Shown here: positions 1 through 64,000 of the stretch, piece after piece
Layout of the letters: each line of letters opens with the position of its first letter
Numbering within the stretch: position 1 is the stretch's first letter
Source of the DNA: Mesotaenium endlicherianum
Lineage: Eukaryota
DNA length: 64,000 bases
NCBI GenBank assembly: GCA_009602735.1
Contig: WELA01001736.1
Location: 21,837-85,836, forward strand
Reading direction: 5' to 3'
Position numbers and translations under genes: made by a program
The notes under the pieces: generated by a model
What the model was told of the DNA's origin: nothing
Seen by the model: the letters and a program-made list of their open reading frames with translations, nothing else
Database searches by the model: none

Positions 1-108
1 TGCAGGCAGCAAGTCAGGTAGGCAGGTACGGCTTCCCGCATGCGGCTCAGGTTAAGAGCAGCAGTCATCAGGCTCTGGGTAGAAGCCGGCAGGCGGGGGG
101 GGGGGCAC

Positions 109-1803
109 CTGGAGCGGATGCGGGCCGCAGTGGAGGAGCAGCGCCGCCAGAGCCGCCTCTGTCAGCTGCTGCCTCTGCCTCTGCCTCTGCTGCTGCCTGC
201 TGCCGGCTCCAGCGTGCGCCCCTTCACCGCCGCCTCCTTCTGCTGCTGCTGCTGCTGCTTCTCCTTCTGGATTCTCCTGCTACCCGGCACATCTCCCCCC
301 CCCCCCTCCCCCCCAAAAAAAGGTCCCAGTCCAGTCTCGCAGCCCCCAGCTTGAGTCAGCAACCCCTCCCCCTGCTGCTTCTCTCTGCTGGCTGCTGGCC
401 GGGTAGTGAGCGGGACTGCGTCTAGCTGGATGCCAGCATGTCAGGGCAAATACTGCAGAGTGTTGGTATCAGCTGCGTGGGCGAGTGTGCCTGCCAGCCC
501 GCCTAGAAGGAGCCAGAGAGCCGTGCAGCAGGAGGGAGGAGGAGGAGGGGGAGGTGGAGGAAGAGCTAGTGAGTGTGCCAGGGTGGGCAGTAGGGGGAGA
601 AAGAGTGCAGCCAATTAGAGACTGTGGATGGAGTGAGGAGAGAGCATAGAGACGCGATTGGGGGTGGGGGGGGCAGGGAGCTCTCACATCATCGTCAGAG
701 ATAGACAGAAGTTTTATGTAGCGCTGCGTCAGCTGCTGCTGAGCTGGCACCAGCTCCTGCCCTTTGCCGGCTCCTGCCAGCACACGCCGTCTCTTTGCCA
801 GCCTGGCAGGACAACACAGCAGCGGCAATGGCATCTATGATGCAGGCCTTCCCCATGCGGGCAGGGACGGCATAAACCCTGCATCCGTTCAGCTGCTACT
901 TATACAAAAGCGGAGATGCCACGAAGATGCACAAGTGGGTGGGAAGGTGGAGGAGGCTGCAAGGGAGGCAGCAGCAGCAGGGAGGCAGGGGCAGGGGGCG
1001 GTGCATGCAGCAGCAGCAACAGCAGCGGGCTCTTCTTCTGCCTCTTCTTCTCCACGGCTTGTGCCCTGACCAGCCGCTTGTGGCCCCTTCCTTCCCTTCC
1101 CTCTCCCCGGCCTACGCACACGTAGCGCAAGCGAGGGAGCCAGGGACCAGGCGAGAAAGGGGCTTTGGCCGCCGTTCAAGACGAAGAGGAAGGGGAGCCC
1201 AACCCAGCCCCAGCTTCGCCGGGCCCGACTCAGCTCAGCCCGGCCAAGTTCAGCATAAACCCAGGCAGCTTGGCAGAGACCTCTGGGGGAGATAGCAAGC
1301 GGGCAGGCAGGCGCCCGTCCCAGCTGATGGTGGCCTCGAGTCCTCCTCCTCCTCTGAGCTGTTCGTGATTGCAACTACACCATACATTTCACATGCTTGT
1401 ATGGGCATGCGATAAGCCCTCCCTTCCCCCCACCCCCTTTCGTCCTTGTCTGCCTCCCTTTCTCCCTCCCTTCCACTTCCTTTCTCTCTCCCTTTTTTGC
1501 TCCACCTCAACCCCTGTTCTGGCACCTCCTATTGGTCTGTCCTATTTCCAATCATCCCCAAGAATTGACAGCGGCCCCAGAACAGAGAGTCAAATACTTG
1601 CACCCTCCACTCTCCCAGAAAGGACAGGTGGCCCACGCCCACGGGCTTGGAAACCTCACGAGTGAAAGAGGCAGGGTTGAGAGTTGAGGGTTGAAGGGTT
1701 GAGGGGTCAGGAGGGTCAAGAGCGCTGAGGGGGCTGCTTGCTGACAACACCAACTCACCAGGGCTTCTGAGGCAGGCCCAGAGCAGCCCTCACGCTCTCC
1801 TTC
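109..1803 (-). CDS. Possible multi-exon gene of unknown identity (fragments; probably continues off the left edge, 5' end unresolved)
   Basis: Segments bounded by AG/GT that read openly on the minus strand: about 1760-1803 (KESVRAALGLPQKP), 688-802 (LAKRRRVLAG...QRYIKLLSISDDD) and 109-276 (ENPEGEAAA...LTEAALAALLLHCGPHPLQ). No family recognised and exon joining not verified. Confidence 0.25.
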
Positions 1804-3648
1804 TGCACGCCTCCCACGCACCCGCACCCACAGGCACACATGAACCGCAGCTCAGCTCAGCTGACTGGGTTGTAACCTGTTGACAGCGACCCACGACGTG
1901 GAAACCAGTGCCATGAGATGGCCCTGGGTGCTACACCCCGTCACTGCGGCCTTGCCTGACTGCAGCCAGCCAGGTGGTCCTTTGGCTGCTGAAGCTGCGG
2001 CATTTCCCTGGCCCTTGCCACCAGCATGCCGGCAGGCATGTAGGCAGGCAGGCGGGCAAGCATGCAGGCAGACGAACTGGCAGGCAGGCGGTCGGCATTG
2101 CGGGTTTCCTAGTAGGAATACTAAGACATCTCATAAGAAGGTTTCGAACAACCATGGTACGAGTTTGCTGATTTGACACCTGGGGTCTCAGACCCATGTC
2201 TGCAGATTTGAGGCGCAAAACTCTTGCTTCAGTGGGTTCTTTATTAGGTTTGAGTGATAGGCACTTGGGAGACAACTGCGCAAGGTACAATGGTGGGCCG
2301 GGTTTGTGAGCTTGTCAAGGGGTCAACTCGGAGGGGTGTACACCGACTTCCTCTGCCCATCTTGGAGCACTTCTTTACACTTGACTGCTACATAGAGGAT
2401 TCTGGTCTTGTCACGCTGAAATTTTGAGGTGTTCATTGCAGGTGTTTTTCATATTGTTGGTAAGTATATTATTGGCGTTCAGTCATAAGAAGATTACCCT
2501 TGCGACATGTCAACAAGTGTAAGCTTTTCCTCAGTGACTTGGCATTTGGCCACTCACCCCCACATAATCTTGCAGAAGTTCGGCTAGACCCGCCCTAAAG
2601 GTGGCCTGTTCATTTGCGTCCATAGGCGACTTCTTTTAAACCTATGAATTGCACCACATGCTGGATTCACTGGACGGCCTTTCTCTGCTTACTCCAAATG
2701 GGCCATTATTAATCCAAATAGCATATGTGCAGTGACTTGGACGCCCCCAAAATTCACTGCCCCGTAGTCATCAGGCTGCTGAAGCTTCACGCACAAATTT
2801 TGACTCCGCCAACAATGAAATACAAAGTGATCGTGGTTATCACTTTCGTTCTCTTTCAAATAACATGCCCCCTTCAGCTCGTAATATGCGCTTGCGTTCG
2901 CTCAGAGCTGCAGACCTGACACCAGTCACCACACTATTTCTCGTGCTTGCAGTCGAAATCCCCACAAGCGTTAAAAAGGGGGGGGGCAATCATCGCTGTA
3001 TTTTACCAGCAAAATTGAAAAGCTCAGTTTTATCTTCGCGTCAGCATAAAGTATGCTTCGGTGTGTTCTGGTATGTTCACTCGATCGCAATTCCCGAATT
3101 GTTGCAAATATGTTTCACAAACTCCTGGTAATCAACTCCGAATGGAACTACATACTGAGGAAAAACCAAGAAAAACAATGTAAGAAGACAACCAGCCCAA
3201 GCCCAGCCCCCTCCAAATTGCTCCAAGTGGACTGAAGTGGACAAACATTGACTCTGGTACATTTGGCATAGTACATAATATCTGATCTCCTGTGCGCCAT
3301 GTAGGCCCCCATGCACACGAGGCACCTCAGAATGCAACTAGCCATCACCATCTTCAGTCCGTGCAATTCCGTGCAAGTTGAGCATTTTCATCTTCACAGA
3401 ATGCTCTACAGTGCATTCACTCTTTTGTTTTAGGACAATCTGTAACTGGGTACTTATGCGATAAGGTTGGAGAGGAATCGGTGAGAGGTAAGACAGCTAT
3501 ACAAGACTACGACTACATTTCTCATCGCCTCTGATCTTCAGTGCTGGAGACGCCACTTTCATACGTCATTGATCACTCAGCTTCCCCTTGAGTTACCCGT
3601 CCCGTACTAGCAATCGGATAATATTGAGATCCAATAGTCGCGATAATA

Positions 3649-6600
3649 ATGGCGGTCGCTCAGGCAACACACGCATTTTTTCTCTTGAAGAGCCCAGTAC
3701 CGTGTGGAAAGTCGCTTAACTTTGAGATTTCCAGCAGTTTCTCTGCAAGCTGTAGTAAGCTGAATGGCAATTGCCTCAGTCGCAAACTGTCTGCTAGGAA
3801 GAACACATATAGACGACAGGGTTGTGCATTGGTGTGCACAGCTTCATTGCTGAAGGAAGACGGAACTGGCTTCAAAAGGAATCCCATTGGCCTGCACGGC
3901 CAAGTTTGGGTGGGAGGCTGGAGTGATGCAGAGAGACGCAAGGCCATCATAAAGACAGCTGAGCTGGGCTTTGATCTGCTTGAAGGTGGGCAATTGATTT
4001 CTCTCATTATGCGCTCCTGTGTGTGTTCAGTTGCAACATGAGTTCGTCTGAACGGACGGCCTCAACATCTTGCCTGGACCTCATCCGCCGGAATGTGCTG
4101 ATTTGTCATAGTCGGTGACTTGAGAGAGGACTCTCAAGCTGCAAGCTCGGACCAGGTGGCAAAAGAGAGGACAAAGAGAAGCCTAGCCTCTAGTCATTCG
4201 GCGTTAGGTGTTGCCTCACCATAGAATGCAATTAGCATGCGTTGGGCACTCTGGCAACAGTTCACAAGCTCGTCTTTTTAAATATTCCGGTTATAAGAAA
4301 TTCCGTCAATGCTATCGGGTATTGAGAGGAACTGTTTGTGGATGATCTGTAAAAGCATGCAAATTCCAGTAGGTGGACAGCAGCAGGCTGGCATGACTGG
4401 CTGAGAAAGCCAAGGCTGCGTTCACTTTGTATTGAAGCACCCTCCAAAGGTTTGAGGAGCAGGGGTGGACGAGCTGCTGACATGGCGCTGATGTGGCGGG
4501 GACTCAGAGCAGTGCCTGTGGCTCGGCCCGATGCCGTCGACACGGAGCGCACGCGCGAGCTGCTTCTGGAGACGGGCCTGCTGGCCTCCACCTCCCTGGG
4601 CCTCCGCAACGACGCCGACATCTCCAGCGCCGACCGCGAAGTGTCCGACAGGGGCAAGGAGGTGACTGGCCTCTTCTCCTGCCTCTCACGTATCTCGCCT
4701 GATGCACGTCTGCTGCGCATGTCCACAGATAGAGCTCAAGCGGATGCCCCCCTCTCTAAGAAGCCGACACATGGCAGTGGCTCGGACGAGCTGGCACATC
4801 AAGGTATTGAAGAGTGCGGGCAGTACCATCTCCTTTACCATCCAATCACACGCCGGCATGACCTGTACGTACTTCGTTGCCACCTCGCAGCCAGTGTGCG
4901 GTTGCTTACCCGCCAGCCGGACTGATTGATAAAGGCAGAGCAGCCTCCATCATTATCCATCCCTGATTGAGAGCTAGCTGGGAAACCCGAGTATTCTCCT
5001 CCTTCATTCCCTCCTCCTCGTCCGCGGCTCCGAACTTCTCCCATATGCTCTGACACTGGCGTTCATCCGTGTGATTCTGTCTGGGGCTCCATCTTCGGCT
5101 CCCTCTGTGGCTCTCGTGGGCGTGGGGCCCCGGCTGCAGCTGCTCCTGGATGCCCTGAGGGTGACGAGCGAGATAGGGGCGCTGTACCTCACGGGGGTCA
5201 CGTACTCCGCCATCAACAAGTACCCGGGGCCCTTCCAGTGGGGGAGCGACGCGGAGGCCAACCTGATGCGGAGCCTGCGGGAGGTGGCGGACCGGGCGCG
5301 CGACGTGGGCGTGACACTCGGCCTGGAGGTGGTGAACCGCTACGAGACCAACGTGCTCAACACCGCGCAGCAGGTGCCTGGCTCTTTTTCTCTCCACCTG
5401 ATGCTGCGCTCTCTGCTGCTGCTGCTGCTTCTGCTGGCTTCTGTCATCTATCCGTGGGCTCTGTCGACATCGTTGGACCAGCCTGCCAGCCAGCAACCAG
5501 GGATGATGCGGGCGGATGCCGATGGCAGAGTGGCGTGGGAAACGCGTCCATGGATGAAAGCAGCAGGCCAGCACGCATGGTGAACACTGGCGGCAATGGC
5601 GTTTGTGTGTGTGGGAGAGTGAGTGTAACGTGACTCTCCTGATGGTGGCGGTGGGGGGGGGGGCAGGGGATGGAGCTGCTGGCGGCGCTGGACCGGCCCA
5701 ACGTGGTGCTGCACCTGGACACGTACCACATGCACATCGAGGAGAACAGCATGGCCGGCGCCATCAAGCTGTGCGGGGACAAGCTGGGCTACGTGCACAT
5801 TGGCGAGAGCCACAGGGGCTACTTGGGATCAGGTAGGCGGGGTTCTGGTGTGGAGGCTGTCACAATTGCACCATAGTCCTTCTCTCCTACCTCCCGTTCC
5901 TGCACCTCCCCCGCCCGCTTCCGATCCTACCCTACCCTTCGTCAATACGGCACTAATAGCCTGGCTGCCGCCGCCTGCTGGCATCACTGTGTTAGATTTA
6001 TTCGCTGGTGAGTCCTTGACAGTAGCCGGACCCCTCCTTAGCGGGCAGCGCAGTGGTGTCTTTCTCTCTCCCTCCCTCGCTGTCTCTCTGTGTGTGTTTG
6101 TGTGCATTCTATGAGGCAACCACCATATTGTGCACAGTGGCAACGATAGCACGAGCTGCAGAGAGCTGGCCGGACCCTATGGCAGCTGCTTCAAGCATCC
6201 ACGTGGCTCTTTTCGCTGCCTGTGCTGCTTGCCAGGATGTGCTGCGAAGTAGAGTCCTCTGACAAACGGGTTGGGAGAGCTTGTGTGCTGGCGTGCACTG
6301 CAGGTAACGTACACTGGCAGGAGGTGTTTCGGGCGCTCTCAGAAGCGCAGTACAAGGGGCCTCTGACATTCGAGTCCTTCTCGTCCAAGGTGGTGAACGA
6401 GTCGCTGTCCAACACGCTGTGCGTCTGGCGTGACCTGTAAGTTCCGGAACGTCGTGCGCTTGCGCGCCTCTTGGTGCAATTCTGCTGGATACATTGTCAG
6501 CACTTGCTGGAAGATGCTCCAAGAATCACACTTGCCGCTCCTGTGATTGCGGTTGATGTTTGCCTGCGCTTGCGCTTGTGCGCTATTCGAGGGTGTGTCT

Positions 6601-6996
6601 TGCTTGTCAATCAGTGGTGCTACATGAGGCTCTCAAGAAACACTTGTTCTCTTGCAGTTTTGAATTGGACACGCAGCCAGCAATTAGCCCAACTTGATCG
6701 TGTGCATTTCTACGTGCTTCTCAAAATCATATTGAGAGACCTCCGTTCCGTAACTTACACGTTGGTCCAGGTGCATGGTAACGGATAATCTGGCGTGTCT
6801 ACTTCTGACATGTGCCCTCATGTTCATCATAGAAAGGCTCTACATTTGAGGATTGTGTTGCTGCAGGTGGGAGGACTCGGACGACCTGGCAAGGCAGGCC
6901 AAGGCGTTCATTGACAGCCACTGGACTGCCGCCCGCATCACCAACACCAGGAGGCTCACCACTCAGCTCACGTGCCACACGACGTCAACCCATTGA
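3649..6996 (+). CDS. Ketose 3-epimerase (D-psicose/D-allulose, D-tagatose, L-ribulose 3-epimerase family; xylose isomerase-like TIM barrel) with a putative plastid transit peptide, 382 aa
   Basis: Six GT-AG exons in consistent phase: 3649-3985, 4513-4661, 5140-5373, 5667-5832, 6304-6436, 6867-6996. Motifs IGLHGQVW, GFDLLEVP, LEVVNRYETNVLNT, LHLDTYHMHIEE, YVHIGESHRGYLGSG, LTFESFS and VWRDLWEDSDDLA. The metal/catalytic E-D-H-E set is intact. The first ~75 aa are Ser/Lys/Arg-rich and poor in acidic residues. Confidence 0.92.
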
Positions 6997-7710
6997 TTTT
7001 AGCTCCATCAGGTCTTCACTTCTTTTTCTGCGCTGTACTTGTACCCATGTCGAGCAAGGCGTCGTTCTTGGCACTGTACATGCCCTTGAAGCTTTGGTGC
7101 CTGTGGCATGTGGTTGTGACGGGATGATTATGTACCAGTAGATGCTGTGAGGTTTCGACCAGATGAGTGCGCACCCAGACCTCTGGTGTGTATAGAAGTC
7201 CAGCATGCATCACCGAGTTGACATGAAGTTGCTGCTTTCATGGTATGTTCTCCATTCTGGCGTGATACGCAAGTTGCAATGACCCCCCTAATTAATAAAG
7301 GCAGGCCGTGTTGAGGCCTTCCATATCATGCTTACGCAGTTATTCTTGAAGAACCCCATGGGCCTGGCCGGGCAGCACGTGCAGCCAGTCCTTTCTCACT
7401 AATGTCTGGGGTCTACTTGTCACTTCGCATTCTTGTAGCCACTTATGAGCGTCAGCACGATATGACACATGCATTGACGTGAAAAGTGGTCACAGATACG
7501 GCATCGCAGAAGACGTGATAGTTGTAAAGTTTTTGACGGCCACTATGTGGTGCACATAGTCACCCCAGCTATATGAAACTCATGCTGGCAAACACATACT
7601 GAGAAATGCATTTCATATGAAGGTCAAAGCACAAAGCATAAGATACAAAATTTCTGCTCTCAGAGTGTTACATCAGTACAAGAGCAGTAACTAACTTATT
7701 TCCCAGCCCC

Positions 7711-8364
7711 CTACTTGAGGAGGGCGGAGATGATCTGCTTCACATTAAGCTTCCTAAGGTCGGTGTAGGTCTGTCCACAGCCCACGAAAATGATGGGTGC
7801 TCCTGATATGTACACCATGGACAGAGCTGCACCCACCTGCACACCGGAGGAAGAACAACAGAATAAGAACCACACCAACTCTTTAGACCAACAAGATTTA
7901 TCTGCAGCCAACGAGCTTGCACAGAGCTCGACGTACCTTGTCGTCTATGGTGTCAAACTTTGTGAGGAGGATGCCGTCGATGGCGTGCACGTCCGGCGTG
8001 GGGGACAGGTCCGCCAGCCGCTGGTTGAATTTGGACAGCTGGTCCACGGCATCGTTGCCCACCAGCGCCTCTCCCACAAACAGCACCTGCACCAACCACA
8101 ATACCATGCCAGGCTCCCCTGGCATCAGTCAGTCAGTCAGACAGGGCTCACAAAGCTTACCTTCTCACACCAGCTACCAGCGCTCCCCTGGAAGCCCCTC
8201 AGCTCCCTGCAAAGGGTGCAAGACGTCAGCAGCAGGTGGCTGGCTGGCATGCGACTGGGCCAATGTATGCCCTTCTCTCAAGGAGTACTAGGCAACTAAA
8301 TTGGTGCATAAAACTTCCAAATGTGCAGAAACAGTCAGAACCACATGACAGATGCTGGTTGCAG

Positions 8365-8407
<43 letters not shown>

Positions 8408-11400
8408 GNNNNNNNNNNNNNNNNNNNNNNNNNNNNNNNNNNNNNGGGGGGGGGGGGGGTCCGGAAGGAAGAGAGGTGGGCGAGTGCGTACGAGGTCGGG
8501 CTCATTGGTGGTGATGAGCTTTGACAGAGCCCTCATGAGCGGCTCGTTGTCCTGCAGCCCAGCCCCGCCCCAAATAATGACAACAGGCAGCCAGCGGCAC
8601 ACACCCACCCAAAACGTGTCACTAATGAGGGCAAAGGGATGTCACTTGCACAGCTGGCTGCCTCGACGTGGCAGTCACAGGTGTACAGGACAGCCAGCCA
8701 ACAAGCAATTAATCAAGAGCGTGCCATTGTGCAACACAGACAAAGAGGGCAGCACAGGATCGGCCACCCTGTGCAGCAAAAGGTACGACGCATATCCAGG
8801 CCTTTCAAGCACCCCAGCTGATGCCACGACGATGAAGGCGGGGGGAGCTGAGTGAGCAGGAGGTAACAGAGGAGGTACACACACCCACGCACACGCGCGC
8901 GCATACATACGCACGCACATACCAGCATAGAGACGAGGGCACACACGTCCACACACCAGCATACGCATGCAAGCAGAATCGACACACACCTGCATGCGGC
9001 CGGCAGTGTCGACGAGCACGACGTCCTGCTTGGTACGCACGGCCTCGCGGATGGCGTCCTTGGCCACGGCCGCAGGGTCCTTCTCGTACCCCTTCTCAAA
9101 CAGCTCCACCTGCACCCTCTCACCCGCCCCCTCCGCCAGTCAGCACAAGGCCCTCCTCCCTCCGAGAGTCACGTTGCACCGATTACTCGTCCACGAGCAG
9201 TGCCTTGAGCACATGCACACGCACACGCACACGCACACGCACACGCACGACGGAGACGGAGACGGAGGCAGTCTGCCTGCTACTGTGTCTTGCTCCAAGC
9301 CACTCACCCGGCCCACAGACACGAAAGTAGCGGGCTGCTGCGTGAGTGAGTACCTGGAGGCGGCGGGCATGCGTGCGCAGCTGCTCCACGGCGCCGGCAC
9401 GGAACGTGTCGCACGCCGCCAGCATCACCTTCACATCGTGCTGCAACAGCCAGTATGCCACCTGTTCCCCCCCCCCACCCCCACGCGCCCCCATCTCTTT
9501 CTCAAAAGACTGAAGCATCTCAGACCTCAGCTTATCTCATTGTATATTCAGTTCAGCAACAACTTATCAGGTCGGCCAGTAATGGCCGCCAATTAGTCAA
9601 ACAGGACTGCGTCTCTGAGGCGCCAGCAACTGGCAATAGCCATGTCAATTTTTGAGGCAATGGCAGACGGGTGCTGGCAGGGCGGATGGGGCACCTGTTG
9701 CACTGCTCACAGAAGCTTGGACGCTGCCATCTGGCAAGTGGGCTTGCGGCAGGCTGGGAAAGAAGTGGCGGCATGCATTAATCGAGCAGGAGGGACAGCG
9801 AGACAAGGAGCAGGGGATAGCCCGATGCACTACCAGCAAGAACCCTTGGAATGAGGCCGGCCCACACGCATGTGCGCACGAGCTCTTACACTGGCAAGAT
9901 CGGCACAGAGCATGTACCTTGGCGAGGTTGGTGGACTTGCCGACGCCGTTGACGCCCACGAAGGTGATGACGTAGGGGCGGCCCTGCTCCTTGGCGGCGT
10001 GCACGTCGCGCAGGATGTCGATGGAGCGCTTGGGTGTCAGGATGCGCTGCAGCGCCTCCTCCATGGCTGCCTGCACATGACATCACGCCCGCGCCCGCGC
10101 CCCTGCTCCTTCTGAATCTTGTGGACAGCAGACTCCAGATGGTCGCCCCAGGCCTTGCCCCCGCCCCGTGCATGTACTGCCCCCAATGTCGGAGCACCGG
10201 CTGCAGTGTGTCGAGGACAGCAATCAGGGTACAGGCTGGCTGATGGAGAGTCTGCGGGCATCCATTGCATCCACCCATAGGCTAATACCTCCACCAACAA
10301 TAGGCTCTGCCGTGATGCGATGACCGACTGACTGCCCTCTCACCCGAACTGACGGAGCCAACATGCCCACCACAATGTCACCCGGCTGATTGTGCTCTGC
10401 TAGGACGCGAGAGTGATGGCACAACAAGCCCTCCCAGCCAAAGCCACACCTTATCCACTGGCGGGCTTCAGCCTCCTCCTTTCCCTCACATTATTACAGC
10501 ACCCAGTATAACATACACGTTCAGAAATGTGAAAACGTTAGGCTCTTAGTGTTGACAACTCTGCTCATTTCAGGCATGCCCCAAATTTGATTTCACAGGC
10601 TTTGTCGGCTTTTACACCCATTCAAACTCATCCTCAATGTCCTGAACACAAAACCCTTCAATCTATATCGCTAACCGCATTGGATGCGTACACTTTTTGC
10701 AGAGTGGGGGGGCTTGGATTCAAGTGATACGAGGCTCAGACTTAGGGTTGATGACTCCCAGACAGAATTTAGAATAGTATATTTTTCCGGAAAGTGGCAA
10801 TTTGGTATTTTCCGGGAGAAGTCAGAAGCTCCGTGTGACAGAGAGCAATGATTTACCGGGTTGCCCTGAGCTCCAGCAAACTCCTACCCATTTTTAAAAT
10901 TAACCAGTCCCCCACTCACGCTTCAGTGGAAGAGCTTGACTGAGGAAGACTATGGTAGGCAGGAGATACCTTGACAGTGGAGGACATGCGAGTGAAGGAT
11001 GCATGCTTGCGGCCCACCAGGCTGGTGGCCACGGACTCGCACAGTTTCTCTGCTATCTCCTCCGCCTGTGCAACACAGGGATAACAATGGTGCGAGTTCA
11101 TCGACCGCATCTCGCTGCTGCTTCACTCCATTGCTTCATTCATTCACACCTGTTTTTATGCTGCTGATTTTGCTTGATATGACACGTCCGACTTGACCAC
11201 CGTCCTTGAGAAGCGGAAACACTGGCTGTTATAAGTTTCGAGACTGACCAGCTCATACTAGAGAAGAGAAGCTGTGCAAAGTTTAGACAAGCTGTCGACT
11301 CAGAGACCAGCTCGGCAGATGTGTGTTACACAGGCTACTTCATAACCAGCACAACCCACAGCGGTATTTGCAAACTTTTTTGGAAGCCCCTAACCCAACC

Positions 11401-12994
11401 AACATAACAGCATACCAGGTAAAGGGGAGTCACTGACCGCCACAACATCATAAGTCCATCCTAGCACCCCCTTTTCACCATTCTTCTTCCTCACAATGAG
11501 ATAATTCACCACAGTGACACCACCCCTCCTTGCTTCTGCCTCAACAACATGGGCAGTTCTCCATAGCTGCCTATGAATTCTGGCATCCTTCACATTACTT
11601 TGCGTGTTCAAGCTCATGTGTGTGTTTCAGATTCTGTAGTAGATGCTCAGGCAGAGGAAAGAGAAGGACAATAGATCAACTGAAAGCAGCAAGGAATGAA
11701 TGAAGACTTGTACTCACAACATTCTTGTTCATCAGGCGCTCCTTGAGAGCTTTAAGAGCCGGCTTCAGATCAGCCTTCTCCAGAGCTGCCTTACCTGCAA
11801 AACTGCAATTGCAAGTCACATAGTGTGACAAGTCAGCTCTTGAAGATAAACCATTCACCCTCTAAACCCCTGTTTCACATAAGCATGTGCACTAATGCTC
11901 TGCATTCATATACTACCTGTATCATGCAAAGTACTTTCTTGGAAACCCTAAATACTTGCGACTCTCCTTGACCTATACCTGTGGAACATTGCTGAAAACC
12001 ATCCAGTTCTTTTTGAAGCTGTCTCATTTGACAGTCCCTTCCGGCTTCCACTGCTGACAGCCCCATTGTCGTCACTCTCATTCTCCTCTTCGTCGTCCTC
12101 CTCGTCTTCTTCTTCGTCCTCATCATCTCCTATTACTACATCCTCAGCATCCATTAAGCTCTTGCTCTCTTTCTTCACGTCTAAGCCCTTTATCTCGGGT
12201 TCTTTCTGATCAGAATAATCTCTGGCCGCGGGAGCAGGCGAATCGTCCCACTTTCGCATCTGCTTAACCTTCTTCTTGCTGTCCTCCGCCTTCATTTCCC
12301 CATTGGATTTGATCATCCCAGTCTTCTTTTCAGGAAGTGGGACCTTGCTCTTCTTTCTGTGCCGTAGCTTCGAAAAATCGAAGGCATCCTGACCTTTCCC
12401 ACCTCCATTCATGACTTCACTCTCGGATCCCTCAGTCTCGGAGGCTGCACTCGTAGTTCCATTACCATTGGTAAACGCTTTACCATCACTGTCATCCGCC
12501 CCTTCACCATCTCCCTTATCGTCCTGTTTCTGCGAAGATCTCGAGCCTCCAGCAGACTGCCTCTGAACACTTTGTCCCTTTTTTGTCTTAGTGAACTCTG
12601 TTATCTGCTTCGGACGCCTCATCTCCTTGCCGTATTCTTCAGCTTCACGCAGAAGTTGCTGGAAGGTCGTATCAAAGTCAGTATACACGGTTTTTTTGGG
12701 ACTGTAGATGCCAGAGAATGCATCTTTGACACTTTGAAGAAGCTCATCGACATAAAGCAGTTGAAGCGCCCGTTGGTACACGCTCACAAATACCAAGCCC
12801 AACTCATTTTGAAAAGTCCACTTAAGGGTATAAGCTGCTGCATTCTTGTTGTACTGAAATGACGATTCCCCAGAGCGCTCTTGAAGCAAGCAAGTCTGGA
12901 TGAGGGCATCAATCGGGGCTCCTTTGAGAGCTGTTAATTGAAAAGTCCACAGCACAAGGCCCCCCCGGGTGAAAATGGAGAAGTAATCCAACAT
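7711..12994 (-). CDS. SRPRA: Signal recognition particle receptor subunit alpha (SRalpha), 637 aa
   Basis: Nine exons: 12994-11979, 11802-11718, 11065-10970, 10070-9918, 9461-9354, 9109-8990, 8551-8492, 8086-7937, 7836-7711. N-terminal SRX/longin domain ([16 protein letters not shown]) and SRP-GTPase motifs [43 protein letters not shown] and GCGQTYTDL. Confidence 0.96.
8368..8397. repeat. (GA)n microsatellite beside poly-G and an assembly gap in an SRPRA intron
   Basis: Run of gagaga... directly visible. Confidence 0.9.
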
Positions 12995-14093
12995 GGCTGC
13001 GGGCAAGGTAGAAATACAAGACGAGGACAATCTAAAATAGAGCTATGCTACTCTCAAACTTCAGAGTTGTCTAGCATCTCTCGATTGTCTAACCTGTTCT
13101 TGCCGAAGTTCTACCGAGAACAACCGAAAAAAGCAGAAAAAGAGCGATTTGTCAACAACCAGATTCCAGTTTCAAGTTTCAACCACCGGCTTGAGGAACG
13201 ACGTCAATGCACGTCAATGCATTCTCTGAAATCCTTCTTCTGACACATATATGCAACTGTTGTACGAAGCTGTACCTTGTCATAATAAATCGACCCGAGC
13301 GTCAAATGGCGTCAGCGTTTGAAGTCAAGGGTTGTCCCGCAGAGATCCAGGCCCCGGAGGCTGTGCAGTGTGCAGTGTGCACTGTGCAGAGTGCGGGCCT
13401 GGTCGAGTCCAGCCGGGGCCAGCTGTGGCCAGCTGAGGCGAGCTGAAGCCTGAAGGTCGCCAGAAGGTCGCTGTCATGCACGACCACCTGGTATGACTCG
13501 ACAGTGCACGAGGTCTTGACTTGTGGAAAGTTTGGCTACCAGGCCAGCACAGGTGGTCGCCGACGACCGCAGATTGCCGCAGATAGCCAGCGATGTCTGC
13601 GATTAACCAATTCCAAAACCAGCCCACACTTACCGAACCTATCAGCCGCGCTGTTCCGGGCCTGGTACTCTTCGGATCCAGCTTGCATGTTGTCAAGTTT
13701 CAACCTCGCGGCTTCTAACCAGGCGGCAAATGCATCTCGGCTACCTCCCCCCGTTCTCTCGCGCAGTCCAAACCCGGACTTGGGCGTCGTAGCGGAATGC
13801 GCGTCCGGAGGTTCCACTCGACGTTTTTAGCAAAAGTCGAGCATGATCTGCAGAAGTAAGCGGTGAGTTTTTAATTCAAAACTTGCAGCTTGCATGGGCA
13901 TATGAGTTCCTCCAAGTTCCCCCAGTTGACCAGGCGCGGACTTATTCCGCGTTATGATGCGCGCCCTTCCATCTTCTCTCTTGTGCCACTTAGATGACTT
14001 TCTTCTGGTTGAATCGCCTGCTTCTTTTATGCTCTAGGGACCGGTGGGACACCTAGTTCGGCAAATCTTAGTGTGCTTTATGATGGCTAGGAT

Positions 14094-14331
14094 GACAACT
14101 GCGTAGCAAGTTTTGGGGGTCTGTGTAAAGAAACATAATTCAACAAAATGTGGTGGACGATAGCGGATAGGACCCATCTTCGTTTGGTTGCTGTAAGAGT
14201 GCTGAAGGAACTGACAGCTGAGTAGCAAGTTTTGGGGGTCTGTGGAAGGGGACATGATTCAACAAAGTGTGGTGGAAGATAGCGGACAGTACACATCCTC
14301 GTGTGGTTACTGTAAGAGTGCTGGGGAGACT
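14094..14331 (+). repeat. 119-bp tandem duplication covering the ATE1 start; upstream copy degenerate
   Basis: Copy 1 at 14094-14212 and copy 2 at 14213-14331 share tagcaagttttgggggtctgtg...attcaacaaa.tgtggtgga.gatagcgga...ctgtaagagtgctg. Confidence 0.9.
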
Positions 14332-17300
14332 AGTGTCTCTCACGGTGAGTACCTCGTCCGACAAGCAACGTTTTAAACACCTTTTAATTGCATCAGGACG
14401 ATATTGTATCCATTCTGATATTCCTTTAATGCTGAACCTGATGAGTAACTTCATTTGGATGTCAAACAGGTCTTTGGGCCCACGCACTGACCGTGGAAGA
14501 CTATCAAGGTAATTAAGGTTTGTGCCTTTTGTTTGATGTTGCTACCATTGGGACGTAGAATAGACCAAGAAGACTATGGTTTACTATGGCCTTTTCTGGA
14601 AGTAGTGCAAGTAGTGATTCATCGATGCTCTGTAAGGAGTGAGATTAGGTAGCACTCCCTAGACTGGACCATGAAAAGAGAAGAAAATAACTTAGCAGTT
14701 ATCTCTTTCTTTCCTTTGTGCAGATTTGCTAAACAGAGGATGGAGGAGATCAGGGAAGTTTGTCTACAAGCCAGCAATGGACAAGACATGCTGTCCGCCT
14801 TATACAATAAGACTCAACTGCAAAGACTTTGTGGCCTCAAAAGAACAACGCCGGGTCATGAGCCGGATGGAAAGGTATGCCATTTGCATCCCACTGCGAC
14901 CATCAGTATCTGCCCTACTTCACACTCGCAAAACTCTTCATACCAGGATGTGACTTGTGGGGCCTTTTCATAGAGGAAGCCGGTCGTGGGCTGTTGGGTG
15001 CAAACCAAGCTCAAATTCTCATCAGGGAGTATATTGATTTGCCCAACACAGGTACCTCAAGGGAGTGCTGTCTCCGCCGGTGAAAGAGGGGCGCACGTCC
15101 ACTGCCGGTGACTTTGCTTCGGGGCAAGAGGAAGAGGGTGTCGGGGGTATGAATACGGTAAACAGCAAAGAATTTCTGCCTCTTACCAGAGCAGTGCATA
15201 AAAGGGAACATAGACAGGGAGAAAGCAGTCAGGCGCTGCAGCCTCCCACCAGAGCAGTGCATAGAGGGGAACATGGACAGGGAAACAGCAGTCAGGCGCT
15301 GCCTCAAGGAAGAACTTACGTTCTTCCTCCTGCATCCTTTCGGGACAATAGCGTCCTCAGTAAGCTGGTCTGCGAAGTGGATGCTGCAGTGAGGTTCTGC
15401 CAGGTAGTAGGTGAGCTCCCAGAGCATGCTGTGTTTGCGCCGGTGGCTGTGCGTGCCACGCCGGCAAAGGTGAGGGCACAGCTGAAGAAGAAGACAAAGA
15501 AGAAGAAGGAGAAGCAGCAGCAGCAGCAGCAGCAGAAGGAGGAGGAGGAGGAGGAGGTGGAGGAAGCAGACGTGGCCTACACGAGCAACGTAGCCTTCTC
15601 CATCTCGGGACACCTCAGGCGCCTGGCTGCGATGGACGCTTCTGCTTCTGCAACAGCAGGCAGACACGAGGCGGTAGCAGTAACAACAGCAGCAGCAGCG
15701 GCAGCAGCTCCATCAGGTAACTCTTGGGGGCCAGCAGAGGTTGCAACAGGCATGGACCACGCGGTGGAGGGGCAAGGCGAGAGCGAGGAGGCTGGTAGGG
15801 ACAGAGCTCGGTGCCAGAATGAGTTAGCCACGGCGACAAGAATGCCAGCTGATGGCGAGCAGCTTCCTCCTGGGAGTGGGAAGCCGCCAGAAGCGATGCA
15901 GCGGAGACGCGGCAGCTCACATGTAGAAGATGCAGCAGGAGGAGGAGGAGGAGGAGGAAGGGCAGGAGGAGCACATGCGGTGGCTGAGATGTTGGCGCGC
16001 AGGTTGCAGGGGGTGGGGGTCAGCCTACCTGGCGGTCTGAAAGCAGAAGCTCTCAATGGCCATCTCAATTTTGTATCGCATCCGCAACCACAACCGCAGC
16101 CGCAGGGCCAGGCAGTAGCCATGGCGGCTGTTGGTAGCAGCCCGCGAGGTCTTGCAGAAGCAGAGAGTAAGTCAACGGTAGGCTCTGATCCATTTGCTCC
16201 AGAGCATATGCAGAAGCTTCCACAGAAATGGGCAACTGATGCTCACAACACACATACCAAGGGGACATCTGGACTCCCTGATGACGCCCACAAGGGAGCA
16301 GCAGCCGCAGGAGGAGGTGAGGGATTCAGTGGTGCACCACAAGGCACAAACACGAGCATGCGCTCTTGCGGGGGGAAAGAAAAGCTACCCCGCCACCACC
16401 ACCACTCCCACCAACCCCACCACCCCCACACTAGAATGAAAGGAGGGGGGCAAGGACAGGAGGCAGCAGCAGCAACAGCAGGAGCAGCAGCAGCAGCAGA
16501 AGTAGGACTCGAGAGCTCCCTGGGAGGGCTTAAGCAGGAGGGCGGCAGCAGTGCCGCGAGCAGCCGGGGGGGCCCCACTGCTCCATCGAAGCCCAAGGAG
16601 GGGGCGACGCGCGAGCTGCAGGTCACGCTTGCCAGGTCAGCATTCGACGCGGAGGAGTTCCAGCTGTTCAAGAAGTACCAGGTGGCCGTGCACGGCGACA
16701 AGCCCGGCAGCGTGACGCCCGCGCACTACCGGCGCTTCCTCGTCGACTCCCCCCTCATCCCCGTGGCGCCGCGCGCCGATGGCTCCACGCCGCCCTGCGG
16801 CTTCGGGTCCTTCCATCAGCAGTACCGCGTGGACGGGCGCCTCATTGCGGTGGGCGTGGTGGACATCCTGCCCACGTGCCTGTCGAGCAAGTACTTGTTC
16901 TGGGACCCCGAGTATGCGTTCCTGTCGCCGGGGAAGTACTCGGCGCTGCAGGAGGTGGCGTGGGTGCGGGCGGCGGGGGGGGCGTGTGCGTCGCTGGCGT
17001 ACTATTACTTGGGGTACTACATCCACAACTGCCCCAAGATGAAGTACAAGGCGGCCTACGCGCCCTCCGAGCTCCTCTGCCCCCTCCGCTTCCAGTGAGT
17101 GCCTGACCCACACGCGCACGCACACACACACACACACATACGCACACACACCAACACACACACACACACATACACACGCACCCATGAATGCGTGTGTGCG
17201 TGCCTTCCTTTTCCTGCTCTTCTCGGCCTGCATGTCCTGCTTTGTTGTCGCGGGCTCTTGTCAGAAACGGAGGTGGATAAGTCCAATCGGACGAAGCGGA

Positions 17301-19393
17301 GCGCCAGTGGAGTCTGCTTCCCACGCTCACTCCAGCACTTGCTCTGCTTCGCTGTGAGCCCTGTGCTCTTTGTTTTCTGGCTAGCAACTGCTTTCTCTGC
17401 TGCAGACCTGCTTGTACCGCTAGTATCAAAGTGAGGGGGGAAGTGCCAGCCTGGGGCCATTGCACTGGAGCTTCTCCTGCACCTGCATGGGCACCGTGTG
17501 GTGCAGCTCAGGGAGGAGCGGAGGGAGGGAGACAGGCAGAGACAGGAAGACAGACAAAGACACGGACAAAGTGTGAAAGATAGAGACAGACAAAGAAAGA
17601 CAGAGGGATACAGGGGAGAGAGCCTCACAAGGGAAAGGGCTGGTGGACCGGGTGTTGCTGTCGCGGTACGATGATGGTGCAGGTGGGTGCCCTACTCGGT
17701 GGCAGAGCCCCTGCTGGACCGCACCTCTCTGGTGTTTCTCTCCAGCTTTCTCCCTCGCCCCCGCCAGACCGCCTCCATTTGCGCTACGACGACGGAGTCC
17801 AGCCCTCATGGTCACGGGGGGGCACCTTGGAGAAGGCAAGGCAGCCCTCAGAGGGGAGAGGGTCAGTTGCCGGCGGCGCAAGAGCTGCAAGAGGTGCTGG
17901 GCGATGCCAGGTGGCACAACAGGGCGGCGGCAGCGGGGGCAGAGGTTGCGGCGGGCCGGGGGGGGGCNNNNNNNNNNNNNNNNNNNNNNNNNNNNNNNNN
18001 NNNNNNNNNNNNNNNNNNNNNNNNNNNNNNNNNNNNNNNNNNNNNNNNNNNNNNNNNNNNNNNNNNNNNNNNNNNNNNNNNNNNNNNNNNNNNNNNNNNN
18101 NNNNNNNNNNNNNNNNNNNNNNNNNNNNNNNNNNNNNNNNNNNNNNNNNNNNNNNNNNNNNNNNNNNNNNNNNNNNNNNNNNNNNNNNNNNNNNNNNNNN
18201 NNNNNNNNNNNNNNNNNNNNNNNNNNNNNNNNNNNNNNNNNNNNNNNNNNNNNNNNNNNNNNNNNNNNNNNNNNNNNNNNNNNNNNNNNNNNNNNNNNNN
18301 NNNNNNNNNNNNNNNNNNNNNNNNNNNNNNNNNNNNNNNNNNNNNNNNNNNNNNNNNNNNNNNNNNNNNNNNNNNNNNNNNNNNNNNNNNNNNNNNNNNN
18401 NNNNNNNNNNNNNNNNNNNNNNNNNNNNNNNNNNNNNNNNNNNNNNNNNNNNNNNNNNNNNNNNNNNNNNNNNNNNNNNNNNNNNNNNNNNNNNNNNNNN
18501 NNNNNNNNNNNNNNNNNNNNNNNNNNNNNNNNNNNNNNNNNNNNNNNNNNNNNNNNNNNNNNNNNNNNNNNNNNNNNNNNNNNNNNNNNNNNNNNNNNNN
18601 NNNNNNNNNNNNNNNNNNNNNNNNNNNNNNNNNNNNNNNNNNNNGGCCGGGGGGGGGCGGGGGGGGCAGAGGGGAAGGGGAAGGACTTGGAGATGGTGGA
18701 GTCTGAAGATGAGGCTGCCGCGGCGGCAGCCTCGTCCTCGATGGACTTGGACTCGAAATGCGCAGGGAGGGGGAGGGGGCCACTTGGCAAGGGCCTGGGC
18801 CTGGAGGAGGAGCAGGTGCTGGAGGCGCGCGTCCGGGCCGCTGTCGGCAGCGTCCCTCTCCTTGTCAATGGCACCATCATGCGGTACCAGGTGCGGCCCT
18901 TCCCCTCTGCTCTAATCGTGGAGGTGCATGCGCATTTGCATTCAGGCAACTACCAGCTGTGCGCATGTGCAGTGGGACAGGGACGCCAGCGCTGCTACCG
19001 GCCTCGATCAATTATTGTTGTTCGCCTGTTCTGTCTCTGCTTGGCGCCCATGTGTTGGGGAGAGACGTCAATTTGTGGTACCATTGGTGCTTCGTGGCAA
19101 CTAAGAGGGAAGTCGAGCCCGCGCTGGTCTCTGCTCATCAGGAGGAGCTCATCTGAGTGTGGGGGGTAGTGCAAAGTGGGCCTTTCTCCTCGTGACTTCA
19201 TAGGTTGGTGTGGTCAGAGTTCACGATATTTTTTTAATTTTTCTTGTGCACGGGCTTGCGGTGGGTGCAGCTCGTGGTGGGCTTGCAGTGGGTCCGGCAA
19301 GAGGCACAGAAAGCCCTCACAGATCAGCTCAGCTCATACTTGCACCTTGTGGGCCCCGAGTTGGGCACCCGCCTAGCCTACTCGTTCTTGTAG
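14254..19393 (+). CDS. ATE1: Arginyl-tRNA--protein transferase (N-degron pathway arginyltransferase)
   Basis: Exons 14254-14344 (SVVEDSGQYTSSCGYCKS), 14470-14508 (LWAHALTVEDYQ), 14724-14874 (LLNRGWRRSGKFVYKPAMDKTCCPPYTIRL), 15052-17094 (...FQLFKKYQVAVH...GSFHQQYRVDGRLIAVGVVDILP...YYYLGYYIHNCPKMKYKAAYAPSELLCP), 17683-18890 spanning an N gap (WVPYSVAEPLL...LVNGTIMRYQ), and 19271-19393 (YLHLVGPELGTRLAYSFL*). Structure inside the gap is unknown. Confidence 0.93.
17109..17180. repeat. (CA)n-type compound microsatellite in an ATE1 intron
   Basis: Direct observation. Confidence 0.9.
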
Positions 19394-21376
19394 TGGATTG
19401 GGCGGAGTGATGAGACATCTGTACTGGGCAGGTGAATGGCCATAGTTCGTTGAAATACAGCTGGCGGTTGGCATGCGGAGGTTGTCGCTTTTGTGGAGAT
19501 GTTGAAGTTGCTGCTTTTCCAATTTTCTAGGTCAATAATCTTCCCGGGTGCTATGTGATTGAAAAGCTTAGGCATCTCGCTGGTGCAACTACCTAGCTTT
19601 AGAACACGAAGGTTGGGCGGTATCTTCTTACAGGTGACAGTGGGGACATTATGAAAGGCCTCTACGTGCCAGTGCTCTGGCAGGGTTGTCAGACGGGGTT
19701 ACTGGCGTTCTTCATTGCAAGGGATTGACATTGTGTAGATGCATGTAGGTTAGTGCTTCAGAGTGTTGCTCGAGAGTGAAATGGGGTTCAATATACAGCC
19801 AACTACATTACCTGACATGAGGTGCAGAATGGATTAAGTTGCAGGCAGGACGTCACAAGCATGTGAACTTGTTTTGGAGCAAGGATGTGCGGATTGTTGA
19901 TAGTGCAAGTGTATAGGAGGTTGCACAGCGTAGAAGTTGACAAGGGATCACATCCTGGTGACTTTAAGCAGTTCTTCGTGGTGACTTTGCACTCTGGATC
20001 TTGTTCCTTCACTGCTTGGCAACTACTCATTTTCCATGTATTAAAACAACTCTCCGGCACAACAGCTGACGACGACATGTCTTTTTTATTAACTGCGCTT
20101 GAGAGCTCCAGTGCACACAGTGGCCATGCTTCCTTACTCCACATACGCAGATGTATGAGCAGATATAAAGCTCATCAGCAAATCTTGGAGAGACAAAGAA
20201 GCACGAAACAACGAGGTCCAGCAATAAAGACACGTCAAAATATTGATACATGTAGCAGAAAAGCACATGAAACACCACGAGAAAGAGTGACACTTGCTTT
20301 CCACTTCAGTGACCTCAGAAATGACGCGTAAACATGATGCGCTGTGCATGGACACACACAGCAATATTGATAGATTTCTGCCCTGAAGATTACACTCTCA
20401 AAAGTCATACCAGAGCTGCATGCAAACAGACCCCCTGCTGCCTGATGGCCCCTTTTAATGGCAAGGCCATGCCCCACCTATCGGAGCAACCTGAAGCCTT
20501 TCTGTTGACTCCTTGGCATACTTCCTGCCCCCATAACATGTTCCCAAGGGCATTCTCTTCATCCGCTCTTTCGCCCCACTGCAAGTGATTCTGCAATGAT
20601 AGACTGGTGTCATACTTTAGAACAACAACTTTGACATTGATGCTACATGCACTGCGCTGAAATCACATAAAATAAAACGAGTTGGCGTACTCTGTTGCTC
20701 TATACCTACTTCTCATTGCTCCCTGCAGCCGAGAGACATCGGTGAAGTATCTCATTGTGTGTTAAAATCATCTGCCAGGCTACCACGAGAAGGGCTGGAG
20801 GCTGTGATTCTTGTGGCCTGGAGTGAGAGAGCAGGGTAGCAGGCTTTCAGGCGTAGGCTACACGTCAAGGACAGGGCTTCTTACCTACTCCCCCCCCCCT
20901 TCTGCTCTTTGATGCTACTGGAAACGAGAAAAGCACAAAGACTAACAAGCTACAAGGGGCATACACATGTCAAAATGGAGGAAAGTTGCTGTGCCAGAAT
21001 GCCACAATGCTGACCCCCAGCATCTGTCTGCTGAAAGGTTGCCAACAACAGTCAACAACGAGCTCACGCATGCAACGCACGTAGATGCATGAGTTCATGT
21101 ATGCGATGCAGATATACACATTTAATCAGCAACTAACACCAGTACTTGCCCTCCGAACGTCAATAATTAGCTGGCGTGAAAGTTGGAAGGTCGCTGAGGA
21201 TGATTCAACAAGTCACAACGATAGTGATGTTCTGAGATCCCAAACAGTTCCGCCTGTTCCTCTTGATGATGCATGGCTCCCACCCTCAGTGCTCCCTGTA
21301 GGCTGCCCCCCTACACGCCCACGCCGCTTCACACCATGCCGACTACAGGACGAGGGACCGGTGGCAGCAGCAGTGC

Positions 21377-22753
21377 GTGCGCGACGCGCAGGCTCTGGCC
21401 CGCCCAGTGCCCGAAGAGGCCTTGCAGGACGCGCGTGCGCGCTGGCGCACTTATCACGCACATTCTCGCATGGCTCGCCCGCAGCCGCTGCTCGAGCGCA
21501 TTCCTCAACTTACTCGCCACTACGCAGAGCTCGCAGTGGCGGCCCTCCGCATGGAGCCCCATCAGCACAGTTTGCTGCGCTCCTATCCACCGCCAGCGCA
21601 GGCCGGCGATCCCGCCCTGGGCTGTCGCCCCCTTCCTACGCCTATCTACATCGCACAGCTCGACGAGCGTCCCGGCGGCATTGTCCTTGTCGAGCTCTTC
21701 GCCGGCATTGCAACAGGGTTGCTGGCCACCCTGCAGGCTGGCATCCCCGTACGTCGGTACGTCTACGTGGACCCCGATGGCGAGGCGCAACATGTCGCCC
21801 GCAGGCAGATAACCTTATGCCACGAGCGTTTCCCAGAGCTCTTCCCTGAGTATGCCTTCTACCGTGCCCAGACTGACTGGCCCATGGACATCCGCGACAT
21901 TACAGCCGAGCACATCACGCGCCTCGGGCCCATCGACCTCATCATTGCTGGCTGGGAGTGCCAAGGCTTCTCCATTGCGGGACGGGGCGGCGCGCTCGGT
22001 GACCCGCGTACGGCCTTGTTCTGGCACCTGCTCCGCGTCCTCAACATGGTTGAGGACCGCCAGCCGCCACACACGCTCGCCTGGGTGTTGGAGAACGTGG
22101 TTGTCCGCCACGATTCTCGGCCCAACGTCAGCGCCGACTTTTTCCTCTGCAGCAGCTACGTCGGTCGTGAGGCAGTCATCGACGCCGCTCAGATTGGTTC
22201 CTTCGCGCATCGCGTGCGCGCCTACTTCACCAACCTGGCCATGCCAGGCACGCTTGAGGCATTAGCGGCCGCACATCCACGCCACACGCGCAACGTTGAC
22301 TCCATCCTCGACGTGGCGCGCCTGGCCCAGCGCGTGGTCGCCCTTCCGCATCCTTCTCAGGCCCAGTGTGAGGTCCTCCGCGACGTCACGCGGGCGCTTC
22401 CTACGTTCGTGAGTCGCTACGACAGCGCGGCCTACGTGGGCGACCAGCGCGGCATGATCATTGACCTCGAGACTGGCATGTTCCAACAACCCCGTGCCGT
22501 GGAGATGGAGCGTGCGATGGGCTTCCCTCCGCACCTCACACAGGTGGACGGCATCACCGAGGTCAACCGCGTGCGTCTCCTTGGCCAGGCTATTGATGCC
22601 AACGTCTTGACGTGGCTTCTCTTGCAGACACAAGCCCTGACTCCCCTTTACGCCCAGGCTCGTGATCCTGAGATGGACCAGTCCTATGACGCCATTGATC
22701 GCGATTCCGACGGCGACGGTCGCGCCCCGCCTGGTACAACCTGGCATTCCTAG
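21377..22753 (+). CDS. C5 cytosine-specific DNA methyltransferase domain (DNMT3/Dcm-like) carried by retrotransposon A
   Basis: Ordered C5-MTase motifs: I VLVELFAGI (~21683-21709), II YVYVDPD, III DIRDI, IV IDLIIAGWECQGFSIAG (catalytic Cys at 21959), VI WVLENV (22091), VIII HRVRAYFTN (22208), IX EMERAMGFP, X RVRLLGQAID (~22570-22597). Confidence 0.93.
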   Translation: MRDAQALARPVPEEALQDARARWRTYHAHSRMARPQPLLERIPQLTRHYAELAVAALRMEPHQHSLLRSYPPPAQAGDPALGCRPLPTPIYIAQLDERPGGIVLVELFAGIATGLLATLQAGIPVRRYVYVDPDGEAQHVARRQITLCHERFPELFPEYAFYRAQTDWPMDIRDITAEHITRLGPIDLIIAGWECQGFSIAGRGGALGDPRTALFWHLLRVLNMVEDRQPPHTLAWVLENVVVRHDSRPNVSADFFLCSSYVGREAVIDAAQIGSFAHRVRAYFTNLAMPGTLEALAAAHPRHTRNVDSILDVARLAQRVVALPHPSQAQCEVLRDVTRALPTFVSRYDSAAYVGDQRGMIIDLETGMFQQPRAVEMERAMGFPPHLTQVDGITEVNRVRLLGQAIDANVLTWLLLQTQALTPLYAQARDPEMDQSYDAIDRDSDGDGRAPPGTTWHS

Positions 22754-22918
22754 CGTGAGGGTCCAGCTTCCCAGCAGCCGCCTGCGCCTCGTCCTGGTCC
22801 TCGTTTTGGTTCGCTGGGGGGGGGCAGGAGGAGACAGGAGTCCTCACAGCGACCCAGGGAGTTTCGTTCTCCATTTCTTTTTCCACGCTCTCCGCCGCCT
22901 ACAGGTGGTGCAGGGCGC

Positions 22919-24609
22919 ATGGCAGCAGCTGACGAGGAGAGGGCACCCGAGGCAGGTCAAGTGCAGCCAGCTGCAGGACAGGTGACGCCTGCAGACACAC
23001 AGATCGCGCCAGCAGCAGGGCAGGAGGCGCCAGCCGCAGCGCAAGAGCCACCACCGGTTGTTCCTACTTGGAAGCTGGGGGGGACTCTCACTAGGGCACA
23101 GGCTGCTCAGCTAACGGCATTGCTGGATGCACGGCGCAGTGCCAGCTTTGCCAGCGGCATGCACGATCTTGGGCGCTACAAAGGCAACCCTATGAGGATA
23201 TCCCTCCAGACAGACGTGCCCATCTTCCAGAAGCGCTATCGCTACAGCCGCTTTGAGGACGACCTGATCAGCACGCAGACAGGCAAGCTAGAGGAGTGTC
23301 AGCTCATTCGTGAGTCTGCCTCCACCTACGCTGCGCCCACAGTCATGCCAACTAAGAAGGACGCCTCAGGCAACTGGTCTGAGAAGAGGATGTGCGGTGA
23401 CTATCGTAAGCTTAACGAGGTCACTGAGCAGGACAGATACCCTATGCCGACCCCTGACGAGATCTTCGACGACATCGGCGCTTGTACTTGGTTCTCGGTG
23501 CTGGATTTGAGGCAGGGCTTCAACCAGATACCCACTGCGGAGGAGGACCAGCATAAGACGGCTTTTGGGGATCGCAGCGTCTCTACGAGTGGAGGGTTAT
23601 GCCCTTCGGCTTAAAGAATGCTCCTGCCACCTTCCAGCGAGTCATGGATAAGGAGCTGGCAGGGCTCCCCTTTGCTCGGTGCTACATCGATGATGTGCTC
23701 GACTTCGGTGAGACGTTTGAGGAGCACGTGGCATATATCACTACAGTTCTGGACCGCTTGGAGGCCGTTGGGCTCAAGTGTCATCCAGGCAAGTGCACCT
23801 TTGGGACCCGGGAGGTGGAGTACCTCGGGCATCTTCTGTCTTCCAATGGTTTGGCTCCTCAGCTGGCCAAGATCTCGGCCATCACAGGCATCCCGCCGCC
23901 GACCGACCTCTCGCAGTTGAGGGCCTTTCTTGGCATCGCCAACTACTATCGCCACTTTGTGCCTGGGTGCAGCGAGCTGGCCAAGCCGCTCAACGACTTG
24001 CTACGCAAGGGCGTTGCCTACGTGTGGGGACCAGAGCAGCAGGCAGCGTTTGACAAGCTCAAGGAGCTGTTGGTGAGCGCCCCAGTACTACGGCGGCCTG
24101 ACAATTAGAAGCCCTTCATCCTCCACACCGACTGGTCGCAGGCAGGGCTTGGAGCAGTGCTGGTGCAGGAGCATGACGGCTTCGAGCATGTGGTGGCGTA
24201 CGCCAGCCACAGCAACAACCGTGCCGAGGGCAACTACGGCTCCTATGAGGGAGAGTGCCTGGCAGCGGTGTGGGCGATGGTGCATTTCAGGCACTATCTC
24301 TACGGCACCCACTTCCGCTTGGTCACCGACCATCAGCCACTCAATAGGCTCATGACGTCGGAGCGCCTGACAGGCAAGTACGCACGGTGGGCACTCACCT
24401 TGCAGGAGTACACCTTTGACGTGCACCATCGTCCAAGGTCGACGAACCTGGACGCTGACGGCCTCAGCTGCAACCCGCTGCCCTCTTTGCAAGACCTTAC
24501 AGTAGCACGCCACGATGAGGATGAGCCAGTGGCCTGGCACGCGGCGGCATTCCTGGCCTTCACCGTTGACGGCGACGTGCGGCCCGCAGGGCTCACTAGC
24601 CTAGACTAA
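22919..24609 (+). pseudogene. Element A reverse transcriptase and RNase H (disrupted)
   Basis: RMCGDYRKLN, RYPMPTPDEIF, FSVLDLRQGFNQI, HKTAF, a 1-nt frameshift at ~23566, MPFGLKNAPATFQ, CYIDD, LRAFLGIANYYR, an in-frame TAG at 24106-24108, then FILHTDWS..GLGAVL, VAYAS, ECLAAVW, LVTDHQPL and ADGLS. Confidence 0.93.
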
Positions 24610-25807
24610 GGTTGTCGCCGACGTCGTCAGCAGCTGCACACTTTGCGACCGGGTGCGCTTGAGCTTCACAGCCCGCACCGTCGCTCTCAGCTCTCTCCCT
24701 ATTCAGGGGCTATTCTACAGGTGGTCGCTCGACTTGGCTGGGGAGCTGCCCAAGTCTCGCCGAGGCAACCTCTATGTCTTGGTGATGATCGAGCACATGT
24801 CCAAGTGGATCGAGCTTGTGCCGTTGCCCAGCAAGGCCAGTGAGGGGATTGCCCAGGCATTCCTTGATCATGTCCTTAGCCGCTTTGGCGGTTGCCCTGA
24901 GGTCCTCACCGACCAAGGCAAAGAGTTCCAGGCCAGCTTTCAAAAGCTGCTAGAGCGCTCGATGATCGACCACCGCACCACCTCCCGCGACCATCCCCAG
25001 GCTGACGGCCTTGCAGAGCGCATGGTGCAAACCGTCAAGCTTGGGCTGCGGAAGTACTTCCTGGCCCACGACAGCACCCACTGGGACGACGCCCTCCCAT
25101 GGTTGGCTATGGAGTACAGGTTCATTAAGCAGGCCTCCTTGGCCTCGCATTCTCCCTACTTCCTTCTCTACGGCCGACAGCCAGTCCTGCCCGCAGCAGC
25201 CAGGACCGTGGCCGAGAACGTTTTGGACTTGGACAGTCCCGAGACGTGGAGCACTCTTATCGGGCAGCGTGCACTGCTCTTTCGGCGCCTGATGCCCATG
25301 GCCATGGACAACCTCAGCATTGCTCAGCACCGCGACACACTGAGGTATGCCGTGACCCGTGGAGGAGCCTATCGCCCGCGAGTGTTGCAATTCTCCGCAG
25401 GTGACTTCGTGTACCTGCGACGCCAAACAAAGAACACCCTCAACACCAGCAGCTCGCCCGTCATCCTACGCGTCAAGCGTGTCTTGGCGTCAGGAGTTCT
25501 AGAGCTGGAAGGCGCAGATGGCCGTCTTCACAAGGACCACACAAAGAATTGTGGACCATGCCACCTTCCTAACCTTGACATGCAGGTTCGTCCCCGCGAC
25601 GCGAGGCCGCCCAAGGACTGGGCGTGCCAGATTTGCCACAGCCCCGGCCAGGAGGCCAGCATGCTAATCTGCGACAGCTGCAACCTCGGCTTCCACATCG
25701 GTTGCCTAAACCCGCCGCTGGCCCGCATGCCAGCTGGCGACTGGTTTTGTAGCGACTGCACTGCTTTAGCTCTAGACAGCGATCACAGCCCATCAGCTGG
25801 TGGCTGA
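24610..25807 (+). CDS. Element A integrase (N-terminal HH of the zinc finger missing) with a C-terminal PHD finger
   Basis: CTLC, WSLDLAG (D), VLTDQGKEF (D), HPQADGLAERMV (E), a degenerate GPY/F-SH3 region, then a C4HC3 motif CQIC..MLICDSCNLGFHIGCLNPPL..PAGDWFCSDC at 25625-25759. Confidence 0.92.
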
Positions 25808-25822
25808 GAGCTGGGGGGGGAA

Positions 25823-25956
25823 TTAAAATATTTGACGAGTGATTATCGTTTGGCTATAAAGCCACATGTATTATAGACTTCATTGCAGCAAAGCCTGCTT
25901 GCATATTATGCATTGCTTGTGTCATTGATACGCACCCGACCTCCTACCGCACGACA
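25823..25956 (+). repeat. Short (134 bp) 3' LTR of element A
   Basis: Follows the PPT and ends ...cgacCA-like (gcacgaca). A near-identical copy at 26977-27110 begins TG; this copy has TT. Confidence 0.7.
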
Positions 25957-25958
25957 GC

Positions 25959-26974
25959 TGTCATGATTTATTAGGTCGAGGTTGACGTACAAGACCAAGC
26001 TCTACGTGTGTGAACCATCAACCTAGGAAGACCAAACTTTGCATTGAATTTACGCATCCATATGTTGACCTTCTCTAGATTTTCGAGTCACCAAAGTGTA
26101 GCGCGTCGAAGCATCTTCCGAATGGCACCGGTTTCGCGTCATTTGGTTAATTATTGAGCGAGATAGACGCGATCTAGTCCGCACTCCTTTCGGCACCTAG
26201 CGGAATCACACCAAATGGCCAACATGTGACTCAATGCACCCAAAGGTGACAATGTTGACTATTCGTGACCCCAAGGACCCCTAGCTTTGTGCGCACAAAT
26301 CCGCGAGCCCCTTAGATTACATAAGTCTTGCATTTCCATAGTATAAGTGCATCATTGAGGCTATTACTTGGTGACTGCATCACCTACTTCTAGAGGAAGC
26401 TTCCTCAAGTTTTAGATTCACTTTTGAGGCCCTATCTAGGTAGAACTACCCAAGGTAAGCTCCACCAATGAGAGACACTTAGCATATTCTACGTGCTTTG
26501 CTTTGATTGGTTTGAGTTATGCTTAGCCTATAGGAGTGCTAGTACATGCCTTGTACACATTAGTGGACATAGGAGAGCCTCCTAGAGTGACTACATGCAT
26601 TGGATCCGCCGCATACGACGCCGGGTTTTCAGGAGTATAAGTGCTAGAGATGTCCCTAGAGGAACATCTTTTTAGAAGTCCCATTATGCCAGTTGTAAGT
26701 CACACAGATTATCAGTAAAGCTTACACTTTTTATCTCTTGTGTTTTCAGGACCACTTAGTCTCTCTCTTGTGAAGAGCAAGCCTTGCTGGCGTCCAGTCA
26801 CTAGAAGAACTTCACAAGTGGTGAGCAAAGTCACAACTTATACCCCCTGCCATAGGACTACTCTTGAAGATCATGATGTGCTTCTAGTGATCTTTTGGGC
26901 CAGTCTTCATTAGTTGTTTTCCTACCAGATTACAGTCTTGAGGTGCTCACTCTGGAGAGTACACACTCCTTACT
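25959..26974. mobile_element. Unrelated ~1-kb LTR-like fragment (solo or truncated LTR)
   Basis: Starts TGTCATG, non-coding, contains TATAAG boxes and resembles the other LTRs here in composition. No partner copy or TSD found. Confidence 0.45.
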
Positions 26975-26976
26975 AA

Positions 26977-27110
26977 TGAAAACATTTGACGCGTGACTAT
27001 CGTTTGGCTGTAAAGCCACATGTATTATAGACTTCATTGCAGCAAAGCCTGCTTGCATATTATGCATTGCTTGTGTCATTGATACGCACCCGACCTCCTA
27101 CCGCACGACA
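26977..27110 (+). repeat. Second copy of the element-A short LTR, followed by a PBS-like TGG
   Basis: TGAAAACATTTGACG...CCGCACGACA with about 5 mismatches to 25823-25956, followed immediately by tggccaaccgtgaagctc. Confidence 0.75.
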
Positions 27111-27583
27111 TGGCCAACCGTGAAGCTCAGTGGCGTGGATGGAAGCCATAGTTGAGGAAGAATGGGGACTCCTGGGTAGAGGCCTGCGTCGTGTTGTTGT
27201 AGGCGAACTCCAAGGGGGTCAAGTACATGTCCCAGTCTTGCTCTAGAGTAGACACGTAGGCCTTTAGAAAGGTCTTTAGGGTACGATTTGTACGCTCAAA
27301 TTGCCCATCCGATTGCGGGTGGTAGGCAGTGGACATATCCTGCGTCGTACCCAAGTTCTTGAAGAGATTTTTCCAAAAATAACTTGTGAATCTTGGATCT
27401 CTATCCGACACAATTCTTGATGGTAGTCCATGGAGTCGGAAGATGTTGTCAAAGATGAGTCTTGCAAGTTGTGGTGCTGTAGCCTTAGTCGTCGTGGGAA
27501 TAAACTGAGCCATCTTGGTAACTCTGTCCACCACCGTGATGGCCTCGATGGGTCACGGGCAGGCCCACGATAAGATTCATTGA

Positions 27584-30500
27584 TGAAAGGGGCCGAGTGC
27601 CCTAGTGCAAGCGTAGTAACTCACGAGAAAAGGAACTAGTTGCAATCATACTAAAGAGTGCAGCGGCATATTGCTAAGAAAGCTTAGGAAAATTACTTGA
27701 CATTTTTAGTGGTAAGAAAGTGCTCACAAATGGTGTAAGATGAAAGGCCTTGTCATTACAAACCCGTAGAAATTTACAGAAATGAAAACTGATAAGAAAC
27801 AAAGAAGTTATGCCTATTTATAATTTTTTGCCTAAGTGCTCCTCCCTAGGAGGAAGCTACGGATTTTCCCAAGTGTTTGTCAAATCGTCCCTTCCAGAAT
27901 ATTCGTGAGTAAGCCGGATCAGTCTAATTTGACGTGTCGGGCCGAATTGACGTCCACATACATGCATCGACATTACTAGAATATTCTATCTTAGACGCGC
28001 TAGGCTAAACCGAAACTTCTAGGTAAATCGACCTAGTCGGCACTCCACGTCTGCCGAACTTATGTGAAGGTTCGAGTTCACTCTAACGGGCCAGATCGCT
28101 CGACGCTGTCGATCAATCCCACGGTCGCGCTCACCGCGAATAAGGACAGTCGTCAACCGACCTCAAAACTAGTTAAACTTTGGAAATCCGTAACTCTCTC
28201 AATACTTGACCAAATTCGATAAACTTTATATCAAAATGACCACAAAAATGCACTCTATACTACTATACAAGCAAAACATACTTTCATGAAACTCAAAAAT
28301 GCACTTTATAAACCTATGACCTTACATCATCCCCCTCCTCAAGATGCGACGTCCTCGACGCATTTTGCAGATAACGCCTCAACTTACTCGTACGATGAGT
28401 CAAGTTGACCTCTGGCTCCCAAGTGTTGTCGTTTGCATGGTAGCCTTTTGACTTGACCAGATACTCTTGAACAAGTCGTTGACCTCGCTTGACTCGTCGA
28501 TCGCCGACAATCGCCTCCACTTTATACTCCAATATATCATCGATCTCGACCGGTGGTGACGGTACAGGTAGGCGTCCTGGATGTCCTTCATTCGGGTCAA
28601 CGTATGGCCGCAAACAACTGACATGGAACACATCATGGATACGCCAGCCTGAAGGAAGTTCCAACTTGTAGGTCACTGGATTCACCTCCTTGAGCACTAG
28701 AAAGGGACCTGTAAACCGTGCCCGCAATTTCCTCTTGCCTGTGAAAGGTAGATTCTCTGTTGACAAGAGTACTTTGTCACCCACATGGTATGTCACTTTC
28801 CTCCTGTGCTTGTTGGCATACTTGACCTGTTCCTCCTGTGCCTTTCGAATACACGTCTTCGCCATATCCCAAGTCTTGGCCATCTGCTCCATAAAAACTT
28901 GTGTAGTAGGAACCTGAGTCTCCTTGGCCTTCTCCAACAAGATGTTCCCTGGATGATATACTTCTCTTCCATAAACCATAGCGAATGGTGACTGCTTGGT
29001 CGATCCCTGCATGCTGTTGTTGTAGGCAAACTCCAACCCTGGTAGCTTCTTGTCCCACTCCGAAGGTTCTTCCATAGGGAAACTCCTGAGCACCTCTTGC
29101 AGAGTTTCGTTGAGCCTCTCACTCTGCCCGTCTGTCTGAGGATGATAGGAAGTGCTCATACTCAACTTGGTCTCCATCAAAGTAAACAATGACCGCCAAA
29201 AGTTGCTAGTAAACCGCGGATCCCGGCCTAAAACAATCATCTTCGGCAACCCATGTAGCTTGAAGATATGATCAAAGAATAGCCGTGCCACATCTGCTGC
29301 CGTAGAAGTCTCCTTCATGGGAATGAAGTGAGCCATCTTGCTGAGTCTATCAGACACAACCCATACTGCATCGTGCCCTTGACCACTGACTGGTAACGAT
29401 GTGATGAAGTCCATAGCAATCTGCTCCCAAGGATACTCTGGAATAGGCAGGGGCTGCAATGTACCTCCCTTCTTTTGATTTGGTGTCTTGTTTCTCTGGC
29501 ACGCATCGCAACTCCTGATCCACTCCTCGATGTCCTTGTCCATATTTCTCCAGTAGTATTCCCGCTTCAGCACGCTTGCCGTCTTCTCGCTTCCAAAGTG
29601 TCCAGCATATAAGCAATCATGATGCTCCGCAAGTAGTAAGTCTCGTAGCTCCTTGATGTCAGGTACCACCACTCTCTTGGAATCACCAAGATACCATATG
29701 CCGTCCTTCTTCTGCATACTCGAGTTGGACTCAGCTGCTCCACCATCAGCAAACTGTGGGTCCTCCTCATAACCTCTCCGAAGCTTCTCCTTGAAGTCCA
29801 TACTCTCTTTGATGACCGAGACAGTTGCAAGGTCACACCTTGTGGATAAAGCATCTGCAGGGTTGATCTTCCCAGGTAAATACTCAATCTTGTGGTCGAA
29901 CTGTTGCAGAAATTCCATCCACCTTGCCTGTCTTGGTGTCAACGTTGGTTGCGTCATAATCTTCTCCAAGCTCTTGTGGTCGGTCTTGATGAACACCTTC
30001 CGACCGTCCACATAACATCGCCAAATCCTCAAAGCCTGGATAATAGCCAACATGTCCCGCTCGTGTGCTGCATAGTTTCGCTCAGCACGACTCAACTTCC
30101 TGCTCTCATATGCCACAGGCTGCAATCCTTTGCCCTGGTCCTGAAGAAGAATGGCTCCCACTGCGAAATTTGATGCGTCCGTGATGATGGTGGAAGGAAG
30201 CTCTGGACTTGCAATTGCCAACACGAGTGCCTGTGTCAGCAGCTCCTTAATCTTCTCAAATGCTTGCTGCTCCTTGTCACCCCACAGCCACTTCTCCTGC
30301 TTCTTCAACATGTCCGTGAGCGGTGCACACACCTTGGCAAATCCTTGAATGAAACGTCGATAATAATTTGCCATGCCGAGGAAACTCCTGAGTTGATGAA
30401 TATATCGCTTTGATACCAGATGAAAGGGGCAGAGTGCCCTAGTGAAAGCGTAGTAACTCACGAGGAAAAGAACTAGTTGCGATCCTACTAAAGAGTGCAG

Positions 30501-31164
30501 CGGCATATTGCTAAGAAAGCTTAGGAAAATTACTTGACATTTTTAGTGGTAAGAAACTGCTCACAAATGGTGTAAGATGAAAGGCCTTGTCATTACAAAC
30601 CCGTAAAAATTTACAGAAGTGAAAACTGATAAGAATCAAAGAAGTTATGCCTATTTATAATTTTCTGCCTAAGTGCTCCTCCCTAGGAGGAAGCTACAGA
30701 TTTTCCCAAGTGTTCGTCGAATCGTCCCTTCCAGAATATTCGTGAGTAAGCCAGATCAGTCTAATCTGACGTGTCGGGCCAAATTGACGTCCGCATACAT
30801 GCATCGACATTACTAGAATATTCTATCTTAGACGCGCTAGGCTAAACCGAAACTCCTAGGTAAATCGACCTAGTCGGCACTCCGCGTCAGCCGAACTTAC
30901 GTGAAGGTTCGAGTTCACACTAACGGGCCAGATCGCTCGACGCTGTCGGTCAGTCCGACGGTCGCGCTCACCGCGGATTAAGGACAGTCGTCAACCGACC
31001 TCAAAACTAATTAAACTTCGGAAATCCATAACTCTCTCAATACTTGACCAAATTTGATGAACTTTATATCAAAATGACCACAAAAATGCACTCTATACTA
31101 CTAAACAATCATAACATACTTTCATGAAACTCAAAAATGCACTTTATAAACCTATGACCTTACA
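27584..31164 (-). mobile_element. Element D: internally deleted chromovirus with two LTRs, inserted in the integrase of B
   Basis: LTRs 27584-28326 and 30421-31164 (TG...CA, roughly 95% identical by eye). 5-bp TSD ATTGA at 27579-27583 and 31165-31169. PBS TGGTATCAAAGC at 30407-30418. PPT gaggagggggatga at 28327-28340. Confidence 0.95.
28314..30506 (-). CDS. Element D truncated pol: RT connection, RNase H, integrase, chromodomain (730-aa open frame)
   Basis: [39 protein letters not shown]...[32 protein letters not shown], and YKVEAIV...[14 protein letters not shown]. Confidence 0.9.
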
Positions 31165-33039
31165 ATTGAGAGGTCCGTCCATTGCCTTTTCGGGATTGGT
31201 AGTGGTTGGAGGAGTCCTCCCGCCTTTTGTGATGATGGCGTGACTCTTTGGCATGTGTCACAGCTCTTGCAGTCCTCCTTGACTTGCTTAGACATGCCTA
31301 GCCAGCAATAAGTCCTGGTTAAAACGCCCGTAATATTTAGGATCCCAAAGTGTCCTTCAAAAGGATTGTCGTGTGCTTCTCGTAGAAGCAAGAGCCGGAG
31401 GTCTAAGTCATAAGGAACACAACTTTGGCCCGTGTCTTGCCTCACCCAATAATTGCCTTTTTGCTTCTTGTATGGGTCCAAGGCTGCTTCTCTGTTCTTG
31501 TAGTAAGGGTCTCTTTTATAAGCGGCTGAACATTGAGCTTCCAGATCTGTTTTCAGGGATGTCATCATTGCGTTTAATTGCAGTCTTGAGAGGGGGTCAG
31601 ACGGGTTTGTCTTGCCGGGCTGGTACTGAATTGTGATGTTGTATTGTTGCAAGTATCCACTCCATCTTGCTTGTCTCCGTGAGAGATACGGGTGCGTCTG
31701 GAGGTGCTTCAACGCCTCGTGGTCCGTAGTGACCAGCACCTTGCGTCCTTCAACGTAGCAGCGCCAAACCTTCAAGGCATGTACAATCGCCAACGCCTCT
31801 CACTCTGTGGTTGTATAATTTTGCTCGACTGGATATAGCTTCCTTGACTTGTAGGCTTTTGTTGCAGTCCCTTGCCTTGGTCTTGAAGTAAGAGTGCTCT
31901 TATTGCATAGGAAGATGCATCGGTGATGACGTGGAAGGGCCAATCTGCGTTTGGACTTGGGAGTGTGAGCACCGGGGATATCGTCAATCTTTGCTTCAGT
32001 TGTTGAAATGCTTCCTCCTCTTTCTTGGTCCGAACGTATGGCTTGTCCTTCTTGAGTTGATCCGTGAGGGGGCCTGCTATGTGCGAGAAGCTCTGGATGA
32101 ATCTCCTGTACCAATTGGTAAATTCCAAGAATGATTGGAGTTCTTTCTTGGTCGTGGGGATTGGCCATTCCTCCACCACCGTGGTCTTCTTGGGGTCCAT
32201 CTTGATGCCATCAGCAGTCACGTTTAGACCTAGGAACTCCACTTCTTGTTTGGCAAACTCGCACTTTAACTCCTTTGCAAATAGCTTGTTTTGCTTCAAA
32301 TTCAAAGGACTTTTTTCAAGTGTCTTGCATGCTCTTCAAAGGTCTTGCTATAGATAAGGATGTCATCGATGAATACCACCACAAATCTGTCCAACATGGG
32401 CTGAAATTTGGTGTTCATCATAGTCATGAAAGTTGCTGGCGCGTTGGTGAGTCCCAATGGCAGGACCATGAACTCAAAATGACATATCTTGTCCTAAACG
32501 CCGTTTTCTCTATGTCAGGTTCAGCAATGCGAATCTGGTGGTAGCCGCTTCTGAAGTCCACCTTCGTGAAGTTCTTGGCTCCAACCAACCGGTCCATAAG
32601 CTCATCCATGCGCGGCAGCGAGTATCTGGATATTCTAGATTGCGCGCAAAATACAGATTCTTGAAGTGATGTCATTCTTGATCTTGATAGTACCGTCTCT
32701 CCAATCAACTTGGGGGTTGTGCTTGTGACCAAGGCGTCCCTAGGATGATGTCGTACTTGCCCAATTGCATGGGAGAAAACACTACTGTATCCTTGAAGGA
32801 CTTGATAGAGAGTGACAAGGGGTACGACTTCTTGGAAGGGGTAGCATAGAAGAATCCGTCGGGCATCATAATCTCCTTGTCGTGGTCAAGAGTTCGCATA
32901 GTAATACCGTGCTTGGTGGCAAATTTGCAACGATGAAGTTGCCTTGAGCTCCGCTATCCACCAAGATGTGGACCTTCTCTCCTCCAAGGTAACCTCTCAA
33001 ACTCATTGGGGCTGGAACGTCGTCTTCAACGAGGGTCTC

Positions 33040-36000
33040 TGAAATGAATCGACTTACCAAATAGGCGATTAACAATTAATAAAGATCTTTATATCAGCAA
33101 GTAATCTTTATGGATTTTCCGTTTCTTGGTCAAACGGCAAAAGGACAACACACTAGCAGTGAACAATACTCGTAAGTCAAATGCGAGTAAACTAGCATCA
33201 ATAATGCAATCAGTAAAACTCATACATAAGCAAGGTTCGAAGACTGTGCGTATCAATAGCTTCTCGCCTTGGATTCAGATCTCTCAGTAAGCTGTACAAG
33301 AGAGTTGGCCTCGTTCCCGAATGCCGAACTCGAGAGCAATGCCTAGCATATGTACATGGAATGAGTTTATTGTTCAACGGCCAGTGCGATGGCACCGCCT
33401 ACCCGGGAGTTAACCACGTTGGTAGGACCTCGGTTAACCAAATCCACCGCCATCTCCCATCATCCCGAATCGCCATCCATCATAGGGATGTCATCTGGCC
33501 ATTCATCTAGCATATCACACTTAGATGTATATTGAGGCAGTTTGCTGCTACCGAGTACGGAAGTCAGCTGGCTGTCAAAGAATGTGTCAGCAAGCTGACT
33601 TAAGTTGACTTCAGCCTGCTGCTTCCGGCTGAGTCATTAAACTGATTATTTTATAAGTCCAGCAGACTCAATATTAACTAAAGTTCAGCAGGCTGAACAT
33701 GATTAACTATTAGATTTAAATGAATATTATATCTACTAATATACTGATTCATTACAATTCCTCCAACTTAACTTGTTGTCGCCTCGACAACATTAAACTG
33801 CAGAAGTGTTAAATAAGGGAACTGAACCTGACCAGCCTCCCTCACTGACTGCCCTTTAGCCTGTCACCTAGGGGGTTGTTCCTGGGGCTCCAGGATCAAG
33901 AGATCTGGACCTAGATCTGGACAGCCCTCTAGTTCTGTCAGCTGGCCTTCTAAAGAATCCCGTTTGTTCTAAAGTTGGACCTCGAGGGGAATAAAGGATG
34001 GTAGCCTGCTCTTCACCCACTTGGGTGTTGATCCCCACATAGACAGGCATTCCAGTAGGATGCTGAAATACATTGGCAAGAGGTACATGTCCCGGAGCGA
34101 AGGGGGAGGCCGCCATACCTCTGGCCACCCCGCGTGGCCCTCTTCTGAAACCCCTGTCCTCTGGGGATTTCTGCCTGTGTCTGCTGCAAATTACAGTCAG
34201 ATCAGCTTCTTCCCCTGCTTGGGCAGGTGGGCTGGGAGAGCGAGTGCGGGGTCCAATTGCCTTCTGGTATTGCTCCATTGTCCCCCTGGCTTCTTCTGCC
34301 TTGCGCTTCTTGTCCTCCTTTTGTGTGGTGGGAGCCATTCTGCACATGTAACCAGGGCACAAGTTAGTAGGATATCGAGCTTTATCCTAGAAATTGCAGG
34401 AAGGGAGTAAGTTCGTATCAGTATGGTATATTCGTTCCTGTTTATCTTACAAGGTGCTTGCTAGGAGTTGACGTAGTTGCGGTGCGCTAGACATAAACAT
34501 ATGAATGTGTTTACAGGTGTGTTAAGTGATGTATGGCTGTGCGAGGCCCTTTTTCCTTTCGCTACAGGTGCTTTATGTGGGCCAGGCTGGCCCCTCCGTC
34601 ACTATGTTGACACTTGGGGTTCACATAACTGTCCCTAACTGTCCCTTTTTCGCTCTCGCACACTAACTGTCTTATATTTTCCCCTCTAACTTAAATGGAG
34701 ACAGGATTGCCTGTCACCTGCCCGTGTCAACTGAAATTACTGTTAAGGAGGTGCTCCAACCGCCCGAAGGTGGAATTGTTTCAACGCCCATTTGGCATTA
34801 GTCAAATAATCTTTAAATTCCTAAGTGTCCCCAGAGGCATCGTAACCCTTCCATCAAATGAGGTACTTCATGACATATTTAGAGGATCGACGGACCGAGC
34901 GAGCGTCTAAAATCTCCTCAACCTCATATTTCTCAGGGTCGCCGTCCAGGACAGCGGGGATCGGTCCCGGTTGGACAGTTAACCGACCTGTGAACAGTGT
35001 ATCACCTTTGATGTAGGGTTCCAGGAAGGAGACATTAAAGACCGGATGACCCTTGTATTCAGCTGACAAGTTCAATTTGTAAGCGTTCTGACCGACACGA
35101 CGCACCACCAAATATGGACCGACCCAGACAGGGCCAAGCTTTTTCTTGACCACACCAGGGAGGTACAGGTGCTGAGAATGTAGTTTGACCAAATCGCCTT
35201 TAGAAAAGGTCAGTTCGCGACGGTGCTGATTAGCGTACTTTTGTTGGTTTTCTTGGGCTCTGTGCAGATTCTGCTGGAATTCTGATTGGGTGTCAGCAAA
35301 GTCCTGAGTTAACTGGAGGGAGAGCGGATTGTCAATCCTTTCAAGGTGAGTTAAAGACTCCCCTAGGACATCTAAAGGAGACTTAGGGACTCTACCCAGG
35401 CTTAGTTCAAAAGGAGTCTTGCCCGTTGACGCGTGCGCCGCACTGTTGACCGCAAACTGGATTTGAGGTAACAGGTCATCCCAATTATCTTGTTTTTGGT
35501 TAATATAAGCTCTCAGTACTTCTTCCAGAACTTGGTTAGTTCTCTCAGTCTGCCCATCAGTCTGAGGTTGTTTGTTGTGCTGAGCAGCTGTGTGACTCCC
35601 GTTAAAGTCCTCCAGAACTTAGAGGTAAATTTTGAGTCTCTGTCTGAGATTATATTAGAGGATAGCCCATGTTGGCATACTACATGGTTGTATAACTGTC
35701 TCGCTGTTTCGAGTGCAGTTACTTTGACAATTGTGGGGATGAAAATGACCATTTTTGTCAGTTTATCCACGACTATTAGTATCGAATCATGCCCATTGGC
35801 AGTTCATGGTAGTGTGACCACCCAGTCCATGGATATCATTTCCCAGCGATCAGCTGGGATGGGCAGCGGTTGTAAGAGGCCCCCCGGTGGTGTGTGCCTT
35901 GACTTATTCTTTTGACACTGGTCACAGGACTTAACGTATTTCAAGACCTCCCGAGGTAATCCCTCCCAATGATAATGTTTTGCCAGTTTGCCAACAGTTT

Positions 36001-39000
36001 TGGCCTGCCCCAAATGCCCACCCAGTAAACTGTCATGTGCTTGACTCGATAAAAGGGACCTTATTTCCACGTTATTAGGAATGACTAGCTTCAGCCTGCC
36101 TGAAGTGATTTTAGTCACCCAGACCCCTCCCTTAAGCTTATACCCGAGTGCAGTAGCACGACACACACCAGTAGTGGGGCTGGGCTCAAATGTTGGATCA
36201 GAAAGGTAGGCTTTCCTAAGTTGTTCAAGGAAGGACTTTTTTACCTTTAGTGAAGTGAGTGCACACAGGACTTTATCTACAGCATGCTCACTAAAGTTCC
36301 TTTCTTGCAAGTCAGGTCTTCTAGAGAGTGCATTAGCAGGATTCAACTTCCCTGATTTGTAGTCGATCTGGACTTGGAACTGCTCCAGCATCTGGCTCCA
36401 GCGGTTCTCCCTCCTCGACAGCTTGGACTTCTTCTGAAAGTGGGTCAGAGCTAGATGATCTGTAATCACCTTAAAAGCTTTACCATGTAAGTATGCTCTC
36501 CACTNNNNNNNNNNNNNNNNNNNNNNNNNNNNNNNNNNNNNNNNNNNNNNNNNNNNNNNNNNNNNNNNNNNNNNNNNNNNNNNNNNNNNNNNNNNNNNNN
36601 NATTTAAATTTCATNCGCTGGATTAAATTTCATAGACTCATACAACACAGGATGCCACTCCTGCCGTACCTTACCATCCTTTGTGGTTTTGTCAGCAGGC
36701 TGCAACAAAATAGCACCCATGGCAAAGTCAGAGGCATCAGTGACCACCTGCACCGGTTTGCTGGGGTCATACACGGCTAGCACCGGGGCAGAACAAAGAG
36801 CATCTTTAAGGGTCTGGAAGGCAGCCTGNNNNNNNNNNNNNNNNNNNNNNNNNNNNNNNNNNNNNNNNNNNNNNNNNNNNNNNNNNNNNNNNNNNNNNNN
36901 NNNNNNNNNNNNNNNNNNAGAATAATTCTCAANAGTCAGTTTACTGGCCTTTGTAGAATAATTCTCAATAAATCTCCTATAGTAGTTAGCCAACCCGAGG
37001 AAGGATCTAACTTCAGAGACAGACTGTGGTACTGGCCAGTCCCTTATGGTTTGGACTTTCGTAGGATCCACACTGATACCTTCTTTGCTGACAATGTCGC
37101 CTAAGAATTCAATGCTTTCTTTAAAGAAATCACACTTGCTCATTTTAGCATATAAGTGATTTCTTCTCAGAGTGTCCTGGACTGTCTTTAAGTGTTCAGC
37201 GTGCTGAGCTTCATCTCTAGAGAAAATTAAAATATCATCCAGGAAAACTTGCACAACCTTATCCAAATAAGGTTTGAAAATGTCATTCATAGCACCCATG
37301 AAGGTCGCAGGAGCATTAGTTAGTCCAAATGGCATCACGTTTATAATGGTCATAACGTGTGCGGAAGGCAGTCTTGTGTTCATCCCCCTCAGCAATTCTG
37401 ATTTGATGGTAACCACTCTTGAGATCTATCTAACTGAACACCTTAGCACCAGACAGGGTATCAAGCAAGTCCTCGATTCTGGGTAAATCATACTTGTTCT
37501 TTACTGTAATTCTGTTCAGAGCTCTGTAATCCACACACATCCGCATACTGCCATGCTTTTTCTTAACAAATAGGATCGGTGCGCCGTAAGGTGAGTTACT
37601 GGGAGAAATATAACCATTTTCCTCAAGCTCTGCAATTTGTGTTTTCAACTCCTCGCTCTCCACGTAAGACAAGCCATAAGTGCGTTGCCAGGGTGGTTGA
37701 CTCCCAGATAATAAATCCATCCTATGATCTACTTCCCTCTTAGGGGGTAGTCCTGGAGGCATATTAAATACATCCGTGTACTGAGCAACAATTTTTGCAG
37801 CAGTAGGGTGCTCCGGAGGGCTTACCTTTTTCTCCACCACTTCTTCAGGTTGAGGAGGTACCTCTCTTAGCAGCAGACAGAACATTCTGTCTTCCTTCTG
37901 GTTCCAGCTTTTGACGAACTCCATTGCATTCAGCAACTTGCATCCTTCTGGAAGCCTCTTCTTTTCCTTCAGTTTCCATCCACACAGGACAAGAGGAAGA
38001 GCACTGGTGGGTGCCAAGTTGGTCTGCCCATCACTGGCTCCTCTCACTTTAACTGTACCTCTGCTCCAACACACTTCAGCTTGATGTCTATTAAGCCAGG
38101 ACCTGCCTAGCACGAGATCATAAAAGCCAGTGTTGAGTACCTCAAATGTAAGCGTTTCTGTTAGAACTGCATTGCCAGAACCTTACTGGACCTCAATAGG
38201 CTTGGTTATAACTCCTCCCGGGATACTTGAGGCATCTCCAAGGAATAGTTTTCTATTCCCTTGGGTGAAGTAGGCAGCCTTAGCCGCTTAACTAAGTTCT
38301 TATGGATAAAAGTATGTGACGCCCCTCCGTCAACAAATGCCCTCACCTTCCTACCTGCAATCATGCAATGCAGTAGGATAGGGGGGACTGTCTTAGCCTG
38401 ACTTTTGCATTGTTCTCCTGACGTAGCAAAGAAATGTTGGACATCAAGTGGAACAAGAGCATCCAGAGAGTGCACTCTCTGAACGTCTATATTGCTGATG
38501 GTCTCCTTTATCTGGTTGTCAGGCATGCATAGTGAATCCAGTTCAGCAGGACCCATAATACCTGCTACGAGGGCAGCTAGTGACGACTCACTATCTCTAG
38601 CATCCTGACAGTCAGTAGACTGGATTACTGACTGTTGCTGTCTTTTAAAGGCTGGTCTTTTCTCTCGACCTTCGGAAGGTGCTTGTTTGGACACTGCTCT
38701 CTGAAGTGACCTGGCTGCTGGCAATGGAAGCAAATCGATTTTGATGAGGCTGGTCTTGGCTTAGTCTTACCACCACCTCTTCCATAGCCGCCTCGAGACA
38801 AATCACCTCTCCCTCGGGACTGAATAGCATTGTACTCATACCCATATTCATCACCCTGATCATCCTCAGCCTGGTCTCCTTCAACTGCATTGTAGGAACC
38901 GTGGGGCTTTTTGACAACCTTAGACACCAAAGCATTACTCTGGCGCTCGTGATTGAACTGCTGCTGATCCCAGGCGTCAGCATCCTGAATCTAGTCAGCC

Positions 39001-40854
39001 AATTTCTCATACTTCTTCTCAGCAAAATGACCAGAGACTTCGGATTTCAAGCCATACCTGAAGTATGCTATCCTATACCGTTCTGGCAAGTCTGGCTGTT
39101 TCATCATGTTCTCCTGGAACTTTTGAGCAAACTCAGCAACTGAAGTGGTCTGCTTCAGTGTTAGGGAGATCATCGCATAGATAGCTTTCTCCTGCTGGTT
39201 GATGACATCAAACTTCTCATGCAACTTCTCGATAAACTCTACCCACGTAGAGTCACCGAGTTGCTGAGCCTTACGCTCTCCTTTCCAGTAAAGCCACCAG
39301 TTTGCGGCACTGCCTTTCAGTAGCGCACCGGTGTGCCTGACCTTCTCGTAATCTTGCAGTTCTGGGTAGTTCTCCAGCCACTGTTCAACATCCGCGAGAA
39401 ACTTGATCAGGTAATATTTTATGTTTCCCTCAGGATCATAGTCCTGGGGAGGTTCTGGCTTGGGCTTACTAGGCCCTCTGCCAACACCACTAGTGGTTTG
39501 AGACTCCATTTGGTCTCTGTCCCGCAGTTGAGACATTATGATTCTTTTGTCCTCCTGTTGGGACTGATACATGGTCGCCGTTTGCGACTGCATTTGAACG
39601 AACAATGCTCCCAAGTCTACACTCTGGGGTGGTAGTCTAGCAAATGCAGCAGCAGCATTGGCATCTACTCGCTGAGTAGTGTCCTCAACAGTCCCTCTCG
39701 CTCCTGCAGCAGCAATTCCTGCCGCATTCAGCCGGTCACGTATTTGACCTAGGGGTACATTGAGTTATACAGCAGGAGGTGGGTTCAGGACATTGGCCCT
39801 GGATGCCATAAGTTCTTCAACCGTGCGCTCGTCAGCGGGCTGTCCTTCCCTCCTTTCTGTATCTACATCAGCCTTTGCTAATTGTTCAGCTAATTTGGCT
39901 CTCTCCTCCTCAGCTTGCTGTGCTGCAACTGCGGCAATAGCAGCTGCCTCATCTGCAGCCTCTCTAGCTGCAGTATCTGCCACTGCTTCAGAATAGGTAC
40001 AGGTTCCCGCTACATGGCTTTCCGCCTGGTTTTCGACATTCTCGTTATCCTGGTTCTCCATGTCTCGGGAGTTGCTAGTTTGAGACCTTGTCCTTACCAT
40101 ACAAAGAAGACTGTGATAACTGCTCCGATACCACTGAAATGAATCGACTTACCAAATAAGCGATTAACAATTAATAAAGATCTTTATTTCAGCAAGTAAT
40201 GTTTATAGATTATTCGTTTCTTGGTTAAATGGCAAAAGGACAACACACTAGCAGTGAACAATACTCGTAAGTCAAATGAGAGTAAACTAGCATCAATAAT
40301 GCAAATCAGTAAACTCATACATAAGCAAGGTTAGAAGACAGTGCGTATCAATGGCTTCTCGCCTTGGATTCAGATCTCTCTCAGTCAGCTGTACCAGAGA
40401 GTTGGCCTCGTTTCCGAATGCCGAACTCGAGAGCAATGCCTAGCATATGTACATGGAATGAGTTTATTGTTCAACGGCCAGTGCGATGGCACCACCTACC
40501 CGAGAGTTAACCACGTTGGTAGGACCTCGGTTAACCAAATCCACCGCCATCTCCCATCATCCCGAATCGCCATCCATCATAGGGATGTCATCTGGCCATT
40601 CATCTAGCATACCACACTTAGATGCATATTGAGGCAGTTCGCTGCTACCGAGTACGGAAGTCAGCTGGCTGTCAAAGAATGTGTCAGCAAGCTGACTTAA
40701 GTTGACTTCAACCTGCTGCTTCCGGCTGAGTCATTAAACTGCTATTATATAAAGTCCAGCAGACTGATTATTTAACTAGAGTTCAGCAGGCTGAACATGA
40801 TTAACTATTATATCTAAATGAATATTATATCTACTAATATACTGATTCATTACA
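33040..40854 (-). mobile_element. Element C: full-length but decayed chromovirus (gag-PR-RT-RH-IN-chromodomain plus an extra 3' ORF) inserted between gag and protease of B
   Basis: LTRs 33040-33756 and 40135-40854. TSD GTCTC at 33035-33039 and 40855-40859. PBS TGGTATCGGAGC at 40122-40133. gag with CFHCQQPGHFREQC, protease FVDGGASHTF, RT VFLDD, IN GGHLG..CDQC/ISDRDSKF, and chromodomain YEVEEILD at ~34790-34930. Multiple stops and frameshifts. Confidence 0.95.
33868..34362 (-). CDS. Extra ORF of unknown function between the chromodomain and the 3' LTR of element C
   Basis: 164-aa open frame in the same sense as pol, Arg/Pro/Ser-rich (RSPSPP, RSRSRS). No recognised domain. Confidence 0.4.
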   Translation of the reverse strand: MCPGYMCRMAPTTQKEDKKRKAEEARGTMEQYQKAIGPRTRSPSPPAQAGEEADLTVICSRHRQKSPEDRGFRRGPRGVARGMAASPFAPGHVPLANVFQHPTGMPVYVGINTQVGEEQATILYSPRGPTLEQTGFFRRPADRTRGLSRSRSRSLDPGAPGTTP

Positions 40855-42160
40855 GTCTCCACCTCACTTGGCTTGTTGTCTTCTCGTGAAGTGGGTCTTG
40901 GGGTGGTAGGCTCCTGGCCTACCGGCGCTGTCCGTTTTTTGACAACTTTTTGGGGCATGAAAGTGCACAATGGCCCTTTTCCTTGCAATAGAAGCGTAGT
41001 CCAGCCGTCATGAGAGCTTCTTTTTCAGCCGGGGAGAGTCTTGCTTTCACTCCTTGCTGGTTTCTTGCATCATAAGTGTCATTGGAGGATCTTCCACTCT
41101 TCCGGGCAGCCGCGGGGTCCCTTTTAATAACTCCGATTTCCATGGGTGTGGGTCCAGATTCGAATGTGGAAGGAGCTGCGTACACCCGCGTCGTCGGTAC
41201 CCGTGAAGATGAAGGCACGGAGTGCTTGAAATTCAAGGTATCCACCTTTTGGGCCACTTCAATGATCTTTGAGAAGTCCGTCAAGTCGCGTAACTCCACT
41301 TCCTTTGCCACCTTGGGTTTGAGGCCAAAGATGTAACGGTCAATCTTCTCCTCGAGAGACATGTTGGGGATCTCAAGAGTGAGGGCGTGAAATCTGGATG
41401 TATACTCTTGAACGGACGTCGTTTGCTTGAGATACTGGAGCTTTTCTTGGGCAATGTTCTCCGCATTGATGGGCATGAATTGTTTCTTGAGGGCCTCTCA
41501 AAAATCTGCCCATCTTGCTTATGATGGTGGGGCTCTTGGCCGAGCAGGGGGTGCGCCATAGCTTGATGTATAGCCGCTTGATAGTTACGCCACCATGATG
41601 TTGCTGCTCCTCTAAGTAAGGTAACGGCAAAGGGAACGTATTCCTCCTCGGGTACTTCAAGGAATGCGAGATATATCTCCACTTGGTAGAGCCATAAATT
41701 CAGGTTGGCACCTTTCCCGGGGTTGAAAGGGTCGCGTTTGCCGGGCTTGATGAGTTTCCTTGCTCTCGTAGGCTCTTGTAGAGGCCCTTGAGCCGGGGTT
41801 GGATTTTGAGCATTGCTTCCAATAGGGGCAACCATGGCAGCCATAGCTTCTCTTGACGCTTGCACAATGGCTTCATAGGTGGCCAAGCCCACTTGGTTGT
41901 GGACGGTCATTAGGAAGGTTGCCCACTCATTTGCGGGAACTCCTTGTGGTGGGGTCAACTTTTCTATAGCGCCTGCCACGGGATTCGATAGTGCTCCTCC
42001 TTGTGGTGCTTCTTGTTGTTGCAGATTTTCTTGAGTGTGCTCTCCGGTCGGCGCTGGAGGAGGGTCTCTTGGAGATGAAGTGCTTCCTTCGAAAGCTTGC
42101 TGTTGGTCTTGAGGATCGGCCATCTTCTTGTGCTACCAAAGTGCCTAGCTCCGATACCAC

Positions 42161-42666
42161 TGTAGTGAAACAGATAGATAAAGTACTCAGTTAAGTAAAA
42201 TACTTTATCTATTCAGGACAAGGATCTTCGAACACAAGTGGTAGCTTCTGGGAAGAGAGATGGCTTCTTGAAAGTTAATATATTTCTGGAATTTGGCAAG
42301 TACATGAGTGATTCTTGAATGCCTTTCTATGTTCTAGCTCTTGCCAATATACTTGCTATATAAGTAGTTTCTAGGAAGGTGCATGTTGATGTGTTGACAC
42401 CCAACACATCCCAAAACTTGCCACCTCTTTCTAGAATAATGTACACATGTCCTTTTGACCTAAAAATGGCACATTTGACTATTGCCACATGGAGTTCTTC
42501 TAAGTCCTTCCTCTAACTTTGAAAATGCCTTAGAAGGTTCAAAGGATATGAACCAAGTCACTAGAGTATTTATTCACACTTGAATCCACACAGTACTACT
42601 ATGAAGTATATTCAAAAGCATCAAAAGAAAAGCAAACTACTATATATCAAAACTCAAATCACTACA
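42161..42666 (-). repeat. 5' LTR of element B (506 bp)
   Basis: Perfect 8-bp terminal inverted repeats TGTAGTGA...TCACTACA, adjacent to the PBS. Confidence 0.88.
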
Positions 42667-43099
42667 GCTACCATATAAAACCAGTTTCACTTAAACTCAA
42701 TAGCTTTGAGCACACACTTGCCTAAGTATATTACATATAGTCTCAATATTTTTTGTGTGCTACTAATTGCCTCGTGGAAAAAGATATGTTAAATCCTCTT
42801 AACTACAGCTGCGAATTTGAAAACAACTGACGCTAAATTTAGTTGAGGAATCAGGGCATGTGAAAAGAACAAAGGAAAATAAAGGTATCACAAAAAACTA
42901 ATATAGTGTGCAAAATTCACGTATAGAGAATTTTACAGACATAAAGTTAAGAATTAATAGGGAAAAAATTTTGCTACAGGTTTTCAATTTCTCTGATTTC
43001 AGTAAAACACTACTCATTTGGTACTTTCTTTTGTACAGCTTGTAAGGTCCTTGATCTATATGATTTCATTGTCTAATGGTATGGCTTTGTACACTTGTG

Positions 43100-43430
43100 C
43101 CAATATGTGGTTGATGTGGACTCAATCGACAAGTGGGACTATTGCTCTCTCAAGCAGGCGTGGCTCAATAGCTCGTAAGAAGATTTCTGCGACTGTTACT
43201 GTGCCTATGTCTTTCCACAAATGCGTGAGGCGACCATACATCATGCGGATCGTCTCGGCCCTTTTTCTTGTGAAATGGTGCAACACTTTGACCTTTTCTT
43301 CTGTAGCTGTCTGAAACTCTTCCTTGAGCACTGCTCAAAATACAAACACTGGATCTGCCAAGAGGACCGGAACTGAAGGGTGTATTCATTAAAGTGGGCA
43401 CTTAGTATTACAAATTGGAAAGAAGACAAC
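43100..43430 (-). mobile_element. Possible degraded retrotransposon gag remnant
   Basis: Broken ORF LKEEFQTATEEKVKVLHHFTRKRAETIRMMYGRL resembles the gag major-homology region (Q..ESI..Y..RF). AT-rich flanks. Confidence 0.3.
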
Positions 43431-44524
43431 TAATGAATTCCGGCCCAAAAGATCACTAAAGCACAACGTGAAAGCTTTTTGGAGTAGTCCTTGCAAGGAT
43501 AGTAAGCTTATGAATTTGCTCACTCTAAAATAGGTCTTCGAGTGACTGGAAACTGGCTTGGTGAAGGCAGATTGCTCCTCACAAGACTACCAAGAGATCC
43601 TCAAAAGCACAAGAGGGATACAAGGGCTACCTTTACTTATAACTCTATAACTTTCAACTTGCCATTATAACTCCTAAAAGATAGTTGCTAGAGGCAATTT
43701 ATCTTGAATATATACTCCACAATGCAGATAATACGGAAGTAGATGAAGTATGTAGTCTATTTTTAGTTCCAATCCAAGCACCCACATAACATCTAGCAAG
43801 TAATTGATAGCTAAACCTTACCTTGAGCACTGCAGGATGGATCAAAGCGTTCAACTGTCTAACATGAGCAAACCCCCAAAATTTCAGGTAATTTGGACAA
43901 ACTGTAGCTATGGTAACTTGTATCAGCAATAATTCTATTGGTAGTAGGTATCTAAAGCAATCACAAAGCAAAAAATAGAAAGGAGTAAATGCAGCTTCAA
44001 ACTTGCTATAAAAGGCCCTAGAAGGGACCTACCACGTCATGACATGGCCTCACGGACAAGTACGACTTAATGAGACACTGGATAATGTCGAGCATTGTCC
44101 CTTAAGCTAGTGTTGCAAGTGGGTGGCAAGAGATCGCGCTAAGCAACGAAAAGTACTTTCACTCAAACGCGTAGATCTTGCAGGATACAAAACCAATGAC
44201 GCAAAAAAAAGCCAATCAATAGCCAATCAATAGCCACTTCGATCCTCTACATATTAGTGACTTTTAAAATTTAGAAAGAAATGATACTATATGAAATTCA
44301 AAGTTAAATGCGGCTGTCTTGGGCGCCTCTAAGCGGCTTCACACACTAAATAGTCGCCCACAAAATGATAAATCATGACATGAAGAGTGCTAAAACGAAA
44401 GAAGCGCGAGCTTACATTCGGGAAGCCCAATCATGGATGAATCGTAAACATTCGTCGTCAGCTTGACGCAAAAAGCTTGCAACAAAAATCCTAGTCAGAC
44501 TGGGTGTGAGTCATCTTGAGCAAG

Positions 44525-45816
44525 TCAATAAGCTCGAATACTTGTGCTCAACAGAGAAGAACTTATGGAGGGCTGAAGAGGCACTTGGTGACTCTTGCCA
44601 TTGGTCATTGTGAGCCAAAAAGGCTTCTTGTCACCACTTTCAGTCACAAAGTCCAGCTCCTGCAAGCCCTCAAGAACCGTATGGCCAAAAAGTGACTAGC
44701 TAAAACATCCATAGATCCCTTTTTGTCCTCAGCAGATTGCGCTACAATCAAGGATCTGATAAAGCAAGTACAGGAATGAGACAAGCATAGGAACTTGATC
44801 TGTCCCCTACAAAAAGAAACGGAAAGCCTGTCATAGCAGTGGTCCTTACAGAAGGTCATAGCAGGAACAATGGTGTTGGACGTGTCGTAGCAGCTGAATC
44901 AGCTGCAGCCTGCGTGCAGATCTTCTGGGACAAACGCTAACCTTCAAGCTGGGACTCTATGGCAAGGTGGCCGTGCACGGCATGAGTGCTAGTATGCAAT
45001 CAGAGCCTGCACCACCGACTCACACCGAACAAGTTCAATACAGACCAAATCTTGCCAGCCTCCTCAGCCTGGTTGCGGACTACGCAAGGGCTAAGTTCCC
45101 CAGTATGAACCATTTGTACGCATGCTGCCAAGCAGCAGCACTTGCTGCACAAGTGCAGCCCAGTTGCTGCAGCATCAGAAAGCTAAAGACTGCCGGCATA
45201 GAGCTCCATAAGCGTCATCCTGGCATCGACTGTACCAAGCTGTGCGCCTTAAGTGTCTGTCAGACCATGCAATGCCACCCGCATTCACACGACTCTTCAA
45301 ATGAATCTTGCAAATTCGCCCCCCTCTCGCCTACCAGATCCTCTCCCCTCTTTGCATCCCTCTGCCGAAGGAGAACCAAGAGCCATAGAAAAGTCCATGT
45401 GGTTGCTTATGGGCGAATGATGGAAGAACATACATTGACAAGCTCGGGGTGGGCAGGTGTCCTCAATTTTTGCATCACGAATCTGCAAAGGAGCACAATC
45501 CCTGGTTCGCAAAAGGCCTGCCAATAAACAAGCATGTTCGTCAGAGAAGCCTGCCTACTATATTTGCAAAACTCAAAACAGTGGTCATGCAGGGTTACTC
45601 TACTTAATAGTAGCAATGAAAATCCAGCACCTGATGTGAGCATAAAGGGTAGGGAACAAAAGGAACACAATTACATGAAGGAGCCTCTTGCATCTTCCTG
45701 CTCCAGCTTTCCACTGATAGATTGATAGATTGTCTTGTACATACAGACAGGAGCAGGAACAAAAGGAGAGGAAGACAAAAGACCTGCTTCTGCTCCAACG
45801 ACTCAAATTTGCACTC
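44525..45816 (-). pseudogene. Partial duplicate of the last four exons and introns of the DUF1664 gene
   Basis: 45816-45784 ECKFESLEQKQ (identical peptide); 45517-45434 ..GIVLLCRFVMQ..PELVN; 45006-44942 (65 nt versus 69, with an in-frame TAG); 44659-44525 ELDFVTE..DKKPF..NGKSHQVP. Upstream exons not found. Confidence 0.85.
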
Positions 45817-46570
45817 CTGCATACAACCGCAACAAGGATATTGGCATCCAGCATTAGCAGTGAAGTTGCAGGTCATGCAAAAAGTAGACAACTTATAGAC
45901 TTTTCTTTGCTATCCAACAGAAACCTCGCCATCGCGAGATTTTCAAACCAAATGCTTGCAGGACAGTGTCTAACAGTACAGAGATACTTTGTTTGCATCT
46001 CTACATTGACACATATGCAAACTGTTATAGAGAACAGCTGGCAATAAAGGTCAGATCTAAGTCAAACAAGAAGCACAGGCACACACACGCAAAATACAAG
46101 ACATGTCAAAGCAATTGCTCGGCGAGAATGCCCACAATGCTGTCGCTAAGCATCCGTCTGCTCAAAAATTGCCGATAAACAAAAAAGAATGCGACATGGA
46201 TAGATGCGTAAGAGAAGCAACATCACCTGCCCTTGAAACGTCTATTCTTACCTGTTCAGAAAGCTAGAAGCTGACCGAGAATGCTTCATTACGACACAAT
46301 GAGGCCGATGTTCAAAGAACCCTACAGTTGCCTCCAGCTCCTCTTAGAAATGCATGTACGCCGGGTTGCCCGCCCACGGCCCATCTTCTACAGCTCTCTG
46401 TTTCAATGATTTGAAGTAGCTGGGCCTTCTGAGGTAATAGCGCCTCTACCCGTACTCCAGGCAGTAGCTGTCCCCTTTGAAACCCAGTATTGGGAGCATA
46501 ATGAAAGTTAAGCCTCTACAAATGACCCAGACACCCAAACCCCAGGTGTCCACCCAGTAGAGTTCCCTTG

Positions 46571-47413
46571 TTACTGACTCAAGTACTGGTGACTTCCAGG
46601 GTACAGTTCCTCCATGCTTGGCACTCCCTCTCGCAGATGATGAGAGAAGCTTGCCAAATTTATTGGCTTCTCCACAATGGGGTTGCTGTCATCCACCCAA
46701 GGGGAGCGGCAATACACACATGTGACAGCTCCCGTCCCTTTCGCAGCCCGCCACCGACTGAAGCACTCCTTGTGAATATTATTGCCACATATAGTGCAGA
46801 AAATGGTTTGTTCTTTGGCAGCACCACTATTGCCGACTAAAGGTTCATAACATATGGGGCAGTCGCCCTCTAAAGCTCGTTGCTGAGCAACTTCTTTTTT
46901 GCTCCCTTTCAACCGCTGAAACTGCTCCCTTGTGCGGACATCTGCTAATAATTCTTCGGCTTCAGCTTCCCTATCAGCGCGACCCGACCCTGGCGTCAAC
47001 AAGGAGGTAAGTTCTGTTGACAGAAGTGCCTTCTGCCAGACTCTGGGATCATTGCGATCACACCGCAGCACCCGCAACATGACAAACAGCATGTGCTTGC
47101 AAATGTGACCGAAACCATGATCAGGACAAGTGCAATGGGGTACATGCGCTATCGTGACTGTATATGCATTCCCGGTTGCTCCAAGAACATAGAATTCCTG
47201 AGAGTTGGGATTAGCTTGTCCCTCTAAGTTTTGGCGTCCCAGAAGATACAACCTGTGCGTGTAAGCACGCTCAATCCTTTCGTTAGTTTTCTGACTCGGT
47301 TTTGCTACATATCTAGCTAGACGTTTTTCAACCTCTCGTCTCTGCTTCTTAGTGCCAGACGAGCTCGTTCCAATACCTTTCGGGACGCTATCAGCATCTC
47401 TCTTTCGGCTCAT
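46571..47413 (-). CDS. SWIM zinc finger + RING finger protein (putative E3 ligase; ZSWIM2/MEKK1 N-terminus-like), intronless, 280 aa
   Basis: FYVLGATGNAYTVTI...CTCPD..GHICKHMLFV (SWIM) and CPICYE...CTICGNNIHKECF..W...CVYCRSPW (RING). Confidence 0.9.
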   Translation of the reverse strand: MSRKRDADSVPKGIGTSSSGTKKQRREVEKRLARYVAKPSQKTNERIERAYTHRLYLLGRQNLEGQANPNSQEFYVLGATGNAYTVTIAHVPHCTCPDHGFGHICKHMLFVMLRVLRCDRNDPRVWQKALLSTELTSLLTPGSGRADREAEAEELLADVRTREQFQRLKGSKKEVAQQRALEGDCPICYEPLVGNSGAAKEQTIFCTICGNNIHKECFSRWRAAKGTGAVTCVYCRSPWVDDSNPIVEKPINLASFSHHLREGVPSMEELYPGSHQYLSQ

Positions 47414-48620
47414 ACTTGGTGTCAGAAAATGACTTGTGTGTAGGAAACTGAGAGCAAGTTCACGGTTTTCTCAACGTGCTCAGATCCACCAATAGACCAA
47501 TGAGTTCGGCTTATCCACGATACACTTATAGCCAACCCGTCTTCTTTGTCTACGACGCACTACTAATTCACCTGTATACAAGATGATATGAGCCCTTTTC
47601 TGCGAAAGTGACCCCGATTTGATGATAGGAAGTAAGAATTAGATGACTGCATGTACTATGCAATGTGTACTTTAGTGCTTAACAAATTTTAACGAGCAGT
47701 GAATTCTATGCGAAGCCAGCCAGTACAATGTGGCCACTGGCCAATGATCAACGACACTTCGCGCACTTTCGTACGATAATCAGTAGTTCGGTTCTACAGG
47801 TTCGTGTCAATGACCACTCCTGGTAGCTTGTTCGGATAAGTTTGCTTATATGTAGACTTTTTTAGAACGGTTATTGAATAGGGCCGAAAGCGATTAGGGC
47901 AAGGTACAGAAGCGACTAAAATAAGGTACAAGAAGGTTAGCATCAGCTTCTTATATTGTAGGATCAATTATGCTCATCCCCTCCCTCACTAGAGAATCGA
48001 TATACTTCTAGCAGCAGCAGAGGGTCTGCTTATTAAGATGTCAGGCCATTTGAATACGAAGTACTGACGAGATCTTTTTCTGTTGCTTTTGACTATGTAC
48101 ACAAGCACAGAGGCCTGCTCAAGTGGCCTTCCACTTGGATAAATGATGATATCTTGGAGTTCCTACCCTAGGACTGAGCTAGACTTGATATGCCTGGCTG
48201 ACACAGTGCATAAGGGTCACTCTTCCATAAAACTAACTCTAATGTGATATTATCTGTTGCTGTAGCTGTAGAGCACGCCGATGCACATGCCATGAACAGC
48301 TGCAGCACTCAAAAGGATCAGAGTTGAGGCCCTTATACGGCATAATTTCTCGCACTTATGTAGTCGCCGTAAAACCCCTGCAAAAAGCAGGTGCAAAAAG
48401 AGTATTTAGAAACACTGCGATAGCACAATTTGAAACTTGTTTGGCAAAATCCACGTACACGTACATCCATCTTAAACTCCAAAGGGACATGAGAAGCTTA
48501 AAGGAGAAACATGCTATGTTGTAGGCCACCTATATGGGCACTTAGTCCTGACCTACTTGGCTGTAAAGTCATCACGAGATAGTACGTGATTCTGCAGATG
48601 TGGTGAACAAGGATGTCCAC

Positions 48621-51600
48621 TTACGAGCTCGACAAAGACCTTATGTAGGCTCGCGGAGGCACTTGATGGCTCTTGCCGTTTGGTGGTAAAGGGAATGGAA
48701 AAGGCTTCTTGTCGGTTCCTTCAATTGACTGCGTGATGAACTCCAGCTCCTGCATGCCGATCAGAACCATGTTGCCCACAGAGTGATTCACAGGGACTAC
48801 CTTAAACCCCCAACCGAAAGTCCTACACGTAAGGATCTCACACCAAGTGAAGGAACAATATTAAGGAACGATACGAGGATAGAAGCTTGTCCCCCGATAT
48901 ACATCCTGAACTCCTATATGTCTTAGCAGCCAAATAAGCATCCTATGCATGCATCACTTACAGCGGGTACTGACCTTCAGGCCGGGACTCTGAGGCAAGG
49001 AATTGGAACGCGACATGGGTGAGCGTGAGTATGCATGCAGCCCCTGCACCAACCAACCAGACGACATATTGTCAGACTTACCGGCCTGAATGTGGGCAGA
49101 GCATAAGCCCCATATTATAATCTAATCATCCGCCGCTCCACATCATCTCAAGCAGCAGCGATTACTGCACGAGTGCATTACAATTTCAGCAGCTAATGAT
49201 GTCTGACATAGAGCTCCACAAGGATCAACCAAGCATCAACTTTAGTGTTCAATTAGGTGCCTGAACTGGCATGCATACCACACTGACACATACTCCAACC
49301 ATACATGGCTACTCAACACAGTCTCGTACAACTACACACACACACACACACACACACACATGTCACCCCCGCCTTCCCTAGTGAGCCCCACCCCGCCCCC
49401 ACAGCCCCTGTGTTGAGGGAAAACTTGGAGGGTCCAAGAAGTGCTTTTGGTCATATAACAGAAGAACACGCACCTTGACCAGCTCGGGCTGGGCATTACC
49501 CTCTATCCCCTGCATCACAAATCTGCAGAGGAGCACAATCCCCTGGTTCGCAAAGTCCTGCCAGATCAACAAGCACATATGTCAGAGAAGCCTGCCTGAG
49601 GCGTTTGCGGGACTCGGCACAGTCACCAGGATTCTTTGGCACTAAAAGGAAGCAAAGAAGGCAAGAAACAAAAGGCCCAAAACTGTACACAAAAGCCTAT
49701 CGCGTCTGCCTGCTCCACGTTCTCACTGGTGGACCGTCTCATAGCTGCATGGAGGGCATAGCAGCATGGAGGGCAGGATCAGGAGAGGAAGACGAGTACC
49801 TGCTTCTGCTCCAACGACTCAAATTTGCATTCCTGCGAAACACCACACCAAAGACGTTTGCATACAGCATGCCGAAATCAAAACGCAGGTCATGACAATG
49901 GGTCACTTAGAAGCTGCCATTGGCCTCATGGTCTTAATCCAACGGCTCCTCCAAGACGAACATTCAAACAAATTTGATTCAGTCCGCTACAACTGAGATG
50001 CCTAAAAAATTGGCCCCCCAACAACATGGTGCAAAGGAGGCCCTTGTGCAGCTGCGTTACAGAGGAGGCAAAGAACAGTCAGACACTTGCAGCAACAGGC
50101 ACGCAAGCAGACGCGCAAGCGGCTAAGATAAATAAGCAACGTACCAGTCCCTCCACGATCTGTTGCACGCTTGATACGTTGTCACCAACCTGGCCCAGAT
50201 GGCCCCTCACTTCTATCACCTGCAGAGTCGAGTAGAAAACAGATTCCATCACTCATAATGCACAACGCATGCAGCATCCGTCGCAGGGATTTTTCTCCAT
50301 AGTATCAGCTACTCCTAGAATCCATCCCCCCTGCACTAATCTCTGACTACTGAATTGCTTGTGGAGAAGATGCGCTTACCTCTTGCTTGATAAGTCCTTG
50401 GACCTCTATGCTGTTATCTAGCGACTTGGTCACGACGTCCAGTCGCCCCGCCAGATGCCGCCTTGTGGACTGCATCCACAGCCAAGAGATAGGCATGCCC
50501 TGTCATCAACAATGGATGACGGGGAAGCACAGAGGACCCCAAAGAGCCCAAAGGACACCTGATGGTGCAAGCTATAGCAGTAGCGGACGAGCACAGGCAA
50601 GGTGACAGAGGGCTGAGGAAGCACACACCGCAAGCGCTCCTGAGACTTGCTCCAGCTGCTTGGTGACAGAGGAGACTGCATTCGACATGCCGCGCTTTGT
50701 CACGTACATCAAGTCTCCAAATTTGAAGCCCTGCAGATGTACATGATTGCACATAGGCTCTCAGAAAAAAACTACAAATGATTTCCCCCCCTTCCCCTCA
50801 TTTTGCCTCTGTCAAGTGCATCTTTCAGGAGCTAGCTCTAAGAGACACCAAAAATGTCAAAAAAAACTTCTTGCGCATGCAACATTCTAACAATGTAAAT
50901 CAGTGGAACGACAAGAAAATACTGCCAAAGCTAAAGCACCAACATACTTATGAGCAGGAAAGTTCCTAGACTAGCCCACCTTCCACCACATGTAACCATA
51001 ACCTGCAGCTCCCAGCACAGCTACAGGGGTCACATAGGACAGAATACTGCCTCCTCCTGCATATGAGACAAGGAATCCTCATCAGTAAAGTGCTTAGCTT
51101 TAGCTATCTGACATTCTGCATACCGCATGAACATTACAAACAAAACACAGTACGCCATGTGGCATATCAGACTACATCTTTCAGGCAGAACAAGGGGGGC
51201 CCAGGTTAAAAAGACACGTATAACTCAGCCTTCAAGAAGGATAACAGACTCGACGTCTGCATGCATTTTCTCCCATATGCGAACATCACACTGAACCCAG
51301 CTATCCTCGTCAAATCGTTGCAAGCTCACACGCATGCATAACTACGCTGTTGAGAGAAAGTACGGCCTATGCCTCAGCCGACACAATCCAAGTGAAACAC
51401 ATGACTGCACAAAACATGATGTCGAGAAAGTGACAGCATTTCTGACCTAAAACATCAGGCGGCACAAGGGCCTCAAAGTATACAGTTCAAGAAAGACAAG
51501 GGAATATCAAATTAATTCTGTAAGCTTGCAACTAAACTAGGTGGCGTCATGGATGCTCACTTTCACCGGTGCTAATGACTGTTACAGGTCTTCCCCATTG

Positions 51601-52610
51601 ATGCTGCATTTGCCCAAGATGCATGGACAGTCTCCGGACCTACAGCACACACCACGACACACAAGCTTTCAGACATAAAATCATCGATAAGCAACGTAGC
51701 AACCAATATCAAAACAAGGCTAGACATATTGGTGTGGTAGACCCATACGTACGGCTCCCTAGATACGCTATCTCCACCGAGAAGAATATAACACACGATT
51801 CTTTCAGCCTTAGACAACAACCCTAAAACTTCTGTCCTAGATTGCTAAGCCCACAATGTATTGTCAGAGTGGACAGCAACTACTGTTTGGTGCATCTGAC
51901 TGACCATATACCTGCTCATAGTAGCCCTCATGACTTACGTCCAACCTCGTTCAGACTGGCCATGTAGTTGAGTCATAATGGCTGATAATTCTCTTGCAGA
52001 TGCAGCATCTATTTCTACCCAAGCTTAGTCGATGGGAGTATGATTGTAACAGGATCCTGGTGGCAGCTCACCTCAGCACGAAGAGCAGAATCAGCACCTC
52101 CAGCATCCCCACCCTCACCTGGTTCCTTCAGATGCTTCATAAGCACCTGTAACATAGGGTCATGTCAGCAAGGATAAACATGACACAGCAGGCAAGTGAC
52201 AGTAAAGCCTCGATTGCATCCTTTCTTCAGCAAAGCTATAAATATTTAAGCCAGCTGCCCATAGAGGTAGTAAAGTTCAGTAAAGCTGACCTTACTGAGG
52301 TCCGAAAGAAGCTCGGCTATATGCGTGTTTCCGAGGAGATATGAACCCGTAACCCCTGCTCCCACGATGATAGTAACAAGGTTATGAAGTCGTAAAGCAG
52401 CTGTTTTGGTACCTTACAGTGGCGGATCAAATCGGCAGAACTCTATCAACACTTAGCTTGTTCGGAAGAAAACAACAGGACGAGCCGCGATAACTTTGAG
52501 GTTCATTTAAGCATGCCAGCCCCTACCCTACCAGTGCAAGGATGATGTAAGATACCTGCTCCAACAAGGAATAACAACTTGCCTCCCATGAACCCCGCCT
52601 GAAGGGCCAT
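48621..52610 (-). CDS. DUF1664 family (plant bZIP-like coiled-coil) protein, 310 aa
   Basis: Twelve in-phase exons: 52610-52556, 52355-52291, 52146-52072, 51639-51561, 51056-50980, 50730-50629, 50469-50380, 50219-50145, 49832-49800, 49557-49474, 49043-48975, 48749-48621. Signatures KLLFLVGAGVTGS, GAAGYGYMWWKGFKFGDLMYVTKRGMSNAV..VTKQLEQVS and QDFANQGIVLLCRF. Confidence 0.92.
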
Positions 52611-53863
52611 GGTGGACGATCCTCTACCTACTGCCTGTCTCTAAGAGCTAAGTGCGTTGCAAAATTCACTCGATGACCAACGATACACTACTAACCAATT
52701 CTACATCTCAAACTGAGACGCGAGGTCCACACCACGATTATATCTAGACATTTTACACCTCCATGATACATGCAAGGTACACCACATGGTTCATCCTATG
52801 CGAGGCAAACGTGCCGCTAGGTAACTCTTGCCTTCAGTCCCACATCTTTTTCCTTTGGAAGCATGTGGAAGCATGCTGAGATACACGGTGTGCTTTGTGG
52901 AGAATCATTTCTGAGGCGTCAGTCAATTGCGATGTTGGTGTAAACACCAGAATCCATCACATGCATAGTAGGGACTCGGTAATTCAATAATTTGTTACCT
53001 CCCGCTATTCGGTACTCTCACTGCCGGCCCCCGAGGGCCCGCTAGCCTTGGCCGCTTTTGCTGGCCTTCCAAATTATTCACCTGGCGCTTTCTTTCAGAC
53101 CAAAAATATTATCGCGACTATAATAATTGGTGTAGTGGAACTTATACAGGCATTTAAACAGGCATTGTGTTTCCTCCGTTACCCACCACCGTCCCCCCTC
53201 GAAGAAGCTGCTACTTTAAACACTGGAATTTACACGCAGATCACACGCTCGAACAGCAAGTCTCACGAGTTATGTCATGCATGGGCTTCGTTTCCCCCAT
53301 TTTATTCCAGTTAGTTGATTCAGTCGCGGATCGAACAGCGTCGAGGTACATGAGATCGACGCCAATGGTGACGACGTTCAACAGTGGCCTACGACGCGTC
53401 GCACCAACTTTGTTGTGCATGGTCCAACGATTCCAGGCGGTAAGATGTTTCCCAAACTATGTTTGTGCAGCAATCGATTCTCGTGTGAAAAGAAGTTCTT
53501 CCGTTTGCTGAGCTGCTCAAGCAGTGGCGTGTTGAATATGAACTTCGAAACTCACTGTAATACTTTGGTCCAGCTAGTTATGGAATGAATGACCTTCAAG
53601 CCACACAAGCCCTGATGTCAACGCGGCCAAGAAGATGGTCGCGGCGTTAGAGTTCTTAGGTAGAGGTACCTCTAGCTAATCATGAGTGGGCATCTAGCAA
53701 GTGGGATTGCCATTTTCAAGGGATTGTTCTTGTCCTGAAAATTATGTAAGTCTATGAGTGTATTGACTTCTATAAATTTAGTATATGACTTCATGTCTAA
53801 GGAGGCAGGATTTGCGCACACGTCCGCATCTGGCATACTAGCCGGCAAGCATTAAAAGTAAAC

Positions 53864-54483
53864 ATGGTCATGGAGCCAGGTGATAGGCTACTACTTAGTT
53901 GGACCTTGTTCCAGCGCATCTCAAGATATACACGCCCTCCTTCCCTAGTCCCCTTCGTTGTAGCTAATGTTGCTGGATTTTACACAGGCCTCGTTCTGGC
54001 TGCAATCACGGAGCAGTTATACAAGGTATGCTTCTACCGCAAGCTTGATGCACTCTGGTAGGTGTGAAATGTAAGAGAAAACAGTCGACCCTTCCTTGCA
54101 CCCATGTCCTTGGCAGTCGGGCTGTTAATTGCATGTTAATGATTTGCAGCTCTTCATGGCACCTGACAGTATCTTCCTACTTCCTGCTTCTTAGACACTT
54201 CCTTGAAGTTGTAGTACTGTGTCCTGGTCTGCGTGTTGCTAATAGGGCAGGTGCTTTCGCCTAAAGACACAAACTATTGCCCTATGTGTTGTGATGTCTT
54301 AGCACTTGAATGTCAAACGTTTAGAGATGTGGTTGTGATTTAGTAAGTGGTGGTATTTCAAATTTGCAGGAAAAATACTGGGAAGACCATCCTGGTGAAG
54401 CAGTGCCAGTGATGAGGCCCTGGCTTTATTATGGAAAGTATCACATTCGTAGAGAAGACTTTGCTGACGGGGAGTCAAAATGA
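53864..54483 (+). CDS. Small conserved plant protein resembling Arabidopsis EMB2752 (At4g29660), 91 aa
   Basis: Exons 53864-54025 and 54370-54483 give YTRPPSLVPFVVANVAGFYTGLVLAAITEQLYK|EKYWEDHPGEAVPVMRP, matching the family signature as recalled. Confidence 0.85.
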
Positions 54484-55181
54484 GGCTAACCAGGGAATAT
54501 CTAGTTTGTGTATATATGACACAATCATTCTGTTAATATGCAGGTCTTAAGTTGGGGCAAAACAAACAGTACGGTTGAATAGATGATTTTCACTGGCTGT
54601 AATAAACTGGTGAGGTATGATTGTCATTAGCTTTACTGGTGGTAGTGTATGATGGCGAGAACAATTTTTTCAGCAATCTGTTGGAAGGTTGAGCTTAAGA
54701 TGTTCATCCCCTTTTGGTGTCTTACTTGCACACATTACAGCGAGTTCAGTATTTTTCAATCACACTACCTTGCTATTGATAGTCATTGAATTATAAATTG
54801 ATGATACAAGAAAGCCCCAGTACAGTCTAACTTGCAAAAAAAGAAAAAAGCTGTTCTCAAGGTATTATAGGTCCGATAGAACCATCACATGCAGTATGTA
54901 CTACATATGCAACTGAGTTTCTCTTGATCTAAATAGAAATATCAATTTGAGCAATACAGGCAAAAAATATGGTCACAGAGATTCTACCAGTCGATAAACA
55001 CAAATATGGTTGAGAGTCTTTGCCATCACTAGAACTCTTCTCAAAGAGAAAGGAAGCTCACTGTTGCCACCCATGGAGATGTACCTTCTTCTCCACGAAG
55101 GTACATGAGATAAGAGGGTACAATCTGGTTTTCAACAACTTAGAAGGTAAGCGCAGGACATAGGCACGTATATATATCAAA

Positions 55182-56567
55182 TTAGTCAAATAATCTTTCT
55201 CCTGTCGCAAAAGCACAAAAAATAACTGAGCTCAAGACGCAGAGAATAGCTGGAGTGGCAAAAACCAACTTCCAACCGTCTCGATCTGAGCTACCCTCCT
55301 TGGAAGCCTCAAGAATGAGCCCAGTAGCAGCTACCCCGACCACCCCTGCTATAGTCCCCGCAGTATTAGACACGCCCATTACTATGCCAGCATATCTTGG
55401 AGCTATGTCCAGGTGATTGACAGCAAAGCCTGCTCTAGCTAAAGCACAGGCACCTAGGGCGACTGAGGAGCAAAGGACAGCTCCGCTCACTGAGGCTAAG
55501 TGTGGCATCACCATCAATGCTACTGCTGCGGCTGCAAAACCTATAGTATTCAGAAGCTTCCTCGTGTAGGTCACGGAACATATCCTTTTTGTGATGAGGT
55601 GGTCTGCAATAACGCCTCCTACATTTGAGAATATAAACATTACAAAGTAAGGGAGCATCTTTGAGAAGCCCATGTTGCTGAGACTTGCATGTAGCCCTTG
55701 GTCAAAGTACGTGGGGAGCCAGTTCATGAGGACATATAAGGCATAGTGGAAGGTAAAGTTGTTGACGACGATAGCCCACACTGGCCAGCTTAAGAATATC
55801 TTGACCCAGGGTATCGACTGCTCCTTGGGAGCACCTTTCCGTTTTTGAGGGACGCTTTCATGGTCGACTTTTCTCTTTGTTGGGCTAATCAGTGCAACTT
55901 CACCAGACTCCTCAGCATGTGCATGCTTCTGCTTCTCTGGCACCTGAGGGGCAAAGCTTGTGGCACCACCAGGGGGGTCTGTTGAGTACCGCATCCACAT
56001 GACAGCCCATGCAGCCCCCAGAGCTGCTACAAGCTGGAAGACAGACTTCGGACCTCTTGATGCAACTAGCCCTGGAAGGAAGAGCATAGCAACTGCTGCT
56101 CCAAAGTACATTCCTGAAGTGGTGAGGGACACAGATCGTGACCGTTCATGGGGAGGGATCCACTGTGCTAAAGTGGTATGAATGGCAGGAAATATAAATC
56201 CTTGAGCTACACCTACTAGGAGGCGGGTAATAACAAGACCAAAAATCGGTCCCGGCTCAGTAGGGGTAAGTATACAGGTGATGGACCACAGGATAAAGGA
56301 CAAGAGTAGCACCCGGCGTCCACCAAACCTCTGTGCAGCCCAGCCCCCAGGGACCTGCGAGCTGGCATATCCATAGTAGAAAGCCGAGAGAACCCAGCCC
56401 TTTGTGGCCTGATCTACTCCTGACCGGATGGCTGTGGAGGTATACGCAACAGAGAACCCAACTCGCTCTATGTAACAGACACAAGTACACAAGAACGTCA
56501 ATAAGACTGTCACATAGCGCTGGGGTATTCCAAATGAAGTAAGACGTCTTTCTTTAAGAGTGTCCAT
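55182..56567 (-). CDS. PHT4;6: MFS/SLC17 anion (phosphate) transporter, PHT4;6/ANTR5-like, intronless CDS
   Basis: IPQRYVTVLLTFLCTCVCYIERVGFSVAY, SQVPGGWAAQ, RLLVGVAQGFIFPAIHT.LAQWIPPHERSR, NNFTFHYALYVLMNWLPTYF, and AVNHLDIAPRYAGIVMGVSNTAGT. First in-frame ATG at 56567. Confidence 0.92.
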   Translation of the reverse strand: MDTLKERRLTSFGIPQRYVTVLLTFLCTCVCYIERVGFSVAYTSTAIRSGVDQATKGWVLSAFYYGYASSQVPGGWAAQRFGGRRVLLLSFILWSITCILTPTEPGPIFGLVITRLLVGVAQGFIFPAIHTTLAQWIPPHERSRSVSLTTSGMYFGAAVAMLFLPGLVASRGPKSVFQLVAALGAAWAVMWMRYSTDPPGGATSFAPQVPEKQKHAHAEESGEVALISPTKRKVDHESVPQKRKGAPKEQSIPWVKIFLSWPVWAIVVNNFTFHYALYVLMNWLPTYFDQGLHASLSNMGFSKMLPYFVMFIFSNVGGVIADHLITKRICSVTYTRKLLNTIGFAAAAVALMVMPHLASVSGAVLCSSVALGACALARAGFAVNHLDIAPRYAGIVMGVSNTAGTIAGVVGVAATGLILEASKEGSSDRDGWKLVFATPAILCVLSSVIFCAFATGERLFD

Positions 56568-57433
56568 GTTCTTCGATGCGAGGCCCTCAGCCCATGCTGA
56601 TGTTGTCGACACTTCGACCACATTCGAAGCTCAAACACTACATATTCTACTCACATTCTGTTTCCGAGATATCATGCCTCGCTTTCCCCGATCCAGCTAT
56701 TATGCCTTCCGAACCGATATTTAGATAGTTGTGCTGAACTCCGACGAAGAATGACAAAACCTTGGTCCTTCAGTTTGGTCAATGAATCATGCATGGATGT
56801 TAGGAGTTGTACTGTGTACCCTGGAACCTGGGGTCAGTGCCAAAGAACACCTTGGCGATGAGAATTTTGATTTATTTGCAGTTCTTCGCATTTTACCAGC
56901 ATTTTGTATATATAGCAGCTGCGAGAAAGTAGTGACCTGAAAGCCCCCCGGAATATATCTTAATGTCACGTTAATTTACTGAAGTGTTAAAATTGAGAAG
57001 TCAAGTACGGACCAGCGAAAATGGGCGAGAGTACGAGAAAGAACTTGGAAAGAACGACATTCTTGATTTCCACGTGCTTTTACGACTAGTACGGTCAGAT
57101 ACGGCTAGAGTCGTGCCCCCACATGCCCTTCCTGAAAGCTTCCACTTATGACGAAGAATACATTTGTGTCGGGAAAAAAGGTTGACCATGTTCAATAATA
57201 GTCTCTGACGCATACAGCAGACGTGAGTCATGGCTCCTCCGAGCTGTTTCCTCTATTAACTTTAGAATGTAGATGTTTGTGCCAACAACTTGACCATGTC
57301 AATAGCGTCTCAGGTGCATGCAGCAGGTGTCGAGAATCTAAGAGCCTAAGAGCTACTGTACTTTTGGATTTCTTCTGCGTTAGTTTCAGGTGGCCCAGGT
57401 GATGAAGTCGATTTAAGGAATTGACGAGCAAAG

Positions 57434-58820
57434 ATGCGAGTGACATCAGACAGTGTGCTCGTAGTGCCTCCTTTTGAATGCGCCTGGCTTGCTGGAGAAG
57501 GTCTTCAGTTCCAGGAGAAGGGCTCAGGTTGTGTGAAGTTCGAAGCTCAGGCGTCTAATGACGTTACAGTGGTGTTTAGAGAGGACACGACTTTAGGGCA
57601 CTACAGAACAGACGCCTCGGGCCGCAGCTATACGGTGGTCCTGGGGAGCCACCGGAATAAGCGGCTACGCATAGAAGTAGACGGCCAGCATGTGCTCGAT
57701 GTGCCTGGAATGGCAGTCAGCTCCCAGCACTTTCAGCACTTCTGGATCGACATCTGCAACGGCTCGATAACAGTGGGGCGGGGGGAGCCTGGCACCAACA
57801 TTGCAGCCAACTGGAAGGACCCTGAGCCCAACACCAACATCCAGTATGTCGGCCTCAGCAGCTGGGACAAGCACGTGGGCTATAGGAGCATCAAGGTGCT
57901 CCCCACCCTAAGCTCCATCAAGAGCCTCAAAACGGGCGACCTGCCGTCCTTCCGCCTGTTCTGGGGCAGCCAGCAGCTGGCAGACATCTCGCTGGAGGCT
58001 GGGGAGCCCCCAGAGGAGCTGCTGGCGCACTCCATTGCCGTCAGCTGCGGCTGCCCGCTGCTCGCAAACGACGATGCACATTCCACTCTGCTTTCGGGAA
58101 GGGTGGTTATCGCTGGCGCTGACATGGACAGTCTGAGGAGCGTCCTGCAGTATGTGTACACAGGCACCACGCAGGTCTGCCATCTGTCCCTCTCTTGTCA
58201 CGCTAAACGTGTATGAGGCTACCAGTCACTTCTGTTGTGTGCCATGTGCCTCATTTTGGGGTAGCAATCGCATTCAGGGCAGCTGCCCAGTGTTTTATGT
58301 GCCAAGGAGGACAGCTGTCCCTCTCCCGTCTGCTCTGAGACCCTGCAAAGCATAGGTGCTGCTCCTGTGTAAACCGGGCAAAACAAGGCAGCTGTCTCGT
58401 GCGCAGGAAGGACACCTGTCCATGTCGTCGCCTGCTCTCTGCCCCTGTGAGGCGTAGATGCTGCTGCCTGCGCAAACCGGGTGGCTGGGCGGCACTTGCC
58501 GTCAGTTGTCAGCTGCCACCTGCAAGCGACAGACGCCCCCTATGCCAGTCTTCGTTGAGCCGAGCTGAGCTGAGGTGGCGACGTGGCTGACCTGCAGGTG
58601 CTGCCTGCACACCTGGCAGCCGTGGAGGCCTTGAGCGCGCGCCTGGGCACCTTCAGCCTCGCAGAGGAGTGCCAGAGGGCCCGCCAGGAGCATGAGCGTG
58701 TGACAGCTAGCTGCGAGAGAGAGGACCGCAGCAAGGGGGCCGACTGCTGCACTAGCAGCAGCAGCAGCAGCAGCAGCCGCCTCCAGCCGGAGGAGGCTGC
58801 CACGCCGCCAGCCGCCGCCA

Positions 58821-58856
<36 letters not shown>

Positions 58857-59398
58857 GTGCCGCCGCCCCCGCTCCTACTACTGCTGCTGCTGCCGATGGT
58901 GCTGCCGGTGCTGCCGCCGCCGCTGCTGCTGCTGCTGCTGCCGCCCCCGTGGAGGTGGCAGCGAGTGCGGACGACTTGGATGCGTTGGGCGCGGTGGCGC
59001 GGCTGCTGGGGGTGCCGCTGGACGGCGTGCGGCTGGCGCGCTTCCATGCGACGGGCGACGGCAGCGACGTGGTGCTGCAGGTGGAGGGGAGCAGCAGGCA
59101 GAGGAGGCAGAGGAGGCAGAGGAGGCTGCGCGCGCACAAGGCCATCCTTAGCGCCTGGAGTGCCCCCTTTGCCAGGGTTGGTGGCGGCTCTGCTCTCCCC
59201 CTTCTCCATAGGCTCTTCTCTCCCCCCCCCCTCCGCCCCCTGCTTCCTTCCCCCCTTCTTCCCTTCACTACGCTGCCTCAGCCCTCTTTCCACCCTGACC
59301 CTTGCCTTCGAAGGAAGATATGCTCGTATGCACGCCCACACACGCAGACGCACACACACACACGCAGACGCACACACACACGCAGGGAGACACACGCA

Positions 59399-59456
<58 letters not shown>

Positions 59457-62400
59457 CATATTTTCGCAGGCACATATGTGTGTAAGCGGCCATGCATGTT
59501 GTTGCACGTGCGGGCTGGTGCTGCCGATGATGGTGATAATGCAGCCCCTTGCTCGTGGCACCCCCTCCTCCCCACGAGCTGCAGAGGCTCTGCTGGGACA
59601 ACTCCACAACTTCGTAAGCGTCAGGACCGCGGCTGCCTTTGCTCTGGAGCGATAGGGTAGTGTCCCTCGCCAGCTGGTGATGCCATGCCCGCTAAGTCAT
59701 CATCACCGTCAACGCCATTATCATCATCACCATCATCTGCAGCAGCAGCAGCATGGTGACGGGTCCACCGGGCCGCAGAACTCTGCCTGGATTGACGGAT
59801 TGACAGATTGACGGATTGAAGGGTTGATGATTGAGGGCCAAGATCTGATCGTCTGAAGCAGAGGTGGTCTCCACGCACGCCAGCCACATGCCCCGCTCAA
59901 CCAGCCATCCCGGCTGGGCGGCATAGCAGTCCGTCGGCCACCGGCTGCCTGCCACCTGTCCAGCTCCCGCCTCCCACCCCCTTCCCGCAACTCACGACGA
60001 GCGTGCATGCTTGTGCGCGGGCTCCATGTGTGCTCACTTCCTCGCTCGCTTGCTCGCCTGAATAAACGCTCGCGCGCGCCCGCAGATGTTTCTGGGCGGC
60101 ATGCGCGAGAGCCAGAGCTGGGAGGTGTGCCTGGCTGACGTGGCGCCGCCCGCCGTGGAGGCCATGCTGGCCTTCATGTACCGCGGCGAGCTGACGCTGC
60201 CGCCGCCGCCGCCGCCCGCTGACGAAGCGGAGGAGGCAGTCCCCCCCCACCTGCTGCTGGCGGAGGTGCTGGCGCTCGCCGACCGCTACGCCATCGGGCC
60301 CCTGCATCAAGCCACCTGTCAGAAGCTCCTGGAGTGCGTCAACGAGGTAACCCCCCTTTCCTCACTCCCTCCTTCCCTCCTCTAACTGGCCAGCACACCA
60401 ACTGTTTGCCTGTGTGCTTGTGCCTCTGCGCCTCCGCTGCTCGCTTTACGCTTGCTCGCTCGGCCTCGAGCATGCTTGCTTGCTGACGTGGCAGCTGGTC
60501 AACACAAACGGGGGATGCTCTGACGCCTGCTTCGGGCTGTCTCGGCTCGGTCATGCTGGTGCAGCCAATTCCAGTGAGCGCCACATGGCATGCACACAGC
60601 TCTCCTGACAGCCTTTTCATGTTTGGGGTTCTTGCTCATCCACGCGCCCAGTGCATGCCGTCTGTTCTGCGCCAAGATGACACACAGCCGTTTTTTCATC
60701 CATATCTTGGCACACATGATCATCCGCCGTGTTTCGAAAGTGGACACACGCGCGTGTGCTGTACGTGTGCGCGTGCGCGCGCGTGCCTGTGGCTGTGCTT
60801 TGTCGGCATGCGTGTAGTGACTTCTCGTGGCCTCCCGTGGCTTACCTCCTCCTGCTCCTGCTGGCTGCTGGCTGCTGGCTGCTGGCTGCCAAGGACGCTC
60901 TTCATGCTCTCATCCCACCTGCCACCCGGCTGTCGTGGCTCCGGCCGCCCACGGGCCTTTATTTCTCCCTTGGTGCAGCTGCCGCCATGGGCGAGCGCGC
61001 GCGCGCTGCTGCAAGGGGGAGCTCTTTATGTCCTGGTAGTGCTGAAAACGCCGACGCACGCCTTTCCCCTCTCTCCGTGTGACTGCTGCCGCAGGAGAGC
61101 GCGTGTGCACTGCTGGCGGCCGCCACGGCGCTGCCCGGGTGCGAGGAGCTGCAGGCGGCGTGCGAGGAGGCGTGCGCCGAGCACTTCGACGCCTGCAGCG
61201 CGCCGCCAGCTGGCGAGTTCCGCAGCCTCGACGCCGCCTCCGTCTCCCGCATCCTGCAGGTGCCCCCCCCCCCCCTTTCTGCTCCCGCTCCTGCTCCTGC
61301 ATGGGGTCCTGCTCCTGCTTCTCCAGGGGGCAAGCGTGCAAGCGTGCACCGACCCAGCCCCTGCTGCCAGCTGTCTGTCACCGCGGGGCAAGGGGCGGTT
61401 GCGGCTGGTTGTTGGACTGTGTCATGAAAGGAGGGGAGGAGGCGCACAGCTCCCCCTTCTCTTTTTCTCTCTTGTTTTTTTTGTTGGGGCCATGGACTGT
61501 ATGCGTCAGCGCGTCTGATGCCAGAGCCGTGCTCATGAGCCCCTCCCCCCTCCCCCCTCCACGAGATGGATGCAGAGGAGGAGCAGCTGTGTGCACTGTG
61601 CTGTAGTCGTGAGCTCGCACCTCCCTTTCGTTCTCTCTTGTGCTGCCAACTGGCCTTTGTAAGCCGAAGTAAGAGTGAGCTGGGGAGGAGGAAGAAGAGG
61701 ATCTGACACGTCTCGTTTTGAACGAGACAAGATAAGAGCAGGGGTGGGGGCTGAGGTGGCGGTGCTCCTGCTCTCGCTGCGCGTCTCCGGGGCGGACTGT
61801 GCGGCATATCTTTCTCTTTCTTTTTTGGTGGAGGTTTGCCGGAAGCTGCCTTTGAAAGGATTTGCACCCTTATGCAGCTCCTGTTGCATGACACTGGTCT
61901 GCCAGTCAAGCGCACCCACATGTGCACGTACTCTGAGCTCATGGAGGTCCCTCCCCCCCCCCNATGTGCACGTACTCTGAGCTCATGGAGGTCCCCCCCC
62001 CCCCCCTCTCTCCGCCCCAAACTCTAACCCCATTCCTGGGCCCTACACTCTTAGTCTTATACACAACTGGCTGCTGCTGCTTTTGGACCCTCTCCGTTGA
62101 TTTTGAGCTCATGGAGGTCCCTTCCTCTTTGCCTGGAAACCCTAACGATAACCCTAACTCTATGTCCTGGCCCTGAATTGGAACAATCAGCTGCTGCTGC
62201 TCTGGACCCTCCCCGTTGGCGTTGAGCTCATAAAGGCCCCCCTTCTGCCGCAAACCCTAACTTAGCGCGTGCACACACACACACACACATACACACACAC
62301 ACGCACGCGCACACATACACATGCGCGCATGCACTGACAGAGAGACACGCATAAACTCGCACACATGCGCACGCACTTCATGCAACGAGTCAAAGGTGAG

Positions 62401-62849
62401 TCCCGCCCACCCCAAGAAAAAGGGATCAACAAGTATGCCATGCCATGCTGCAAACCAACAGCATGATCTCCCGTGCGTGCGTGGATGGACGGCTGATCTG
62501 CGGAAGCACAGCACCCGAAGCTGCGCGTATCGAGCGAAGAGAAGGTGCTGGACGCCGTCGTGGTGTGGGCCGCCGACCGCGACGACGTTGCCAGCTGGCG
62601 GCACGCCTGCCAGGTGGCGCGGGAGGAGGGCGAAGGCGAAGAGGAGGAGGGGGGCGTGGGCCGCCTGGTGCGGCCGCAGCGCGTGCAGCAGGAGCTGGAG
62701 AGCCTGGTGGTGCAGCACGTGCGCTTCGCCCTCATGCCCCTCCCCCTGCTGCACCAGGTGCGCTGCACCACCCTTCTCTCTTGCCTCCTCCCCCCCCTGA
62801 CGAAAAAGAAACAATCTTGTCTAGAGTTGCTGTTACTCTCTTTCCCTTT

Positions 62850-62904
<55 letters not shown>

Positions 62905-63699
62905 TGCGCGCGCGTATGTGCGTGTGTGTGCGTCAGTATACATATATGTGCATGTGTGCCTCCACAGACAGGTGCATGTATATGCACATAGGAATGCGCA
63001 TCAACTTTTGTTCATATTTATGCAGGTGTTCATGTATGTGGATCTACGTGTGTTAGCGTGGATGTGCTGTTGTGAGGCATGCAGTCCTGCACCGCTGCCG
63101 CCCTTCTTCCTCACCTCTTCCGCATTCTACTTAGCAGCGTCAGTCCGTTCACTCTTGCTCCCCCCCCCCTGGGAGGATGACAGATAGATAGGCGACTGCC
63201 CGATTCGAGAAGGACGAGTTGCCTCCCCTGTGTCTCCCAGTCTGGCGCGTCTGGCTGGGCTGGGCCAAGCATCGTGACGGCAACAGCACGCTGTGTGGTG
63301 TTGGTGGGGGGGTTGATGTGCTGCTGCTGGTGGGGGTTGTGCAGCTGGAGGAGTCGGGGCTGTTCCGCTCCTTCTTCCCCGTCCACGACCTGGTATGCCT
63401 GCTCTCTCGCCTGCCGCCCGCCAGCTGGCGGCTAGCGCCCCCGTATGCCAGCTGACCTGTTGCCTCCCTGCTGGACGCTCGTGCCCTGATTTCCCCCCCC
63501 GATATTAGGGCTGTCAGCTGTCAGCTGTTGGTGGGTGACGCATGGCTCCCCCCGTCATGCAGAAGAAGCCCTCTCGTTCGCGAGGAGCTTCCCGCCTCTG
63601 AATCATTGCTGGCATGACTGCTGGTGGGGGTGACACATGGCAGATCTGGCAGGCCATTCAGTACTTGGAGCACGACTGCGAGGTCTCCTCCGACACCAG
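57434..63699 (+). CDS. BTB/POZ-BACK protein with an N-terminal farnesoic acid O-methyltransferase-like domain (At2g30600-like); incomplete, continues beyond the window
   Basis: Exons 57434-58174 (VVPPFECAW...NDVTVVFRE...[18 protein letters not shown]1), 58598-59176 ([19 protein letters not shown]), 60086-60346 ([19 protein letters not shown]), 61095-61259, 62512-62757 ([21 protein letters not shown]), 63345-63392 and 63644-63699. Confidence 0.9.
59331..59460. repeat. (CA)n compound microsatellite in a BTB gene intron
   Basis: Direct observation. Confidence 0.9.
62854..62930. repeat. (GT)n microsatellite in a BTB gene intron
   Basis: Direct observation. Confidence 0.9.
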
Positions 63700-64000
63700 G
63701 TAAAGCCCCCCCNACTTGCGCATGATCAATGAGAAGAGCACCTGTCTCAGATTTATTAGCATTGCAAAAAGGGGCCATACCGAAGAACCATTGCAAGCAG
63801 CGCAAAGGCACCCAACAGGTGGACGGGACTGCGGGCGGAGGCCGGGGGGCGGCATGGGGTGGGGCCCACACGCGCACACACGTGTCGCTTCCAGCTTTGT
63901 GTGAAGAGTACGTGACAACGCGCATACACGTTGCGCTCGTTCTCTGACAGGGGCGCGTGGCGCGTGGCCACGCGTATACACATGTCGCTCCAAATTCGTG

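Follow-up and report, generated by a model that had tools for sequence, protein, structure and literature searches.

The window, i.e., the stretch of 64,000 nucleotides of Mesotaenium endlicherianum DNA analysed here, contains an element that is read with reasonable confidence as a dead copy, truncated at its 5' end, of a Ty3/Gypsy retrotransposon present in many copies, in which a DNMT3-like DNA methyltransferase (DNMT) is followed by reverse transcriptase (RT), RNase H (RH), integrase (IN) and a PHD finger, and which ends with the repeats B-A-B; the DNMT of active copies would be packaged and likely methylate CG sites, either in freshly made cDNA or where the element inserts. The element is of the kind described as Gypsy-Dnmt3 in Klebsormidium (PMC5890265, in the parts concerned with it).

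A DNMT3-like domain in the frame of a Gypsy reverse transcriptase

Reading frame +2 contains no stop between 21302 and the TAG of the DNMT-RT linker and bears the C5-MTase motifs in canonical order (Table 1). The motif set reported upstream of a Gypsy RT in an earlier, sequence-only reading thus belongs to a full DNMT3-like domain in frame with the RT, followed by RH, IN and PHD. All the families named there for a profile check (PF00145, RT, rve and PHD) were matched by Pfam models, namely PF00145 (E 6e-11; 42.8 bits for a cut-off of 22), RVT_1 (in two frames), RT_RNaseH, rve and PHD. The RT-RH-IN order, the Ty3-like RT and the DDE integrase are those of Ty3/Gypsy elements. The DNMT domain scored best against DNMT3A (1.6e-16), compared with 1e-5 for both DNMT2 and DRM and about 0.007 for M.HhaI, and its predicted structure (model pLDDT 84.5) retrieved DNMT3 structures in 36 of the 36 rows listed by Foldseek. 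The domain is DNMT3-like, with both sequence and fold nearest to DNMT3A/B/C.

Table 1. Features of the element in the window (positions of the window, 5' to 3')
Feature	Position	Strand	Remarks
Remnant of protease-DNMT spacer, 5'-truncated	21316..21673	+	left boundary approximate
DNMT3-like C5 cytosine methyltransferase domain, uninterrupted	21674..22621	+	PF00145, DNMT3A match, fold; catalytic Cys, ENV and RxR present
Motif ELFAGI	21692	+	
Motif YVYVD	21758	+	
Motif DIRDI	21887	+	
Motif AGWECQGFS	within 21935-21973	+	catalytic Cys
Motif LENV	22088	+	
Motif HRVRAYF	22208	+	
Motif EMERAMGFP	22502	+	
Motif LLGQAI	22577	+	
DNMT-RT linker	22622..23218	+	199 codons, same frame; one TAG at 22751-22753
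Ty3/Gypsy reverse transcriptase	23219..23826	+	YIDD at 23683; frameshift near 23560
RNase H	24112..24477	+	in-frame TAG just ahead at 24106-24108
Internal deletion junction	24604..24606	+	~100 codons (tether and most of H2C2 zinc finger); loose ends on both sides, runs X1 and X5
DDE integrase core	24686..25135	+	rve 1.2e-13
C-terminal PHD finger	25622..25759	+	PF00628 8e-12; ORF end 25807
G8 tract, polypurine-tract-like	25813..25820	+	directly before B1; G-run at same place in relatives
Repeat B1	25821..25956	+	ends CA; 96% identical to 26975-27110
Palindromic B/A junction	25953..25962	+	GACA-GC-TGTC
Repeat A, 3' copy	25959..26974	+	begins TG; other copies start at 25959
Repeat B2	26975..27110	+	ends CA; element 3' end

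The columns of the Cys, ENV and RxR are invariant or nearly so among 17 aligned sequences, and of 134 further homologues, 126 retain the catalytic Cys pattern. The enzyme of the window element may methylate DNA. This conservation, together with the de novo CG methylation by dinoflagellate retrotransposon Dnmt3 domains (reported in PMC5890265), argues against the view that the DNMT was kept for something other than catalysis or cDNA, i.e., DNA binding in the integration complex or the damping of the element's own activity for the benefit of the host. Such a role is considered unlikely, though it would fit with self-restraint being one of the possibilities listed by de Mendoza et al. (passages of PMC5890265 on DNMT roles), and two observations that favour it also weigh against the methylating enzyme preferred here. 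First, no methylation was seen when the retrotransposon DNMT of Klebsormidium was assayed in yeast, a result its authors call inconclusive (PMC5890265, as given in its assay section). Second, CpG is not depleted in the DNMT region (o/e 1.07), compared with 0.68-0.77 in the rest of pol and 0.42-0.63 in neighbouring Gypsy pieces.

Extent and decay of the window copy

The window copy has lost gag, protease (PR) and the 5' A repeat; PR and GAG profiles found no match in positions 17001-21700, and the single-copy contig of run X1 stops at 21346, where the summed depth climbs from 63 to more than 20,000. The codon at 21377, previously taken as the start of the DNMT ORF, is a GTG; with the element cut at about 21316-21346, it is not the genuine start. 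At the other end, the element does not stop at 25956 as was proposed but continues to 27110, where it abuts a piece of another Gypsy element. The same reading had overlooked the internal deletion, which removes most of the integrase zinc finger and leaves about 70 codons between RH and the integrase core, compared with 160-173 in eight relatives. With its 5' truncation, a frameshift and about 100 codons deleted ahead of the integrase, this copy is dead; a frameshift, stops and a 5' truncation had already been put forward for its death.

Repetition, selection and relatives

The summed depth, which is not a copy number, reaches 14,520-41,597 over the DNMT, the linker and the RT start, compared with 63 on the flank, and matches to the element came from runs under three organism labels. 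Of 20 listed differences in the DNMT ORF, drawn from the best-supported 40 of 1028 rows, 15 fall at third codon positions (p 1.7e-4), a bias supporting purifying selection on this multi-copy DNMT. As a point against the preferred reading, neither the DNMT nor the start of the RT was covered by any RNA read in one poly(A) run, of which about 6% was read.

DNMT-bearing relatives formed 140 clusters (50% identity, E up to 1e-30). Intact PR-DNMT-RT polyproteins occur in 10 of 81 relatives, and 11 of 80 loci have the DNMT before the RT in one ORF with no linker stop; P0010, for instance, is an intact single ORF of 2300 aa encoding Gag-PR-DNMT-RT-RH-IN-PHD. In a sister clade, of which the named members are chlorophytes, the same DNMT lies between RH and IN. 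The RT-RH-IN of the window joins the PR-DNMT-RT type with a support of 100/100, while its DNMT sits on a long branch (1.39) and is therefore weakly placed. DNMT and RT tree distances are correlated (Spearman 0.63, permutation maximum 0.28, n=57), the DNMT tree being a quick version of 74 rows, with five duplicate or fragment rows omitted beforehand, which covered retrotransposon relatives.

A host DNMT3 fragment lying beside an ordinary Gypsy element, by chance or through misassembly, could account for the intervening stop codon and for the lack of any single contig spanning the whole stretch. Yet the DNMT is repetitive to the same degree as the RT, the domain order recurs in intact relatives and the DNMT and RT trees run in parallel, so this explanation retains a negligible probability. 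Regarding the single-copy DNMT that the sequence-only reading had held to be decisive against its own proposal, the DNMT is repeated in the genome and stands in the intact polyproteins counted above, which refutes the juxtaposition.

The DNMT-RT linker and its stop codon

Reading of the frame confirmed that DNMT and RT share one frame parted by a single TAG, past which it is open from 22754 to 23614, through the ATG at 22919 (55 codons past the TAG). DNMT and RT would be translated within a single frame, whether by simple fusion or by readthrough of a leaky stop. The proposal that the DNMT was part of the ancestral pol stands in so far as intact single-ORF relatives such as P0010 exist; that the TAG was once a sense codon is not established, considering the stop of L043 and L040 and the ends of P0119 and P0120.

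On balance, the window TAG is somewhat more readily seen as a private nonsense mutation. A less probable but serious alternative keeps the same element and makes the TAG a leaky stop of the whole family, with Gag-PR-DNMT as the bulk product and RT-RH-IN-PHD arising only from readthrough; the particle would therefore hold many more DNMT than RT molecules. A precedent is found in the sub-lineage of L043 and L040: in L043, a single TAG, lying between DNMT and RT and with CAG TTA after it, is all that interrupts one frame over 976-8227, and L040 has the same stop, in the same context, at the same codon. This UAG-CAR-YYA context is the TMV readthrough signal (as described in PMC2754532). P0014, P0022 and the P0013 cluster terminate 117-123 residues past the DNMT, and P0119 and P0120, the closest DNMT matches, both end after it. 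In RT-RH-IN, L043 is moreover the most similar to the window (61% identity), and its linker of 579 nt is near the 597 nt of the window linker, whose 199 codons exceed the 82-133 of intact fused proteins and in this respect count against the preferred reading. However, the window TAG is the 44th codon after the DNMT instead of the 119th and precedes CGT GAG, while by eye a sense codon occupies the equivalent of the L043 stop. The hairpin 3' of the TAG is ordinary for its composition (z -0.89), even if folding this good occurs in fewer than 1% of 145 coding windows, and the tree does not place the window sister to L043. Finally, since the window copy carries three other lesions, an extra stop is unremarkable.

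A pyrimidine tract ending in CAG raised the idea that an intron or an untranslated spacer separates the TAG from the ATG, which was set aside because a relative keeps the linker codons with synonymous changes. By eye, this relative, from run X5, retains 8 codons past the TAG, 4 of the changes being synonymous; in a small sample of 10 codons, again by eye, it shows 8 differences, of which 6 are at third positions and 4 synonymous. The idea of a conserved GGG motif past the DNMT was dismissed (14/71 after versus 9/70 before).

Split repeats and termini

The repeats are not a pair of identical LTRs accompanied by a tRNA primer site but are split as A...B-A-B, and the 3' B-A-B of the window copy corresponds to the layout A-coding-B-A-B. 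This layout is complete in 5 of 43 loci examined, all five belonging to one family; exact 4-bp target duplications flank three of them, and none of the five has a TGG-type primer site after A1. The window copy retains the 3' CA and an A starting with TG, its 5' end being lost. The window holds a second, decayed A (44380-43377) that can be aligned with the 3' copy over its full length (score 275, shuffle maximum 41) and is followed by gag-like sequence with no B. The junction, as GACA-NN-TGTC, is also present in L001, L006, L043 and L070, i.e., conserved in four lineages. No significant RNA structure was found at the junction (z -1.41), no sequence complementary to the A start (9-12 nt) inside the window copy and no tRNA gene within the window. 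By self-comparison, no type II locus, i.e., of the sister clade, showed the full split-repeat layout, so that for this clade the split repeats are represented by the L001 junction alone.

Proposed mechanism

In active copies, the DNMT would be released by the protease and act on double-stranded cDNA within the particle or the pre-integration complex, with integration presumably steered by the PHD finger. The internal CA-NN-TG junction likely carries the sequence of both cDNA ends in unprocessed form, replacing a tRNA primer site. The likely benefit would be that the new copy arrives resembling the CG-methylated DNA of the host. Far more tentatively, these elements could form one ancient Gypsy clade of streptophytes and chlorophytes, with (i) a single capture of DNMT3, (ii) its displacement within Pol (PR-DNMT-RT versus RH-DNMT-IN), (iii) a Gag-like abundance through a leaky stop in some lineages, and (iv) no tRNA primer, both cDNA ends being regenerated from the internal palindromic CA-NN-TG junction.

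Comparison with known elements

Retrotransposons bearing a DNMT are a known puzzle, as they carry an enzyme normally used for their silencing, and for the Gypsy-Dnmt3 kind the literature found rests on one alga and an inconclusive assay. As reported in PMC5890265, KnitGypsy-Dnmt3 of Klebsormidium nitens likewise has an unrearranged Dnmt3-related domain in a Gypsy Pol, with conserved key residues and purifying selection, and joins DIRS-like A-coding-B-A-B repeats with Gypsy domains. The suggestion that the family may be new probably holds for the sequence family, no Klebsormidium-labelled sequence having been among the matches, and not for the kind, since KnitGypsy-Dnmt3 already has DNMT3 in a Gypsy Pol and the same split repeats. 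The window element also differs by its C-terminal PHD finger, the word PHD being absent from the accessible text of PMC5890265; in the parts of that paper on KnitGypsy-Dnmt3, neither a palindromic junction nor relatives in chlorophytes nor a readthrough stop is mentioned.

SymbioDIRS-Dnmt3 of Symbiodinium, as presented in PMC5890265, resembles the element in having Dnmt3 inside Pol, two domain orders and split repeats, and its de novo CG methylation was shown in yeast; it is nonetheless a DIRS element with a tyrosine recombinase, whereas the window element has a DDE integrase and its relatives 4-bp target duplications. According to the accessible text of bioRxiv 10.64898/2026.05.21.726589, EpiLTRs/DAM-LTRs are also Gypsy-like and DNA methyltransferase-bearing, some being chlorophyte, but their DNMT is sister to DNMT4 and accompanied by DAM and a chromodomain; Gypsy-DNMT3 is listed there for streptophytes only. 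Compared by description only, Gypsy-7a_cRei of Chlamydomonas is a further green-algal Gypsy Gag-Pol with a PHD finger, but no methyltransferase figures among the domains listed for it in PMC9940879. A literature search found no report of chlorophyte Gypsy-Dnmt3, the B/A junction or the readthrough stop, although subscription journals, figures and preprint supplements could hold one.

The present locus adds a further high-copy family, and its relatives show the kind to be far more widespread, chlorophytes included; they provide intact natural elements for testing activity, readthrough and the working of split repeats with a DDE integrase. Of note, a recent survey scored a host DNMT3 in only 1 of 12 chlorophyte species, and the "orphan" DNMTs of Dunaliella, Coccomyxa and Chlorella (PMC12344493) may be these elements.

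Domain organisation and repetition of the element

As put forward in the sequence-only reading, the window carries a broken Gypsy copy whose C5 DNA methyltransferase (DNMT) shares a frame with the reverse transcriptase (RT): frame +2, open from 21302, is interrupted by a TAG at 22751-22753 and continues through the ATG at 22919 as far as 23614; the first part of this ORF scores above the PF00145 cut-off and downstream of it follow, in order, RT, RNase H (RH), integrase core (IN) and PHD. The frameshift, stop and 5' loss for which the copy had been called dead are all present (see table). By sequence, the nearest solved relatives of the DNMT are DNMT3A/B/C (E 1.6e-16; DNMT2 and DRM, 1e-5), and the fold of a predicted model (pLDDT 84.5) is likewise nearest to DNMT3A/B/C, with DNMT3 in 36/36 of the Foldseek matches listed.

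The pairing of DNMT with RT is a family trait rather than accidental. When four sequencing runs were matched to the window at 80% likeness, the summed depth in one of them (X1), which is not a copy number, was 63 on the flank and 14,520-41,597 across DNMT, linker and start of RT; the DNMT is clearly as repetitive in the genome as the RT, and not single-copy as a chance juxtaposition would have it. The run matches to the element stem from three organism labels, and among 20 differences listed for the DNMT ORF, drawn from the best-supported of 1028 rows, 15 fall at third codon positions (p 1.7e-4). The related protein P0010, an intact Gag-PR-DNMT-RT-RH-IN-PHD protein of 2300 aa, is collinear with the window pieces at 42-59% identity.

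Features of the window element and of a related remnant
Feature	Position	Strand	Remark
5' loss	everything 5' of ~21316
Frameshift	near 23560
Stop	24106
Deletion	24604-24606		~100 codons
G8 tract	directly before B1
Repeat B1	25821-25956		CA at end
GC	between B1 and A
Repeat A	25959-26974		TG at start
Repeat B2	26975-27110		CA at end
Second, much older related-element remnant	43134-44380	-	decayed A repeat, same 13 starting bases

The stop codon between DNMT and RT

Because a relative in sequencing run X5 keeps eight of the codons between TAG and ATG with four synonymous changes (by eye), the linker is probably translated, rather than being an intron or UTR, which is compatible with readthrough as well as with a nonsense mutation private to this copy. 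In the metagenome locus L043:5083, DNMT and RT of an otherwise intact Gag-PR-DNMT-RT-RH-IN-PHD element are separated by one in-frame TAG with CAG TTA (CAR YYA) directly downstream, and L040:2081 has the same stop and context; given the CAR YYA readthrough signal described in PMC2754532, this stop is a candidate for programmed readthrough, and the two loci show that a conserved stop in such a context exists within these elements. While they lend credit to a family-level leaky stop in the window as well, the window TAG lies at another position and outside a CAR YYA context, making this explanation possible but somewhat doubtful; we lean slightly towards a mutation private to the window copy.

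Split repeats and the B|A junction

The window copy ends 3' in B-A-B, and complete relatives show the split-repeat layout A-coding-B-A-B. In the run matches, the first base of A in the window is also the start of other copies, some of which leave A at its last base into non-B sequence, and the A repeat of the older remnant continues straight into gag-like sequence without B. The full layout was found in 5/43 loci with enough flank, all of one family; exact 4-bp target duplications flank three of these five complete copies, and a TGG primer site after A1 was found in none of the five. Repeats B and A of the window meet in the motif GACA-NN-TGTC, which also stands at this junction in 4/46 loci scanned (L001, of type II, L006, L043 and L070), spanning four independent lineages, with one-mismatch versions in four more near-copies of L006. 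Since this junction, read in either direction, would spell an unprocessed cDNA end, namely CA and two further bases, both cDNA ends could be regenerated from it internally, without a tRNA primer. As the arrangement is identical in all five complete copies, a linear intermediate fits better than random circle opening.

Two domain orders among relatives

Relatives exhibit two orders, namely (i) type I, with the DNMT before RT (PR-DNMT-RT), and (ii) type II, with the DNMT after RT or RH. The 81 stored proteins, a set containing cluster duplicates and fragments, comprise 10 of type I, 54 of type II and 17 unclassed, and 80 metagenome loci comprise 40 of type I with RT downstream (same frame without stop, 11; same frame with stops, 12; frameshifted, 17), 27 of type II and 13 unclear. 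Among 134 further representatives, 126 of which keep the catalytic Cys pattern, 75 are type II, 7 RT-fused, 12 end after PR-DNMT and 40 are DNMT only. Type II relatives, of which the named ones are P0044, P0071 and P0080 (Haematococcus lacustris) and P0055 (Hariotina reticulata), both genera being chlorophytes, place the same DNMT between RH and IN and form a clade sister to type I. This clade has a support of 99 in a quick version of the DNMT tree, and the two types also split in the RT-RH (support 94) and RT-RH-IN (100/100, 17 rows) trees; the correlation between DNMT-tree and RT-tree distances is 0.63 (permutation maximum 0.28). From these trees of element sequences, one DNMT capture followed by relocation within the element is the simplest reading, and two captures of related DNMTs may also account for them. 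The window element is of type I, and no relative comes close to it, identity reaching no more than 61% in pol and 44% in DNMT; its best-matching Atlas cluster is mostly Streptophyta, which makes a streptophyte the likely host. One type II polyprotein, P0075 (3602 aa), also has a precomputed match to PF00293, presumably NUDIX.

Putative role and precedent

The likeliest DNMT substrate would be new cDNA or the insertion site, because the enzyme would be made with the particle proteins and by analogy with SymbioDIRS-Dnmt3, which performs de novo CG methylation in yeast (PMC5890265). Against this count the inactivity, though inconclusive, of the Klebsormidium enzyme in the same assay (same source), the lack of CpG depletion in the DNMT region and the finding of no RNA reads over the DNMT in about 6% of one poly(A) run.

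The window element belongs to an already described kind, since a Klebsormidium Gypsy element with Dnmt3 in Pol and DIRS-like repeats is published (PMC5890265). In the portions available, PMC12344493 and a 2026 preprint (bioRxiv 10.64898/2026.05.21.726589) cite Gypsy-Dnmt3 for streptophytes only, and PMC6338049 mentions green algae solely where it treats adenine and cytosine methylases together. Three features for which our literature searches found no report are worth pursuing: the clade with chlorophyte members, the B|A junction conserved across lineages and the candidate readthrough sub-lineage.

Genomic neighbourhood

Beyond the element, the - strand at 27110-42200 holds a cluster of Gypsy elements, nested and decayed, in which no DNMT was matched; one of them (28314-30542) has RH, integrase and a chromodomain. 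Host-like genes lie on either side of the repeat cluster, which we take to be an arginyl-transferase-like exon (15038-17098), a SWIM/RING-like ORF (46571-47470) and an anion-transporter-like ORF (55182-56630).

Follow-up and report, generated by a model that had tools for sequence, protein, structure and literature searches.

The closest described system is KnitGypsy-Dnmt3 from Klebsormidium nitens, in which an intronless Dnmt3-related domain forms part of the Gypsy Pol and the repeats follow a DIRS-like A-coding-B-A-B order (de Mendoza et al. 2018, PMC5890265). Gypsy-DNMT3 elements are listed for streptophytes only in one source (10.64898/2026.05.21.726589) and are named for streptophytes and dinoflagellates in another (PMC12344493). 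The EpiLTRs and DAM-LTRs are likewise LTR elements that join methyltransferases with a chromatin reader, but they differ in their chromodomain, their DAM and their DNMT4-sister enzyme, and the accessible part of the EpiLTR preprint mentions no PHD finger (10.64898/2026.05.21.726589). Among histone readers that direct the integration of LTR elements, chromodomains are the best known. PHD fingers in retrotransposons have been called widespread (PMC6673714; the accessible part of the REXdb paper, PMC6317226, makes no mention of them), are common in Chlamydomonas retrotransposons (PMC8557442, PMC9940879), and have been surveyed as retrotransposon fusions, Supplementary Table 6 of that survey listing transposon-reader fusions (10.1101/2021.11.30.470311). 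Gypsy-7a_cRei of Chlamydomonas, which by its description resembles the family studied here in having a PHD in a green-algal Gypsy Gag-Pol and for which the accessible text mentions no DNMT, inserts into intergenic sequence 2.6 times as often as chance predicts, and its authors suggest that the PHD may limit harm (PMC9940879). We found no published test of the mark read by transposon PHD fingers, or of targeting by them. REM1 of Chlamydomonas reportedly encodes a PHD in an antisense ORF.

A dead copy of a KnitGypsy-Dnmt3-type element

We analysed a stretch of 64,000 nucleotides from Mesotaenium endlicherianum (the window), in which one element on the forward strand is a broken copy of the already described KnitGypsy-Dnmt3-type Ty3/Gypsy family of green plants, with a DNA methyltransferase of its own. 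The order of its parts is DNMT3-RT-RNaseH-IN-PHD, with B-A-B repeats at the 3' end and a truncated 5' end (Table 1). Between them, the window copy and its relatives show the Ty3/Gypsy hallmarks, namely PR-RT-RH-IN order, a DDE integrase, a polypurine tract (PPT), TG...CA ends and a short target duplication, and both the Dnmt3 domain in Pol and the repeat layout are those of KnitGypsy-Dnmt3 (PMC5890265). The family PHD follows integrase sequence in three proteins of K. nitens (KFL_015960010, KFL_005000010 and KFL_010570010). Locus L039, whose IN-PHD shares 93% identity with KFL_015960010, has the end of a DNMT in frame before the RT. Together these make it very likely that the DNMT+PHD pairing is present in the described family. 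The element is thus not a novel type: it matches KnitGypsy-Dnmt3, whose relatives carry the same PHD. The PHD is mentioned neither in the text nor in three supplementary files of PMC5890265, although Fig. 4c of that paper may draw it, and a search of accessible paper text found no description of DNMT3 and PHD together in Gypsy. Beyond what the accessible text of PMC5890265 describes, the present analysis adds the 4-bp duplication and the B|A junction, the assignment of the finger to a cage-less class, the spread into liverworts and chlorophytes, and a second position of the DNMT.

The window copy is dead. It lacks gag, protease and the 5' repeat, carries a stop after the DNMT (22751-22753), an RT frameshift near 23563 and a further stop at 24106-24108, and has lost the first half of the integrase zinc-binding domain to a deletion at 24604-24606, which copies elsewhere in the sequencing runs do not have (loose ends at 24604/24606). 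Its 5' break lies at about 21320-21350, where a single-copy contig stops at 21346 and high depth starts, and a sequencing run with a perfect match to the left flank contains many diverged copies across the whole element, as judged from summed contig depth, which is not a copy number. RNA from four runs of the same species label leaves the DNMT and RT nearly free of reads and covers IN-PHD at most about 5x, mostly from diverged copies. RNA reads of other copies contain a GT..AG intron within repeat A (joint 26452-26748, 4/4 runs); molecule starts cluster at 26000 in one RNA run, and RNA reads also span the A|B junction.

Table 1. Coordinates of features in the window, with the tail regions of chlorophyte-branch loci in the last row.
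Feature	Position	Strand	Evidence or remark
SRP receptor alpha N-terminus, host-like ORF	11948-13042	-	
Arginyl-tRNA-protein transferase C-terminus, host-like ORF	15038-17098	+	
DNMT3-like C5 cytosine methyltransferase domain	21662..22642	+	PF00145 E 6e-11; motifs I, IV (catalytic Cys), VI (EN), VIII (RxR)
Reverse transcriptase	23060..24105	+	RVT_1 matches in two frames; tblastn vs intact relatives; DNMT frame, behind stop 22751-22753
RNase H	24109..24420	+	PF17917 E 1.2e-35; stop 24106-24108 just before
Integrase	24605..25564	+	PF00665 E 1.2e-13; truncated zinc-binding domain; D-60-D-35-E core triad
Predicted SH3-like beta C-terminal domain of integrase	~25394-25564	+	Model strands; PFV/Ty3 integrase fold matches
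C4HC3 PHD finger without cage Trp	25625..25759	+	PF00628; ORF stop 25805-25807
Polypurine tract	25806..25820	+	Sequence; G-tract at same place in relatives
Repeat B1	25821..25956	+	136-bp direct repeat, 96%; ends in integrase end motif with CA
Repeat A2	25959..26974	+	Starts TG after 2-bp spacer; 5' partner A1 lost in window copy
Repeat B2, right end of element	26975..27110	+	Ends CA
Right flank, chromovirus integrase sequence cut at element end (insertion target)	27111..27540	-	Translation; tblastn; loose ends at 27109
Chromodomain of neighbour C (comparator, outside element)	28368..28526	-	PF00385 E 3.9e-12
SWIM/RING finger ORF, host-like	46571-47470	-	
MFS transporter, host-like ORF	55182-56630	-	
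Farnesoic acid O-methyltransferase domain, host-like ORF	57425-58216	+	
Tails of chlorophyte-branch loci	L090:11200-11835; L062:10740-11405; L067:2515-3189; L082:1985-2617		

Repeats, ends and the internal junction

The full A-coding-B-A-B layout was found in 7 distinct relatives and A-coding-B in 7 among the listed loci; the window retains the B-A-B of the DIRS-like order, A1 having been lost. Element ends are TG...CA and are flanked by a 4-bp target duplication that is perfect in 8/14 cases, has one mismatch in 3/14 and was not found in 3/14, such duplications occurring with A-coding-B and A-coding-B-A-B copies alike. The A-coding-B copies could be primary products, or could result from B-B recombination or assembly collapse. 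At the internal B|A junction (25950-25965) the sequence is near-palindromic, with integrase end motifs placed head to head around two bases, an arrangement common to relatives. The same head-to-head junction was observed at L025, L043, L051, L056, L057, L070 and other loci, and its spacer variants fit CHG deamination. Symmetric integration of a two-LTR circle was considered, but the mirror product, A-B-A-coding-B, occurs in 0/13 distinct loci with sufficient upstream flank, which disfavours the simple two-LTR-circle model.

A PHD finger in the position of the chromodomain

Translation of the ORF at 24605-25807 on the forward strand gives the protein quoted in the sequence-only reading, in which a core rve match (residues 38-131) is followed by a match to the Pfam PHD family PF00628 at residues 341-385 (E 8.4e-12, 45.4 bits against a cut-off of 24). 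The finger runs from the Cys1 codon, which begins at 25625, to the codon of the final Cys, which closes at 25759. It has the complete set of eight C4HC3 ligands, invariant across 21 aligned fingers. The C4HC3 PHD first read by eye at the integrase C-terminus is thereby confirmed with exact coordinates. Besides the ligands, the finger has Gly at His-2, Asp at Cys1-3, the MLICD motif and PxGxW.

The sequence-only reading held that this PHD replaces the chromodomain carried by the neighbouring elements C and D. The positional part of the claim stands: neighbour C (28314-30542, reverse strand) has an SH3_Tf2-1 domain followed by a Chromo domain, and what is left of a chromodomain in neighbour D, at about 34773-34940 (reverse strand), contains stops. 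A model of the integrase ORF has a beta-rich domain at residues 268-312 ahead of the finger (mean pLDDT 62) and matches the PFV and Ty3 integrases over about 290 columns, which would place the finger in the chromodomain slot after an SH3-like C-terminal domain, as in neighbour C; this shared slot rests on the predicted fold, because sequence similarity between the integrase C-terminal region and neighbour C is not significant (E 0.058). The replacement itself did not hold up. The integrase lineage lies far from the chromovirus neighbours, with a long branch to the 4 chromovirus-like outgroup rows of a 130-row tree, and none of the 248 family proteins among the matches listed has a chromodomain match, which led us to reject a recent chromodomain-to-PHD swap; on these sequences the PHD is an old trait of the lineage and not a local swap. 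Chromoviruses likewise carry a histone reader at the integrase C-terminus after an SH3-like domain, proposed to steer insertion (Gao et al. 2008, as cited in PMC6673714 and PMC6317226), but the reader of the element studied here has a different fold, and its predicted mark is the unmodified H3 N-terminus rather than methyl-K9. The neighbouring region (27111-40886, reverse strand) consists of chromovirus copies nested in one another, whose direct repeats measure about 750 bp (27582-28326/30419-31164 and 33039-33786/40134-40886), and the chromodomain of neighbour C keeps aromatic cage-like residues, as judged by eye.

The finger is conserved across the family

Family proteins were taken from two IN-PHD searches and one DNMT search (best 120 of 328 matches, all 7, and best 120 of 276), which gave 247 proteins, or 248 with the query, 245 of them with an integrase. 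Among these listed matches, from streptophytes and chlorophytes, a PHD is present in 209/245 integrase-bearing proteins, a count biased upward because the query contained the PHD, though the integrase dominates the score; the remaining 36, read by eye, have a divergent finger or are interrupted by a cut or frameshift that falls within or ahead of it. Metagenome loci were limited to the best 80 of 561, some of which are one insertion assembled twice, and 74/80 have a PHD match. Named sources are K. nitens, Calypogeia, Marchantia, Haematococcus, Tetrabaena, Pleodorina and the Chrzof (Chromochloris) models. The finger is thus found in most family copies, whereas its absence from most of them is what the sequence-only reading had named as evidence against itself, and a chance or chimeric PHD was rejected because the finger is family-wide. 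One family RT-IN-PHD protein, P0264 (cluster of P0135), is labelled uncultured cyanobacterium and probably represents plant or algal DNA in a metagenome bin.

The cage Trp of H3K4me3 readers sits two residues before the His. That position, Gly in the window as noted in the sequence-only reading, is Gly in 161, Ala in 11 and Pro in 2 of the 174 intact fingers among the listed matches and aromatic in none, which excludes the H3K4me3-cage class for this finger on sequence. In the same set, Asp follows Cys3 in 163/174 fingers, PxGxW is found in 141/174 and Met at Cys3-3 in 161/174, and the median net charge is -4; residues of this non-ligand surface pocket are conserved from chlorophytes to liverworts. 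Such conservation bears on the idea that the finger is a structural or protein-interaction part of the integrase, serving folding, multimerisation or nuclear import with no reading of chromatin. Residues on the K4 side do vary, and conservation alone is what has been demonstrated, but it extends to pocket residues that are not ligands (Met 161, Asp 163 and Gly 161 of the 174 listed) and these match H3-binding fingers, so we regard a purely structural role as very improbable.

What the finger would read

PHD fingers that read K4me3 have an invariant cage Trp, and readers of unmodified K4 have no cage and carry acidic residues before Cys1 (PMC3241642); the acidic patches of the latter have been described (PMC5415848). 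The window finger was aligned with KDM5A PHD1, numbered as in 10.1101/715474, in an inferred register, in which the equivalents of E305 (K4 contact), D312 (R2) and W335 (A1) are kept. Lys stands in place of D292, Ala in place of D306 of the acidic wall, and Asn in place of D315. On its K4 side the window finger has acidic residues at Cys1-3 (Asp) and Cys3-6 (Glu), whereas Cys1-4 is Lys and Cys3-5 is Ala. The acidic residue that the sequence-only reading placed before Cys1 is therefore present as Asp, but it lies one position off KDM5A D292 and is acidic in 102/174 of the listed fingers. Like the window finger, the unmodified-H3 readers (KDM5A/B PHD1, BAZ2A/B, MOZ/DPF PHD2, BHC80 and UHRF1) have no cage Trp and have Asp after Cys3, PxGxW and the same loop lengths; in contrast to them, the window finger is missing the acidic wall and the second R2 Asp, both of which vary in the family (Asp or Glu after Cys4 occurs in 10/174 listed fingers).

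Comparison with solved structures gave 52 PDB matches at E<=1e-12, which include KDM5/Lid PHD1, WSTF, ATXR5, DPF2/3, BAZ2A/B, KAT6A/B, PHF21A, UHRF1, CHD4 and ORC1b and among which the H3K4me3-cage fingers of ING, BPTF and TAF3 are not named. The top matches are the second fingers of KMT2D and KMT2C, which are non-canonical binders. The proposed likeness to readers of unmodified H3K4 therefore holds in part: the nearest solved relatives are mainly such readers, but the acidic residues are only partly conserved. Binding of the finger to the H3 N-terminus appears quite probable from these comparisons, and a clear preference for K4me0 somewhat less so, though still rather probable; strict K4me0 selectivity we grade as likely only, because the K4-contacting acids are partly conserved.

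The finger might instead be a general tether that holds the H3 N-terminus irrespective of K4 methylation, in the manner of R2 reading by UHRF1, or that binds a non-histone host protein, in which case no avoidance of H3K4me3 would follow. The A1/R2 pocket (Asp 163 and PxGxW 141 of 174) is far better kept than the K4-contacting acids, for which both patches are acidic in 69, one in 83 and neither in 22 of the listed fingers, and the best PDB matches, KMT2D/C PHD2, point the same way, as does KDM5A PHD1, which tolerates K4 methylation, binding all K4 methyl states and the methylated ones more weakly (10.1101/715474). Against this, at least one acidic K4-side patch is present in 152/174 listed fingers, and cage-less readers, BAZ2A/B, DPF3b and MOZ among them, bind more weakly or not at all once K4 is methylated (PMC3241642, PMC5415848). 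We consider a general tether rather unlikely, although it is the strongest of the alternatives weighed here. Canonical or near-canonical N-terminal tails of histone H3 are encoded by 20 of the retrieved contigs (L001-L020, from IMG/VR), several of which bear the label GVMAG.

We favour the reading, at a probability of roughly 0.58, that the conserved PHD binds the free H3 tail with a preference for unmethylated K4 and tethers integration away from H3K4me3 promoters, with the DNMT3 acting separately. The protease would free IN-PHD as one protein, as in established Gypsy processing; the finger would then use its PxGxW pocket and the Asp that follows Cys3 to grip A1 and R2 of H3, as its resemblance to KDM5A PHD1, BAZ2 and MOZ suggests; methylation of K4 would weaken this grip; and the intasome, held on H3 tails without K4me3, would insert with a corresponding bias. 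The DNMT3 domain would probably methylate cDNA of the element itself or its new copy, a role suggested for this kind of element in PMC5890265. In a crude flank comparison, Gypsy coding sequence lay within 500 bp of 5/41 right-end junctions (including two duplicate pairs) and in 20/227 distant bins, that is, with no enrichment for Gypsy coding targets; this test of insertion preference is weak because it used Gypsy queries only and loci without chromatin data.

The DNMT3 domain occupies two positions in the family

The best PDB match of the window DNMT is DNMT3A (E 2.4e-17), and 50/52 full-length family DNMT domains among the listed matches retain the catalytic Cys, with the same count for EN and for RxR. 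Motif IV (about 21950-21965) reads Trp-Glu-Cys in the window instead of the usual Pro-Cys, and the residue before the Cys is Glu in 31 and Pro in 11 of the 52 listed domains. The survey of DNMT and PHD co-occurrence called for in the sequence-only reading found both in one protein in 62/248 of the listed family members. Intact relatives in the window branch encode gag-PR-DNMT3-RT-RH-IN-PHD in one ORF (P0249, P0257), the DNMT3 domain lies inside a single Gypsy ORF in P0249, P0251 and P0257, and the DNMT is in frame with the RT in the window and at 21/31 of the listed loci. The chlorophyte branch has its DNMT between RNase H and IN and a tail after the PHD; the former arrangement was observed in P0174, P0223, P0209 and P0247 and at L062, L065 and L090. 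P0200 and P0229 have the order PR-RT-RH-IN-PHD and no DNMT.

These branches were compared in an integrase tree of 130 rows (FastTree; short IN matches and unnamed proteins with neither RNase H nor DNMT were left out), in which the two are separated with SH-like values of 93 and 98. A 48-row clade (SH-like 93, from FastTree alone) holds the window IN together with liverwort sequences, L039 and a K. nitens protein, and 9 rows without a DNMT in the RH-IN slot fall at three places inside the DNMT-bearing chlorophyte clade. An unrooted DNMT tree of 60 rows splits into the same two positional types.

An ADD is a GATA-like finger plus a PHD that docks on the adjacent catalytic domain. The sequence-only reading saw in the element a possible convergence on the ADD+methyltransferase logic of DNMT3, with a PHD that may steer the element's own DNMT3 to H3K4me0 chromatin. 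As in animal DNMT3, a DNMT3-type enzyme and a predicted K4me0 reader stand in one ORF; the co-occurrence in 62/248 listed proteins and the retained catalytic residues of a DNMT3-like enzyme agree with such coupling, as does the chlorophyte branch, in which 38 listed proteins have the DNMT directly before IN-PHD (and RNase H also upstream). The differences weigh more heavily. In the window branch about 1,300 residues comprising RT, RNase H and IN separate the two domains in a protease-bearing polyprotein (P0249, P0257), which probably splits them by proteolysis; the finger is a single canonical PHD, with no GATA-like finger adjoining the catalytic domain, and no DNMT3 or ATRX ADD is named among its PDB matches; the PHD outlasts the DNMT in some members; and the isolated KnitGypsy DNMT was inactive in yeast, a result that its authors called inconclusive (PMC5890265). 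The proposed convergence is thus not borne out for the window element. The ADD analogy is weak for its branch, the PHD probably does not steer the methyltransferase there, and we hold such coupling to be improbable, in preference for a tether on unmethylated H3K4 with a separate DNMT3.

Tails of the chlorophyte branch reach about 310-400 residues beyond the PHD (P0184, P0241 and P0223). A class I SAM-dependent methyltransferase fold is predicted for their last ~210 residues (pTM 0.73; Foldseek E 3e-5), with weak matches to phage DNA methyltransferases; some tails carry an SPW-like motif. By eye the first part resembles a Tudor domain, and it has no Pfam match; searches of the tail against Pfam, PHROGs and PDB sequences gave weak or no matches. 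If the predicted fold is correct, chlorophyte elements would combine a DNMT3, a PHD and a second methyltransferase, in parallel to EpiLTRs. A G-patch domain (PF01585) was observed in P0156, P0210 and P0213 of this branch, in P0156 between the DNMT and the integrase.

Significance

The surprise of these findings is limited, because the element type and PHDs in algal Gypsy elements have already been published; the window copy adds a dead element to a family on record, and as a lead the chlorophyte branch holds more novelty. The broader proposal, which we put forward as unlikely on present comparisons, is that, in a Gypsy lineage common to chlorophytes and streptophytes, an integrase PHD that reads H3K4me0 serves as a second, chromodomain-independent mode of targeting, and that the processed chlorophyte protein both integrates and methylates at H3K4me0 chromatin. 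If this were true, the chlorophyte-branch protein, with its DNMT3 before IN-PHD and a second methyltransferase-like fold, would be a mobile counterpart of DNMT3-ADD. The family offers a clean test case: a single cage-less finger sits at the tip of the integrase, the DNMT takes two positions, and members with and without it occur naturally. If its finger reads unmethylated H3K4, avoidance of promoters would be explained by a negative mark, and the finger would represent a 45-residue tether for steering integration.
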